From Schmidtea polychroa (lineage: Eukaryota), in contig CM097885.1 in the NCBI GenBank assembly GCA_044892525.1, positions 15,874,001-15,938,000 of the forward strand: a stretch of DNA of 64,000 nt. Reading direction: 5' to 3'. The position numbers and the translations under genes were made by a program. Numbering within the stretch: position 1 is the first letter of the stretch; every line of letters starts with the position of its first letter. Below are positions 1 through 64,000 of this stretch, one piece after another. The notes under the pieces are model-generated. The model did not search any database. It saw nothing but the letters and a program-made list of their open reading frames with translations, and had not been told where the DNA came from.

Positions 1-493
1 GCTCTTGCTCACCCAAAATGGATTCATCATTATCCCGTTTACAATAGATTTTGTGTACCATTTTCAGATGGTTTAGCATACCACCCGTGTTTCCATTACT
101 ATTTGAAATAAAAACTATTTACTTTAAAAACTGAACTTTGGCAAATTTTTTATTGGTAGAAGGAATTTTTAAAAATATTCTCAAACAGGAGCTGATGGTG
201 CCATGGGCTAAATAGTAGTACAATATAAATTTAATACAAGTTTTACGGTAAAAAATAAATTAATCATAATTACCTGTGATTATTTTCAATTCTTTGATTT
301 GAGAGCTTTTAACAATTTCGCAATAACTAATTATATCGATTTTTCATTCTATTTAAAATTTTATTCTATACATAATTTAAAATAATTTTCACTATCCGGT
401 AATCGCGAGTGTATTTGAGCGGATACCGAATACGGATTTTTGTCTGCAAATTCGCGGATATCGGATACGGATTATCCAAACTGTCAAACTCTA
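1..493 (-). mobile_element. 5' end of a degenerate hAT DNA transposon with BED zinc-finger relic
   Basis: The minus strand begins TAGAG at 493 with ATCCG/CGGATA subterminal repeats. From ATG at 204 it reads MAPSAPV*EYF*...SNGNTGGMLNHLKMVH, a BED-finger pattern with stops. Confidence 0.6.
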
Positions 494-1821
494 AATATAG
501 GCTATATATTACACGTATAGAATACAATATCACCGAAATAACACACATAGAATATAATACACCGAAACCTCCAGCTATAATATAATAACTGGTATAATAA
601 TAGCTATGATAGGGATGATCATTGCCGTGGTCGTTGCCAACGGTAGACAACCCAAATCCACTAGGTATTCATCATCATCTACTTGCCTACCATGGACCAT
701 TATCAGGTATATACCTGTAGTTTTATCGGTAGCAATCACATCTCTCCTCAATATTCTGACTTTGATATAACAGTTAAAAGTCATTGTTAATGGTTCTTTT
801 CCAACCATTCGCACGTCCAGATTAATGTTGCCTTGATTGTTAGGCTGACTTCGGATTGTTTTCCCATTTCTCCTCATCAACGCTTCGATTTGCGTCTGAA
901 ATGGGCTTGTTTCTTTTACCACTGGTAGTATAATTGAAATTATTGCTACCAACAAATCTACTGGTATTCGTAATACTAACATCCAGTCTAGTATTTCTTT
1001 TATGGTTTCTCCGTCTCATGGAGAATTTTGTAATTCTAACCCTTGTCGTTGGGATAATTGTTGAGTTTCCTCCAATCTCTCAATTTCCATCTAAGTAATT
1101 AAGAATATACTGTCTTGATACATTACCGCCACTGGCTTCGGTGCTGTCTTTGTTGTGAACTTCGTCACTCTACCGAGGAGTATCCCGTTCTGTAGAAGTG
1201 TTTGGTTTGCTTCTAGTTTTATTCCACATAAGTACAAGTCATATCATTGATGCTTAATACTTGTCAATGTCTCTGTTAATTTATCTGCTCGACATCTTGC
1301 ATTTATATCGAGAATATACTCTTTATCCTGAGGGAGTTTTATATTGAGCTAAGCATCTTGGAGATCTCACTCATTCTCCATGATTTCTTCTAATATCCTT
1401 AGGATTTTATATGTGTCGTTATGATGCATTGGGTCATCTTCAATCTGCGATATCAGCTTCACTAATGTATCAATGAAAAATATTTATTTTGATATATTTT
1501 TAATTTGTATTTGTCGTTAAAAATGTTAAAATTTTACATTTCTGTATCAAATTGTAATTTAAATAATTTTGTAATATTTAAAATAAATAAGAAAAAAATT
1601 AGCATTAATAATATTTTGAATTGCTCTAAAAGCTAAAGAACAATATTTATAAAATGTTTTATCTACTTCAAAATACAAATTATAAATATTGAAATTGTAA
1701 ACGTCAGAGGAAATAATTAATATAATAAGTATGATTATTGAAATGTTGTAAAATGTTGAAATATTTTGATAATTTTGTTAATTTTAGAGTTAATTTTATA
1801 GTTTGTTAATTTTATAGTTAA

Positions 1822-3418
1822 ATGTTGGCAAGCGTATGGGAAATGATGAAGAGGAAAGAATTTGAATTTGATAATGAAATCAGCAGTGAATTGATATGCA
1901 GAATTTGCAAATGTTTAATGATAAAAGCTTGCCATGCTCCTTGCGTTTGTGGCTTTTGTTCTGATTGCATTGAAAATTATTTGGATGGAAAAGATAAATT
2001 CTGTCCAGGAGCAGCAAAACATTGTAGAAAGAAAATGATCAATTTCAATAAAGATGTTTCTGAAGATCATGCAGCTAATTTAAGGATTTCAGAAGTGGTA
2101 GTGAGATTCCCAATGCAAAATTGTCAATTTAAAGATGAATTAGAGGTGATGGAGAGCCACATGAGAACATGCAACAAGCAACCAATAAAATGTTTATTCA
2201 ATAGAATCGGATGCGAAATGAATGAGGTGGTAAAGGATGAAATGAAAGTCCATCTCATTGAGAACACTGAAGGCCATAGCAAATTATTGATTGATCAGAT
2301 CAGTAATTTGTGCAATGAGATGCAAGCAATGAGAGACGAGAATGTGACATTGTGTAATGAAATTATCAATATCAATGTAAAATTGTATTTGCAATTAATT
2401 TTATTGATATTTAGGATTGGAGGTGAAATTGTGCAATATTGAAAAGAAAGAGGCTGAAAACAGAGAAGATATAGAAGAATTGAATGAGGAAATGGTGGCA
2501 TTGAAGAATGAGAACCGCTCATTGAGAATGGATATGGAGACAAATATTGGATCAATCAATCAGGTTTGATTATTGATTTGATTTGATATTGATATGTTAT
2601 TGATGGAAAGCAGGTCAGACAGCAAATTGAAGTAAATTGAATCAAAATGTCAGCAGCAAATTGATGAGATGAAAGAGAAATGCGAGCAGCGGCTGCAACA
2701 GGTGAATGAAAAGGTGCTTTATTGGTTTTTTGAAATGTTTGAATTTGAGATTCAGTTGCAGTTTGAAATGGCGAAATGTACCTATGAAATTTGGCAGATT
2801 GAAACAAAATGTCAACAGCAAATTGATGAGATGAAAGAGAAATGCGAGCAGCGGCTGCAACAGGTGAATGAAAAGGTGCTTTATTGGTTTTTTGAAATGT
2901 TTGAATTTGAGATTCAGTTGCAGTTTGAAATGGCGAAATGCGCCAATGAAATTCGGCAGATTGAAACAAAATTAGCAAATGAAAAATATGTAAATTACGG
3001 ATTTTTTGAATGGGAAATCGATAAATTTTCACAACAAAAGAGAAGTAAAAATATTTACAACAAAGCGTTTTTTTCCGGACCAATCGGTTACAAAATTTGC
3101 TTGTGGGTGCTGATTGATGGTAATTGGGGTATTGGGGCTGGTTTCTGTTTGATGCGTGGGGCAAATGATGAGCAATTGGATTGGCCGTTCAATCAATCCG
3201 TGACAATCGATGTGATCGATCCAGCAAATGGCAACATTTATATGAGGAAGTCAATGAAATATTCAGATAGCCCTCTTGATGCAGCTGGATGGAGGAAACC
3301 GTCACACGACAGAAATAATTCAATTGGTATTTATTATTATCCTGATGCCAGCTCAATCTATAAATTAGCAGCCAAAAGTAAAAAATTGCTGCTCAGGAGC
3401 AGAATTGAAAAATTATGA
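1822..3418 (+). pseudogene. TRAF-like gene copy 1 (RING, Zn finger, coiled coil, MATH); probably disabled
   Basis: RING (CRICKCLM..APCVCGFCSDC), TRAF Zn fingers and MATH domain (FFSGPIGYKICL, MRGANDEQLDWPF). Relative to copy 2 there is an apparent extra A near 2635, a C->F change (VRFPMQNC) and an altered acceptor near 2420. Confidence 0.75.
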
Positions 3419-3489
3419 CAAATTTAAAAAAACATTTATATAAAAAATTGATTTATTTTGGGTTTTGATTTGTTTTATTATTTGCCTTT

Positions 3490-3930
3490 TTATTATAGCA
3501 AATTGCCGATTGCAATATCAATAATATTGCAAAATCAAAAATATTTAATATAAATAATTATTTTAATTAAATTAATAATTAATTTGAAATTAAATTTAAA
3601 TTCACCCGATTATAAGCGCTGACAAATCGCCTCAACAAATCAAACGCTCCTATGACGAGTGAAACCGACGAGAAAACCGCCGCTGATGTTGAATGAGTTT
3701 TGGAGAAATTATTGTTGCATTGAATGGCAATAAAATGCACTTAAATGCAATACTAAAACTGTTATATCAAATTGATAAATGCCTTAACATTTCACTAGCT
3801 ATTTCTGAGGCATTTAAACGGAAATCCGCAACAGCAATGCTGACAAAATGTTCGAAAATTGCTTTCACATCTGTTTGGGTAGTAATTGTATTTGTACTGA
3901 GATCCTTTTTAAGTGCTAGTGACCTGATTT
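3490..3930 (-). pseudogene. Unidentified coding-like fragment downstream of TRAF, duplicated at ~35050-35400
   Basis: The minus strand gives protein-like stretches (TQTDVKAIFEHFVSIAVADFRL; SLVIGAFDLLRRFVSAYNR followed by a GT donor). Part of the block recurs after TRAF copy 2. Confidence 0.3.
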
Positions 3931-6900
3931 AATATTAAATAATGTAACATTTCATAAATTTATTCACTTTTTCATTCGCTAAATTTTCAAATTAAAACAA
4001 AAAAAGATTTCATGTAAATTAATATTTAAATTCACAAATTTGATAAATTTTATGAATGAATTTTACTTATTAACAAACAACGAAATTTATCTTGAAATCT
4101 TGAAAATATTTTGGAATTATTTGAAAATATTATTCACTTATTTGAAATTATTTTGGAACCTGAATTAATTAGGTACATCAGAAGTTGAAGGTTGTTAAAG
4201 TCAAACTTACAAGTTTTGGGATCAGTGGCTTAACCAATGAGGTGGGTTAAGGGGGTTAAACCTCCCATTGGTTTTTAATTGTACAAATATTTGTCGATGT
4301 CAAGTGCCTAAAAGATCATCCATCTACATAAGAAAAAAACAAGACACTTACTATATTTTATTGTAAATATAATACTGTGACATATGTCTGTACTTTGTAG
4401 TCTATACTCTCAGTTAAATTTTATTTTGGCTATTTTTTTCTGATGTTCAATACGTATCTCCGTACTTTATGGAGTAAGCGAATGACGTCATTATTACAGA
4501 CACCCCTATCATGAAGGTCTTAGTGCCTTCGACACCCTCAAAAGTCAACGCTTGAAATGATTGACCATATTATTAATAAATATTTCTCAACTCCAATCCC
4601 CTCACATTCATAAATTCCTGGTTACGTTGGAATATTAAGAGTTTTGGTTGGCAAATAACTCAGAATTTGGCAAGTATGTTTTTTTAATGTCTTAGTAACT
4701 GATAGATTTATCATTAGCTCTTACTTAAACGCCTCAATGGATATTTTACATTTTACCATAAATATACCCATGCCAACCATCTTATTTCGAATGTACACAG
4801 TAGTTGAAAATCATTTAGCAGGTGAGCTCAATTTAGAAAGATGGGTTACGAGTTGGGAGAACAATTTATGCTTATCCTTGCAAATGTAGGCCTTTTCCTG
4901 CCGTTGCTTACACTTTACCGTATTTCATTCGTAACTCCGCATAACTATTGATTTTACCGCTAAATGCCCATCGCAAGCGACACTGGTGTTTTAATTTAGT
5001 TGGTCACCATCAACTAAAGGTGGAACTTTCACAAAAACTGAAAAAGCACACACTTTAATGAAACAACCACAACTCCTTTGCTCTACGCATTGCAATATCA
5101 GTCTGAACCCTTTGAAGGAATTAATCTCCCTACGGAAGATGTCCGTGTCTGGTACTCTCGATTCGAAAATATATTGTTATCACTAAGTTTAATTCTCCTT
5201 TGCTTGTTCTCTCTAGATTATCTCTTTTCGTTTCTTCGACCTACTGGCGTTTCTGTTTACTTGCAGGTCGCCTTTAAACCCTTCGGGTAATTTGATTGTC
5301 CTTGGCAAATTATTTTGGATCCATTTTTAACGGTGATTGGAAGTCGAATTTTATGAATCAGAGTGAAGGGAAATTTGCAATAGTTGGGGAAAATCGAACA
5401 TAATATTCCAAATACAAATTTATCCTGCATAGTGAAGTGAAATGAGGTATGACATAGAATGGAACCAGATGAGTCAGTAGACAATAGGTTTCAAATAAAA
5501 TCCAGTACTTCGTTATGTCGGCTAATGCAATTAATATCAGTGAAATCGTACTAATTCCAAACGAAGATCGAATATTGCTCCTGCGGGGCTGGAAACCGAG
5601 GTAATCAAAAAACTTTTGTAAATTTAAATTTTCTATAAATTAATTAAGATAACACTGTATTAACATAAATTGAGGTAATCAACCAAATGTAAGGAAAATA
5701 AAGAATAAAATAGAGGAAAAATAATAGAATAAATCAAAAATTAAAACAAGTCACTAAAATAAAATAAATAATAAACAAGTCGCAAACAGACAAAAGTACA
5801 TAACCATATCCGACAAGCAAAGAAAAAATAATTAGAAAGAATAAAAATAAATACCAGAAAAACAAAATATTACTAAACGAATAAATTATAATCAAAAAAC
5901 AAAGAATAAAATACTAAATCAGGATCCAATAAAAAGCAGGAGAAAATGTGGAAATTAAATTATTTAATAAATTATCAAAAGAAAAAGATAAATAACCTAG
6001 AAAAAGAACTTAAAAATAAGAAAAAACACAACTTCACACAACAGCTGGATCCTGATTAGACAAAAATTACTATATAACGAAAACACTTTATTGATTCCCT
6101 CAGTTCTAACAAACTTCATACAGGAACCAATTCAGCATCACTCTCATTGATCTATTACTTGATTCTTATATTATATCGCAGCAAATTTTCAGAATTTTTA
6201 TCAATCAGACAGGAAAAGAGAAATGTAAATTTTCGTTTATTATTTATGTACAAGTAGCATTATAATTTATTTGGATAAATATTATGATAGTTTTTAAATG
6301 TCTCACTTTTATCTTCACAATACGAATTTTTATGTTGAGATCCAGCGATGACACCGTTCTACGATTATGAGGGTGACTGGAATGACTGAGGAAAATTAAG
6401 AGCATACATTGATTCCACCAGTGAGGAGAAGAGGAGAATGCATAAGTAGGAGAGAGAAATTCGGAAGGATTATATTGAGTCACAGGATTCACGTCAAATA
6501 GAAATCAAGGACAGATAATATCGAGGCTGGTAGGAGATTGCAGATTGCAGATCGGCAAGCTAAGGAATTACTCCACAAATGCGATGAGATAGGAATTGAT
6601 TGTACGAATTACGACAACTTGGGAATGGAATCATTAGAGGAAACGGAGTATGAGATGTATGGGTAGGTTGAGTAGCAATGGTCGACAAATGAGGAATGAA
6701 TTGTTATTGAGGTAGGAAGGAGTGTGAGGTATAATTTCCATTCTGAGGTGTAATCGCTGAATTCTAGAGTCGATTCGATTTATTTTAATTATTCCTGAAT
6801 TTGAGAGTTGATTGAATTTATTATGATTATTCATCTATAAAGATATAGTATGACCCGTTTCTGAGGGTCGTTTGGCAATTGCTGACACTTGTGTCGGTAG

Positions 6901-8122
6901 TTACCAGATGATTTTCACAGATGGCGAAAATGACCAAATCGTGTAAATAGAGTTGATTTTTCGTTGAGTGGTAACTCTCCACGGTAGTAATGGGCTCAAT
7001 TCGCGGATTCGAATAAGAATAAATACTTCTACCTTTCAACCGGCTACTACGAAAATTAGTCCCGTAATTGAAATCACAATACCGTTATCACATTCGATTT
7101 TCTGTTATAGGCACTTATATGAACCTAACATCAGTTGAGAAAGCTTTGACATTTCCATCAGTGAATGCCACTTTTAAGCGTTTGATTTCTTTCACTTCGA
7201 TAGGTCAGTAGCAGTCCGTTAGACAGTCCGTTAGCATCAACAATTGCGAGAATTTCACGGTGATAGAATAGGCATTGGAATCCTTATCTGTAGGACAACA
7301 TCCGGTGTACACAACACTCCACAAAATTTCACCTTGGCAGACTTGTAGGATCTAAGTTTCTTGCTATCATAAACATTCATAAACAGGAAGTCGACAATTC
7401 GTCTCGATAAATCTGACACACATAAACAATCAAAGTGAAGTTACGAGACATGACAGACAAATAGTCGAACCCAAGAATTCCTACTGAAACGGCTGCTTTG
7501 AATTAATCATAAACCCATCAGGTTAGTTTACTTTAATTGTCTAAGGCAAGGGTGGCCAACAATTGCATTACATACCCATTATTCCCCCTTACACTACCCC
7601 TATGACAATAAGTCGATATCGACACACTCTTAAGAAAAAAATTAGATCTTTTATACAGAAAAGCTGGACACCGCTGGTTTAAGTGATTTACTACGACCGC
7701 AGTACATGTCAAGTATATAAATATAACATAAACATGCAATTTTACAAGATCGACAAATAAATTGACTAAATTAATTAAAGTAAATGCGTGAGAAAAATGT
7801 TTTTCGTTATTAAAACATATCGAGATGAGAAAGAATCATAAAGGTGTGGCGACGTTTTATCCAAGGGAAGAAACTGCCCAAAATTTCCTTACACCGTTTT
7901 TGTTTTCGAAGTAATTAAAATTTCTGTCCACGGACCCCTTGTACAAATTCCACCTTGGCAGACTTGTAGGACATTGTAGTCGGCTTCCCATCGTAAAATT
8001 TGGTCCCCAAAAGCAACTTCCGAGATTTTTTAAATTAAATTTTAATGGATTTTTAAATTTTTTTAAAATAAATGAATTGAAATAAATTTCTTTAATTTGA
8101 ATCTGTTTACTATTTCATAAAT

Positions 8123-8149
8123 GGTGCAGCACCGGGTACCCCAGCTAGT
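8123..8149 (+). mobile_element. Possible Helitron 3' terminus
   Basis: GGTGCAGCACC/GGGTACCC short hairpins followed by CTAG-T. No 5' end identified. Confidence 0.35.
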
Positions 8150-8908
8150 AATTAATATAATATGTTTGATGGGCCTGCATTGAATGTATAAAGTTGCCAG
8201 CAATGCTTATATTTTGAACGACGATAATTTAAACAAAAAGAAAATCCCATAAATTTAAAGATATATTTATGACATGTTAAAAGCTTTAGTTAATTTAAAT
8301 ATAAAATTATTTCAATCAATTGTTACAGTCGGAATTCGGTTCAACAATATCAAAAAGAATAAAGTGCAGACGGTACAAACGCGTGTCACTATCTTATCAT
8401 TTTACGCCTTTATTGACACTCCTGGCTAAGGAATTTATATTTGGGAAAAAGATGAAAGTATGAAACTATTTCTATTTTGGGACAGAATTTAGGAACCAAG
8501 TTGGTTTTAATATAATAATTATCCAGCAAAGGTGAAATAAAAGAACCTAGACAATTATAGGCAATGCGTGACGTTAAACAAACAACAAATTAAAAATATT
8601 TACCATTTCAAAGACATTGGTTATTTCGAAATACAATTCATCATTTCTACTATCCTTTTCTTCGGTAATGGAGATCTCTTCAAACTGACCATCAAGGTCC
8701 AGCAATTCCTGAGGAGGTGCAGCATAATTCGGTACATCATCTGTCATAATAGAAAACGATTCAATTAATAAAAATATATTTACCTATTTATATAGCATAG
8801 TTGTAGTGGACTATTTCTGGCATTGTGACAAATTCAATGTTGAAATTCAATTCTTTGAGTTCCAATTTTAATAGATCCTGGGGGATAAATAAAAAAAACA
8901 AAATATCA

Positions 8909-9100
<192 letters not shown>

Positions 9101-9153
9101 GTTTCGACCAGTCAGAGGGGAATATTGTTGGTGTGCGCACACAGACGCGAGCA

Positions 9154-9471
9154 ATGGATTGTTGTTTGGAAGTAGGTTTTGATGTAATTTTTTATTGAAT
9201 TGATTTTTGATGTATTTTAATTAGAAATTCGAGATTTGAATGGATTGTTTTGTGGTTTAAAAAAGGTAAAATTCTGGAAGGGAGGAAACCAGTTTTGTTT
9301 ATTGAAATAAGTTTTGGAATCGAAATGTTTGAAGAAGAAGATGTTTATTACAAATTTATTAAAGCTTATGATGTTCCAAACCAAGATCTTATTTCTTATT
9401 TCGATGAAACCCGTGAATTCATTGAAAATGGCAGAAAATTTGGTGGAGTATTGGTTCACTGTCTTGCTGGA
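9154..9471 (+). pseudogene. DUSP12/YVH1-like phosphatase copy 1, 5' part, interrupted by the Polinton
   Basis: Near-identical to 25443-25760; ends at VLVHCLAG exactly where the element starts. Confidence 0.9.
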
Positions 9472-10455
9472 AGTAGTGTGGTTATATACCCAACCAAAAC
9501 AGCCCTCCCAACAAAACATGCCTCCAAATCACTTAAGCTATTAGAAAAACAACCTAAAACTTATACTTTTATAGTATTTTAACCCTATATTTTGAAAACA
9601 ACCACCTTTAATGACTCTAACTGTTTTAATCTTTAAAGCCTCAAACTCAAAAGCTTCAAACTAAAACCATAAAGAGAATAGAAAAGAAAATGGTATTATG
9701 AAAAAGTTAGAAGGCTACTTGAGGATGCCAACTAGCAAGTTGCTAATTGGCTAATTAAAAAAAATAAATGAAATCTTAATCTTGATGTCTTGAAGAATAA
9801 AAAATTTTATGAAAATAGTAAAACTGCTCTGAGAGGACAGTGGTATTTTTTTTTTTCACTGTCCTCTCAACAGTTTTTTTGATCCGGATCATTTTTTTTT
9901 TATTCAACCTCTTTCGTTTATCAAATCTCTTCCAATATACAAGCTGGCCAGGCTCATAATCAGAATCAATTCGATAATAGCAGCACACCTTATTATTCGC
10001 TTCTCGCTCGAATACGATTTCATCGGCGTTTTAAGTGTGCTGCTCGAAAGTACAAATGAATTCGAAAGCGAATCCGAAAGAGGTCCGAAAACAACCGAGA
10101 AATAAATGTGCACATTATGGGATCGATCCGGGTGTGTTCGAAAGACTGGTGGCGATAATTACCGGTTCGCCACCACACCCGTTTCAATATTTTTTTTTTC
10201 ATATTTATGTTTAAAAAATAATTAATTAATAAAAAAATAAAATAAAATAAAATATACAAGTACTTTATAAATATAAGATACCCACACTATTTTCAATATT
10301 ATTTTCAAATTTTTAATATTATTTTATGTTGAAAAAAAACTAACCTCAGATGTGATTTGAACCACTATCCATTTGAACCACTGTGCCAGTCTATTCCCAC
10401 TGCGCCATCAAGGTTTGAATTTTTGTCATTTTTTAAATTTTTAATTTATAAAAAA
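9472..10455 (+). repeat. Left terminal inverted repeat
   Basis: Reverse complement of ~23409-24405 with few mismatches; inner boundary approximate. Confidence 0.95.
10332..10415 (-). ncRNA. Candidate Pol III small RNA, variant copy
   Basis: Minus strand: AACCTTGA TGGCGCAGTGG (A box) ... GGTTCAAATC (B box) ... GAGGTTAG T8. The ends are complementary. Confidence 0.5.
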
Positions 10456-10564
10456 ATAAAATAAAATAAAATAAATAAAATAAAATATACAAGTACTTTA
10501 TAAATATAAGATACCCACACTATTTTCAATATTATTTTCAAATTTTTAATATTATTTTATGTTG

Positions 10565-10647
10565 AAAAAAAACTAACCTCAGATGTGATTTGAACCGCTA
10601 GCATTTTGAACCACTGTGTCAGTCTAGCCCACTGCGCCATCAAGGTT
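10565..10647 (-). ncRNA. Candidate Pol III small RNA, second left copy (in a 233-bp tandem duplication)
   Basis: Same A box, B box and T-run; almost identical to the right-TIR copy. Confidence 0.5.
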
Positions 10648-10887
10648 TGGATTTTTGTCATTTTTTAAAATAATCGATTCAAGTTCTTTTATTCTTTCCT
10701 GTAATTGTTTTATTTTATCTAATCTTTTCTCAGCTACTTCTACTGCATTCATGTAAAAATGTCGATACTTTTCATTCTCTACCACCAACTCTTTAATGTA
10801 TTCTAATGGTTCTTCTTCTCTTCTTTTCATTCTCTTAAGTTTAACTTCATTCAATTCATTTCTCATTCTTTCAATAAAGTCAATCAT
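10624..10887 (-). CDS. Small coiled-coil protein of the Polinton
   Basis: 87-aa charged helical ORF with ATG in AAAAATG context, divergent from the capsid gene. Its stop lies inside the candidate ncRNA. Confidence 0.55.
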   Translation of the reverse strand: MIDFIERMRNELNEVKLKRMKRREEEPLEYIKELVVENEKYRHFYMNAVEVAEKRLDKIKQLQERIKELESIILKNDKNPNLDGAVG

Positions 10888-10972
10888 TTTTATAAATTAT
10901 TTTTTTATTGAATTCCCTTTTATTTTTATTTTTTTTTTCAACTTTTATTTTTATCAACTTTTATATATAAAA

Positions 10973-12265
10973 ATGAATAATATAAATCTTAAAATTCAAG
11001 AAAAAAATAAATTAAATCTTGATTATAATAAAGAATTTACTCATGAAATCAAGAAAAATGATGTACTTAAAATCTCTCCAACTTCAGGATCTATTGCAAA
11101 CTTAAATCGTAGGGGTGATATAGTTTTTCAATCTCTTCAAACATCAAACCCAATAGATATTTGTAATGCCAAATTATATTACAAAGTAGAATTAGAAATT
11201 GAAGCAAACAAAGATATAACCCTAGAAAATAATTTCTTTCCAAATTTATTCTCCAACATGAGATTAAAACTAGGATCATCAGAAATTGAAACTGTTTTAC
11301 ATCCAGGAGTATATTCTACAATGTTAAATTTTATTTTGACTGGTTGTGATTATAAAAATGAATATGGTGAATTAACAGGTTGGATTCCTGACACTAATAA
11401 AGGGGATTTAGATAAAGATGGTTTAGATGTAAACCATGGTTACCATAAAAGAGCTGAACTTTATAAATCTAAAAAATTTGAAGGTTATTTTGAATTAAAA
11501 CACTTGTTTGGATTCCTTCAAAACTATAATCGTATACTTCATAATGTTTTTATAGAATTCATCTGTAATAGAGTAGAAGGTGATAAAAGATTGTTCTATG
11601 GAGCTGTAGATACAAAAGCTAAATTAAAATTATCAACACTTGAATTACATATACCTGAATGGACATTAAACCCACATTCTGAAATCAAACTCCTTGAAAG
11701 ATTAAATTCCAACAAGTCTATAAATGTAAATTATTTAAATAGAATCTGTAGTGAATTTAGTATGACAGAGGGTTCAACATATTCTATAAAGGTAGCAAAT
11801 TTTGCATACCGACCAAGATATATCTTGATTGGATTCAAAGAAACAGATTCATCTTTCCAAAAAAATAACAATCTATTTATTCAAAAGATTGGAGATGATA
11901 ATTTAAAAACAATCCAAATTCAATTAAATAGTTCTTATTATCCAATAAATAGAATGGAATTTAATATTGAAAATAATGAAAACATATTCCCATATCTAAA
12001 TTATATTGAAACATGTTATGATTTCAAAGTTGAACCGCAATTAAGTTTAGAAGATTTCAAAAATTTATATTCTATATTTTGTATAAATGTATCAGACCAA
12101 GATGATCGATTAGCCATAAATAATGTTGATGTTACACTTCATGTAACAAAGGATTCTAATTTTAAAGCTAAAGTATATACATTAATATTAGAAGAAAAGA
12201 AAATAGAAATGAAATTATATGGTGGAAAGATTTCAATTATTGAAAATGTTAGGGGAGATTCTTAA
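10973..12265 (+). CDS. Major capsid protein (double jelly-roll, Polinton PY / hexon-like), ~430 aa
   Basis: Motifs TLENNFFPNLFSNMRLKLG, RPRYILIGF, QLNSSYYP and KNLYSIFCINVS are typical of Polinton MCPs. Start taken at the AAAAATG at 10973. Confidence 0.8.
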   Translation: MNNINLKIQEKNKLNLDYNKEFTHEIKKNDVLKISPTSGSIANLNRRGDIVFQSLQTSNPIDICNAKLYYKVELEIEANKDITLENNFFPNLFSNMRLKLGSSEIETVLHPGVYSTMLNFILTGCDYKNEYGELTGWIPDTNKGDLDKDGLDVNHGYHKRAELYKSKKFEGYFELKHLFGFLQNYNRILHNVFIEFICNRVEGDKRLFYGAVDTKAKLKLSTLELHIPEWTLNPHSEIKLLERLNSNKSINVNYLNRICSEFSMTEGSTYSIKVANFAYRPRYILIGFKETDSSFQKNNNLFIQKIGDDNLKTIQIQLNSSYYPINRMEFNIENNENIFPYLNYIETCYDFKVEPQLSLEDFKNLYSIFCINVSDQDDRLAINNVDVTLHVTKDSNFKAKVYTLILEEKKIEMKLYGGKISIIENVRGDS

Positions 12266-12282
12266 TATTTTAACATTTTAAA

Positions 12283-13698
12283 ATGTCTTTAAATAAACCC
12301 TATTGGAGATGTGAAACTTGTAATTGTCAAGTTACAAGACATCATAAAGCAAGTCGTCTTAAAACTAAAAAACATACAGTAGGTGACCTAATTCCACGAG
12401 CTGGAGGCGATTTGCAATCTTCAAAAACAACATCTTCAATATTAAAACCTTTTACTACAGAAAAATATCCAGGTGAAAGACATTTATTTAAACACAACTA
12501 TACTGGACCAGGAACACGTCTAGATATTAGATTAGATGAAAATAATAATCCCAAACAAGGAGAAGAACCAATAAATAGAATTGATCAAACAGCTTTAAAA
12601 CATGACATTGCATACAATTCAACAAATCTTAGAGATAGACATGTTGCAGATGTGAATTTAATACATGATTTAAATAGTATCCAAAATCCATCAACCCAAG
12701 AAAAGATTCAAAGAGCTCTAGTTAAATTAGCAATGAAAGGTAAGATTTTCATAGGCTTAGGACACAGTCCGATCACCATGGGTGCAAGACTTCCTAGGAA
12801 AGCAAAAGATGTTGCTAATAAAAAGATTATTGAACAAGCAGATGCTGAAAGATCCCTCGAGAATATATCCAAGACTAGTTTATTAACCCCAACAGAATCA
12901 CAAATAAAATATGCCAACGAATTACACCATGAATTTAGAAAAAATAAAAAATATTTAAAAGTTCAAGTACATGAAAAAGATCAAACATGGTCTGCAGATT
13001 TAGTCTTTATGCCAACCAAATCATCAGACCCTGAAAAATATAAAATAATTTTAACTGTAATAGATTTATATACAAGATTTGCTTTTGCAAGACGTTTAGA
13101 AAATAAAACAGGATATTCTATTACAGAAGCATTTGAAAATATATTTGAAGAAAATCAAAGAATCCCAAAATATTTATGGTGTGATAAAGGAACAGAATTT
13201 TATAACAAAGTTTTTACAAAGTTTTTAAATGAAAATGATATTAAATTATATTCAACAGAAAACGAAGGAAAAGCAGTCGTAGTTGAAAGATTAAATAGAA
13301 CATTAAAAAATAAAATGTGGAAATATTTTACTGCTATTGGAAAACAAAAATGGAACAATGAATTGTTACAAAAGATTGTAAATGAATATAATAATGATGT
13401 ACATAGTTCTATAAAATTAACACCTTTAAATGCTTCCATGAAGCCTGAAACCATTAAAGTGGTAAATATTGAAAATGATGTTATTGAAAAACTAAAGTTT
13501 AAAATTGGTGACCGAGTAAGAATATTTAAATATAAAAATAAATTTGAAAAAGGATTCACAGCAAAATGGACAAATGAAATTTTTATTATAAATAAAATAC
13601 ATTATACAACTCCAATAACATATAGCATCTTTGATTTAAATAATGAAAAAATATTAGGTAGATTTTATAATAATGAACTACAGAAAACAGATTTTTAA
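12283..13698 (+). CDS. Zn-finger-like + parvovirus-type phospholipase A2 + retroviral-type (rve) integrase fusion
   Basis: N-terminal CETC...KKH; PLA2 motifs NYTGPGT and IDQTALKHDIAY; integrase DDE motifs WSADL, WCDKGTEF, VVERLNRTLK; C-terminal FKIGDRVRI. One uninterrupted frame. Confidence 0.9.
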   Translation: MSLNKPYWRCETCNCQVTRHHKASRLKTKKHTVGDLIPRAGGDLQSSKTTSSILKPFTTEKYPGERHLFKHNYTGPGTRLDIRLDENNNPKQGEEPINRIDQTALKHDIAYNSTNLRDRHVADVNLIHDLNSIQNPSTQEKIQRALVKLAMKGKIFIGLGHSPITMGARLPRKAKDVANKKIIEQADAERSLENISKTSLLTPTESQIKYANELHHEFRKNKKYLKVQVHEKDQTWSADLVFMPTKSSDPEKYKIILTVIDLYTRFAFARRLENKTGYSITEAFENIFEENQRIPKYLWCDKGTEFYNKVFTKFLNENDIKLYSTENEGKAVVVERLNRTLKNKMWKYFTAIGKQKWNNELLQKIVNEYNNDVHSSIKLTPLNASMKPETIKVVNIENDVIEKLKFKIGDRVRIFKYKNKFEKGFTAKWTNEIFIINKIHYTTPITYSIFDLNNEKILGRFYNNELQKTDF

Positions 13699-13709
13699 GT
13701 CGACAAGCC

Positions 13710-14501
13710 CTAAAACAAACTTTTCCATATTTCAGCTTCTTCTCTATCCAAATAAATATAATTATATTTTTCTTTCCAATGATTATCAACAAACATATCA
13801 AACATATTCTTATCAGGTTCAACATTTGAAAATAAATCATTATAAATCATATTCTTATCACGGCGATCTAATTTAAAAAATATAAAACAATTGGAATTAT
13901 TTCTTATTGAATTTTTATCTAAAGCATAATATGTTTGAGATATATAAATAACATTACAATTATTATGTCGACCTCGTGTAAAGTAACTCTTTTGAATCTC
14001 TTGATTTTTCATATTAACAACATCATCAAATATAACTAGATTCTTTTTATCTTTAGGAAGTAAATCACAATGTAAAACATCTTCAGGTTTATTAGAGAAT
14101 AAAACTTGAATTGCCTCCTGCCCTTCTTCACAAATATAATCATTTTTATTACTAATATCTGATTCTAAAATCTTTTCCTTATACCAATCAACCATATCAC
14201 AAGGTTGATAAACTTCTTCAGGACACCTATGTTGATTTTTAAAAATATCAATTATTGCTTTTTTAGTTAATTTATTTTCAAATCCACATTTCAAAAGTTG
14301 TAATTCTGGTTGATTTATGGTTGTAGAATAAAAGATTAAATTATTATAATCTAAAAAATCATCTTCAAGTAACATTCTCAAAACAAGTACATTCTTTCCA
14401 CATCCAGAAGAACCAACAATTAATAATCTAAAATTATCAGGAAATACTTTATTATTAAATTTACTCTTATGTCTATTTAAAATTGGTTTCCAAATATCCA
14501 T
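13710..14501 (-). CDS. A32/FtsK-like genome packaging ATPase
   Basis: Walker A GSSGCGKN, Walker B LVIFDD, TRGRHNNCNVIYISQ, IRNN. Start taken at ATG 14501. Confidence 0.92.
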   Translation of the reverse strand: MDIWKPILNRHKSKFNNKVFPDNFRLLIVGSSGCGKNVLVLRMLLEDDFLDYNNLIFYSTTINQPELQLLKCGFENKLTKKAIIDIFKNQHRCPEEVYQPCDMVDWYKEKILESDISNKNDYICEEGQEAIQVLFSNKPEDVLHCDLLPKDKKNLVIFDDVVNMKNQEIQKSYFTRGRHNNCNVIYISQTYYALDKNSIRNNSNCFIFFKLDRRDKNMIYNDLFSNVEPDKNMFDMFVDNHWKEKYNYIYLDREEAEIWKSLF

Positions 14502-14516
14502 TTTATTTATTATAAA

Positions 14517-15086
14517 ATGACCTCGAAGAGTTCCTCTACTGAAGAATCTTTGCAAGAATTAATAAATTCAAATAAAAATAAATCAGTAGTAATTGATGGT
14601 AAAAAATATTTTATTGGAAAACATGTAAAAGAACAAGTTAGAGCGAAGCTCCACGAAGCTAAAGAAGGTGGCATTCTTCCATTAGCTGCTTTAATACCTG
14701 CAATCATTGCTGGTTTATCAGGTGCTGCTGGAATAGCTGGAGGAATTGCAACTACAGTTCAAAAAGCTAAAGAATCTCAAAAGACAGACCTAGAAAAAGA
14801 AAAACTACAAACTGAAATCGATTCAATGAAGAAGGTAAGGCAAGCTAAAGGGGGAGTGTCCGTTGGAAAGGGTCTCTATCTTAATCCATATGAGGGGAGT
14901 CGGCAAAAGTCTCAGGGCAAAGGTCTCTATCTAAATGATTTTTTAAAAAATCAAATTTCTACATCTGAATCTTTATCTTCAAAAGATAAAGAAGATTTAA
15001 AAAAGATATGTAAATCTTTAAAGAATGGATGCCTTTGTAAAACTAAAAATGGTAAAGGATTATACTTGAAGCCCTTCGAACTATGA
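14517..15086 (+). CDS. Virion core protein with adenovirus pX-like hydrophobic segment
   Basis: GGILPLAALIPAIIAGLSGAAGIAGG resembles adenovirus pX (GGILPLLIPLIAAAIGAVPGIA). Three GKGLYL repeats. Confidence 0.65.
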   Translation: MTSKSSSTEESLQELINSNKNKSVVIDGKKYFIGKHVKEQVRAKLHEAKEGGILPLAALIPAIIAGLSGAAGIAGGIATTVQKAKESQKTDLEKEKLQTEIDSMKKVRQAKGGVSVGKGLYLNPYEGSRQKSQGKGLYLNDFLKNQISTSESLSSKDKEDLKKICKSLKNGCLCKTKNGKGLYLKPFEL

Positions 15087-15108
15087 TACCATTTTTGATA
15101 CCATTAAA

Positions 15109-15990
15109 ATGGTATATGAAGAAAGATTAGCACTTTTAAAAAAATTACAATCAGAACAAGATAAATATAATAAAAAAGATACAACTCAACATGCTGAATC
15201 TATAATATTAAATGAGGTAATAACACAACAACAGGGGCCAACAATTAAAGCTATAAAAGAGTTGGAAGATTTCAATGAGCAAGCAAAATTTAAAGAGTTA
15301 GAAGATAAAAAACAAAAAATAAAAGAACTAGAGTGGCAGGATAAAGAAAAAGAATCCAGTGAAAACCATCCTGAAAGAAATCAAAGAAAACGCAGAAGAA
15401 TTTCTAATGTGGAAGAAGAAGAAATGTTTTTAAAAACAAAACCTCTTAAAGTTGATCCTAAAATTAGAGATGATTTACCTCCTTCAATTAGACCCACATT
15501 TAATACTAATACTGAAGGATATCAAATAATAACAATTAATAAACAAAACTTTACTTTATATTCAAATTCAGAAAATAAATCACGTATTCATTCACAAAAT
15601 GTTTATAATAATGAATATTTAGACTTTGAATTTACAGATGATTTTTATAGATTACTTTGTGGATATTCTTCAGATGATGTTGAAGAAATTAAAAAATATT
15701 TAAATTTAATAAGATTAATAAGAGCTAGTTCTAAAGCAAAATATATTCAAGATTTAAAGAATTATTTAAATAAAAATGAAAAGGGTTATGTTGTTACAGA
15801 GGGAGAGGGATTAATTAGTGAAGGTGGTAAACCAAATCCCATCAATCTTTTTATTGAATTAAGAAAACTATTAGCTGCAAGGAAAGCAGGACATAATAAT
15901 TTAGATTCTGATATTTTAAAGATTTCTAAAGATTTGTTAAAACAAGGAATAATTTCAAAAGATAAATTTAATAAGTATACGAAGTTATAA
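15109..15990 (+). CDS. Uncharacterised Polinton protein (293 aa)
   Basis: Long ORF in the structural block. The C-terminal NPINLFIELRKLLAARKAGHNN..GIIS resembles a motif I recall from Maverick-associated proteins. Confidence 0.65.
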   Translation: MVYEERLALLKKLQSEQDKYNKKDTTQHAESIILNEVITQQQGPTIKAIKELEDFNEQAKFKELEDKKQKIKELEWQDKEKESSENHPERNQRKRRRISNVEEEEMFLKTKPLKVDPKIRDDLPPSIRPTFNTNTEGYQIITINKQNFTLYSNSENKSRIHSQNVYNNEYLDFEFTDDFYRLLCGYSSDDVEEIKKYLNLIRLIRASSKAKYIQDLKNYLNKNEKGYVVTEGEGLISEGGKPNPINLFIELRKLLAARKAGHNNLDSDILKISKDLLKQGIISKDKFNKYTKL

Positions 15991-16012
15991 ATACGAAGTT
16001 TTAAAATACAAA

Positions 16013-16477
16013 ATGACTCCTTCAATATTAGATTTTTTAAAAACATTTGGAATAAATGCAAAAACAAATTTTGATTTAAAAGATTATGCAAATTATTTAA
16101 ATTTAAAAATTAAAATATTAATGAATGATGAATTATCAAGTCTGGAGAGTCCCCTGAATATAATAATCAATTATCAAAATTCAAATGAAAAAGGATCTCA
16201 TTGGGTTTGTATATATAAGAAATCTATCTACTTTGATTCTTTTGGGATTAAACCTACTAAAGAAGTTGAAGATTATCTCTTGAGGGGTTCTCCGATTGAT
16301 TCCCCAAATGGTTATACTTTTAACTCTTTACAAGTTCAACCTTTGAATACTAAAATATGTGGTATTTTAAGTTTATATGTTTTGTATAGATTGAATAAGG
16401 GAGAGGGAAAGGGGCATACGCAGGATTTTAAATCTATAATTCAAGAAATTTATAATGATCTAGAATCTCTACTATAA
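16013..16477 (+). CDS. Adenain-like cysteine maturation protease
   Basis: GSHWVC (His), YFDSFG (Asp), QVQ and ICG (Cys) in the order of Polinton/adenovirus proteases. Confidence 0.92.
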   Translation: MTPSILDFLKTFGINAKTNFDLKDYANYLNLKIKILMNDELSSLESPLNIIINYQNSNEKGSHWVCIYKKSIYFDSFGIKPTKEVEDYLLRGSPIDSPNGYTFNSLQVQPLNTKICGILSLYVLYRLNKGEGKGHTQDFKSIIQEIYNDLESLL

Positions 16478-16525
16478 GGATTTTTACTATAAGGATTTTT
16501 ACTATATGAATTTACTACTAAAGAA

Positions 16526-17290
16526 ATGGAGCTTCACAACCCTCCGGAAGATAATTTAAAAAAAATGGTAAACATAATGTCAGATAAATATTCAAGAACT
16601 TTATCTATAAATTCAAAAGAATCAGACTTTACTATAAACTTTCAAGATTCAATTAAATTAGATCAAAATTTAAATTATGAATTGGGGCTATTATGGTTTT
16701 GTGCTTATAATACTATTTTTAATATAACTAAAGATAATAATAAATTTACTATTCAAACTCGTGATGGGCATAAACCAGAAATTATAACAATAGAACCTGG
16801 GGCATATGAGATAAAAGATTTAAATGATATACTTTCTAAAAAATCAAATGAAGGTATTAAAATTAAAATGGATATACCAACTTCAAAATGTGTAATGACT
16901 TTGAAGAATATAAAAATTAGTTTTTTAGATAATTGTTTCTTTCACACAGTTTTAGGATTTAAACCTATGGATATAACAATAAAAGAAGATAAAATAATAA
17001 CATCAGAACATATTATAAAAATAATAAATACAAACACAATAAATATTCATTGCGATTGTATAACAGGTTCTTATAATAATGGTAAACAAACAAATGTTTT
17101 ATATTCCTTTCCCTCAAACACAGTTCCTATGGGATATAAAATAGTTGAAAGAATGAATCCTCCAAATTATTTACCTTTATGTAGAAAATATATAATGGAT
17201 ATTAATTTTAAAATTCTTAATCAAGAAGGAGAATTGATTGATTTTAATGGAGAAGAGATTTCAATGTATTTACATTTGAAACAGGTTTGA
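16526..17290 (+). CDS. Minor capsid protein (penton, single jelly-roll)
   Basis: IEPGAYEIKDLN, VLGF, INIHCDCITGSY.NG..TNVLYSF, YLPL, NQEGELIDFNGE. Start codon uncertain. Confidence 0.82.
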   Translation: MELHNPPEDNLKKMVNIMSDKYSRTLSINSKESDFTINFQDSIKLDQNLNYELGLLWFCAYNTIFNITKDNNKFTIQTRDGHKPEIITIEPGAYEIKDLNDILSKKSNEGIKIKMDIPTSKCVMTLKNIKISFLDNCFFHTVLGFKPMDITIKEDKIITSEHIIKIINTNTINIHCDCITGSYNNGKQTNVLYSFPSNTVPMGYKIVERMNPPNYLPLCRKYIMDINFKILNQEGELIDFNGEEISMYLHLKQV

Positions 17291-17314
17291 AGATTCATTT
17301 TAAATTATTAATAA

Positions 17315-18325
17315 ATGAGTTCTTATATTCCATGTAATAGAGGTGGTGGAACAATAAAAACAGGGTTTAATACAGAAGAAATATTAACTTTAACAGAAAA
17401 TAAATATATTAATGAAAGAGGTGATTCAATGAAGGGTGATTTAATTTTAAATGGACACAAGATAAAAGAATTATCTTTTCCAACTGATGAAGCTGATGCA
17501 GTTAATAAGAAATATGTAGATGGTGTTAAAAAATATACTGATTTAACAACAACAAGAATTGAAAGTTCATTAACAACAAAAATTGATTCAATGGAATCAA
17601 AGCTTAATAATATCGAACAACGATTTAATGATAAATTTGACAAGTTACAAAGTCTGTTAACTGAACAAGTTGTAAAGTTAAATACTGCTATATTAAATTC
17701 TAAAGATAAACAAATTATGAATACTAAATTTAATACAATATATAAAATAATAAATGAGATGATTACATCATTTAATAAAAGAATTTCAAATTTAGAGTCT
17801 CATGGAACACACATTAACACCACACATAGTATTAGAAAAAGAGCTGCTGAATTAGAACAGAATAAAACATTATTACCCCATACATATAAACATTTTATAG
17901 AACCAAGTTTAATAACAACAAACAGTAAAGAATGGGGTGTTTTTATGGTTGTAAAGATTATTGATCCTTATTTCTTTTTGTTTGATGATGATAATGAAAG
18001 AATGAAATGGTTTGTGAAATGTGATTATAATAGTAAGCTTGAAAAGGGTGATGTTATAATGACTAGTTATGATTTACCACACGGAGATTGGTATGTTAAT
18101 ACTCATTCAAATGGACTACATAAAGTTAAAAGTAAGAATATTATTTTTAAAAGCACACTTGTACAATATATAGATTTAATATTTTATGAAAAAAAGGTTG
18201 ATGTTGATGAAGTTCGTAAAGCATTGAGAGAATTGTATAAAGATATCCTCTCAACAAGAGTTTCTTTTGATATCCGAGTATTGGTGCCAGATGGTGCTCA
18301 GAAGAATAAAGTCTTATTTTTTTAA
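17315..18325 (+). CDS. Putative fibre/receptor-binding protein
   Basis: GDSMKGDLILNGHKIKELSFPTDEADAVNKKYVD matches a fibre-type motif. It is followed by a coiled coil and a globular C-terminus, and lies directly after the penton gene. Confidence 0.55.
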   Translation: MSSYIPCNRGGGTIKTGFNTEEILTLTENKYINERGDSMKGDLILNGHKIKELSFPTDEADAVNKKYVDGVKKYTDLTTTRIESSLTTKIDSMESKLNNIEQRFNDKFDKLQSLLTEQVVKLNTAILNSKDKQIMNTKFNTIYKIINEMITSFNKRISNLESHGTHINTTHSIRKRAAELEQNKTLLPHTYKHFIEPSLITTNSKEWGVFMVVKIIDPYFFLFDDDNERMKWFVKCDYNSKLEKGDVIMTSYDLPHGDWYVNTHSNGLHKVKSKNIIFKSTLVQYIDLIFYEKKVDVDEVRKALRELYKDILSTRVSFDIRVLVPDGAQKNKVLFF

Positions 18326-18333
18326 TTATTAAA

Positions 18334-18930
18334 ATGGAAGAAGTAAGAGAAGAAAAAATTTACCCAGAATTGAGATCATCAGGATATTATTCTTCCAAGG
18401 CCTCGGCTCCCACAGAACTTGAAATTATGAGAGTAAAAGAATTTAAATCAGAAACCTTACATTTACAAGATTTATTAAAGCATTATAAAAAAATTAAAAA
18501 TAGATGGAATAAAGGGAATACAGTTTTAAAAGTTATAGGTTATTCTTTAGGATTTGCATCTGCAATATTAACAGTTATTTTACCCATAACTTTACCAGTT
18601 GTTACTCTTGCACCTGTAATACTTGGAAGTATTTCTGTGGCTGATGGTTTCTTAACTGAAATAGTTTCATTATCTTATACTTCTAAAAAGAAAAGTTTAT
18701 ATAGAGAAGTTTGTTTATCAATAGAATTAGGAATCTCTAAATTATTTTTATTTCAATTAAAAGCTTTGGAAGATGGAATCCTGACAGACGAAGAAATAAT
18801 GAAATCAAATCAAATAATACAAGATATAAAGAATGAGGTTATAAGATTAAAAAGGGAGGGCATGGTGGCTAATGTTATAAGTAATAAAAAAACATCTCGA
18901 GAAAAATGGTTAAAGAATTCTTATTTATAA
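18334..18930 (+). CDS. Two-helix membrane protein (adintovirus 'GasderminX'-like)
   Basis: IYPEL..SAP, central hydrophobic hairpin, KALEDGILTDEE. Family assignment is from recalled motifs. Confidence 0.55.
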   Translation: MEEVREEKIYPELRSSGYYSSKASAPTELEIMRVKEFKSETLHLQDLLKHYKKIKNRWNKGNTVLKVIGYSLGFASAILTVILPITLPVVTLAPVILGSISVADGFLTEIVSLSYTSKKKSLYREVCLSIELGISKLFLFQLKALEDGILTDEEIMKSNQIIQDIKNEVIRLKREGMVANVISNKKTSREKWLKNSYL

Positions 18931-19024
18931 AATGGGTTTATTTTTAAAAAAGTAGATCAGGTTGCTATAGTTGCTTAAATTAATTGTCGACATTTTATTA
19001 TTAAAAAATTAAATATCGTTGGTT

Positions 19025-22000
19025 TCAGTTATGGTTGAAAGCCAACCTTTGAATCATTAATTTATGATCTTTAAATTCTTTATCACTTAGACCTTTTATA
19101 TATTCAGGATCAGTATTAAAATATTTAAGTTCTAAACATATAGGATTAAAAACTTGAGAATATAAAGGCTTCTCGATTTCTCTCTTGGGATAAATAATTT
19201 CAACATTATAAATATCAAGATCAGTAATCTTTGTATCATATAACTTATTCAACTTTTCTAGATTTTTTATTATAGGGATTAAATTATTTCCAATAGGTAG
19301 AGTTGTCTTTAAATCACTTAGTATGAATCTCTTATCATCATAATTTGATAATGATACTTTTTGAGATTCTATCAAGTGAATATCATGGTTTTCACTTTTA
19401 AGTTGATGTATTTCATCAATTTTATCTTTATGATTTGGATTCAATGCATCTATATAATCTTGATGAGAAAGATTCTTTGCAACCACTCTCGGTATTCCTT
19501 TACATCTGTTATCCTTTACAGGTTTTTCTTCTTGTCCCTCTGGTCCTTTAGGAAATATAGGATATCTATGTGTAATGGTTTCTTCTGTTTCTGGAGTTTT
19601 AAATATAAATGATCTAGTTATAAATTCAGGGTTTCTAAATGTTTCGTATGAATATTGTTTAGCACGAATAAATATTCCATTTTCTATAGGAGTAAAAGGT
19701 TTTTCATCTTTAAACGAAAATAGTTCTCCAGTTGAATTTATTAAATTTGAAAGTATAGGATTTTCAGCTATATCTCTTTGTAAATCATGAGTTCTTATTG
19801 TTAAAAACATTGAATCTGTATCCATTGCATGCATTGATATATTAGAACCATATATAGGTTGTAAGATGTTATAATATGTTTCATACATTTGTAATTTTGA
19901 AAGTTCTAAAATTGAAAACCCTATAAATATTGGTTTGTTGTATGTTTTCTCAAAACTCTTTAGTTCTATTGCAGTAAGACTTTCAGAAAATACTTGTGCG
20001 TTTTTAAATGTAGGCTTTCCTAGCATACGATTATAACGCTTAATATCTTTGGCAGTATTAGTTAGGAGTTCAATATGAGTATATTTATCAACATTCTCCA
20101 TTGTCTTCCCAAAGACTGAATTGTTTAAAAGTTTATAATTATTATCTTTAAAAAGGTTACCTTCTCTTTTTGCAATGTTTCGACACCTAATGTTCTCCTC
20201 GATAAAAGCTTTCATGAATGGAGCTTGTTTAAATCTTATGACACTATGAACTTTTTTTAATATCATTCCTCGTGAGAGATAAAATTGGAGGAGTCTATAG
20301 TGACAAAGATAAAACCTTCGATCTGTTTGATCACAAAGAAGTTTCATTGTTGGAGGTTTATCTTGTGAGATTTGCCATTCAGAAAGTTCGTTGATATCAA
20401 TCTTTCTTCTTATGGGAGCTAAAGGAAAATATCTTGTTCCTGATTTTATATCATCTGGATAGTCGAGGTCACATTCTATAAAGTAACCTATTGGAAAATC
20501 TTTCGACGTTGAAAGTATTTCTTTCATAAGGTCATCTGTTGGGTTCTCTATTCCAGTGAAATCACTCATTGGTAAATATTGAGTCATAATTCCTGAATAT
20601 AAAGCTGTTGCATCTATATAAAGTATAAATATAGGATTTTTCATTGTTTCTAATAATTCTTTTAATTCCTCATTGTTAATTTTCATATATGGATCATCAG
20701 GGTGTTTAGAGAGTCTTCGGCTAGTAGTTATTGCATTTCTAGCTTTTATTTCTCTATTCCCCATTACTGAAGAGACTCCTCCTCTAATGTTTGTTTTAAT
20801 TTGGTTAAACATATCGAGGTTAGTTAAAAGATCTATAATTTTATCAGCATCTTCTATATTTGAAGTCCAAATGGTATATAACATAGTATCCCAAGCTAAA
20901 GAGGGTGCAGTTATATAATTATAAGGTTTAAGAACAAAAGAGTTTGTAAATTCTTCAAAGCAATCTGCTAGAATATAAACATCTAAGGATAAATACATGT
21001 TGGTATATTCTCCTAAAGTTTTACACTTGAATAATTCCCACATTTTTAATGCTCGAGAATATTCTTGATCTGTAATCCCTGATTGTAGTAAGTTTGAAAA
21101 GAAATCTTCTTTGTTAGGAAGACTTGTTTCATTATATCTTTCAAACGAGTCAACATAGTCATAAGGATATATTTCCTTTTGCTAAACATGTAGGATATTC
21201 TTCTAGAGGAATATTATTTTTTTCCAAGAATTCTCGAGTGATTTTAAAATTTTCTGGTTTCATTGTTTTTGCTACTGCATCTAAAGACATTTGGAGAAAG
21301 TTTAACGAGTCTATAAATTTTAATTTTCCATATTCAATTGATTTATATTTTTCCTTTGTTAAGCCGATAACTTTGAAAGAGTTTTTAGCATTTGCTGCGA
21401 GGTGTTTAATAAATAGATGTATGTCATATCCAAAAAGATTATGAAATATAACAGGTATAAATTTAGGAGTATGACAATTAAGATTGCAATTTTTATGAGC
21501 TGCTCCTCGATAATTATTTTCCTTTTTTAAATGATCATGATCTATAACTTTTTCATCAGGAAGAATATTCTGTTTACACATCCAACAGTTGGAAGTATTT
21601 TCATATTCTTGTTGTTGTTGATTAGAAATATTTTTGAGGATACTTTGTTTTTAATATTTTAAATATTTCATGTTCTAGATCATTTATATTTTTAGTAAAA
21701 TGATTCAAGACTTCTGTTTCTGAAATTCCTCGAAATGTATATTCTCTAGATTCTATGAGTTCAGGATAATTACTTTTAAATAATAATTTATAAGCAGATG
21801 GTAATTGTTTAGTTTTTTTAACACTATTAGGTTTATTTCTTTTTCTTAGAAAGGCTTTCATCCTCTCTGGTTTCATCTTCTCTCCTGAGGAGTTCCAGGA
21901 ATCCATGAGTTTATTTTTTTCTATTATTTTTAAATATTGATAAACCAAATCTTGTTTATGGTTTATAGATTCAAAGTCACCATAAAGAACTCCAACTGTT

Positions 22001-23381
22001 TGTAGTAAATTTGAAAAGTTTTTAAAATATATCTTGGGATTATTAGGCATTTTAATTAAAGCTGGATCATCTTTTTCACAAAGTCTTGTATGTTTAATCA
22101 TAGAGTTTTAGTTGTTGAATAATGAAGACATCTTTTACATGTTCCTCCTCCACTAGTTGGATTCTCTGGTGATGTAAAAGCTTGAAAGTTTTTTATTAAA
22201 ACATAATATTGATTATTTTGTTGTTCCAAGATTAAAAGATATATCTCCCTAGTGTTATCCTGCGGTTCGTTATCTCTAACTTCATAATCTGAAATATAAA
22301 TTGGAATAATTTCTCTGCTATTAACATGTTTCCCTTTAACACGTTCATAAATATTAATTTTAAGATTATTTAAACTTTCAAATTTTGGAATGTCTTCTAG
22401 TTTCATTGGATGTTTGAATCCTTTGGGAAATATTAATTCATTTTCATATTGTTTGTATTTTGAAACTCTTTGGGGATTTGTTGCTTGAGGATGTAAATGT
22501 GCAAATATTGACCAGATGAAACATTTGTTATCATTATTCTGTACATTTATAACATTTTTAGATTTAAAGGGTGTAGGAATATAAGATTTAGGATTGGGTG
22601 GTAATCTTCTCCAATAATCAATCACTAAAGTTTGGAAAGAGTTGAATACTAAGTTTGAATCTCCTAATTCATTTTCTACTTCCTCTTGTTTTGCTTCTGC
22701 TGCTTTAATTATTTCTTTGATGGTTTTATCAAATCCTTTAATTGAAAATAAATATTTAAAAGGTATTCCAATTTCAACATCTAAGGGTGTTGTCTTTTCT
22801 TCTGCTCCTCGCCAGTATTTTGCTTTGATTATAATTTTATATTTTATAACATTATACCTTGTCGGTTTATAATTTTTTAAAGCTTCAGTGAAAGAATTTT
22901 TAATATTTTTTTTATTTTTATTTATATATTCTCCAGGAGTTGCAGGCCCATTAATTTTTAATTGAAATTCATCTATATGATTAAAATTATCCCAGTTATA
23001 TTTTTCTCTTTCAACATGATCAGGTTCTCCTTCTGAATGACATTCCTCATCGTCAGAATTTTGTTTTTTATTTTTACATTCTTTTATATCTTCTAAATAA
23101 TAGAAATTTAGTTTTGTTGAAAAGTTACAATGAGGACATGTAAATATTTCTCTATTTTTCCCGATACAATTTTCAAAATGTTTATTATATCCAGAAAATA
23201 GAAATCTTCCTTTACATTTAAGACAAAGTTTTGAATTTGTATCATTAAGATTATTTTCTTTTAATAAATGAGCTTTCGATTTTAAGTGAGAAATTAATCC
23301 AGTTTTATTTTTAAAAACTTTATTGCAAATATTACAATTCATTTTTAGAAAAAAAATTTTTATTGGATACCCTGTTTTCAT
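19025..23381 (-). pseudogene. Protein-primed family B DNA polymerase (~1440 aa), split by three 1-nt indels
   Basis: N-terminal Zn fingers, NVQNNDNKCFIWS, YGDFES, FHNLFGYD, FIDS, KG(I)YPYDY, YIDATALY, KLLNNSVFGK, DTDS, DDKR. Frame changes near 22107, 21633 and 21173, each in an A run. Confidence 0.93.
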
Positions 23382-23408
23382 TTTATTTTTTAAGATTTAT
23401 ATTATTCA

Positions 23409-24405
23409 TTTTTTATAATAAAAATTTAAAAAATGACAAAAAATCCAAACCTTGATGGCGCAGTGGGCTAGACTGACACAGTGGTTCAAAATGCTAGCGG
23501 TTCAAATCACATTTGAGGTTAGTTTTTTTTTCAACATAAAATAATATTAAAAATTTGAAAATAATATTGAAAATAGTGTGGGTATCTTATATTTATAAAG
23601 TACTTGTATATTTTATTTTATTTACTTTATTTTATTTTATTTTTTTATTAATTAATTATTTTTTAAACATAAATATGAAAAAAAAAATATTGAAACGGGT
23701 GTGGTGGCGAACCGGTAATTATCGCCACCAGTCTTTCGAACACACCCGGATCGATCCCATAATGTGCACATTTATTTCTCGGTTGTTTTCGGACCTCTTT
23801 CGGATTCGCTTTCGAATTCATTTGTACTTTCGAGCAGCACACTTAAAACGCCGATGAAATCGTATTCGAGCGAGAAGCGAATAATAAGGTGTGCTGCTAT
23901 TATCGAATTGATTCTGATTATGAGCCTGGCCAGCTTGTATATTGGAAGAGATTTGATAAACGAAAGAGGTTGAATAAAAAAAAAATGATCCAGATCAAAA
24001 AAACTGTTGAGAGGACAGTGAAAAAAAAAAAAATACCACTGTCCTCTCAGAGCAGTTTTACTATTTTCATAAAATTTTTTATTCTTCAAGACATCAAGAT
24101 TAAGATTTCATTTATTTTTTTTAATTAGCCAATTAGCAACTTGCTAGTTGGCATCCTCAAGTAGCCTTCTAACTTTTTCATAATACCATTTTCTTTTCTA
24201 TTCTCTTTATGGTTTTAGTTTGAAGCTTTTGAGTTTGAGGCTTTAAAGATTAAAACAGTTAGAGTCATTAAGGGTGGTTGTTTTCAAAATTTAGGGTTAA
24301 AATACTATAAAAGTATAAGTTTTAGGTTGTTTTTCTAAGCTTAAGTGATTTGGAGGCATGTTTTGTTGGGAGGGCTGTTTTGGTTGGGTATATAACCACA
24401 CTACT
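23409..24405 (-). repeat. Right terminal inverted repeat
   Basis: Mirror of 9472-10455; ends CACACTACT. Confidence 0.95.
23448..23531 (+). ncRNA. Candidate Pol III small RNA, right-TIR copy
   Basis: A box TGGCGCAGTGG 23456-23466, B box GGTTCAAATC 23499-23508, T9 at 23523-23531, terminal stem AACCTTGA/TTGAGGTT. Confidence 0.55.
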
Positions 24406-24505
24406 GCTGGAAGATCAAGAAGTGGAATTATTTTGACGGCTTATTTAATGAAACATTTTAAAGTTGGTCCAAACGATGCGATTGAGACAATTAAGGAAAA
24501 GTCAT
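24406..24505 (+). pseudogene. DUSP12-like copy 1, 3' remnant
   Basis: Resumes AGRSRSGIILTAYLMKHF identical to copy 2, then breaks off at 24505. Confidence 0.9.
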
Positions 24506-25318
24506 AGAATAGGAATAGAGCAAAATCGAGTCAATGAGAACGAGAATAATTATTCTGAATTTGTAAAAAGTAATACTGAACTATTAGACAAAGCTTTTGA
24601 TAAAGGAGACCAAGTTACAGCAGATGAGTTAGAAAATATTGTCAAAAGTCACAATCAAGAAGAAAATTTTGAAAGTAAATATGATGAAACTGAAGTAGAT
24701 GTGTCAGACAAGAATGAAAATTATAATAGTCATGTAGGCACAGAGGTTGTCGACATTAATGTTATCGAAAGACCGAATTCTTTGGTAGAAGATAATTTTC
24801 AAAACATGGAAGACGTAGTTAATGTTCAAACGGATTCTGCTTCTTCAGAAAATCATTTAGAAACTGATCGAATTATGCCAGATTCTGAGAGCAATGACAG
24901 TGATCTTAGAGTCGATATTGGTAAAGATCATACATCCGACACAGCTAAAGATTCTGAACAAAATACATTCACTCAACCAACGTCTGCTTTAGATGATATC
25001 ATTGAAGACTATTCACCTGGTTCCCCTTTATTAAATGAGATGCAACAGGGAAAAGTGGGGACTATTGAATTGGTGAAACATGCAGGAAGGATAATGGAGA
25101 TATTGCAGCGAAACAGAATGAAAAGTGGCAGGGGCTTGGTCGAGTATGGCGATGGTGGGAGGAGAATCCACCATGATGTATCCAGAAAGGTGCGTGGTGC
25201 GGCGGCCTATACCATAGCAAGATGGGTGTGTGAGGGGTATTGGAGAGAGGCAAAAGGAAAGGTTCCCCTGAAGTAATTGGGTGTTTGATCCGCTAGAAGG
25301 GATCAAGGAGGGGGGAAA
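24506..25318 (+). other. Acidic open frame followed by a polypurine tract; possible 3' end of an LTR element
   Basis: Stop-free to 25276, then AAGGAGGGGGGAAA immediately before TGTTTCG. Confidence 0.3.
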
Positions 25319-25442
25319 TGTTTCGACCAGTCAGAGGGGGATTGCCTCTGACTGGCATTTATTCGGTTTCTTTTTCTATCGCGTCTGTGTGCGCGGTCTG
25401 GTTAGACTGAATATTGTTGGTGTGCGCACACAGACGCGAGTA

Positions 25443-26160
25443 ATGGATTGTTGTTTGGAAGTAGGTTTTGATGTAATTTTTTATTGAATTGATTTTTGAT
25501 GTATTTTAATTAGAAATTCGAGATTTGAATGGATTGTTTTGTGGTTTAAAAAAGTTAAAATTCTGGAAGGGAGGAAACCAGTTTTGTTTATTGAAATAAG
25601 TTTTGGAATCGAAATGTTTGAAGAAGAAGATGTTGATTACAAATTTATTAAAGCTTATGATGTTCCAAACCAAGATCTTATTTCTTATTTCGATGAAACC
25701 CGTGAATTCATTGAAAATGGCAGAAAATTTGGTGGAGTATTGGTTCACTGTCTTGCTGGAAGATCAAGAAGTGGAATTATTTTGACGGCTTATTTAATGA
25801 AACATTTTAAAGTTGGTCCAAACGATGCGATTGAGACAATTAAGGAAAAGTCATTTATATGTCCAAATGATGGATTCATGAAACAATTAAAGATATATTT
25901 CAACATGAATATCAGTGATGAAATCAACAAATGCGCAAATACAGTTTCTCAAGCTCAATTTAAGTTATCAGCATCTTCAAAAGATTTAGTTCAATTCAAA
26001 TGTAGAAAGTGTCGATTTTTATTATTCGACAATTCAAGTGTTGTTGAGCACAGTAAAATGAAAGCTTCGAAAGCAATAAATGAAAGCACAATTTGCAATG
26101 AGGAAATACTTATCGAAGCTCTTCCTTGGAATGATAGCAGCAATGCAGACGGGGAAATGA
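25443..26160 (+). CDS. DUSP12: DUSP12/YVH1-like dual-specificity phosphatase copy 2; C-terminal Zn domain incomplete
   Basis: VLVHCLAGRSRS, AYLM, PNDGFMKQL, then FKCRKCRFLLF..EH..C..IEALPW. The later Cys clusters are not seen and the 5' structure is uncertain. Confidence 0.7.
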
Positions 26161-26212
26161 AAATGACAGTGTTAAAGAATAAAATATTAATGATTTATTT
26201 GGATCTTATTCA

Positions 26213-26420
<208 letters not shown>

Positions 26421-26699
26421 TAACAGTCTCATATTATATTTTAAACAATTTAAATATTATTTGGAATATTTTATAAGATACAATAATATGAGTTATTTCA
26501 TTTTATTCATATTTGTTTGTGTGCTAAATTTCATCTTTTTACAAAAACATTTTCTCAATAATAAACTATTGTTTAGATTATATTTTCATGTAGTAATATG
26601 AAAGCGAAACAATTTTTTATTTCTCTTTCATCTGTAACAATAAAGTTAATTTCGACCAAATTATATTAATTATTAATTAAAATTATTTTCTTCAATTTA

Positions 26700-27008
26700 T
26701 TTAATTTGTTCTTTCCATTTGCTATACTCATGGCCTCGATAATGTAAGTTGATGTGATAAAGCTGTATTTATCTTATTAAATTTGCATTCATTTAAACAA
26801 ACTACCTGATGAGACATAAATGGACAAAATCATTGTACTAAGTACTAGTCCAGCTTGCTGGAATGCTTTAGGCAATGCCAAAGCTCTAGAGCCAACGATG
26901 AGATTGAATACAAAGATGCATCCGGTCTGTAACAGAAAGAAAACTCTTCATAAAACCAAAAATAAATGATGCGTAACAAACCCATCTGGAATAAGTGGCT
27001 GTCGGCAT
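26700..27008 (-). pseudogene. TMEM104: TMEM104-like amino-acid-transporter-family 5' fragment
   Basis: Three short exons give MPTATYSRW|TGCIFVFNLIVGSRALALPKAFQQAG...|FITSTYIIEAMSIAN. Exon 2 has a frame inconsistency and the rest of the gene is not seen. Confidence 0.7.
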
Positions 27009-27110
27009 TTCAATTTATTTTTATTTCGAATATAATTCTAGTCTAAAAAATAAATTTTTGTAAAGTCTTCATTAATAAAATCCTGCTGATTTATATGAAC
27101 TTTCTCCGTT

Positions 27111-27350
27111 AAATTTGATGATTTAAACAAAACGGGTAATATAATGATTTAATAAAATTAATTATCTTTTAATAAATAAAATGCAATAATTTGATTAAAT
27201 AAAATTAGTTCTCTATTTCTATATATTTTCAAATTTGATGATTTAAACAAAACGGGTAATATAATGATTTAATAAAATTAATTATCTTTTAATAAATAAA
27301 ATGCAATAATTTGATTAAATAAAATTAGTTCTTTATTTCTATATATTTTC
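27111..27350. repeat. 120-bp tandem duplication (2 copies)
   Basis: 27111-27230 and 27231-27350 are nearly identical. Confidence 0.9.
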
Positions 27351-29062
27351 AATTATTTATGAAATTACATAAGTGTTAATTTATTAAATTAAATGGAAGT
27401 AAAAAATATTTTCTGTTTTAAATTAATTTTAAAATATTAAAAAAAAAGAAATCGAAAATTGTTAATCTGTTGTGGAGAAAATAAAATATTTTACGGATAA
27501 ATAAAATAGAATAATTAATAAAATAAAATAAGAAAAAATAAATTCTTCATTATTTTCGATATTTTTATTTTTACGATATATTAATTAATAATAAAAATAT
27601 TTTTTTTCAGTTTATAAAAATATATTTATTTTTGTAAGAACTTTTTCCAATTTCACCACTGATTATTTTTCCGTTGATTTTATTAAAAAGAGAGCTTGAA
27701 GACTATAAATCAGTAATATATCGATGTTTTTTGATATTCTCGAATTTTCGGCACTGTCTTTTTATGAATTTCTATATTATAGAATTAAAATCGTATTCTT
27801 TAACACATGGGAAGACAATGAACAAAAGCATAAGAAAAGTAAATTATGTAAATTAACAAAATATGCTTAGAAATATTTTGAAAAATATACTTTATTACAG
27901 AAAATTATTTTAATATCGGAAATCAACTGAATAGGAAATATACAGGAATATTTACAGAAAAACCCTCCAAACTCTAGAAAATTCGCAAATTAAATTTCCC
28001 AACTCAAAAAATTTCCCCAAATTTTTAAAGCTCCTAAAATTAATTTTCGCAAAAAATAACGTAATTTTATATATGGTAAAAATTAGCTTGTAAATTTTTT
28101 TTTAAAATATTACTTTATTATAGGAAAACAACCGTATAGGAAATATACAAGATTACTACAAGAAAAATTTTCCCAACTCAAATTTTATAATTTTTTTATG
28201 TAAAAATTTTTAAATATAGATTTCACCACAAAACATGTTGTGTACATTTATTAAAAAAATACAAAGAGCAAATAATTCAACAACAATTGAATTTCAATTG
28301 GTTAATACTAGAGAATTTCAGACTATTAATTCCAGAAAATATCTGAATGTGAATTAAATAAATATTTTTTGACTGTTCACGACAGCGTCAGACTTGCATT
28401 TTGCTGGTGTATTTTTGGGTTCAGCATTATGTTATGCGAGCTTAGGTTTCGGATTGAATTTTATTGGTTAACAAGGAAATATTATTCGACCTATCAATTT
28501 TATCGTCAATGGTAATAAATAAAAAAATTACGGCATTAATTTCTCCCAGAATGGTGTTCTTGTTCCCGTGTTGAGAAATAAAAATTGGATTAAAAAATAT
28601 AATTTACAAATTCAAATAAAATCAAATCAAAATCTGTAAATTCAAAACTAACAAATACAAATATATGATAACACAATATAAAAGAATATAAAATTTTTTC
28701 AATATTCCAGAATTTCCTAGACCAAGAGACATTTTTTGGACCAAACCTTATCAATCCGTATCAATTACAGTAATTGAAACAAAAACTTAATAATAAATTA
28801 AAATTTTATATAAATTATACAATTTTTAATTGAATAAATTAAAAAAACAATTTAAAAATAAAAATTATGAATAAAAAATATATAAAACACATCAAATCAA
28901 AATAGCCTAAAGGTACAAAATGTTTTTATAAAAAGTTTTTAAAAATAGTTTTTATATAGTAAATGGCGCCTATGGCAAACACCGATCTTGCGCCCCCTAC
29001 TTACTTTTTATTTTCTAAAAAACTAATTTAGAATTGGGTAAAAAAAGCACATAAGTTAAACC

Positions 29063-30153
29063 TACAGTTGGGTATTTTCCGAGAAAATCACATTCTCGAG
29101 ATTCGGGATTTCCCGAAGCAAATTCTATAGAATTCTCGAGAAGTCGAGAAAATTTAAAAAACCTATAAAAAATTCTAAAATCAATGTAAAATAAAGAAAT
29201 TCGAAAAAAATATGTTTTTTATTTAAGTAAGAAGTAGTAAACAATTAATTAAAGTAATTAAAGTCATAAACAAAACAGAAGTAAAACAAAAATAGTTCAA
29301 AACATTATTAAAATAGAATAGAGTATTAAAACAAAATTAATTCAAAAATATTATTTACTAAAATAAATTTCAGAAAACACAGACTGTCAATGGCTGCGTC
29401 TGCAATCGCGTACGCTTTTGCGAAACAAAAAAGTTGGCTTAATTGTATTAAAAGCCCAGATCAGTCTTTGAACATTTGTAGTTTTCTGTCCACTTTTTTC
29501 ATATATATTTAGTTCGTTTTTAAATATCGGAAAAAGTTCGTTTGACGCATGTTGCGCAATGTTTTCTTTTGGTTTTGAGCATTGCTGGACATAGTTTTCA
29601 AGTTGTTTCGCCATATCTTCTTCTTCAACGCTGTTGTTCACAATCACAGCATCATCGGCAGAATCAGAAACTGCTTGCTCTTCTTGAATGCTTGTAGAAA
29701 AAAGACGAAAGAGGTACGCTTTGGCAGATAAGAAAGATCTGCTAGTTTTCTTTTTAGGCTGGATAGAAACTCGTCGCATAATTCAGTGTGCTGATTCTCC
29801 AATTTTGTGAACAATAGTTTTAGAATAAAATTCGTTGCAAGTAAGTTCACATTTTGGCGGCTGAGAGCTTCGACAGCAACACGAATAAGTTTTAGAGCAT
29901 TAATGATATTCTCACAATGCTTTTCTTCTGCTACAGTAGTTGCCATAACCGTTAAATTGAGCGTGTCGAGTTCCTTACAAACGTGCTTGCTGATGCGAAT
30001 GAACCTCGTCAGCATCGATTGAAGGCTGTTCCAACGTGTCTTACAATCCAATAGCAAGATAAGCTCTTTCTGCAAAAGCTCTTTTTGCAAAGTTAAAACT
30101 CTTACTCTGACTCCAAGCGTGTCTTTGACTAACCCACATATACCACTTGACAA
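29063..30153 (-). mobile_element. Degenerate hAT transposon (3' part)
   Basis: LDCKTRWNS motif and C-terminal IDSLCFLK across frameshifts; TTCTCGAG subterminal repeats near 29063-29150. Confidence 0.8.
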
Positions 30154-30767
30154 CAGGAATCTTTATTGATGATCACAAATAATTTTCACTTTACTCTGAC
30201 AATCAATTCAACACTCCGCTCAGTGACTATACAATACTTATTGAAACACTCAGTGAAGAATAACACTCGAGTAAAACACCGGATTAAAAGATCCTTAACT
30301 ACTGATTGGTTTATCGCCTGGGGCTTTGAGTTGGTTGTTTTCTTTGAGATTCTTTGAATTTTTTTTATCATTATCTTTTCTTGTTTGTTTATTTATGATT
30401 CTTTCAGTTTGTTTCACGATTTTTTCTTCTTTCTGTTTTGTTTCTTGACATTTTGATTTTTGTGTCGCTTGTTTTTCTTACCAAAATTTAACCGTTAATT
30501 TTAAGGGCTAAAGGTCAGTGTCAATGTATACCTTGATGTAAATAAATAAATATTACAATATTTGTTTACTATTATCAAGATTTAACTACAAATGGATTAG
30601 CATGAATAATAATTTTTCAACTTCCTATAATTTCGTAAACATTATATTTATTAAAAAACTTGACCTATTGTGGATAACTCATGGTGCATGTGATGGTGGA
30701 TGTATAATAAATATTAATAATAAATATTAATGATTGTTTCAGCCGATTTTGGATGATTTTTTTTGTA

Positions 30768-30795
30768 TCGCGTCTGTGTGCGCACACAGACGCGA
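30768..30795. repeat. Perfect 28-bp GC-rich palindrome
   Basis: TCGCGTCTGTGTGCGCACACAGACGCGA. Related arms occur at 9131-9150, 25379-25439 and ~60505. Confidence 0.95.
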
Positions 30796-30971
30796 GTAAT
30801 AGGTAATTTATATTTTATATGTTATAAGTTATGTTTCTGTAGTAATAGATTTAAATCGATCTTTAATTTGTGGAATTTGGTTTTGATGGTTTGTTAATGG
30901 AAGAGCAGGAATCGTTTGTTTGAACTGGTAAATTGTGTAGAAATTTTGGATTTTTGTTTTTTAGTTGAAAC

Positions 30972-31664
30972 ATGGAAGAAAATGAAGGCCTGAAATGTCG
31001 TCTTCCAATGAGCAATATAGCGAAGATTATTTTCTCACCTGAAGGGAGATCATTCCAAGTCGAATATGCATTTAAGGCAATTGCATTAGATGGATTGCTT
31101 TCCGTTGGTATTCGAGGCAATAATGGTGGTGTAGTAGCTACACAAAGAAAAGTTCCAGATAAAATGATTGAGAAGAGTTCAGCTACAAGATTGTTTAATA
31201 TTACTGAAAGTACTGAATGGGTTATGACTGGTATGATCCCTGATTGTCGATCTCAAACATGTCGTGCACAAATGGAAGCAGATCGATTTAAATATAAAAA
31301 TGGATATGAAATGCCTTGTGACATAACATGTCGTTGTATCGCGGATATTAATCAGCTCTACACCCAATCGGCTGAGATGCGACCATTAGGTTTATCAATG
31401 ATAGCATTATCTTATGATATTGAAATGGATAAACCGTTATTATTCAAAACTGACTCCAGTGGCTTTGTAACTGGACATCGAGCTGTTGCAGTTGGTGGGA
31501 AGCAATTGGAGGCTAAAAGTTATTTGGAAAAGAAACTACGTAAAAATAGAGCGTGTGAAACTATCAAATACATAAAAATCTTTTTGACGTGTTTTAGACG
31601 AAAACAAATGATAATAATAACAAATAATAATATTAATAATAATGATAATAATAACAAAAAATAA
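30972..31664 (+). CDS. PSMA6: Proteasome alpha-6 (alpha1)-like, intronless, native C-terminus missing
   Basis: IFSPEGR.FQVEYAFKAI, TQRKVPDK, YTQSAEMRPLG, LEKKLRK; similarity stops at ~31545. Possibly a pseudogene. Confidence 0.8.
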   Translation: MEENEGLKCRLPMSNIAKIIFSPEGRSFQVEYAFKAIALDGLLSVGIRGNNGGVVATQRKVPDKMIEKSSATRLFNITESTEWVMTGMIPDCRSQTCRAQMEADRFKYKNGYEMPCDITCRCIADINQLYTQSAEMRPLGLSMIALSYDIEMDKPLLFKTDSSGFVTGHRAVAVGGKQLEAKSYLEKKLRKNRACETIKYIKIFLTCFRRKQMIIITNNNINNNDNNNKK

Positions 31665-31859
31665 ATAATAATAATAAGAATAATAATAATAATATAAAAC
31701 GAAGATTCCTTGCCAGTAGCATCGATTAAAAATAAAATAATTAATAAATAAAGTTCTAAGATTTCAGTGCAAATTTCATATTTAATAAAAAAATAAATGA
31801 GAATTTTCGACTATGAAATAATCTTATTTAATTGATTGAAAAATAAATAATAAAATTCC

Positions 31860-32680
31860 ACTACTGGTCAATGTAGGCAAGGTGATTGCTCGCCATATAT
31901 TCTCAGGAAATGGCCATAGTTTGCCTTTTGATGGACATGAAGGACATTTTGTATCCGGCTATTGCTGGAGGTAATATTTTATATGGATGACACGTGTCAG
32001 CTGCCTGAGAGCCACAGGAATATCCTAGAAGGCCACTATTAGCATAGAAAGGAACTTATTTACTCCTTCACTCACCAATGAGAATGAATAATAATTTAAC
32101 ATTATGCCATTTTCGCATCTAATGCTTTACTGATCCATCTCAGCCATGTAGAGGCGCCATTGAAAGCTTGGTCAGACCGCGTGCCAATACTCATGCTCAT
32201 TGCGGAAAATCCAGTCAAATCGCCTTCATTGCCCTCATAAACATTACACAAATGCACTCAGTCTGGGACACATTTCTCGCTATCCGTTCTGAGTAAGCAT
32301 CCGTTTGTACAGCTCCTTTCATGCATGCCATCTGATATGTCAGTGTGGGATCTTGTCTGTGTACAAGTTTCCACACCTTTAAATTGAGGATCTAGAAAGG
32401 ATAAAATCAAATTCCTAATAAGTCACGTCACAATGTATCAATGCGTTCGATGAAATAACAAAAAACAATGAAAGATGACCACGACTACTGTTGAATGACA
32501 TCAGAATGGTCCTGACAATTGCTCAATGGTGTCCATTAATTGGATTAATATTAAAAAATATAAAACAAATGTTTGATTTTTTGCTGAATCTGCTGTGACC
32601 GATTTCTGTGCCATATTTATGTACATCTATCAAAACATACACTCTCCAGGACATTCACTAGCACAGTGAACTACAATTTG
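31860..32680 (-). pseudogene. Degraded Cys-rich (EGF-like) coding relic, duplicated at ~61485-62690
   Basis: Higher-GC blocks with Cys-spaced translations (SCTNGCLLRTDSEKC; CASECPGEC) interrupted by stops. Confidence 0.3.
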
Positions 32681-33104
32681 ATAGAATCAATTTAATTAAG
32701 TGTCAATTAGGCATTGCATTGATCACAGATTTCATAAAATTATACAAATATTCGTTACAATTTAATTTTTTATTGTGTTAAATCTAATCCAATTTATCAA
32801 TATTGCTTTGTGCATTTGATGTTTTATCATTGCAACTATGTCACAATAAAATGTTATAAAATTATAATTTAAATAATTTTGTAATATTTAAAATAAATGA
32901 GAAAAAAATTAACATTAATAATATTTTGATTTGCGCTAAAAGTTAAAAAACAATATTTATAAAATGTTTGTTTATCTACATCAAAATACAAATTATAAAT
33001 ATTGAAATTGTCAACGTCAGAGGAAATAATTAATATAATAAGTATGATTTATGATTGTTGTAAAATGTTGAAATATTTTGATAATATTGTTAATTTTAGA
33101 TAAA

Positions 33105-34964
33105 ATGTTTGCAATCGTATGGGAAATGATGAAGAGGAATAAATTTGAATTTGATAATGAAATCAGCATTGAATTGATATGCAGAATTTGCAAGTGTTTA
33201 ATGATAAAAGCTTGCAATGCTCCTTGCGGTTGTCGCTTTTGTTCTGATTGCATTGAGCAATATTTGGATGGAAAAGATAAATTCTGTCCAGGAGCATCAA
33301 AACATTGTGGAAAGAAAATGATCAATTTCAAAAAAGATGTTTCTGAAGATCATGCAGCCAATTTAAGGATTTCAGAAGTGATAGTGAGATGCCCAATGCA
33401 AAATTGTCAATTCAAAGATGAATTAGAAGTGATGGAAAGCCACATGAGTACATGCACCAAGAACACTGATCAGATCAGTAATATATGCAATGAGATGCAA
33501 GCAATGAGAGATGAGAATGTGACATTGCGTAATGAAATTATCAATATCAATGTAAAATTTTATTTGTAATTAATTTTATTGATATTTGTGATTGTAGGTG
33601 AAACAGAGCAATATTGAAAGGAAAGAGGCGGAGAACAAAGGAGAAATAGAAGAATTGAATGAGGAAATGGTGGCATTGAAGAATGCGAACCGCTCATTGA
33701 GAATGGATATGGAGACAAATATTGGATCAATCAGTCAAGTTTGATTATTGGTTTGATTTACTATTGATTTGTTATTGACGCAAAGCAGGTCAGACAGCAA
33801 ATTGAGGCGATTGAATCAAAATGTCAACAGCAAATTGATGAGATGAGAGAGAAATGCGAACAGCGGCTGCAACAAGGGGATGAAAAGGTGATTTATTGAT
33901 TTATTGAAATATTTGATTTTGAGATTCAGTTGCAGCTTGAAATGGCGAAATGCGCCAATGATATACGGCAGAATGAATCAAAATATCAACATCAAATTGA
34001 TGAGTTGAAAGAGAAATGCGAGCAACGTTTGCAACAGGTCAGACTGCAAATTGAGGCGATTGAATCGCCTCAAATGAGAGAAATAATTCAATTGGCATTT
34101 TTAATTATTATCTTGATGCTCATGGCAGCTCAAATTCGGCAGAATGAAACAAAATGTCAACAGCAAATTGATGAGACGAAAGAGAAATACGAGCAGCAGT
34201 TGCAACAGGGGAATGAAAAGGTGATTTATTGATTTATTGAAATGTTTGAATTTGAGATTCAGTCGCAGCTTGAAATGGCGAAATATGTCAATGAAATTCG
34301 GCAGAATGAATCAAAATATCAACATCAAATTGATGAGATGAAAGAGAAATACGAGCAGCGGTTGCAACAGGGGAATGAAAAGGTGATTTATTGATTTATT
34401 GAAATGTTTGAATTTGAGATTCAGTCGCAGCTTGAAATGGCGAAAAGCGCCAATGAAATTCGGCAGATTGAAACAAAATTAGCAAATGAAAAATATATAA
34501 ATTATGGATTTTTTGAATGGCAAATCGATAAATTTTCACAAGAAAAGAGAAATGAAATTATTTACAGCGAGGCATTTTATTCCGGGCCAATCGGTTACAA
34601 AATGTGCTTGTGGGTGGGGACTAGTGGTGATTTGTTTGGGATTTTTAATTGGGTTAATGTTGGTTTCTGTTTGATGCGTGGGGCAAATGATGAGCAATTG
34701 GATTGGCCGTTCAATCAATCCGTGACAATCGATGTGATCGATCCAGAAAATGGCAACATTTATATGAGCAAGTTTATGAAATATTCAGATCGCCCTCTTG
34801 ATGCCGGATGGAGGAAACCGTCACAAGACAGAAATGATCCAATTGGCATTTATTATGAGTATTATGATGTCAGCTCAATCTATAAATTAGCAGCCAAAAG
34901 TGATAAATTGCTGCTCAGGTGCAGAATTGAAAAATTCTTACAAATTAAAAAAACAAATCAATAA
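33105..34964 (+). CDS. TRAF-like gene copy 2 (spliced)
   Basis: RING and MATH domains joined in frame by introns 33552-33597, 33739-33788, 33888-33929, 34221-34262 and 34383-34424. In-frame loss of the second Zn finger. Confidence 0.8.
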
Positions 34965-35904
34965 AAATTGATTTATTTTGGCTTTTGATTTGTTTTATTG
35001 TTTGCATTTTTTATTATATTTATTATATGAGATAATTATTGTGGTAATTATTGTCATTCTCGCCTTCCATCCGATATCATCATCACTTGGCGGAGCGCTC
35101 ACAGCAAATTGCCAATTGCAATATCAACATCAATTATATAATTAAATAAAAGCAATTTAATTAAATCAAAACATTTAATATAAATTTGAATAATTATTAT
35201 AATTAAATTAATAATTAATTTGAAAGAAATGAAATTAAAATTCACCCGAATATAAGCGCTGACAAATCGCCTCAACAAATCAAACGCTCCTATGACGAGT
35301 GGAACTGACGAAAAAACCGCCGCTGATGTTATATGAGTTTTGGATAAATTATTGCTGTACTGAATGGCAGTAAAATGCACCTAAATGCAATACTAACACC
35401 GCGTTATATCAAATTGAATTCTTTGAATTTTACTTATTAACAAACAACGAAATTTATCTTGAAATCTTGAAATTATAAAAAAGGGGATCATTTAGGAAAT
35501 TTATAAATGAGGTTTTAAAGTGAAGTTGAGTCCAATACCTAATCTACATCAATACCTTGTGGTGATAAGTGACGGTTATGGAGTTTAAGGCGGGGGGGTT
35601 ATTTATAAAATTTATAAATTATAATCTTAAATTAAACGTAAGTTGAGCATACATAATAAAGTAATTTACATTAGCGAATTTGGTACTTGATTGATGGTCA
35701 TATTACTTGAGGGGCATAAATGAAATTATAATTTTAAAATTCAAAATTTTAATTAGACATTTCTAAGAAAACAATTTACATTAATACATTTAGGATGAGA
35801 TTAGTAGCAGTGGCACTTTAAGAGGTCAAAAATAAAATTTGTAAATTAATATTTTAATTCTCAAATACAAGATGAATAAATATATAGATAATCTATATTA
35901 GGGA

Positions 35905-36805
35905 AATTCTTAATAAGTAGATGACTCTTAGCAATACACAAAGCAATCAAACACTTCCAACATTTATTCGAAGGACGAAACTTAAAAATATTCACAGATC
36001 ACAAACCGCTAACTAACGCAATCATAATAAAGAACCCCTCACCAAGTCAAATTAGACAATTCAACTTCATTTTACAATTTAACTGCACAATAAACTACGT
36101 AGCGGGAAAATAAACATAGCAGCTGACGCTCTATCAAGAAACGAAAGTGACATAAACTCCCTGGAATTCGAAAACATAATCAAATTGGATCAAATTAAAT
36201 CCAAACAAAACGAAACAATTAACAAACTTCCCACTAAACACAGTTTGAAACTACAAGAACTCAACGGAGTATGGCACGACGTCTCCAACAAAAGCAACAA
36301 ACGAATATTACTTCAGGAGGAATTCCGTGAAAACTGCATCGAAAAGATACACAAGATTAATCACTCTGGAAACAAAGTAACATTCGAACTAATAAACAAC
36401 AATTATATATGGCCTAAAATGCGGAAAGACATCAAAAACTACGTCAAGAGAGTTCACAGCTGCCAGTTAAATAAAACAACAAAAAACTCAAACCTCTAAA
36501 AGTAAACTTCCCAAGCAGCGAAGTCTTCTAAACAATACACACAGATATTGTAGGACCACTACCACCAAAAGACAACTACAAATACCTGTTGACAATTATA
36601 GACAGCAAATCCAACTGGTTCGAAGTAATCCCAATAGAAGAAATCACCGCAAAAAATATATGTGAAATGATCGAATTAAATTGAATAGCTTGTTATGGCC
36701 AACCGAAAACATTCATAACCGATCAAGACAGACAGTTCGAATCAGAAATGTTCAAAATACTCTGCAACAAATACAACATCAAAAAGAACCGAACAACAGC
36801 TTTCT
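35905..36805 (+). mobile_element. Degenerate Ty3/Gypsy RNase H-integrase fragment
   Basis: LLAIHKAIKHF..IFTDHKPL, YIWPKMRKDI, IHTDIVGPLP, FITDQ; several stops and frameshifts. Confidence 0.85.
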
Positions 36806-37649
36806 TTGCAGTATTGGGCCAGAACGACTGGAAAACCTTTAATTCCCTTGTATATCTCCTCAACTGACTTCTATATATCCAAAACTTCGTAACCTAGAAT
36901 ATCTTTTTTTCTAACTACAATAATAACTAAAAAAAGGAAAATTACAACACATTTATAACGAACATTCATTTAATTTTTGATGTTGCACAAGTCTAATAAG
37001 AATCCATAGAGTTACAGAATTACATCAAGTCTGAAATTTGAGTCGTCTAAATCAGCATTAAAGAAAATATAAGGCTGCTGGGCCAGTGTGATGGTGGATT
37101 GGGTTGTACTTGTTGAAGGCATTGGAGGGATTAATTGGAGAATTAATAGCGGCTAACTCGGCTAGCCATCGGGCATTTGCCCGCTGTCGGCGCAGTCTGT
37201 GGGTCTCTGCGTATTGATTTCAATTTGCCGGAGATGGAGTCGCTATTGGTACTGGTACTACGGAAACTGGTTGGGGCGTTGGAACTTGAGTTGTTTAAAC
37301 AGGTTCTACTACACCACTGCTGGGAGGTAAGTGATGACTGAAGATCACATCTAAGTTCATTAAGGCCGCTCCTTGTGTGATTCGAGCTTCCAATTATTTT
37401 GCCGTGTACATCTTGGGCAACGGCTCATGTTTTTTTCTAATTACTAACCGTTGCGCCAGACTTTCCGTTACAATTTCCTGTCTAGTCCAGTCTAAGTGAA
37501 AGATGCGCTGATGTAATGTATGGGCCTTATCTGGTGAGAGCCAAGTTGCCTCAAACTGATTTAGTCCTTTTGGTTTTCTTCTCGGTTGCTTCCTTAATTT
37601 CTGGATTTATTCTGTCAAATGTACCTCTCTGGGTGAAAGAGTTTTATTA

Positions 37650-38170
37650 GCCTAAGTTGGAAGCTTTTGCCATTTAAAGATGGGAAATTTAACTGATGAA
37701 AGTTATACGCTTCACACATTTCAAAGAGGAATTTGAAGTCATCACTCCAACCAGGGTTTTCACTCGGTGTGAGTGTCTCTTCTCTTCTATATTATCGCTC
37801 AAGAATTTCATATTCGCTGGAAACGGATTAAATAAAACTATAGTTCATATTGGGCTTGACCGAACGTGTCGGGACACAATAATCAAGCAAATGGCGAATA
37901 ATCAGGTCAAGTACATGGCTTTGGCAACCGATAAACTGTGGTTTTTCTAATATTTTCCTTTCGAACTCTCTTTGAATTCGAATTACACTCCATTTGTTAA
38001 CAGATGTCGTGTCACACGATCATTTGAATATTTTTCCAAGCATCAAACTTGTCTAACAAATTCGTCATTGAATCAAAAATAACGTCTGCTGAGCCACTTT
38101 GGCAAATGAGAATTCCCAGGTTCAAATAGCGATAATTTAGACCTGACGCTTTCGTTTCGTTGCTGTTGAT
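37650..38170 (-). mobile_element. hAT-related (hATm-like) transposase relic, interrupted by the Gypsy element
   Basis: The minus strand gives DTTSVN, PQFIGCQSHVLD (CxxH) and PGWSDDFKFL with stops. Confidence 0.5.
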
Positions 38171-38175
38171 ATAAG

Positions 38176-39843
38176 TGTAGCCATCCAAATATTAAAATAT
38201 AAAATGTTTTAATATTAGGATAGTTTGTTTAAATATTCAAACATTGTTATTAAAATATAATTTGAAATGTCAGCGTAACCATGAACGGTGCGATGGAAGC
38301 CTTCAACCAATATCATTTTTCTCAAGGAAACTCAGCTCAACAGAACAAAAATATTCAACATTTGACAGAGAGCTGCTTGCAGTTTACCTGTCCGTTAAAA
38401 ATTTTAAGCACTACCTGGAATCAAACGAATTCTGTCTAAAAACTGATCATAAGCCGCTCATTCACATGAGTTCGATGAAAAACCCTTCAAATCGTCAATG
38501 GCGATGGATCAACTACATTTACCAGTTTAACTTCAACATTCATCACACAAGAGGTCAAGACAATCAAGTTGCTGACTTTCTATCGCGACAAAGGGAGACA
38601 GAACCTCAAGAAGCCATAGTTAATAATATCAAGCTAACAGAATTAATTATCCAACAAAAAGACGAATCCTTTATTAAATCACTGAAATCAACGACTTTGA
38701 AGTTACAGGAAACTGAAAATGGCGTTCTTGTTGATGTCAACAACAACATCGTCAGGATAATTCTACCCGAAGTCTTTAGACGGCTAGAATTCAACCGTCT
38801 ACATAACAGGCGCCACCCTGGGGCAAATGCGACGATCAAAATGATTAAACAGAAATATGTTTGGCCAAAAATGAGAAGTCAGATACGTAAATGGTGTAAA
38901 GAATGCGAATCATGCCAAAAGAACAAGATAAATAGACATACTAAATCAAAACTAGGACAACTACCAGACAGAGGTAAATTTAAAATAATTCATATTGACA
39001 TAGTAGGTCCATTGCCCTCAGTCAACAACAAAAGGTTTCTTTTGACAATCATTGACAGATTCTCCTCATGGCCGGAAGCTTTTGCAATAAATGAAATAAA
39101 CAGCTCAAGCATAGTTAATATACTCGAAAAAGAATGGATTCCTCGATATGGAGCGCCAGAAATTGTCATTACTGACAATGGCAGACAATTTGTCTCATCA
39201 ACTTTCAAGGAGCTGTGCTCAAAATATGCCATCGAACATCGACATACAACTGCATACCATCCTCAGTGTAATGGCAAAGTCGAAAGATGGCACAGAACAT
39301 TAAAAGCAGCTCTTCGAACACATTCCGACAATGCCAATAGAAGTTGGGCTAACGACATACCGGCAGTTATGCTTGGCTTAAGAAACGTCACATCAGAAGA
39401 AACCGGTCTATCACCAATGCAAGCGGTTTTTGGAACCGATTCCAGAATGCCAGGTGACATCGTACTAAAAAAATTGAAGAAACGCAAATGCAACGAAAGG
39501 TCATACTTTCCGAAAGAATTAAAAACATGCAGTCACGTATGGATGGTCAAAGAATCAAGGTCTTCCCTTCAACCAATATATGAAGGACGCTTCAAGGTCA
39601 TTAGTCGCAGTGAAGATTTCAAAACATATCAAATTGAACAAAATTCAAAGATAGTCAGAGTCTCAGTTGACAGACTAAAAGCCGCATTTTCAAGTTAAGA
39701 TACTCCATAATCTACGTTGGGGGTTTATGTAGCCATCCAAATATTAAAATATAAAATGTTTTAATATTAGGATAGTTTGTTTAAATATTCAAACATTGTT
39801 ATTAAAATATAATTTGAAATGTCAGCGTGTTCTTCTCCCAACA
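38176..39843 (+). mobile_element. Internally deleted Ty3/Gypsy LTR retrotransposon
   Basis: 3' LTR 39728-39843 (TG..CA) after a G-rich tract; 5' LTR 38176-38276 identical but truncated; 5-bp TSD ATAAG at 38171-38175 and 39844-39848. Confidence 0.9.
38244..39698 (+). CDS. Gypsy pol remnant: RNase H + integrase, frame intact
   Basis: FFSRKL..YSTFDRELLA, TDHKPL, HHCC, HIDIVGP, TDNGRQF, NGKVERWHRTLK. No gag, protease or RT. Confidence 0.88.
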   Translation: MLLKYNLKCQRNHERCDGSLQPISFFSRKLSSTEQKYSTFDRELLAVYLSVKNFKHYLESNEFCLKTDHKPLIHMSSMKNPSNRQWRWINYIYQFNFNIHHTRGQDNQVADFLSRQRETEPQEAIVNNIKLTELIIQQKDESFIKSLKSTTLKLQETENGVLVDVNNNIVRIILPEVFRRLEFNRLHNRRHPGANATIKMIKQKYVWPKMRSQIRKWCKECESCQKNKINRHTKSKLGQLPDRGKFKIIHIDIVGPLPSVNNKRFLLTIIDRFSSWPEAFAINEINSSSIVNILEKEWIPRYGAPEIVITDNGRQFVSSTFKELCSKYAIEHRHTTAYHPQCNGKVERWHRTLKAALRTHSDNANRSWANDIPAVMLGLRNVTSEETGLSPMQAVFGTDSRMPGDIVLKKLKKRKCNERSYFPKELKTCSHVWMVKESRSSLQPIYEGRFKVISRSEDFKTYQIEQNSKIVRVSVDRLKAAFSS

Positions 39844-40895
39844 ATAAGTTTAAATGAACTCCCAATTTTGGAAGTTTTTGATAAAGTAATGAGAATGGAA
39901 TTGAAAGAGCGAGAAAATAAACATTATTTAAACAACATTCTATAATATAGGATTCCTATATATGACACAATTAGCTCTTTTCAGCTGAAATCAGAACTTT
40001 ATTTTTAAACGTTATTAATCAGATAAATTAAGAATTATCACATTATTGTTACTCTGTTTCCATTATAGAATTGGAGGCATAGAATGGTAAACAACGACAA
40101 TCTGGTAGGACTGTTTCTTAAATGTAACATTTAGCTTGGAAATTAGGGTTTTTAAATAGGAATATTAACTAGAAAATCTAAAAAAACACCTAGATCACAC
40201 TTTGCCATATAATTTTTAGATCCTTATGAGAGCGCCACGGTTTTTCAAAATTTAATAACCCCGACAGCAAAAATGCGATTTACAAAAAAATGTTTGCTTT
40301 ACAGGCAAGCATTGCTATTTTATATACGACTCTATTTAATGATGAGAGCAATTATCTCAACATATCACAATTATAATAGCGATATAGATGTTATTAATAT
40401 AATAAAGATATAAATGGCAGAGATCAATTATGATATAAATCGGAACCACAGCCACAATAGAACGACTAAATAACACTGATCGTAATCATACAAAGATGAT
40501 AGTCATGAAAGTGGGAATAATCATAATAGTACTGGTAGGTTTCAGGTAAACTATATTTTACACTCTAGTATTGTAGTAGGAACCCAAAAAGCTTTACGTG
40601 AAACTTTGGCAATAAACCGGATAGGAATAAGTCAGAGAATCGGTAACTCCTCCATATTAATTATTTAATTCCTGTAAAGTACATTGATTTCATAAACATA
40701 ACAGCCTGTTTCATGTAACTCGTGCGACTGTCAAGCAAACATTAATAAAATCTAAAACCAACAAAAATCAAAAAATACAGAAGAAACGTTTATTTACAAA
40801 TTGTAAGCTTAAATAATCGTTTAAAATATACGCGGCATTTGTACAGATCCAATCGCATCATCCAATAGAATTGTGTATCACCGACACAAAATGTG

Positions 40896-40943
<48 letters not shown>

Positions 40944-41349
40944 TATAGAAAGGGCAATAAAAACAGTACAAATCAAAAATATTAAAATTCTATTTAGTTC
41001 AATTAAAAATGTATATAATTATTAATAATAATGATAATATCATGGTAACCAGGGAGGAGCATAGATACATATATATGTACACGTACCGCTGCTAGATGAT
41101 GGTGTAAATATATCCCAGTGCTAAAAGGCGCTGCTGTCCATACCAGTGATGGGTGATACCGATGTGTTGCTATTACCGTTGCTAATCATCATCATCATCA
41201 TAATAATATTAATAGTTATTACAAGCACAGATCATTACAACCATATATACATATACATCACAGGCCAAATGGCTTCAATAAATCCACACAAACACATATC
41301 ATATTATATTATATATTATATATCATATCATTCTCTCTGGCAGCCCCTC

Positions 41350-41455
41350 ATCTGAATTTCGCTTCGATGACAACCATTTTCTTTTTAGATCTGGACTTAC
41401 CAGATTTAGTTTTTGAATTGTTGACAGCTGGTGGTGGAGTAGTTTTTTCAATGTC

Positions 41456-41493
<38 letters not shown>

Positions 41494-44400
41494 TAAAAAA
41501 AATTAATTAATTTTATAATAAAATAATAATTAATTAAATAATAAATAAAATATAAGAAAAATAAATAATAATAATAATAATAATATTTAAAATAATAAAT
41601 AGTAATAATTAATAAAATATTATTAAATAAAAATAATTATGAGCGATTATTAATTAATGTAAAATATATTAAAAGTAATTAATTAATTTTAATAAAATTA
41701 TAAAAATTTAAATAATAAAATTTTAATAGTAGAGTAATAATAAAATCGAATTTTTATTATTAAAAAAAATATTAACAAAATTTAAATAATAGAATATAAT
41801 TGATATTATTCAGTCTTAATAAAAATAAATAAATAATATTTAAAATAATATTTACAAAAAAATTAATATTAATAATTAATAAAATATAATTAAAATTTTA
41901 ATTTAAAAATAATATATAAAAATAATAAAAAATTAATAATAAAATAAAAAATATTAATAAAAATACATAAAAACTAATAATATTTAAAATAATTAAAAAA
42001 AATATTAATAAAATGTGATTAAATAAAAACAATTGTTTAAGAAAATTAAATAATAGTAAGATATTGGAATTGAAAATTTTCAGTCTTAATAATAGTAATT
42101 AATTGAAAAAAATATATATTAAAAATAATTAATTAAAAATATTACGAACAAAAATTAAATGATAATGGAATTTTTAGTCTTAATAATAATATATTTTAAT
42201 AATAATTAATTAAATAATGAAATGAATAAAGTAATAATGAAATCTATTTTTTCCAGTCTTAATAATAATAATTAATAATAAATAAAATATAATAAAAATT
42301 AAAAATAATATATAAAAATAATCAAATAATAAAAAATATTATTAAAAAATAAATATTAACAAAAATTTAATAATTAGATGAAGTTGATAAATAAAAATAC
42401 ATAAAAACTAATAATATTTAAAATAATACTTACAAAAAAATTAACAAAAATAAAATAATAAAATGTCATAGAAATTAATAATTAATAAATACAAATAATA
42501 ATAAAATATATGATTAAATAAAAATGATATAATAGTGAAAATCGATAGCTAACCTGCCAAGTGTCCGCTGCTTGATAGTCAGAAAGCTCCTGGCGTTTAG
42601 CGATAAATTCCAATACAAAATTGCAGGTGAACTTAGAATCGCCCAGCAACTGGATAGCCATTTCCATAACCTAGAGAAGGAAATCCAAAATCAAATCGAA
42701 TCGCAACCCCTCGACACCCATTACCTCCTCATTTGGCACCTCCTTTAACAACTCGATCACAGTATTTAATTCGAACTCTTCGGAGAATTTAGCGAGCCTT
42801 TTCAAGCACCATTTAGTCAGCTGATCCACTGATCCGATTTCTTGCTTATAATTAGACGCAACTGGCGCTTGATGTTGTCGCTGCTGCTGTCTATGAACCG
42901 GATTGATCGATGGCTATTTCATATTACAATTCCATTCCCCATAAATATATAACCATTTTACTTCGTTTATTTTGTGGTTCTGTGGTTTAGAATTGCACTC
43001 GGCCGTTACCACCGCGGCTGGCACCACCACCTTATTATGTACAGGAACATCGCTGGGAATCATATCCCAGATCGATTTGCCAACTGGGATCTGTGCGGGT
43101 TTGGGTGTCTGCTTCAGCAATGACTCCTTGAATGACTACAAGAACAGAAATCATCATCTTCTTGTAATTTTATTCAATTCCAATTCATTACTGTCACTTT
43201 ATTCGTTTCTATTTGATTAACTTTCATTGCTTTTTCTATTTCTTTAGTTTTCTTGGCTTTCAATGCTTCTTCGGCTTGGATTTCTACAAGTGATTTGGCT
43301 GCAGGAGAAACATTTTGAGACAAAGTTTGTCCTGATTTCCAAGTGGAAGGAGTTTCAGTTTTATTTTGACTGGTCTTTAAATTATTCCATTATAAAGATT
43401 TGTATTATAATTACAGAGTAATTATTGGATTAATGAATAATTATTGAATTAATGAATAATTATTGGATTAATGAATAATTATCGGATTAATGAATTATTA
43501 TTGGATTAATGAATTAATATATGATTAATGAATAATTATTGGATTAATGAATTATTATTGGATTATTGATTTATTATTGGATTAATGAATAATTATTGGA
43601 TTAATGAATTATTATTGGATTAATGAATAATTATTGGATTAATGAATAATTATTGGATTAATGAATTATTATTGGATTAATTAATAATTATTGGATTAAT
43701 GAATAATTATTGGATTAATGAATTATTATTGGATTAATTAATAATTATTGGATTAATGAATTATTATTGGATTAATGAATTATTATTGGATTAATGAATT
43801 ATTATTGGATTAATGAATTATTATTGGATTAATGAATTATTATTGGATTAATGAATTATTATTGGATTAATGAATTAATATATGATTAATGGATAATAAT
43901 TGGATTAATGAATTATTATTGGATTAATGAATAATTATTGGATTAATGAATAATTATTGGATTAATGAATTATTATTGGATTAATTAATAATTATTGGAT
44001 TAATGAATAATTATTGGATTAATGAATTATTATTGGATTAATGAATAATTATTGGAATAATGAATTATTATTGGATTAATGAATTATTGAATTAATATTG
44101 GATTATTATTGCATTAATAAATTATTAGTGTTATTTTTAGATTATTTAATTATTAGTGTTATTATTGGATTATTGAGCTATTAATGGATTAAAGTAATTA
44201 CTGTATAAAAAGTGCAAATTTAAAATCAATACAGAGAGAAAAATCCTGATATTGCCCATAATTTATTGAAACACGTGGAATTCAACATGCATTTAAATTC
44301 CCGACCAATCACATGGAATCACGCGAGAATAACAATAATTTTTGCCCAAAATTTAAATAATATGAAAAAAATAAAATCAATTACTTCATTTGATAATTCT

Positions 44401-47400
44401 AATTTTTTTAAAACTTCATGTTGCTCTTTTGCTATTTTTTCTTTCAAAGTTTCTTCAGCCTGGATTTGCAGCAAAGATTTTGTTGCAATTACCGGAGGTT
44501 TAATCAAAGCTGGCATGTCATTTTTTATAGATTTTTCCTTTTCAGTAAATAACTTAATAAATATAAATTCAATTGAAATTGGTTCCTAGTTGGTAAATAA
44601 CAAGATTACTGGAATTTTGTTTGATTCAGACAAATTTGTTGATTTTGATTGCTTGTTTTTTCTATTACCTACTTCTACTATTTTCGGTTTTACTGTTCCA
44701 TCAACTTTTACTTTTAACTGAGATTCCTTTAGAGTTGGTAATTGTTCTTTTATTGATTTATCGGAATCTTTCATAACAACAGAACTGTCAGACAATTTAT
44801 TTTCTGTGCCCATTTGATTGGGTGATTTTTGAGCCTGAGGAGCAGCATTCCAAATTGACTTTACCTGTTCTACTTTGCAAGTTTCTTTTGGCGAAGTATT
44901 TCGTACAACCTATTGGAGAAAATGAAAATAATTGAAGAAAAACTATAACTTAATCAATATCTGCCAGTCTATTATAATCAATATTTTACGTATTTTAACT
45001 GTTTAATCAATATTTCAATATAACGATAATGCCGAGTAATGGATAAATATTGAAACATAAATTCCAACATAAATATCGATCTACACAATTCTAATATCAG
45101 ATATTGTGCAGATCAGACTTGAATATATATATTTTGATCAGATTTGAAAGTAACTGTGATATAGGAAATAATATAAATCAATAATTACATTGGCTAAAAT
45201 TTAGTTTTGATAAATATGATAAATACTCGACAAAGATTACATTTAAATGGGATTGGTAACTGAAGTACGAGAAAGCAAATATAGAAATTTTAATTTACTG
45301 GTCATTAACACAACACCAAAAAAGATTGCCAAATTCAGATTAAAAATTATTGTGTTGAATAGCGAAAAATAGCGATTTAATTTTGATCAATAGACGTGAT
45401 GAAAATAAATGAAATGTTAAAATAAAACAAAAGACAGACTTAAGATTAAATATAATTGTAATAGCACCTGGACACGGATTTATCTTCAAAATAAAAACGA
45501 CAACAAGGCAAAAAGTATTTGTTCCAAAGAGAAAATAGTATCCAATTAAAAAATTATCCTTCCAATGCCTATTTTTGGTACAATTAATCTTTTTTGTGTT
45601 TTCAATTTCAATTATTTTAAAATTTCAATTATTTTCAATGAATTTTATTTAGCAATAAATGAAATTTTGATCTATAATCGTAATCAAAATAAATGAAATG
45701 TTAAAAAAATAAAAACAGAAAAGGATTTTATAGATAATATCAATAAAATAATATTTTTTAAAAAATTAAAGATAAATATGATAAATTGAAAAACCATAAG
45801 AAAATAATTGAAATTGCCTCAAATTAATAAATTATCCTTCCAATGCCTATTTTTGGTACAATGAATCTTTTTTTGTATATAATAAATTATTGGGTAATTT
45901 ATTAATAAAAAAATTGATTTATTTTAAATATAAATCAATTTTAATTATTTTAAAATTTCATTTATTTTCATTACAACGTCAGATCAAAAATTATTGTTGA
46001 ATAGCAATAAATGAAATTTTGATCTATAATCGTAATCAAAATAAGTGAAATGTTAAAAAAATAAAAACAGAGAAAAGGTGAACAGAGTAAAGGATTTTAT
46101 GGATAATAAGAACTTTTTTTTTTCAAATTTCACCACTAATTTATTTTCCATTATATTTATAAAAAGAAGAGCTTGAAGAATATGAATCAGTAAATTTATC
46201 AAAAACATCGATATATTTTCAGGCTTTTTAATAAATATTTTATATAGGGAATGGAATAATGGGGGCATTTCAATTGTAACAATCTATATCAACACCTGGT
46301 ATTCTGAGATAATCATTGATGTATATTGTTCCTCTCCTCTTACTTGATTGGTTTCAGTGATTACATAGAAGGGAATATGCATACTTTTTAGGATTTTAGT
46401 ATATTTAGTTATTTCAACAATCAAAAAGTTAATTAAATTCATTTTATGATATTGTTAGAAATTGTTATATAAGTAATAAAGTAAGGGCAAACTATGGAAT
46501 ATATAATATAAATCATTAATTTTATTGTGTTAGTATAATTTCTTATTGGAGTCAGTATAAAATTCCTACCGTTGGTTGAATTTCCGGCTCATTGGATTTC
46601 TTTTCTTTTTTCATTTTAATACTTTCTTCCGCCTGTATTTGGATAAATGATGTGGAAATTGCGGTTGGAGTGGTTTTCACTGGACCCCATATTGATGGTG
46701 AATCAGATTTTCGATTTTCCAATTCAATTCTTATTGGTCTAACCTGAACAAACTTAATTTCAATAATGACTTAGAGAAAATGAATTCTGGTTTTATGTAA
46801 CACCTGTGATCGATTAATTAATAGTTCTGACCCTGGAAATAATAGTCACTTTTCAATGCAATCGATGTCCTATCTGACACTTAATTTTATAAATGATTTT
46901 TATTAAATCAATCATTATAAAAAAGTTATAAGAAAAAATAATATATTGTGATCAGTTATAACTCCTCAAGCTCATTTAATAATCATTTAAAATTTAAGCA
47001 GTTACTGTCTTAAATTTTAGGTTTAAAAATGCAATTGATACAAGTAAAATTCAATTTATGCCATCAATATTATCAAAATTTATGAAATTCCTACATTATC
47101 AGTTCAATAATTATTGATTTAATTGTGAAAATATTGACAAATTATTAAATTTTTGAAATTCTACATGCTTTTCATATTTGAGGTTCTTCATTTCCTTCAA
47201 ATGGTAAAATTTTTGCTAAAATCCTTTTTTTGATTTATTTTCTTAGTACGTAATTTTTAAATTTCTACCTCAAATACAAATTAATATATATATATATATA
47301 TTGAGATTTGAGTTTCTTCATTTCCTTCTTTAAATCGATCAAATGGTAAATTGCTCAATCTTTTTGGTAAAATCCTTTTTATTGATTTATTTTATTAATA

Positions 47401-49160
47401 CTTAACCCTTTCGCACCGACTTTCCGCTAATGACACTATGCTAAATTTATATATTGGAACTTGTTAATATTGACCTAAATATGAAATATTCTCATTTTTG
47501 TAATCGTGGCGCTTCTGAATATCCTAGAAAGTCCTGGGATAATAAGTCCCAATAGGCTTTTATGGACCATTCAAAATATCCCAGTAGGATCATGATGAAA
47601 GTTTCCGGGACGTATTGTCCCAATAGGGGCGAAAGGGTTAATATTTAAATCTCAAATTTATATATTGTTGTTATAAATCGCTTTCCGTGTTTAATAAAAT
47701 GGATTAAATTGAACTGCACTAGATTATAATTCTGCACAATTGTTTCCTGTAAACTGTTATTGATTTAATTTCCATTTGAATCATTTATAAAATCAATCAA
47801 TTTAGATCAAAATGTTTAATAAATTAATTTGAATGGAAAATTACAAACTGAAAAAAAATTTTTAAATTCAAAATTAAATCGATTCTTTATGAATTAATTT
47901 TACTATATAGAAGTTGTTCTGAGGTCAAACATCATCAGCAAAGACAGGGGTGGGGAACCTTTTTATTTCCATAGGCCACATTGAAATTTGTGGCCTCCAA
48001 ATGGGGCCGCAGTCAAAAAGTATTTTAACATTAATTAATTTCATTTTATATACAGTTAGTAATTAAAACAATGTTTATAATCAGTCTCCAGATTTGAATA
48101 ATGCAGTTGTATGAAATATTCTGGAATATGTTTTTTATTTCTGAATCGAAAAGTTGATGCAAATAAGTCATCATTTCACAAATAATCTTATTTATTCTTC
48201 TACAAACGTTTTGTATTTATGGATGTGAATAATTGACTTTTATATTTCGTTCTTTGTACTCGGTGGCATTCTTATACAGTACGATATATGCAGTCCAGTA
48301 GTTACAAGTATTTTCATTTGTAAATTCTCAAAATTCATGGTTCTTTTTGTAAATTAAGATTTATTTCGATAAGGCTCCGTGGGCCGCAGGTTCCAAACCC
48401 TTGATCCAAGATATCATTGATATAAAAAATGATTGATTTGTATGAAAAATTGATCAAATAATAAAAATAATTAATTTATATAAATATTGATCAATTATTT
48501 TATGTAAAAAATTTTATAAATTCATAATTTTTTAATTGATTAATAAATATTGATTCCAAGGAAAAATGTTAAAAATATTAAATTAAAAGAATATATAATA
48601 ATTGGATATTGATATTAATAGATATCAATGAATATCAATCGATATTATTGGATATTAATAGATATCAATGAATATCAATCGATATTATTGGATATTAATA
48701 GATATCAATGAATATCAATCGATATTAACAGATATTAATTGATATTAGGATAATAAACAATGTAATATCGAGAAATAAAAATCAAATTAAAACTAACTTT
48801 TGATATATTGTCATTTTCTTTTCCAGTTGCAGTTATCACTGAATCCCTTGGTATGATAAGTAACCTGCTGTCTGTTGGCTGTTCAGGTGGTTTTGCTTCA
48901 GGGATGGGAGTTATCTTCTTTTCCTCCTTTACAGTTCTACTGTATTAATCAATTTATATGGATTTTTACACGTTTTAGTATTAATACTTGTTTACTTAAG
49001 CTTTTGTTCTTTTGTTTTACTTTTGAATTTTGGCTTCTTTTGATGAGAACCATTTATTAGATTCATCTGTTACATTCAATATTTGTTCAATGTTAGATTC
49101 ATCGATTTCCCATTTATCAACAACTGGTTCCAACTTCGGTTCCAAGACAACTGGACTCCT
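41350..49160 (-). CDS. GIGYF-like multi-exon gene, 3' portion; boundaries approximate
   Basis: Exons with KSLLQIQAEE, KSLVEIQAEE and KWCLKRL..NTVIELLKEV..|VMEMAIQLLGDSKFTCNFVLEFIAKR resemble the GIGYF2 C-terminal domain. The GYF domain itself is not found. Confidence 0.5.
43421..44100. repeat. 19-bp minisatellite (TTATTGGATTAATGAAT(A/T)A), ~35 copies, intronic
   Basis: Directly visible tandem array without spacers. Confidence 0.93.
47406..47637. mobile_element. piggyBac-type MITE
   Basis: TTAA|CCCTTTCGC ... GCGAAAGGG|TTAA. Confidence 0.8.
47945..48403. mobile_element. hAT/Charlie-type MITE
   Basis: CAGGGGTGGGGAACCT ... AGGTTCCAAACCCTTG; imperfect 8-bp TSD (AGCAAAGA/ATCCAAGA). Confidence 0.65.
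48611..48740. repeat. 40-bp tandem repeat (~3 copies) built of 10-bp GATAT subunits
   Basis: Directly visible. Confidence 0.85.
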
Positions 49161-49165
49161 CAAAA

Positions 49166-49417
49166 AAAATAACAAGCAAAAACCATCAAATTTATACAAT
49201 TAAAAATACTAAAATAGCACTAACTAACGCAGATGACAAAAGGGTTTGGGTGGGGAAAAATACTAGTTTAGCATATGGGCATGTAAGATTAAGTCAATTA
49301 AATGTTGGAGAAGATGATGAAGAATTTGATGAAGAAGATGTTGGAGAAGATGTTGGAGAAGTTGTTGGTGAAGATGATATTGATATTGATGACATTATTT
49401 TATCTGACGAAGATTGA
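49166..49417 (+). pseudogene. C-terminal fragment of a second Polinton pPolB
   Basis: KITSKNHQIYTIKNTKIALTNADDKRVWVGKNTSLAYGH plus an acidic tail; aligns by eye with KSENHDIHLIESQKVSLSNYDDKR of the intact element. Confidence 0.75.
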
Positions 49418-49538
49418 TTTTATTAAATAAAATTTTATATCTTTACTTTGTTCTTTTTATGTGTTTGGTAAATTTTTATGTTTGTTATGTGTCTAGTTAT
49501 TTTTATGTGTTTAGTTAATTTTTAGGTGTTGCATAGTA

Positions 49539-49766
49539 CACTCATACCTCGCTATACGGCTGCTCTTTATACGGCTTTTCGCTATAACGGCCTACTTTAT
49601 TTACGGCACTTTTTCGATTTACGGCCTAAAATGTTTCGTTATACGGCCAAAAATCCTATTGAATTGTATATGGAATTGTATCAAAATATTTGATTCGTTA
49701 TGCGACGTTTCGCTTTGCGGCCAACTTTCCTGGAACGTATCTAGGCCGTAAAGCGAGGTATGAGTG
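49539..49766. mobile_element. Tc1/mariner-pogo-type MITE
   Basis: TA|CACTCATACCTCGCTATACGGC ... GCCGTAAAGCGAGGTATGAGTG|TA. Confidence 0.88.
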
Positions 49767-49779
49767 TATTTGGTTGAAA

Positions 49780-49854
<75 letters not shown>

Positions 49855-49856
<2 letters not shown>

Positions 49857-51139
49857 GTGATGTACCGGGTACCCGGAAATTACCCGGCATACCCGGCAAT
49901 ATTTTCAGTACCTGCAATTACCTGGATCTGGTGCTGGGTATTGGGTTTCTTATTTGAAATTTGAAAAGAGGATAACATAATAAATGAATGAAAACAAAAT
50001 ACACAAGATTTATTTTAACTAGACATTTTATTAAAAAAATACAATATAAAAAATTAAATTTAATAATTAAATCTCAATAATGGGAGATTATAATGCAGAA
50101 ATAATAATTTCTCTGCGTTGCGTGGAAGAAGTTTATTTCTTCTCTCCTCGTAAATAATACCAGCCTCGCTGAACATTCTTTCACTGGGTATGCTACTAGG
50201 AGGCGCTGATAGGTATCGTCTAGCCAATTTTGATAGTGTTGGATACATATTTGCGTTATTTGACCACCAAACCAACGGATTTTCGGTACGAGGAATGTTA
50301 GGATGTTTGAGAAAATTTAAAAGTTGAATATTATCTGTTGAACTTCCCACGGTATAGGTTTCTTCTTCAATGGATTTATTTTCAAATAAAATTGATCTGT
50401 GCAAGCCCACACATCTCCATTTTTATCATGATTATTTTTTCCATGTTCTGCAGGTTCTCTCTGTTTATTGTCATTGTTTTAATCAATACTTATAGGAGAA
50501 ACATTATTCATTTCTTCTATAATCCAATTTTTAGCAATAATTTGTGTATCGGGTTTTAAAAATTTAAGTTTGTAACTGGGATCTAATACCGTAGCTATTA
50601 TATACAACTTATTCTTTTCCATATTTTCAAATCGAGCCTTTAAAGATTTTAGCATTTCTTTTTTCATCGTTTGTGTTCTTTTATCGTGTAGTTTTTTACA
50701 GAGAAAGCGCTCTAAGGCAACTACATTTGGTATCACCAACGAAATAAGAGTTTCCTCTCAACTGGCTTCAACTGTAACGATGTAAAATTGCTCCAATAAT
50801 TAATTCAAAATTTGCTGCATTCAAGTTTGATATATTGTAATCTGAGGAATATAGTGTGATGGCATCTTTTTGTTCTAAAGTCCTCTTGAATATATGATAC
50901 GTCGAATTCCATCTAGTGACTACATCTTGTACTAATTTGTGTTGTGGAAGCGAATGTTTGGTTTGTATTTCTTTCAACTTAGTACTACCTACTTGCGAGT
51001 GATTAAAATGGGTTACTATATTGCGACACTTTGCGGAAATAGATTTTTGAGAATATATGTTATCATGAATTACCAATTGGATGCTATGAATAAAACAGGA
51101 CTCATTTCTCAAATGGGCAATATTTGATCCACTGATCAT
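49855..51139 (-). mobile_element. Degenerate hAT transposon (3' half with terminus)
   Basis: TAGTGATG end with ACCCGG repeats; CFIH, DVVTRWNST and PLVWW..YPTL..PPSSIPSERMFS across three broken frames. Confidence 0.9.
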
Positions 51140-51169
51140 AATAAGTAGGTAGAAGTGAGCCCACGATGA

Positions 51170-51465
51170 CTTATAGAAAATTTTGAGGTCAACCTAAGGA
51201 CAAATTTAAGGGCAATGTCATTTTCAGGACAATTTAAGCCATTTTAAGGTCAAATTCTGAGGTCAATGTTGATTTTAGGCTATTTTAAGGTCAACTTTTG
51301 AGGCCAAAGTCTAATTTTTTCTCAATTTAAGGTCATAGAAAATTTTAAGGTCAACTCACCTACCTCTAACTTTAAGGTCATAGAAAATTTTAAGGTCAAC
51401 CCCCTACCCTTACCACTTAATTTTAAGGTCAAATTGAGGTCAAAATTAAAAATTTTAAAAATTTT
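51170..51465. repeat. Degenerate TTTTAAGGTCA repeat array
   Basis: The motif recurs about ten times. Confidence 0.7.
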
Positions 51466-51766
51466 CTTAAGTCCATTTAACGAATTACTTTATAGAGAGT
51501 TTTCAAAGTCAAAACACGTTTTAATACTACGTTTGCAAATGTCTTTGTTGCACATGCATTTGCAAATGTCTTTGTTACTCATGCATTTGCATTGCAAATA
51601 TCTTTGTTACTCATGCATTTGTATTGCATGTCTTTGTATTACACACCGTAAGGATAGAAAAATATTTCTAAGCGAGATCTAAATTGACTGTGTGTAAAGG
51701 GCAATAAATAAGGGTAAAATAAAATTTTTTTAAGAAAATAAATGTAATTTTATTTAAATTTATGAC

Positions 51767-51769
<3 letters not shown>

Positions 51770-51850
<81 letters not shown>
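51770..51850. repeat. (TA)n microsatellite
   Basis: Directly visible. Confidence 0.98.
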
Positions 51851-51853
<3 letters not shown>

Positions 51854-52500
51854 GGTGGGTCGAATGTTAATAAATTTTGAGTTCAAGAAAGGAAACATGG
51901 TTAAAAAGTTGTATTTTGGTATAGAAAAATCGAATCAAACCATTTTACTTAGATTTATGGACATTTACTGCTCCCAACTTTTTTCCGAAAATGCAGTTCA
52001 ACATAAGTGTGAAAACAATGTAATTTGGCTAGTGTCGGAATGTGTTTTGCGCCTTTGTCCATATTTAGATGTAGCTTTCTTAAGAGCTTTAAGTATATTA
52101 TTTACTCTCTTGGGCTGAGATAGTATATTCTGTGTCCTCATCCCGCATTGAAATATATCCTGACAACGTCAGTGATTAGGAAGGGCCAAATTTGAATTAT
52201 CCTTTTCAAAGACAAAAATCAACTTTCGAAATTATTTTTTATTAAAAACATCCAGCCAAAAGTTTAGAAATGTATTAGCGAGGGCATAAAAAGAAGTCAC
52301 ATGAAATCAGCTTTGCTTTGCACCTTGGGCAATTCCTTCCTTGATTTTTTACACAGTAGTACCATACCATGTCTGGACTTGTGACCAAACACTTTGCAAC
52401 TGGCAGAAAAAACATCTTTGATGGCTCTTTCAACGGCTTGAGAATGACAGGGAAATTGTTCTAATGTAATTTTCTTATTCATCTTCAATTCATGATCCAA
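51851..52500 (-). mobile_element. hAT-related (hATm-like) 3' terminal fragment
   Basis: TAGGGTG terminus at 51851 and transposase tail FPCHSQAVERAIK at 52297-52500. Confidence 0.6.
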
Positions 52501-52661
52501 TAATGAGATAAAAATTTATGCGTGTCTGTATATGAAAACATTGATAAGAAGCAATAAATATTATATCAAATCTCTTATGTTTTACATAGAACTATATTAA
52601 CCAATCAGAATCATAACCAGTATTAGTATAAATAAAACAGAATATTTAAAATTAATGTACA

Positions 52662-53665
<1,004 letters not shown>

Positions 53666-54334
53666 GCAAAAGTCAAAAGTTATATGCGATTAGCCTTGGG
53701 AGTTGTTGTATTATATGTAATGTTTAAATATTTAAATAAAAGTTAATGTTGTTATTTATAAATATTATACTTTAAATATACACTCAAACTAAAATTTATT
53801 AACACATTCACATTCATCATCTCCGCATTTCATAACATTTTCAACGATATGATCTATACAATCGTTATATACACGCGGTTCGGTATACTTAATATTTTCA
53901 GTTATATAATCCGTAAGTTCCTCCTTAGGTTCATCAATTTCTTGTATGATTTCCTCGTCATCTTCTTGTGTGTTTTCTTCATTAATTTGTTCTGTTATTG
54001 CCTCATAAGTTTCATCAAATCTTGAATCTTCACTACCCAGTCTATATTTAATTCATTTGAAACAGATAATACATCCTCCATTTTTACACAAGATATTTCT
54101 GCTAATTTTGCCAACAAAACATTGATTAAATATTCTAAACAATAAATAATTCAATCAATAACTGACCATATTAACCTTTTTCTAACGTCATTATTAACAC
54201 TTTAAAACTATAATGTAAGTTTGTTTATCGAATGTCTTTGTTAAAGTTTGCATGTATTTTGCATTGATTTTGCAATTTCCTGGTTAAGTAAATGAAAAAC
54301 AAATAGGACAAAATACATTTATTAAATACATTTA

Positions 54335-54721
54335 TTAAAAACAATAAATATAGCAAAATTTATAAAAATAGCTGTGAAAGTCTAGCAGACATAGTTTTCC
54401 AAATTGGAGAATATTATCAATATTATCATTATTATCAACTTTATATCCCTGGATTGCTATTGTTATATACCAATTTTCGTTTTCTTTAAAGCTGATTTCA
54501 TCAATGGAATCATAAAATCTTGCATATCGGTTGTTGAACCATGCATGTTGATTACATGATAGATTCGCATCCAACCGTTTGAAAACCTCAATAGATTTAA
54601 CATCTATCATTGAAAGTGTGCCGGATAAGAATTGAAATTGAGTAGGAATTAGCTTGATCGGTGACACCAATTTCATATTGATTTCTTCTTTTAAAAAATG
54701 CATTTTGTAGTTGTGGAACAT
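54335..54721 (-). CDS. Unknown intronless protein, possibly from the decayed Polinton
   Basis: 128-aa complex ORF with the frame open further upstream; TATAAAAA and CCAAT near 54825-54860. Confidence 0.4.
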   Translation of the reverse strand: MFHNYKMHFLKEEINMKLVSPIKLIPTQFQFLSGTLSMIDVKSIEVFKRLDANLSCNQHAWFNNRYARFYDSIDEISFKENENWYITIAIQGYKVDNNDNIDNILQFGKLCLLDFHSYFYKFCYIYCF

Positions 54722-54967
54722 TTGAACAGGTTGTACAAGTTCTGCAACAACAACCTTTGGTTTTTCAGTGCTTGATATTTTCTTGGTAATCGTGAATTAT
54801 GATGGAATTGTAATGGTACAGGGTTTTTATACCTATGGCTATTGTTTATAAACCAATCAAATTGCAGTATGTCTTTGTTTTAATTACATTCAAAATGCAT
54901 TGATGTTGCATTGTCATATGTTATATGTGTCATATTATTATTATTGCTTTTATTACTTCCAAACTAA

Positions 54968-55081
<114 letters not shown>

Positions 55082-55194
55082 AATGATGATTGCTTGGTAG
55101 CAGCATTTATTATTTAAAACAATAAAATGATAATTTAAGCCTTTTGCTGCAAATAATGTATTTAATGAAAGAATTTTCGACTATAAGATAGTCC

Positions 55195-55515
55195 TTGATC
55201 AGCAGACATGTTGGTGTAACAGTTATTATCATAACACAAAATCTATTTCATCAAGGTGGTGCACATCGAACACGTAATTTAAATGTACAATATTTAGTTA
55301 TTTTCAAGAATCCTAGAGATGCAACTGTCATTGATTTTCTTGGACGACAAGCATACCTTAATAACCGTAATTTTCTTATCATTGCATTTCAAGATGCTAC
55401 TAAAATACCGCATGGATATATATTTCTTGATTTCACACAACAATGTCCCGATGATTTACGAGTAAAAACAGATATTTTCAACCCAAAAGGTGCCATGGTT
55501 CAAAAACAAAGTTGA
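55195..55515 (+). pseudogene. C-terminal half of a second Polinton packaging ATPase
   Basis: SRHVGVTVIIITQNLFHQG..RT..LNVQYLVIFKNPRD..ATKIPHGYIFLD; Walker A and B are absent. Confidence 0.85.
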
Positions 55516-55664
55516 AACATAAGTAGGAAGTTAGTAGCGTACGGCAGCAATGACCCCCCCGGTGGGGTCTGCTGCCGTAATTTTTTGCTGCAACTTTTTA
55601 TTACGCAATTGCTGCAACTCACATTTTTTGCTTTCAGGGATTTTTAGTCCAATTTTTTTTTATT

Positions 55665-56060
55665 AGACTATAGTGAGGGGGTCTCGATGGTCCTGGGATT
55701 TTCAATACAAAAACTTTCTTTTCAATACAAAAATCCGATTATCACTAGAAAAGCATAGAAGTTTCAGACTATAGTGAGGGGTCTCCATGGTCCTGGGATT
55801 TTCAATACCAAAAAATTTTTCAATAGAGAAAGGCGGTCTTCAATAAAAAAGGTGGTCTTCAATAAAAAAGCATGGAATTTTCAGACTATAGTGAGGGGGT
55901 CTCGATGGTCCTGGGATTTTCAATACCAAAAAATTTTTTCAATAGAGAAAGGTGGTCTTCAATAAAAAAGCATGGTAATTTAAGGTCTCAGGATATTTTC
56001 AATACAAAAATCCGAATATCACTAAAAAAGCATGGATTTTTCTAGTTCAATTCAGGTGGG
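55665..56060. repeat. ~100-120-bp tandem units (AGACTATAGTGAGGGGTCTC..GGTCCTGGGATTTTCAATAC)
   Basis: Three clear copies and further degenerate ones. Confidence 0.85.
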
Positions 56061-56609
56061 TCTTCTTGGTCCTGAGAATTTTAATAAAAAAAGGTAGTCT
56101 ACACTAAAAAACGTGGTAAATTTTTTAAAATAAAGCCAATTATGGGTCTAAAAATTGAATTACAGTAAATTAAGGTCCAAATTTTTAAATTAAAGTAAAT
56201 TATGGGCTAAGATTTTTGAATTAAAGTAAATGATGGGTCTAATAATTGAATTAAAATAATCAATGGGTTCAACTTAGTAAATTAAGGTTCAAATTTTTAA
56301 ATTAAAGTAATCAATGGTCAAAAATTTAAATTAAAGTAATAATTTTAAAATAAGTAACGTAATAAGTGAATAAATGTAAGATTTTTAAATTTATTAACAA
56401 AAAGTTGGAATAATAGTAGGTGTTTGAGAATTAAAATTTTTTAATGAAAATTTTTATGAAATAATTTTTTAAGTAATTTTTAATAGAAATTTTAATGAAA
56501 TATTTTTCAATGGTAAATTTTAATGGAAATATTTATGGAATAATTTATTTAGGATAGTTTTTAATGAAAATTTTTATGAAATATTTTTCAAAGACAAATT
56601 TTAATAATA

Positions 56610-57170
56610 ATTCAACAACAAACCAACAACTTAGTACCAACAACCAGTAACTTACGAACATGTATTAACAACCAGCTAACAACTAGCTACCACCTACCAA
56701 GTACATACAACCAACATCAACCAGGTACTAAGCATTATCAACCAAGTACCTACAACCATCTACCAAGTACTCACAACCAAAAACAACCAGCTAACAACTA
56801 ACTACCACCTACCAAGTACATACAACCAACATCAACCAGGTACTAAGCATTATCAACCAACTACTAAGTACCTACAACCAACTAGCTACCACCTACCAAG
56901 TACTAACAACCGACTACAACCAGGTACTAGGCATTATTAACCAACTACTAAGTACCTACAACCAACTAGCTACCACCTACCAAGTACTAACAACCCACAA
57001 CAACCAGCTAACAACTAACTACCACCTACCAAGTACACACAACCGAAAACAACCAGGTACTTTGAATTATCAACCAAGTACCTATAACCACCTACTAAGT
57101 ACTAACAACCAAAAACAATCAACCAACTAGGTACCAGATACCAAGTACTTACAGCCAGATGACCACATGA
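56610..57170. repeat. C/A-rich complex tandem array (CAACCAACTA..CTACCAAGTAC), related block at ~58285-58590
   Basis: Directly visible, strongly strand-skewed. Confidence 0.85.
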
Positions 57171-57280
57171 AATCATTGGTTAAATAAGTAAATTAATGTC
57201 TAATTTTAAAATTAAGTAATCAATTATCTAAATATTAAAGTCAATTTAAGATGAAAGTTTTCTGGGATTTTCAATCTTAA

Positions 57281-57502
57281 CCCTTTCATTCGGGAATTAA
57301 TTTTTCTTTTTGCGTGTGCTCTTCACAAAATCAACTGAAAAATACTGAAAATGTCACTATTTGGCGCCAAAATTATTAAAATGTACTATAACAAATTTCA
57401 ATTTTCTTAAAAAGTACTTCTCACATTATATTTTCGAAAAGGTACAACAGATATTCAGCAAAAAAACTGTGTACAATATATTGTACACTCCGTATAAAAG
57501 GG
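57281..57502. mobile_element. piggyBac-type MITE
   Basis: TTAA|CCCTTT ... AAAGGG|TTAA. Confidence 0.7.
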
Positions 57503-60500
57503 TTAATTTTAGATGCAAATCTTCGTCAATTAATCAATGACCACATGAAATTATTGGTTAAATATGAAAATAAGGGTTATAATTAGTTGTTAAGTAAATT
57601 ATGGTGTAAAATTTAGTAATAAAGAATAATTAGGTACATTAAGGATAAGTAAATTAAAGTTAAAAATTTTAAATAAGTAAATTAAGAGTTTCAAAATTTT
57701 AAAATTAAGTAATGTTTTCAAAAATTAAAGTTAAATAAGTAAATTAAAGTAATAATTTTTAAATAAGTAATGTAATATGTAAATTTAACTAAGATTTTTA
57801 AATTTATTATCAAAAGATTGAATAACCACCAACTTTTTTGAGAAATGTAATTTTTAATGAAAATTTAAATGTAAAATTTTTTAAGTTAATTTTTAATGAA
57901 AATTTTTATGAAATATTTTTTTAAATTAATTTTTTTATACAACTTCTATAATAATTTTAATTACAATCAATAGAAAAACCTTTTCAAAATGTCTAAATTT
58001 AATAAAAATGTTGATTTTCATCAAAAATAAATAATTGTCAACTCATCACCACGTGGAAATGATGATAATTTAAATTACAATGAAAGACTATAGAATTCTA
58101 ATTTACAAAGCATTCTTCTTTTAAATGATAACTACTGACTTATTATTGCAAAGTAAAAATCACATTCAATAAATACTTATTGTTGATCAGTTTTATTATA
58201 TATTCTCTGAGTTTATCCGACAGGTTGTTTTGACCCTCTAAGGATATTAGTCATAAAGGTACTAGTCGTAAGGGTATTGGTAACACTCAACCACCACCTA
58301 CCCATTAACTAGTTACCATGTACTAACAACTAGGTCTCAAACAACTAAATACTAAACATTTACAACCACATACTAACAACCACCATCAAAACCCATCAAC
58401 CTACAACTTGATACTTACAACCAGATACCTGCTACCAAGTACTTACAACTAGATACCAAGTACCAACAATCAACTAACCACACATAAAAATAATAGCAAT
58501 TAAATACAAAATATTCTTCATCACATACACTATCTTCTTATCAAAATCTCAAAAGTCAACCAACTACTTACAACCAACTATGTACTAACAAATTGATCTT
58601 TAAAAGAAAATACTCATCACTTGAAAAATTGGATGAAAAATTAATTGAACTCAAGGCATCAATAACTAGCTAAAAATTGATTAAATAATTGTAAAAATTT
58701 TAAATTTTCAAAATAAATATTATAAAAATGTAATTAATGGACAAGAAAGAATTCTAGTCATTAATCATCCAGTAAATATAAAAATATTGATCATTCAAGT
58801 TAATATGAATCAACTAAGATAATAAATTAATAAGAATTTTGAAATAAGATCTAGTAGATAATTGATTTAGATTGAATAAATTAGTTGAAATAAAATTAAT
58901 TTTAATTATTTTTTTAAAAGTAATGCATGTACTCAAATTGATTGACTGATTGCTCAATATATTCAAAAAATCATTATAAATTCATTACAATTATCAAAGT
59001 CAGCAATCTACAATAAAAATAGTTATCATTAAATTCCAAAAGAAACTAGATAACTAATGAGAACATCTAACAAACCAGTAAATTCATTTAAATGACAACA
59101 ATTGGTATATCCAAGTGAATTCTCCAATAAAATCATCTAAAAAGAATCATTTTCCCCTAAATATATCAATATTTAAAGATTGGTATTTTAATGATAAATA
59201 ATTGTTAAAGATCATATATTCACCTCAAACTAATAAGATTCCTTAAAATCCCTTAAATGACTATATTTCAACCCTTAATTCATATTATTACAAATATCAT
59301 CTAAAAAGCATCAAATTTCCTTGAAATAACTCTATCCTTAAAGATTGATATTTTAATGACAAGTACCCGTAAAAGATCATATATTTCCCTCGGACTAATA
59401 GTGACTTTTTCCCTCTTTTGAATTGCAAATTTCATTCGTCGCTTCTTATATATTGCTGTAACCAAATTTCACTGCAATTGCATTTTGTAAGTAAATCTCT
59501 GATTTCGAGGTTAGTCTGTTCGTTAGCAATGACAGCAAGTTTCTTATTAAATGCGATCTGCGAGGAGGATGGTAAGATCATTTTGTTTATTACGGTATAA
59601 TTGGCGAAATGTTCATTGAAGAGTGGTTCATAATGAACTATGTTAAGCGCTACAAGTCTGTTTGCTTTTGTTTTATCCATACTCCTGTCACTAGAATAAT
59701 TTCATACTTGTTCATTTTTTTTAAATGACTTCGCTCTAACACAGTGACTTTTTCCCTCTTTTGAATTGCAAATTTCATTTATCGCTTCTTATATGTTGCT
59801 GTAACCAAATTTCACATAAAATATTGCATACAATACTTTCAAATAATTATGGAATGCATTTTTGTGGCTTTCAACAATTTCAAGCTGTTTCTTAATTTTA
59901 TTTCGTTTTTCTGCGCCACTTTTAAATATTTTCTATGTGCTTACTATAGTAGATAGAAGTGTCACCGCTGAACCAACCCTCTGGTAAAATCTCAAGGTCG
60001 ATTAAGAATTTTAGATAAGTGTATATAAAAAATGCTTAGTTTCCATGGAAATGAGCTTAAAACTCTCTAAATTAAAATATAGGTTATGCCATAATATAAC
60101 ATTTTCTGTATATTATGAAACAAAGACAAACTTATATTATAGAATTAAACTCATATTCTTTAACACATGGGAAGACAATGAACAAAAGCATAAGAAAAGT
60201 AAATTATGCAAATTAACAAAATATGCTTAGAAATATTTTGAAAAATATACTTTATTACAGAAAATTATTTTAATATCGGAAAATAAATATTACAATAGTT
60301 GTTTACTATTATCAAGATTTACCTACAAATGGATTTAGCATGAATAATAATTTTTCAACTTTCTATAATTTCGTAAATATTATATTTATTAAAAAACTTG
60401 ACCTATTGTGGATAACTCATGGTGCATGTGATGGTGGATGTATAAAAAATATTAATAATAAATAATAATGATTGTTTCAGCCGATTTTGGATGGTTTTTT

Positions 60501-60652
60501 TGTATCGCGTCTGTAAGTTATGTTTCTGTAGTAATAGATTTAAATCGATCTTTAATTTGTGGAATTTGGTTTTGATGGTTTGTTAATGGAAGAGCAGGAA
60601 TCGTTTGTTTGAACTGGTAAATTGTGTAGAAATTTTGGTTTTTAGTTGAAAC

Positions 60653-61200
60653 ATGGAAGAAAATGAAGGACTGAAATGTCGTATTGCAATGAGCAATATA
60701 GCGAAGATTATTTTCTCACCTGAAGGGAGATTATTCCAAGTCGATTATGCATTTAAGGCAATTGCATTAGATGGATTGCTTTCCGTTGGTATTCGAGGAT
60801 ATAATGGTGGTGTAGTAGCTACACAAAGAAAAGTTCCAGATAAAATGATTGAGAAGAGTTCAGCTACAAGATTGTTTAATATTACTGAAAGTACTGGATG
60901 GGTTATGACTGGTATGATCCCTGATTGTCGATTTCAAGTATGTCGTGCACAATGGAAGCAGCTCGATTTAAATATAAAAATGGATATGAAATGCCTTGTG
61001 ACATAATATGTCGTATCGCGGAGATTAATCAGCTCTACACCCAATCGGCTGAGATGCGACCATTAGGTTGTTCAATGATAGCATTATCTTATGATATTGA
61101 AATGGACAAACCGTTATTATTCAAAACTGATTCCAGTGGCTTTGTAGCTGGACATCGAGCTTTTGCAGTTGGAGGCTAAAAGTTATTTGGAAACTAAGTA
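60653..61200 (+). pseudogene. PSMA6: PSMA6-like copy 2, frameshifted
   Basis: Near-copy of 30972-31550 with a 1-nt deletion near 60950 and a further deletion near 61172. Confidence 0.85.
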
Positions 61201-63289
61201 AAAATAGAGCGTGTGATACTATCAAATACAGAAAGATCTTTTTGACTTGTTTTAGACGAAAACAAACGATAATAATAACAAATAATAAATAATGATAAAT
61301 AATAATAAAAATAAGAATAATAATAATATAAAACGAAGATTCCTTGCCAGTAGCATCGATTAAAAATAAAATAATTAATAAATAAAGTTTTAGTGCAAAT
61401 TACTTATTTAATAAAAACAAAAATGAGAATTTTCGACTATGAAATAATCTTATTTAATTGATTGAAAAATAAATAATAAAATTCCACGAGTGGTCAATGT
61501 AGGTAAGGTGATTGCTCGCCATATATTCTCATGAAATGACCATACTTTGCCTTTTGATGGACATGAAGGACATTTTGTATCAGACTATTGCTGGAGGTAC
61601 TGTTTTATATGGATGCCACGTGGCAGCTGCCTGAGAGCCGCAGGAATATCCTAGAAGGCCACTATTAGCATAGAAAGGAACTTATTTCACTCCTCCTTCA
61701 CTCACCAATGAGAATGAATAATAATCTAATGCTTTACTGATCCATCTCAGCCATGTAGAGGCGCCATTGAAAGCTTGGTCACACCGCGTGCCAATACTCA
61801 TGCTCATTGCGGAAAATCCAGTCAAATCGCCTTCATTGCCCTCATAAACATTACACAAATGCACTCAGTCTGGGACAGATTCCTCGCTATCCGTTCTGAG
61901 TAAGCTTCCGTTTTGTACAGCTCCTTTCATGCATGCCATCCGATATGTCAGTGTAGGATCTTGCCTGTGTACAAGTTTCCAAACCTTCAAATTGAGGATC
62001 TCATCATTAATTCATATTCATACACAAGGTAACACCACAGGTAATACTTAGCTAAATATTCTATGCGAATGATTCTTCCTTTCCTAATATTGACGTTTGT
62101 AGGCTACGGAATAAGTGATATGCAATTATATTTCTGTCATTGTTGATATAATCTGTAGCCCCCATTCCCTCCATTTATCATGTCAGTTAGTGTCAAATAC
62201 TTTATTCAGCAATGGCATAAAATCCTTCATTCAATAAACAAATATTGAAAACTAAATAAAACAAGCGTTTCCAAAGCATTTATCACACGGGGCATGGATA
62301 TAGATGAATGCTACTGACGCCCTGTGATCTATTCCTTCAACTTTTACACATTCGCTATTGTAGGAAAAACTCTTGATAGAGTCCCCTAATAAGTCACGTC
62401 ACAATGTATCAATGAGTTCGATGACACAACAAAGAACAATGAAAGATGAACACGGTTACTGCGGAATGGCATCTGAATGGTCCTGACAATTGCTCAATGG
62501 TGTCCATTAATTGGATTAATATTAAAAAATAAAAAACAAATGTTTCATTTTTTGCTGAACCTGCTGTGACCGAATTCTGTGCCATATTTATGTACATGCA
62601 TCAAAACAAACACCCTCCAGCACATCCACAGTCGCATGCACCAGCACATGAACCAGCACATGCACCAGCACATGCACCAGCACAGTGAACTACAATTTGA
62701 TAGAATCAATTAAAATTAAGTTTCAATTAGGCATTGTATTGATCACAGATTTCATAAAATTATACAAATATTCGTTACAATTTAATTTTTTATTGTGTTA
62801 AATCTAATCCAATTTATCAATATTGGTTTGTGCTTTTGACATTTTATCATTGCACCTATGTCACAATAAAATGTGAAAATGTCAATATGGGGCTCACAGG
62901 AACCTTGTACACATTTGAAAATGTCAGACAAATATTTGTAACCATAACGAGATCATTAGATCAATATATATGCATTTTATGAAAAATATTTATTTTTATA
63001 TTTTGATATATTTTTAATTTGTATTTAAATTTGTATTTAAAATTTTACATTTCGTTATAAAATTATAATTTAAATAATTTTGTAATATTTAAAATAAATG
63101 AGAAAAAAATTAACATTAATAATAAGGCTAAAATACAATATTTATAAAATGTTTGTTTATCTACATCAAAATACAAATTATAAATATTGAAATTGTCAAC
63201 GTCAGCGGAAATAATTAATATAATAAGTATGATTTATGATTGTTGTGAAATAATGAAATATTTTGAAAATTTTGTTAATTTTAGATAAA

Positions 63290-64000
63290 ATGTTTGCAAG
63301 CGTATGGGAAATGATGAAGAGGAATAAATTTGAATTTGATAATGAAATCAGCAGTGAATTGATATGCAGAATTTGCAAGGTTTTAATGATAAAAGCTTGC
63401 AATGCTCCTTGCGGTTGTGGCTTTTGTTCTGATTGCATTGAACAGTATTTGGATGGAAAAGATAAATTCTGTCCAGGAGCAGGAAAACATTGTGGAAAGA
63501 AAATGATCAATTTCAAAAAAGATGTTTCTGAAGATCACGCAGCCAATTTAAGGATTTCAGAAGTGATAGTGAGATGCCCAATGCAAAATTGTCAATTCAA
63601 AGATGAATTAGAGGTGATGGAGAGCCACATGAGAACATGCAACAAGCAACCAATGAAATGTCCATTCAATAGAATCGGATGCGAAATGAATGAGGTGGTA
63701 AAGGATGAAATGAAAGTCCATCTCAATGAGAACACTGAAGGCCATAGCAAATTATTGATCGATCAGATCAGTAATCTATGCAATGAGATGCAAGCAATGA
63801 GACACGAGAATGTGACATTGCGTAATGAAATTATCAATATTAATGTAAAATTTTATTTGTAATTAATTTAATTGATATTTGTGATTGTAGGTGAAACTGG
63901 CCAATCTTGAAAGGAAAGAGGCGGAGAACAGAGGAGAAATAGAAGAATTAAATGAGGAAATGGTGGCATTGAAGAATGAGAATCGTTCATTGAGAATGGA
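63290..64000 (+). CDS. TRAF-like gene copy 3; runs off the window
   Basis: Intact RING and both Zn fingers; same 46-nt first intron as copy 2. Confidence 0.85.

Follow-up and report, generated by a model that had tools for sequence, protein, structure and literature searches.

The element, its insertion site and its genes

The element occupies 14.9 kb of the 64-kb window (the whole stretch of DNA that was analysed), and sequence comparison placed its exact termini at positions 9472 and 24405. It begins with AGTAGT and ends with ACTACT, as expected of Polintons/Mavericks, whose inverted repeats carry (AGT)2 or (AG)3 ends, and it is flanked by a 6-bp target-site duplication, GCTGGA at 9466..9471 with an identical copy at 24406..24411. 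The insertion splits a copy of a phosphatase gene, and an unoccupied twin of this site, a dual-specificity phosphatase fragment, lies 1 kb away (25409..25854, + strand; Pfam DSPc, E 1.9e-21). This empty paralogous site supports the duplication and differs from the interrupted one at 3 of 446 bases (3 mismatches in 352 and none in 94). The terminal inverted repeats (9472..10669 and 23424..24405) had been described as nearly identical and ~1 kb long. Over their outer arms they are indeed 99% alike: the outer 766 aligned positions differ by 3 substitutions and two indels of 2 nt. However, the repeats are unequal (left ~1198 bp, right ~982 bp), the left one containing an extra 233-bp unit as a tandem duplication (10210-10669). 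As a clock for this class of element, the identity of the repeats is no more than approximate; together with the empty twin it indicates that the insertion was probably recent, as originally predicted. Parts of the interval 13500-23400 are contained in 20 of the 24 sequencing runs listed and at least half of its words in 6, which come from two studies, one of them possibly the source of the assembly; no RNA run with words of this interval was among those 24.

Besides a broken polymerase gene, the element holds nine open ORFs without a stop or frameshift, packed as densely as predicted, with intergenic spacers of 8-48 nt. The major capsid protein (MCP; 10973..12265, +) was identified by profile alone: it matches Pfam PF21738 (E 1.4e-26; 93.9 bits, the cut-off being 27) over model positions 2-313 of 316. 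PDB sequence searches with the MCP returned no match; homologues are present in the IMG/VR relatives L007 and L008. The 254-aa penton (16526..17290, +) was modelled by AF2 from 41 sequences with a pLDDT of 85.6, compared with 35.9 for a single-sequence model. This single jelly-roll model is closest to the mavirus penton (Foldseek, E 8.6e-11), the adenovirus penton was also matched, and structural comparison (VIA) gave a Z of 13.5 and an rmsd of 9.1 with 224 aligned. The jelly-roll folds on which the original prediction had staked its capsid genes were thus found, by structure for the penton and by profile for the MCP. We also identified an A32/FtsK-type packaging ATPase (13710..14501, −; 263 aa; PF04665, E 3.5e-8) and an adenain/Ulp1-type maturation protease (16013..16477, +; 154 aa) with His63, Asp75 and Cys116 present. 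A profile of the protease matches ASFV pS273R and adenain, and the single sequence had no match in a PDB sequence search. Neither the penton alignment nor the ATPase gave any match in scans of viral contigs. With MCP, penton, protease, ATPase and an rve-type integrase confirmed, the element has a complete set of morphogenesis genes and is, in line with the original prediction, a Polinton/Maverick (adintovirus).

The remaining ORFs are less firmly assigned. A 189-aa pX-like core protein (14517..15086, +) with six GG/GxG motifs matches PF05829 at E 0.038, its 14.3 bits lying below the cut-off of 25; its counterparts in L007 and L008 have Pfam matches that are likewise sub-threshold. Next to it is a conserved Polinton ORF of 293 aa (15109..15990, +; tblastn to L008, E 1.5e-5) that gave no Pfam match and no usable Atlas match. 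The 336-aa fibre-like protein (17315..18325, +) has a phage-tail-fibre-type repeat at aa 25-80, a likely coiled coil and a variable C-terminal part; Atlas gave only leads below 0.9, and the matches point to phage tail fibres rather than to the adenovirus-like fibre that had been proposed. The 198-aa ORF predicted to be a membrane protein (18334..18930, +) is indeed hydrophobic and likely membrane-bound, and shares a weak 25-26% identity with hydrophobic ORFs of L007 and L008, but its best family match, a PHROG membrane protein, reaches only E 0.009. An 87-aa candidate gene (10624..10887, −), likely a coiled coil with weak matches only, stands head-to-head with the MCP gene and terminates inside the left repeat. 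The adenovirus parallels, which had been thought unusually many, are mostly routine, given that adintoviruses are already described with pX-like and protease genes and that the fibre-like ORF looks like a phage tail fibre: L007 and L008 carry counterparts of the core gene set, and adenain and pX-like domains are typical of adintoviruses (Starrett et al. 2021, PMC8502044). A total of 134 intact vertebrate Mavericks are counted in the available text of PMC8097293.

Polymerase breaks and terminal-repeat units

The gene that encodes a protein-primed DNA polymerase B, with an N-terminal zinc finger and a vOTU-like region, spans 19025..23381 (−) in four frames. Its breaks fall near 22100, 21640 and 21200, and two single-ORF relatives, P0221 (1341 aa) and P0222 (1441 aa), are colinear with it across frames -3, -2, -3 and -1. 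Introns were rejected as the cause, because the junctions hold no spare sequence relative to these relatives. PF03175 scores above its cut-off in the last piece, exonuclease and polymerase motifs are present, and the N-terminal OTU-like domain expected of an adintovirus PolB was recognised by a motif-level match to relatives. The polymerase groups with L008 and L009, and at E 0.01 the L007 type was not matched; a scan of viral contigs with the polymerase alignment gave one 34% relative. A metagenome scan yielded six contigs, each under 1.8 kb. Substitutions affect a vOTU catalytic position (kept in four of five relatives scanned, the fifth being without a motif match), a zinc ligand (kept in 10 of the 10 relatives shown) and one Walker A position of the ATPase (kept in both relatives compared). 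By the definition in the available text of PMC8097293, an intact Maverick has all core ORFs uninterrupted, and in this assembly the polymerase is not. The copy had been called near-intact; three frameshifts and three conserved positions substituted in three proteins speak against this as far as function is concerned. With three breaks in its polymerase gene, the copy is likely unable to replicate itself.

All three breaks lie inside a gene that makes up 36% of the coding sequence (chance 0.046), a clustering that simple decay explains only moderately well, and the frameshifts may be assembly errors. If they are long-read errors, the copy would be intact and potentially an active provirus, which would suit the nine ORFs free of stops and frameshifts, the very young repeats and target twin, and the short A runs close to the breaks. 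We consider this improbable: apart from a T7 bordering the third, the break intervals lack runs of 7 or more; the three substituted conserved positions, in three proteins, speak for genuine decay; and indel errors would be unlikely to leave 64% of the coding sequence untouched. Even less probable, in our estimate, is a polymerase-dead, non-autonomous sub-family whose virion genes are kept and which is copied by helper Polintons, the breaks then being older than the insertion. The concentration of three breaks and one catalytic substitution in the polymerase agrees with it, as do the fragmented polymerases reported across whole-host Maverick sets in the available text of PMC8097293, but the ATPase and a zinc finger are substituted too. 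We prefer decay of this copy. As yet another young Polinton whose polymerase is broken, the element in itself is unremarkable.

The element had been predicted to encode an RNA like adenovirus VA RNA, which has internal box A and box B promoter elements, a T run and a stable long-stem fold. Its terminal repeats do contain tRNA-like Pol III box A/box B units (unit 1, ~75 nt): an outer left copy (10335..10420, −) diverged between the boxes, an inner left copy (10565..10650, −) followed by a T run, and one copy in the right repeat (~23445-23525, +). Strict box A plus box B pairs occur only three times in the 64 kb on both strands, all in these units, and when the repeat was block-shuffled 2000 times, one shuffle yielded such a pair, the motifs having been applied after the sequence was seen. 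The boxes are identical among the copies, and the spacer between them differs. We think it likely that these units recruit Pol III factors.

That they give rise to VA-like small RNAs countering host RNA defence is doubtful. The rarity of the box pairs and their constancy around a varying spacer would be expected of such genes, as would a second, CpG-rich structured unit on the same strand (unit 2; 9917..10192, −, mirrored at 23685-23960, +; CpG observed/expected 1.6 versus 0.37 in the coding part), whose right-hand copy folds with a z of -3.5 on the outward strand and -1.2 on the inward one. However, unit 2 has only weak box-like sites found by relaxed matching, whereas unit 1, which has the boxes, folds no better than shuffles (z +0.5, -0.1 and +0.5; +0.5 for the inner left copy) and so departs from VA RNA in fold as well as in its small size and its location in terminal repeats. 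ARAGORN found no tRNA, the inner left unit included, Rfam gave no family at threshold, and searches of viral contigs with a unit 1 16-mer and a unit 2 18-mer found no homologue with covariation: the former matched 12 contigs, of which not one encoded element proteins or aligned over more than 22 bases, and the latter none. The kept promoter boxes would equally fit TFIIIC binding without a functional RNA. The repeats also hold a near-perfect hairpin (9820..9879, mirrored at ~24000-24060; -29.4 kcal/mol, z -7.3) whose stability was equalled by none of 200 shuffles.

The lipase-integrase fusion

The most unusual feature of the element, absent from the original prediction, is the fusion of its integrase to a parvovirus-type phospholipase A2. 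The 471-aa ORF (12283..13698, +) encodes, in order, a zinc finger, a GG motif, the phospholipase A2 domain (~aa 67-160), a GxG motif, a linker and an rve integrase with DDE; Pfam recovers both the integrase (PF00665) and the lipase. A PDB sequence search with the lipase piece alone gave no match; a profile built from 30 fusion proteins matches retroviral integrases, and its match to parvovirus capsid proteins is weak (E 0.007). Among the best 120 of 988 homologues, a count biased by the use of the fusion as query, since the ranking favours fusions, the lipase His/Asp/Asp is present in 112, the integrase DDE in 119 and both in 111. Both active sites are kept down to ~37-45% identity, on short and megabase contigs alike. 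In the same 120, counted without a formal control, G158 is found in 119, G160 in 95, G41 in 94 and G42 in 81, with 24 gapped. A read-through accident as the origin of the fusion was rejected because the arrangement is common to most of these homologues. No such fusion was found in the text of the literature searched; one may be depicted in Fig. 1 of PMC3671162, where lipase domains are marked.

We propose that the lipase likely travels in the virus particle with the integrase and is likely cut free by the element's own protease. According to the available text of Born et al. (PMC6048507), the mavirus protease cleaves at GG|X and at GX|G, and both the integrase and a cleaved hydrolase are present in the virions; Polinton lipases have been proposed as packaged entry factors (PMC4642659, available text). 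By analogy, the GG and GxG motifs flanking the lipase, which are of the kind cut by that protease, are predicted to be processing sites, or may instead be structural ends of the lipase fold. The latter belongs to a somewhat unlikely but serious alternative, in which the fusion is neither processed nor packaged as a unit and is simply tolerated in a compact genome. In L008 the two domains lie in neighbouring ORFs of their own, in L009 no lipase match precedes the integrase match, and in other Mavericks the lipase sits on a capsid-like or pX protein apart from the integrase (PMC5803895, PMC8502044), all of which speaks for such tolerance. On the other hand, the two active sites persist together in distant homologues among the best 120 of 988, the glycine motif is retained across homologues although the linker ranges from 6 to more than 48 residues, and the split in L008 resembles a single frame change inside one tblastn-colinear match.

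We thus favour, with somewhat more confidence than doubt, a Polinton/Maverick that was inserted here by its integrase, probably recently, is likely replication-dead with its polymerase broken thrice, and derives from a lineage whose lipase-integrase fusion is predicted to be cut by the protease in the particle. In intact relatives, replication would be protein-primed from the inverted repeats; the ATPase would package the genome into the MCP/penton capsid, and the lipase-integrase precursor would be loaded together with core proteins. During maturation, cuts at GG and GxG would then free both enzymes, the lipase to breach a membrane at entry and the integrase to insert the genome on arrival, and the broken copy would be mobilisable only in trans. 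More tentatively, a widespread Polinton clade may carry its entry lipase and integrase as one packaged, protease-cut precursor, delivering integrase much as retroviruses do, maybe with Pol III small-RNA genes in the repeats. An animal Polinton virion has never been observed, according to the available text of PMC8097293 and 10.64898/2026.06.19.733378. A lipase whose use lies chiefly within a particle, joined to the integrase and with protease-type motifs on either side, argues for integrase in virions, and two small proteins, the fusion and the protease, would be enough for an easy bench test.

Relation to known systems

Vertebrate Mavericks, as described in the available text of Barreat and Katzourakis 2021 (PMC8097293), have (AGT)2//(ACT)2 ends and a 6-bp duplication in common with the element, and its 14.9 kb and its repeats fall within their ranges (12.7-24.6 kb and 46-1447 bp). 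They also share the polymerase, ATPase, integrase, both capsid proteins, protease and further conserved ORFs; the gene order differs, and here the lipase is fused to the integrase and the polymerase is broken. Mavirus, a virophage, shares the penton fold (the top match), an rve integrase and an Ulp1-type protease, but its hydrolase is an alpha/beta hydrolase in a separate gene, unlike the parvovirus-type lipase in the integrase ORF here (Born et al. 2018, PMC6048507, available text). With adintoviruses (Starrett et al. 2021, PMC8502044; Buck et al. 2024, PMC11071296) the element shares an OTU-bearing PolB, adenain, an FtsK-type ATPase, hexon, penton, a pX-like protein and a hydrophobic accessory protein, and 'Fiber' is a label on the supplementary maps of adintoviruses. 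The adintovirus integrase has a C-terminal chromodomain (PMC11071296), whereas the 471-aa protein has no Pfam chromo match and ends where 106 of its 120 best homologues (of 988) have no extension, the other 14, which have a chromodomain extension, forming one clade. The adintovirus lipase, PLA2X, combines a lipase with a pX-like tail in an ORF of its own, while in the present element it is fused to the integrase.

Insertion site and age of the element

The Polinton/Maverick element spans positions 9472–24405, begins with AGTAGT, ends with ACTACT and is bordered on both sides by a duplicated hexamer; passages in PMC8097293 give this end motif and duplication length as the commonest among Mavericks. 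It lies in AT-rich eukaryotic DNA, probably that of an animal, where gene copies of TRAF, proteasome and phosphatase type surround it, and splits a dual-specificity phosphatase gene fragment in its catalytic loop. An uninterrupted twin of this fragment (25409–25854) differs from the element's flanks at 3/352 and 0/94 bases, and the two inverted repeats, aligned over their outer 766 positions, are separated by three substitutions and two 2-nt indels. So few repeat differences and so similar an empty twin make a recent insertion likely, in agreement with the original prediction. An extra 233-bp unit, with ~90% identity to the neighbouring unit, is found only in the left repeat. A ~28-nt stretch at the MCP start (10965–10995) has a second copy immediately upstream of the polymerase gene (23385–23410), as if the inverted repeat had formerly extended into both terminal genes.

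The intronless phosphatase fragment is locally duplicated between long ATT microsatellites (9120–9471, 24412–24505 and 25409–26200), one copy having been hit by the element. A RING/zf-TRAF/MATH gene is present in three dispersed copies (1473–3775, 32855–35417 and 62979–64000), 88–94% alike and ~31 kb apart, and a segment that carries an intronless piece of a proteasome alpha subunit gene occurs twice (30544–32393 and 60281–62001). An ORF at 38176–39828 with a Gypsy-type RNase H/integrase look is flanked by two identical 101-bp direct repeats, and candidate hAT-like transposase fragments were seen by eye at 29.4–30.2 and 50.0–51.2 kb.

Virion module and terminal repeats

The predicted capsid, protease and ATPase identities were borne out. 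At the level of Pfam profiles, MCP matched PF21738 across model positions 2–313 of 316, and the packaging ATPase matched PF04665. The penton ORF had no Pfam match; its model, built from 41 sequences, reached pLDDT 85.6, and Foldseek ranked the mavirus penton top (E 8.6e-11), followed by adenovirus and Sputnik pentons. In a structural search of 48,161 chains, all seven with Z of at least 8 came from viral capsid entries. His, Asp and Cys are all present in the protease; a profile built from two sequences matched adenain (E 7e-4) and, more strongly, ASFV pS273R (E 6e-5). The pX-like ORF was sub-threshold (14.3 bits; Pfam cut-off 25), as weak a match as its counterparts in the IMG/VR relatives L007 and L008. 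Because both relatives hold core-set equivalents, and adenain and pX-like domains are typical of adintoviruses according to passages in PMC8502044, the claim of unusually many adenovirus parallels was overstated. L007 (42–1403) combines a virion module homologous to the window's with a different type of polymerase, which did not match the one in the window at E 0.01; this pairing resembles module swaps described for adintoviruses.

Nor does the fibre-like ORF (17315–18325, + strand) appear to encode an adenovirus-type fibre: residues 35–95 match phage tail fibre families. It had 706 matches at E 0.001, those among the 150 listed centring on this phage-tail-fibre-type repeat, and PF03906 was present in 6/9 distant matches sampled. 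Compared with its closest relative, P0226, 4/240 residues differ in the first part and 25/75 in residues 241–315, a pattern that would fit a binding head that has been exchanged or is evolving fast.

We scanned the window with box A and box B motifs. The 64 kb held three strict pairs, all in the repeat unit; shuffles yielded a pair in 1/2000 cases under strict rules and 147/2000 under relaxed ones. Unit 1, the ~75-nt tRNA-like unit, is supported by its sequence as Pol III promoter-like. ARAGORN found no tRNA in it, and its fold was no better than shuffles. The adjoining 276-nt CpG-rich stretch, on the same strand, folded with a z of −3.5. The repeat units had no Rfam match at threshold, and a search for homologues for covariation returned none. 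The promoter-like boxes held up; the proposed VA-like RNA is a hypothesis. Both repeats also contain a near-perfect hairpin (9820–9879 and its mirror copy; z −7.3) and a smaller one (9727–9757), candidates for a part in termination, replication origin or packaging.

State of this copy

The polymerase gene (19025–23381, − strand) contains exonuclease and polymerase motifs and runs through four frames, with breaks near 22100, 21640 and 21200. Two relatives, of 1341 and 1441 aa, are single ORFs colinear with all four frames at 33–54% identity. Introns at the breaks were ruled out, as there is no spare sequence there. Three conserved positions are substituted: a vOTU catalytic position (kept in 4/5 relatives scanned, the fifth having no motif match), a Walker A position (kept in 2/2 compared) and, in the integrase ORF, a zinc ligand (kept in 10/10 compared). 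The nine other ORFs are open, but the polymerase breaks and these substitutions do not support the description of the copy as near-intact. We regard the copy as genuine, young and probably defective; the class to which it belongs is well described. Under even decay, all three breaks would fall in one gene with a probability of 0.046, so there are two less likely rivals: that the breaks are an assembly error, or that the element belongs to a polymerase-dead sub-family.

A lipase-integrase fusion

A 471-aa ORF (12283–13698, + strand) carries a phospholipase A2 domain (PF08398) at residues 67–148 and an integrase domain (PF00665) at 230–323, both above the Pfam cut-off. Among the best 120 of 988 homologues, a set biased towards fusions that gives no fusion frequency among Polintons, the lipase His/Asp/Asp is kept in 112, the integrase DDE in 119 and both in 111. 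A profile of 30 fusion sequences matched integrases of retroviruses and gave a weak match to parvovirus capsid proteins. A chromodomain is absent from the integrase; among the 120 homologues, 14 have this extension and form one clade (FastTree, 118 integrase cores, three short rows dropped). Two relatives speak against universality of the fusion: in L008 lipase and integrase occupy separate ORFs, and in L009 the integrase was the only one of the two seen.

Glycine motifs bracket the lipase. In the same 120, a preceding GG has G41 in 94 and G42 in 81 (24 gapped), and a following GxG has G158 in 119 and G160 in 95; the linker beyond the GxG varies in length. Passages in PMC6048507 give GG|X and GX|G as mavirus protease cut sites and place integrase and cleaved hydrolase in mavirus particles; Polinton lipases have been proposed as entry factors (PMC4642659). 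By this analogy, and from the glycine motifs, we infer that the lipase-integrase protein may be a packaged precursor cut at maturation. Our literature search, limited evidence with few subscription papers or Repbase entries covered, found no description of the fusion. With its protease-type motifs, it is the feature worth following. In Mavericks described so far the lipase lies on a separate protein (passages in PMC8502044 and PMC5803895), whereas here lipase and integrase share one ORF.

Follow-up and report, generated by a model that had tools for sequence, protein, structure and literature searches.

A phospholipase A2–integrase fusion in a high-copy Polinton of Schmidtea polychroa: a probable packaged precursor with candidate protease sites on both sides of the lipase

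This analysis concerned a 64,000-nucleotide stretch of the Schmidtea polychroa genome (the window, to which all coordinates refer), in which a complete Polinton/Maverick of the adintovirus type occupies positions 9472..24405. The element is 14,934 bp long with 5'-AGTAGT termini, is flanked by a perfect target-site duplication of 6 bp (GCTGGA; left 9466..9471 on the plus strand, right 24406-24411), and ends in terminal inverted repeats (TIRs) with arms of about 1.0–1.2 kb (left 9472..10671, right about 23424-24405), the longest segments of which are 99% complementary. The hallmarks of Polintons/Mavericks are all present, namely the TIRs, the short target-site duplication, an rve-type DDE integrase and a protein-primed DNA polymerase (PolB), as are a double jelly-roll (DJR) major capsid protein, an A32 ATPase and a cysteine protease. 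The insertion splits an exon of a dual-specificity phosphatase at its catalytic motif (flanks 9325-9471 and 24406-24510), and an uninterrupted, near-identical copy of the phosphatase (25614-25900; Pfam DSPc) lies some 1.2 kb downstream of the element. Further upstream, an ORF at 2669-3418 encodes a TRAF/MATH domain and a coiled-coil segment that is repeated in tandem.

From the left terminus, the genes of the element begin with a plus-strand ORF identified by Pfam and by a motif census (10796..12265; PF21738, E 2e-26), followed by the ORF that is the subject of this study (12283..13698, plus strand, 471 aa) and, on the minus strand, an A32-like packaging ATPase (13710..14501; PF04665). Next is a stand-alone, protein-X-like core protein (14517..15086, plus strand), recognized by the motif census and by a weak Adeno_PX match under the Pfam cut-off (E 0.038). 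It carries GG-ILP and three GKGL repeats (GKGL-YL), its domain is the one joined to phospholipase A2 (PLA2) in classical PLA2X proteins, and, judging by its sequence, its product is likely to be a heavily processed core protein; ORFs resembling it are present in the related elements L062 and L063. A cysteine protease of clan CE (16013..16477, plus strand; adenain/pS273R-like) precedes a putative minor capsid (penton) protein (16526..17290, plus strand), which has homologues in related elements and no Pfam match, and which owes its label to comparison by eye with penton sequences. The protein-primed polymerase region (19025..23381, minus strand; PF03175) is a single ORF of 1,294–1,320 aa in L062 and L063. 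In the window copy it is broken into four ORF pieces, and for this reason the copy is probably non-autonomous, though young (TIRs about 99% alike).

The first-pass annotation had described a PLA2 and an integrase in a single frame, and this was confirmed: the 471-aa frame is free of stops, and both Phospholip_A2_4 (PF08398; aa 67–148, E 1.2e-8) and rve (aa 230–323, E 1.2e-11) score above the Pfam cut-offs. It opens with a variable leader bearing a C2H2-like zinc-finger motif (aa 8–31; 12304..12375). Here the earlier description of a zinc-finger-like N-terminus needed qualifying: the finger has the form CxxC...H...H, and its third-position His, which 28 of the 35 distinct intact copies have, is lacking from the window copy; the finger is missing from most distant homologues, and its Cys residues occur in 19–20 of 121 aligned rows. 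The parvovirus-type PLA2 domain (aa 43–158; 12409..12756), defined by PF08398, conservation and pN/pS, has the sequence motifs expected of this family, with the Ca-binding YxGPG loop (YTGPG, aa 73–77) and the catalytic HD (H107-D108, within HDIAY, aa 107–111), both noted earlier, along with Y111 and D123. After a length-variable linker (aa 161–208; 12763..12906), for which the spacer in homologues ranges from 10 to 80 aa, comes a retrovirus-like integrase with a C-terminal beta domain (12907..13695; Pfam rve, Foldseek), complete as had been claimed (D239, D301, E335). Pfam gave no chromodomain (PF00385) match to this integrase, and a chromodomain is present in some fused homologues.

Two short glycine motifs bound the lipase, and their sequences are as first described: RAGG-D at aa 39–43, containing candidate cleavage site 1 (G41-G42|D43; 12403..12411), and FIGLG-H at aa 156–161, containing candidate site 2 (G158-L159|G160; 12754..12762), which closes the last helix of the PLA2 domain. 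Both were delimited from conservation and a structural model, and cleavage at them is predicted. An AlphaFold2 model of the fusion, built on a 78-row alignment (pLDDT 86, pTM 0.57), predicts both domains with confidence and falls below pLDDT 50 at aa 35–42 and 160–171, so that low-confidence linkers coincide with both candidate sites; helix 138–158 ends with G158 as its last residue. In Foldseek searches, the modelled integrase resembled that of the foamy-virus intasome (E 1e-15) and a MELD-virus integrase, and single-sequence searches of the PDB gave weak matches or none. The ORF is under purifying selection: among the 35 distinct intact copies, which are related to one another, pairwise pN/pS rises from 0.23 (PLA2 domain) and 0.34 (integrase) to 0.46 (leader) and 0.71 (linker). 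Of the 121 rows, 114 retain H107/D108 and 120–121 the DDE residues.

Conservation of the fusion in sister elements had been put forward as a check, and it holds, since 85 of the 90 best-scoring copies in the same genome (781 Mb) have no stop across the ORF. All 90 scored matches, the best of 9,837 candidates, span the ORF at 96–100% identity. Because such a search favours intact copies, a second one used the PLA2 family alone; 24 of the 30 loci read have an integrase downstream, two have none nearby and four are other PLA2 genes, and the breaks seen in the 24 fall in scattered places with no single conserved split. The other PLA2 genes (L054, L055, L031 and L032; 39–44% identity, no integrase nearby) include two in open frames of more than 600 aa, which may be endogenous genes of parvovirus-like or other viral origin. 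Beyond this genome, 107 of 120 listed homologues (the best 120 of 993) have both Pfam domains at 37–89% identity, including one from the coral Oculina, and three ESM Atlas clusters (184, 111 and 72 members; scores 0.83–0.86, taken as leads only) have both families in 78–100% of their members. A one-off or artefactual fusion is ruled out by the own-genome copies and the listed homologues. PLA2 scans of viral contigs and a pattern search with the integrase N-terminus gave no match. Contigs from three runs guessed to be RNA have no splice-like joint; together with those of a fourth run, of uncertain kind, they weigh neither way on expression.

The first-pass annotation had taken commonness of the fusion among known Polintons as counting against its reading, and the fusion did largely prove to be common. 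It is a common trait of the lineage and had already been named: Adinto15303 and Adinto6405 are labelled 'PLA2-Integrase' in supplementary file 2 of the 2024 preprint of Buck et al. (PMC11071296), two of the 59 PLA2 entries listed there, beside PLA2X-Adenain and other fusions. In both, the domain order is that of the window ORF and GG and GxG are visible, and in the available parts of that preprint the fusion stands as a FASTA label alone. The bare fusion is not new, since databases and one preprint supplement already contain it. In the parts available of PMC8502044, PMC5803895, PMC3671162, PMC11296320 and 10.64898/2026.06.19.733378, PLA2 appears as a separate Polinton gene. The adintovirus-type Polintons (Polintoviricetes) with PLA2X described by Starrett et al. 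(2021; PMC8502044) share core genes, terminal repeats and the parvovirus-type PLA2 with the window element, and a GxG trails the PLA2 domain in both, but here PLA2 is joined to the integrase, protein X is a separate ORF and a chromodomain is absent. Accordingly, the ORF lacks the C-terminal protein-X domain that defines a PLA2X gene, the protein-X-like segment lying in 14517-15086. The definition of adintoviruses in PMC11071296, as far as the accessible text goes, includes a C-terminal chromodomain on the integrase, which this element does not have, and a PolB whose N-terminus carries an OTU-like domain. The PLA2 of the parvovirus VP1 unique region shares PF08398 and the YxGPG and HD motifs, but is tethered to a capsid protein and not to an integrase.

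Stand-alone PLA2 proteins also occur among the relatives. The closest outside the family (P0122-P0124; 65–73% identity) end 1–5 residues past the invariant Gly, as either a split or a frameshift could produce, and a divergent group (L123, L133, L137, L139, L142, L147-L150 and L154) has a C-terminal hydrophobic helix without GxG, with the integrase, where seen, about 2.5 kb away. PLA2 and integrase are fully separate genes in L064, L065, L086 and L092, and therefore the fusion is not required. On a quick PLA2 tree, the labels fused and stand-alone switch several times, with at least four changes forced for 'alone'. This switching, and the varied partners to which PLA2 is joined in the preprint supplement (PLA2X-Adenain, Adintoc3-PLA2X), would suit a simple compaction of neighbouring genes that has no role in packaging, an explanation that must also read the frame differences described below as decay or as assembly errors in A-runs, and which we consider improbable on the evidence given there.

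The first-pass annotation had matched both boundary motifs to the adenain consensus, and in this respect it was not upheld: the P4 residues are R and F. Strict adenain sites, (M/I/L)xGG|x or (M/I/L)xGx|G, were rejected for the family as a whole, as P4 is M, I or L at the first site in just 6 of 72 rows and at the second in 8 of 92. The motifs instead follow the rule of the virophage mavirus (Born et al. 2018, PMC6048507), the protease of which cleaves GG|X and GX|G; both window motifs have this form in exposed segments, and the second cut, formerly placed after G160, would fall between L159 and G160. GG stands ahead of the D motif in 72 of the 88 rows that have a leader (16 are without it), and GxG comes directly after the PLA2 domain's end in 92 of 114, the other 22 linkers having GG in some cases and GAS- or GQA-like endings in others. 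G158 is retained in 120 of 121 rows. As judged from these alignments, the boundary glycine motifs are more than a chance feature, because the integrase parts of the 114 rows (29,254 residues) are nearly devoid of them (just 6 GxG and 5 GG) while G158 is near-invariant. They are kept where the flanking linkers vary, sometimes with the motif duplicated, and several subfamilies in the same genome (L040, L045, L046, L052, L056 and L057) have expanded leaders with several GG, or linkers with duplicated GxG. The protein-X-like ORF contains the same glycine motifs six times, and the capsid protein has them near its C-terminus; the motif census found none in the putative penton. The protease appears intact, with H63, D75, Q109 and C116 invariant in 36 of 36 rows, profile matches to pS273R (E 0.0025) and adenain (E 0.07), and a modelled fold resembling clan-CE proteases.

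Natural protein ends coincide with the predicted cuts. Of 38 stand-alone PLA2 proteins, 22 end no more than 5 residues from the invariant Gly, and in 13 homologues the starting Met stands at the D motif or no more than 5 residues before it. This cuts both ways for cleavage. G158 may be structural, given that in the model it ends a helix and that stand-alone PLA2s which end 1–5 residues on, and so have next to nothing that could be cut away, keep it too. One could then suppose that the PLA2–integrase junction is never cut and that the product works as a tethered two-domain enzyme, with the Gly serving as a helix cap and with processing at the N-terminal GG or nowhere; the flexible linker, at most 80 aa long, would suit such an enzyme. 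That seems unlikely on present evidence, as the second motif alternates between GG and GxG, i.e. both mavirus cleavage types, has been duplicated in certain own-genome linkers (e.g., L045), and recurs between PLA2 and protein X in L065, a classical PLA2X. A processed virion polyprotein is still the best reading, and it is supported by the conservation of the motifs, the low-confidence linkers at both sites, the intact clan-CE protease and the mavirus precedent. The earlier interpretation, of a packaged polyprotein coupling entry and integration, is in this sense partly supported overall.

The junction was also compared among relatives, including a sister clade. Classification of 84 loci (the best 80 of 121 from metagenomes and 4 of 15 viral contigs) gave 20 fused in frame, 29 with the integrase directly downstream in another frame and 14 in which the integrase is not next; the rest have too little flank (12), run off the contig end (7) or have a stop within PLA2 (2). 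Two of the 29 (L086 and L092) are genuinely split, each having a Met of its own. The remaining 27 comprise 24 in the −1 frame and 3 in +1, and together with three in-frame loci they form a clade of 30 rows on a quick tree (SH-aLRT 99). The −1 loci are 47–99% identical and fall into 20 clusters at 90% identity; because the loci compared in this analysis are related, counts of them are not independent. GG-D is retained in 21 of the 22 that have a leader. The integrase of the −1 loci is in that frame just past the GxG motif and, in 22 of the 24, its frame has no Met ahead of the first catalytic Asp. Slippery heptamers were taken from the canonical list. An in-phase heptamer of the type X XXY YYZ, which canonical −1 frameshifting calls for together with an overlapping −1 frame, lies within 60 nt of the GxG codons in 20 of the 24 −1 loci, against 2 of 19 in-frame loci (L104, in which the HD-x-x-Y match is absent, was left out of the comparison). 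Synonymous resampling (1,000 replicates) gave a mean of 8.8 and a maximum of 16 heptamer loci. In 18 of the 24 the heptamers stand in open −1 frame, close to the junction in 17 and far from it in one.

These observations bear on whether the −1 state is merely decay of a compacted gene pair or a fault of assembly. Three loci are in +1, and a one-base loss in an A-run likewise yields a −1 frame; L131, L140 and L116, which are related, have runs of A8, A9 and A10 and three different frames. Against this, the bias is 24 to 3 over the 20 clusters, the heptamers exceed the resampled expectation, and the A-runs involved are as short as 6. A premature stop interrupts only 5 of the 24 integrase frames, so that the shifts are concentrated at the short junction, and without a shift the complete integrase of the −1 elements would have no start. 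It could also be argued that the precursor is real and that polymerase slippage on an A/T run, or splicing, gives rise to it in the sister clade instead of ribosomal frameshifting. The A8–A10 runs with varying frame at several junctions would fit slippage, as would the lack of a 3' stimulator: pseudoknot-free folding found no RNA structure after the heptamers (mean z 0.08 in 18 windows versus −0.07 in controls). We regard this as very improbable, since the dominant heptamers are A AAA AAC/G and T TTA AAA, in phase and with A6–A7 runs, and since a pyrimidine tract is not evident at the A-rich junctions, contrary to splicing. The −1 frame, the absence of Met and the slippery heptamers make it likely, as far as sequence can tell, that a joined protein is made, in frame or via frameshifting, and then processed, in a Gag-Pol-like packaging of the integrase.

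Retroviral Gag-Pol carries its integrase at the C-terminus of a precursor of virion proteins, from which the viral protease frees it. The likeness lies in the C-terminal integrase and, in the sister clade, the −1 slippery heptamers; it is one of analogy and not of membership, as we deal here with a dsDNA virus that has a separately encoded cysteine protease, a lipase as the carrier and no stimulator that could be found. Mavirus shares the clan-CE protease and the rve integrase. Its virions contain this integrase along with a predicted lipase, which is present as two fragments separated by a candidate GK|G site (PMC6048507, as far as available); the two enzymes come from separate genes there, and the mavirus lipase is an alpha/beta hydrolase. 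For the parvovirus-type PLA2 of Polintons, a role in entry was itself inferred by published work (PMC8502044, PMC4642659). The accessible parts of PMC11071296 propose −1 slips for Penton and Hexon-Adenain only, and include Adinto13074, which has a PLA2X and an integrase starting at a Met past the position of the first catalytic Asp, with no link to frameshifting made. The literature covered holds no statement on processing or frameshifting of PLA2–integrase, including what was available of PMC11131425, PMC11161782, PMC10675110, 10.1101/2023.08.22.554363 and 10.64898/2026.10.13.758929; Repbase, subscription papers, figure-only maps and bioRxiv supplements lay outside its scope and could describe it. 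What is new is the frameshift-linked sister clade together with the conserved processing motifs, which make a Gag-Pol-like mechanism testable.

Taken together, the ORF of this high-copy Polinton is an in-frame PLA2–integrase fusion and probably a precursor that is packaged and cut at the glycines flanking the lipase by the element's own protease. The PLA2 part would act as a core or entry protein carrying the integrase into the capsid, where maturation cleavage would occur at G42|D43 and L159|G160; the freed lipase would serve endosomal escape and the freed integrase would act on the incoming genome. In the sister clade, a −1 slip after GxG would yield free PLA2 and a lesser amount of PLA2–integrase, as with Gag and Gag-Pol, and in the in-frame lineages, the window element among them, lipase and integrase would be made 1:1. 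The chances seem even that a large group of Polintons has evolved a Gag-Pol-like strategy independently of retroviruses, making its integrase solely at the C-terminal end of a virion lipase, from which the maturation protease would release it within the particle; on this reading the extension is in frame in some lineages and −1 frameshifted in others. How the integrase of Polintons enters a new cell, and whether these elements move as particles at all, has long been an open question, and a lipase–integrase precursor with defined candidate cuts, along with a frameshift-linked version of it, offers concrete tests at the bench. If the proposal is correct, many annotated Polinton integrases with an internal Met start would be mis-annotated truncations, and a DNA virus would have converged on the solution of retroviral Gag-Pol.

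Follow-up and report, generated by a model that had tools for sequence, protein, structure and literature searches.

Pseudo-tRNA units and a structured block in the terminal repeats of Schmidtea polychroa Polintons: a candidate RNA polymerase III cassette

Both ends of a Polinton in the Schmidtea polychroa genome carry a cassette that combines short units, in which A and B boxes stand at tRNA spacing ahead of an oligo-T run, with a longer block that has a predicted strand-specific fold. This cassette is a real, selected feature, and its sequence suggests that the element likely makes noncoding RNAs of its own. The boxes are constrained in the short units and a fold is constrained in the long block; a Pol III module would account for this most simply. 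We put the probability at about one-half that the pseudo-tRNA units recruit Pol III and TFIIIC as a barrier or booster for the neighboring structured Polinton RNA, a reading built on sequence comparison and structure modeling.

The DNA analyzed, here called the window, is a 64-kb stretch of an S. polychroa contig, and all coordinates refer to it. Polintons are integrating relatives of adenoviruses and virophages. The Polinton/Maverick copy in the window spans 14.9 kb (positions 9472 to 24405, no strand assigned), has AGTAGT...ACTACT ends, and encodes a double-jelly-roll (DJR) capsid, a PLA2+rve integrase, an A32-type ATPase, and a protein-primed PolB (pPolB) in two open reading frames (ORFs). 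It is flanked by 6-bp target site duplications (TSDs) with the sequence GCTGGA (9466 to 9471 and 24406 to 24411, both plus strand); the pPolB, rve integrase, packaging ATPase, DJR capsid, terminal inverted repeats, and 6-bp TSD together identify it as a Polinton/Maverick. The left terminal repeat (9472 to 10669, minus strand) contains two short units, in tandem repeats of about 232 bp, and the long block, and the right terminal repeat (23376 to 24405, plus strand) contains one short unit and the long block.

A few observations on the element and its surroundings can be added. The pPolB domains are split over two ORFs (19025 to 21581, minus strand), likewise in the relatives examined. A 465-bp ORF (16013 to 16477, plus strand) has an adenain-like protease motif by eye, and a metagenome relative of it gave a weak Peptidase_C5 match (E value of 0.013); no TBP match was found for positions 21622 to 22101. 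The Polinton interrupts a copy of a dual-specificity phosphatase gene within its HCxAG catalytic motif (9120 to 9471 and 24412 onward). An uninterrupted, 99% identical phosphatase stretch is located at 25409 to 25762, and a DSPc ORF at 25614 to 26423. A host gene block with TRAF/MATH genes recurs every 30 to 31 kb or so (1500 to 3400, 32800 to 35000, and 63000 to 64000), and the window also holds a 19-bp minisatellite (43279 to 44200) and an LTR-type integrase ORF with H2C2 and rve domains (38466 to 39698). Elsewhere in the genome, the host tRNA-Lys, tRNA-Arg, tRNA-Cys, and SRP RNA genes form long single-type tandem arrays (loci L031 to L060, L157 to L160, and L205 to L208).

The short unit of the right repeat, here type A, occupies positions 23449 to 23531 on the plus strand. 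The first-pass annotation had described in it an A box, a B box preceded by a second GGTTCAAA, a terminator of eight to nine T's, and complementary ends, and all of these are present. The A box, TGGCGCAGTGG, lies at 23456 to 23466, and its only commonly variable column is an A/G choice that the consensus allows; the B box, GGTTCAAATC, lies at 23499 to 23508; the earlier GGTTCAAA copy lies upstream of the B box at 23483 to 23490; a T9 run at 23523 to 23531 is a predicted Pol III terminator; and the paired ends (23449 to 23455 with 23513 to 23519) include two G·U pairs. The three outward-pointing copies that had been reported were likewise found, with A boxes at 23456 (plus strand), 10639 (minus strand), and 10407 (minus strand). 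The left inner copy (10565 to 10646, minus strand) is 98% like the right copy, and the left outer copy (10332 to 10414, minus strand) is 90% like it.

The geometry of the short unit is exactly that of a tRNA gene: the A box lies 7 nt after the paired 5' end, and the distance from the A box to the B box is 43 nt. The T9 run begins 14 nt past the B box. An A box and a B box inside the unit, spaced as in a tRNA gene, and an oligo-T run past the B box are the sequence features of a type 2 Pol III gene. Arrangements of an A box, a B box, and T5 occur only three times in the 64 kb, all of them outward, against a mean of 0.017 in 60 order-2 Markov simulations of the window. The absence of a tRNA cloverleaf, also reported earlier, was borne out: ARAGORN called no tRNA gene in the window, and Rfam searches over the short-unit core gave no tRNA or VA family match (18 weak hits with E values of ≤10). 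Relaxed ARAGORN calls appeared on both strands and were rejected as noise. The short unit has no stable fold (z score of +0.2; −0.3 to +0.9 for the three window copies), and a fold was absent in six of the seven short units tested, the exception being a unit of another type (type C, z score of −2.2; see below). The tRNA geometry, the missing fold, and a second A/B pair, again at 43-nt spacing, at 23705 and 10172 go beyond the first-pass annotation.

Among 77 distinct type A copies, selected by capsid protein or by long block, 1.2% of the B-box cells are variant, compared with 8 to 13% in the spacer and flanks. Columns with more than 10% variants number 0/10 in the B box, 1/11 in the A box (the allowed A/G), and 33/126 in the flanks and spacer; the contrast between boxes and flanks/spacer gives a Fisher P value of 0.046, or 0.004 if A/G is allowed. 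Diverged units were collected with a pattern that excludes the second GGTTCAAA (50 overlapping matches). They retain both boxes, the distance between them, and the T run, but the spacer sequence is another one; no paired ends and no second GGTTCAAA were seen in these subfamilies. Across subfamilies, conservation thus extends to the A and B boxes but not to the spacer, the second GGTTCAAA, or the paired ends. Spacer comparisons of the window unit with types C and D gave z scores of −0.1 and −0.6, and the tRNA spacing is maintained across five unrelated spacers.

An 87-aa ORF (10624 to 10887, minus strand), charged and coiled-coil-like by eye, crosses the left inner A box and stops before the B box. 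This unannotated ORF, which is found in many copies, is located where the capsid gene gives way to the left repeat, and it ends within the short unit or just ahead of it. Of 63 units, 18 have such an ORF ending between the boxes and 8 have one that stops short of the A box; 37 have none, and in no unit is the B box reached. Thus, conservation of the A box and its upstream sequence may be partly coding, given the 18 units with an overlap, and the B box is the clean signal. Across the aligned sequences, constraint on the short units falls on the promoter boxes.

The cassette is tied to Polinton ends in every sample that we drew from the 781-Mb genome. A DNA search (40 loci scored out of 1,513 candidates) kept 30 loci, all of them in Polinton ends. 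A box pattern for one variant gave 1,220 matches and none in the control, and the first 30 by position were again all in Polinton ends; for the long-block boxes there were 2,826 matches and none in the control, with 30 Polinton ends among the first 30 matches listed, 25 of which have an intact short unit upstream. These three sets of 30 loci overlap in part and are samples rather than a full census. Loci picked by capsid protein carry the type A unit in 25 of 30 cases and the long-block boxes in 26 of 30, never on the inward strand. At 18 distinct loci with diverged units, a Polinton gene lies alongside in 17, a long block is present in 17, and at least one of the two is present in all 18. The element is present in over a thousand copies in the S. 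polychroa genome.

These data bear on the idea that a host tRNA-derived SINE has inserted into the Polinton terminal repeat. A tRNA-type head with A and B boxes and a high copy number (the 1,220 matches to a single variant pattern) would suit a SINE. However, every sampled copy lies within a Polinton end, including the 18 diverged-type loci with a Polinton gene or long block, which argues that the unit is not a SINE; and there is no SINE body, A-rich tail, or simple-repeat tail, the T run coming straight after the B box. A tRNA-derived SINE was therefore largely rejected on these samples and is hardly credible; the dispersed host SINE, one of the refuting outcomes named in the first-pass annotation, was not seen in them.

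The long block (23695 to 24080, plus strand) is a candidate Pol III RNA of about 370 nt and sits about 170 bp downstream of the short unit on the same strand. It starts with an A-like box (23705 to 23715) and a B-like box (23748 to 23758) that are 43 nt apart, as in the short unit. A covarying helix (23834 to 23842 with 23889 to 23897), a G·U-rich hairpin (about 23900 to 23960), and a terminal hairpin (24000 to 24059) follow, all on the plus strand, with T4, T4, and T6 runs at 24056, 24064, and 24075. The mirror block in the left repeat (9799 to 10182, minus strand; outer limit estimated from the mirror) has its A-like box at 10172 and its B-like box at 10129. For positions 23695 to 24066, the predicted folding energy is −125 kcal/mol (z score of −7.6) on the outward strand and −107 kcal/mol (z score of −5.3) on the inward strand.

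To the alignment of the long block, 23 of 88 distinct copies contributed, picked for diversity; 3 of the first 26 rows were dropped. RNAalifold predicted 63 pairs, 11 of which are changed on both sides. In four helices, derived from the same aligned sequences that were then scored, 98.7% of the cells are paired, compared with 45 to 51% in slid controls, and 9 of 48 pairs are changed on both sides; 7 of these 9 double changes belong to a single helix and separate one and the same pair of subfamilies, so that they possibly reflect few events. G·U cells outnumber A·C cells by 133 to 4, and the outward strand is the more stable one in 23 of 23 rows. The hairpin at 23899 to 23966 has z scores of −4.7 as outward RNA, +0.1 as inward RNA, and −1.4 as DNA, whereas the helix with the seven changes, the head, and the terminal hairpin, taken as DNA, fold similarly on both strands. 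Taken together, the structure models show a strand-specific, covarying fold of the long block.

An internal T4 run at 23786 is present in type I long blocks, and therefore Pol III might stop early there and shorten type I transcripts; 5 of 23 rows have no run of four or more T's. T5 avoidance was considered and dropped: T5 is absent from 19 of 23 rows, but a row would be expected to contain just 0.3 to 0.6 such runs, and T5 is also missing from 48 of 97 background windows. Rfam returned no family for the long block and no VA match in five sister loci (E values of ≤0.5). An SRP (7SL)/Alu origin was rejected by a shuffle test, in which 49 of 300 shuffles scored as high as the long block against the host SRP RNA (232 of 300 for the 5' ends); the metazoan SRP RNA itself is present in the genome at 241 bits.

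Sister copies carry two further unit types, C (tRNA-Cys-like) and D, both absent from the window's copy. They are found in a left-end segment of about 490 bp (L065 positions 1978 to 2050 and about 2200 to 2290, both minus strand, and L064). The number of short units per Polinton end varies between copies, up to four. Among capsid-picked loci, the order D-C-A-LONG is the commonest (13 of 30 in one set and 6 of 30 in another), and A-LONG-D(-C) occurs in 3 of 30. Type C matches the Rfam tRNA model at 32.4 bits (cutoff, 29; E value of 1e-4). Its D- and T-arms are intact and its acceptor and anticodon stems are broken; with no cloverleaf in the window units either, none of these qualifies as a functional tRNA. 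From the A box to the anticodon, type C and the host tRNA-Cys(GCA) agree in 25 of 29 columns, and a Cys-type B box is common to types A, B, and C. Because the spacer similarity of types A and C is weak (z scores of −0.1 to 2.8) and the comparison covered three host tRNAs, tRNA-Cys is a plausible rather than an established ancestor of type A.

The cassette is dispensable. Of the 30 loci retrieved with the Pfam capsid family, 12 lack a unit in the surrounding 1.3 kb or so. Wider sequence was retrieved for 6 of the 12: 5 are elements whose inverted ends are short and in which 30 kb contains no A/B pair, and the sixth adjoins a cassette-bearing copy. The cassette-less Polintons (L239 to L253) have capsids 86 to 90% identical and PolB 55 to 61% identical, and their inverted ends measure 128 to 349 bp, several being palindromic internally. 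Their end motif gave 129 matches, compared with 2,826 for the long-block boxes, i.e., it is about 20-fold rarer, a rough ratio because the two patterns differ in strictness, and one that shows no cause. In a capsid tree of one gene and 33 rows (two loci with short matches excluded), the earliest branch consists of type II copies that have the cassette, and copies lacking it are interspersed among those that carry it. Near-identical capsids also occur with and without a nearby cassette. Both observations indicate that ends have been swapped or lost, and Polinton ends have probably been exchanged between elements. The two capsid searches (30 loci kept in each) covered capsids 86 to 99% like that of the window and no more distant Polinton family. 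In scans of viral contigs, no relative of the cassette was found in other organisms; 12 metagenome loci with capsids of 25 to 52% identity have no A/B pair, yet none of them shows a terminal repeat.

The proposed mechanism would run as follows. A captured tRNA gene may have given rise to the type A unit through tandem duplication and drift. TFIIIC and Pol III would bind the short unit and produce short U-tailed transcripts that have no fold of their own. The units could then exert a barrier or booster effect of the tDNA type against host silencing and hold the element ends open, and Pol III would also transcribe the long block, starting at the A/B pair of that block; the resulting hairpins could supply the small-RNA machinery or obstruct it. 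The fullest version, a Polinton counter-silencing module in which a pseudo-tRNA array shields the ends and drives a hairpin RNA of about 370 nt that is diced into guides or jams Dicer/PIWI, is possible but rather doubtful. As background, tDNA barriers require TFIIIC and Pol III (PMC2040200), Polintons in a planarian are piRNA targets silenced by nuclear PIWI with H3K9me3 (PMC8532177), and Mavericks are reported to have expanded in planarians (10.64898/2025.12.11.693146). Orientation is a counterpoint: every short unit faces outward, but the yeast barrier described in PMC2040200 works either way round.

For positions 10290 to 10690, no RNA run is listed among those that contain the sequence, which speaks neither for nor against expression. 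Contigs from 4 of the 23 sequencing runs listed were compared with the region from 23000 to 24405. Those from X3, X6, and X11 match only AT-rich stretches and leave the unit core uncovered. X1 contigs, which have the organism label of the DNA runs and whose RNA nature is a guess, cover the short unit, its upstream sequence, and the long block; strand, level, and ends are not readable from contigs, so that this coverage is given no weight here. The summed depth of X1 is very uneven and peaks before the A run at 23976 to 23985.

Three other readings compete with a Pol III module that acts through its boxes. In one, which we regard as unlikely, the short RNAs themselves are the product, namely, abundant U-tailed decoys of 75 to 90 nt that would sequester La, enzymes of tRNA processing, or Argonaute/PIWI proteins. 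The complete set of A box, B box, and terminator, the single orientation, the up to four units per end, and the D- and T-arms retained in type C speak for decoys; however, between the boxes neither structure nor sequence is conserved, and PKR, the target of the adenovirus model, is, as far as is known, a vertebrate protein. La binds any Pol III oligo-U end, so that no fold would be needed, but VA RNAs are highly structured molecules of about 160 nt that inhibit PKR at about 10^7 copies per cell (PMC4378190, in the part available). A role of the 80-nt unit as a VA-like structured decoy is thus not supported: the unit is unstructured (z score of about 0), and diverged subfamilies conserve neither the spacer nor the second GGTTCAAA nor the paired ends. 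A TFIIIC-bound insulator, the second option of the first-pass annotation, would, judged by sequence, be the better fit.

The remaining two readings do without Pol III or without function. It is distinctly unlikely that the long block acts as DNA or within a Pol II transcript, with the boxes being protein-binding sites or coding sequence and having no Pol III role; replication or packaging hairpins on a displaced strand, or a 3' untranslated region of the small left-end ORF, are variants that we rate jointly at this same level. Three of the four structured parts do fold well as DNA on both strands, palindromic ends exist in cassette-less relatives too, and the A box is crossed by the 87-aa ORF. 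Against this, stability of the G·U-rich hairpin is confined to RNA of the outward strand, the B box is in no reading frame and yet is the most constant part, and tRNA spacing is kept across the unrelated spacers. Still less probable, and in our view very unlikely, is a neutral relic, in which host tRNA genes were captured once, hitchhike in the terminal repeats, and are homogenized by Polinton replication. Type C is indeed recognizable as a tRNA-Cys pseudogene, cassette-less elements exist, and the number of units differs between copies, but the replacement of spacers while the boxes stay, and the compensatory changes in the long block, are at odds with neutrality.

A terminal Pol III cassette would offer a concrete, testable mechanism by which Polintons could remain active despite silencing by piRNAs and heterochromatin. 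It would add a transposon-like invertebrate virus to those with Pol III noncoding RNAs and would mean thousands of additional TFIIIC sites across the host genome. The fullest version described above, if true, would give Polintons their first VA/TMER-like RNA system and would help to explain the roughly 20-fold excess of cassette-bearing over cassette-less ends. The same genome provides a natural control, the cassette-less near relatives, as well as hundreds of near-identical copies; therefore, ChIP and Northern signals should show easily.

Viral Pol III noncoding cassettes are known; VA RNAs, Epstein-Barr virus EBERs, MHV68 tRNA-microRNA (miRNA) chimeras, and Pol III hairpins of foamy viruses and bovine leukemia virus (BLV) are described in the available part of PMC4378190. 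For a Polinton-end variant, we found no published description in titles and abstract openings, which mention no Pol III cassette or structured RNA in Polinton ends (subscription papers, Repbase, and supplements being mostly outside this search), and the term "tRNA" does not occur in the accessible portion of PMC6431247.

Among relatives of Polintons, tRNA-derived sequences are shared with polinton-like viruses (PLVs), virophages, and MELD viruses. PLV and virophage genomes gave 558 Rfam tRNA matches among 8,300 (PMC12220804, in the part available), and predicted tRNA genes are flagged in a figure legend of PMC8502044. These tRNAs were called by ARAGORN or Rfam and, in the text available, are read as codon compensation. 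Unlike them, the Polinton units fail ARAGORN, have broken stems, and form a terminal array that flanks a structured block. tDNA barriers and extra-TFIIIC sites resemble the Polinton units, as proposed here, in that the function would lie in the boxes rather than in the RNA and in the position at a border between element and host. As far as PMC2040200 is available, such barriers are host loci that work in either orientation, whereas the Polinton units are borne by a mobile element and all face outward.

The cassettes of foamy virus long terminal repeats and the pre-miRNA cassettes of BLV are likewise integrated Pol III hairpins, located in terminal repeats in simian foamy virus (PMC4378190, available part). 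Those are retroviruses with verified miRNAs, whereas the Polinton hairpins are predicted and lie within a longer block. The MHV68 TMERs, as presented in the same source, share with the Polinton cassette virus-borne, tRNA-like Pol III promoters beside long hairpins that end in oligo-T. In TMERs, the tRNA and the hairpins form one transcript that is cut by RNase Z, whereas each Polinton short unit has its own T7 to T9 run; the Polinton long block has its own A/B head in front of its hairpins, and this head has no cloverleaf and is followed by an internal T4. Finally, adenovirus VA RNAI/II and Epstein-Barr virus EBER1/2 are, like the Polinton units, tandem noncoding units with Pol III signals in a linear double-stranded DNA element. 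The Polinton belongs to the same broad lineage as adenoviruses, and its long block is highly structured, as is VA RNA. It differs in having an unstructured short unit of about 80 nt and a long block of about 370 nt, both placed in the terminal repeats and neither matched by an Rfam family. Of the two, the modeled fold makes the long block, rather than the 80-nt unit, the better candidate for an analogue of VA RNAs and TMERs.
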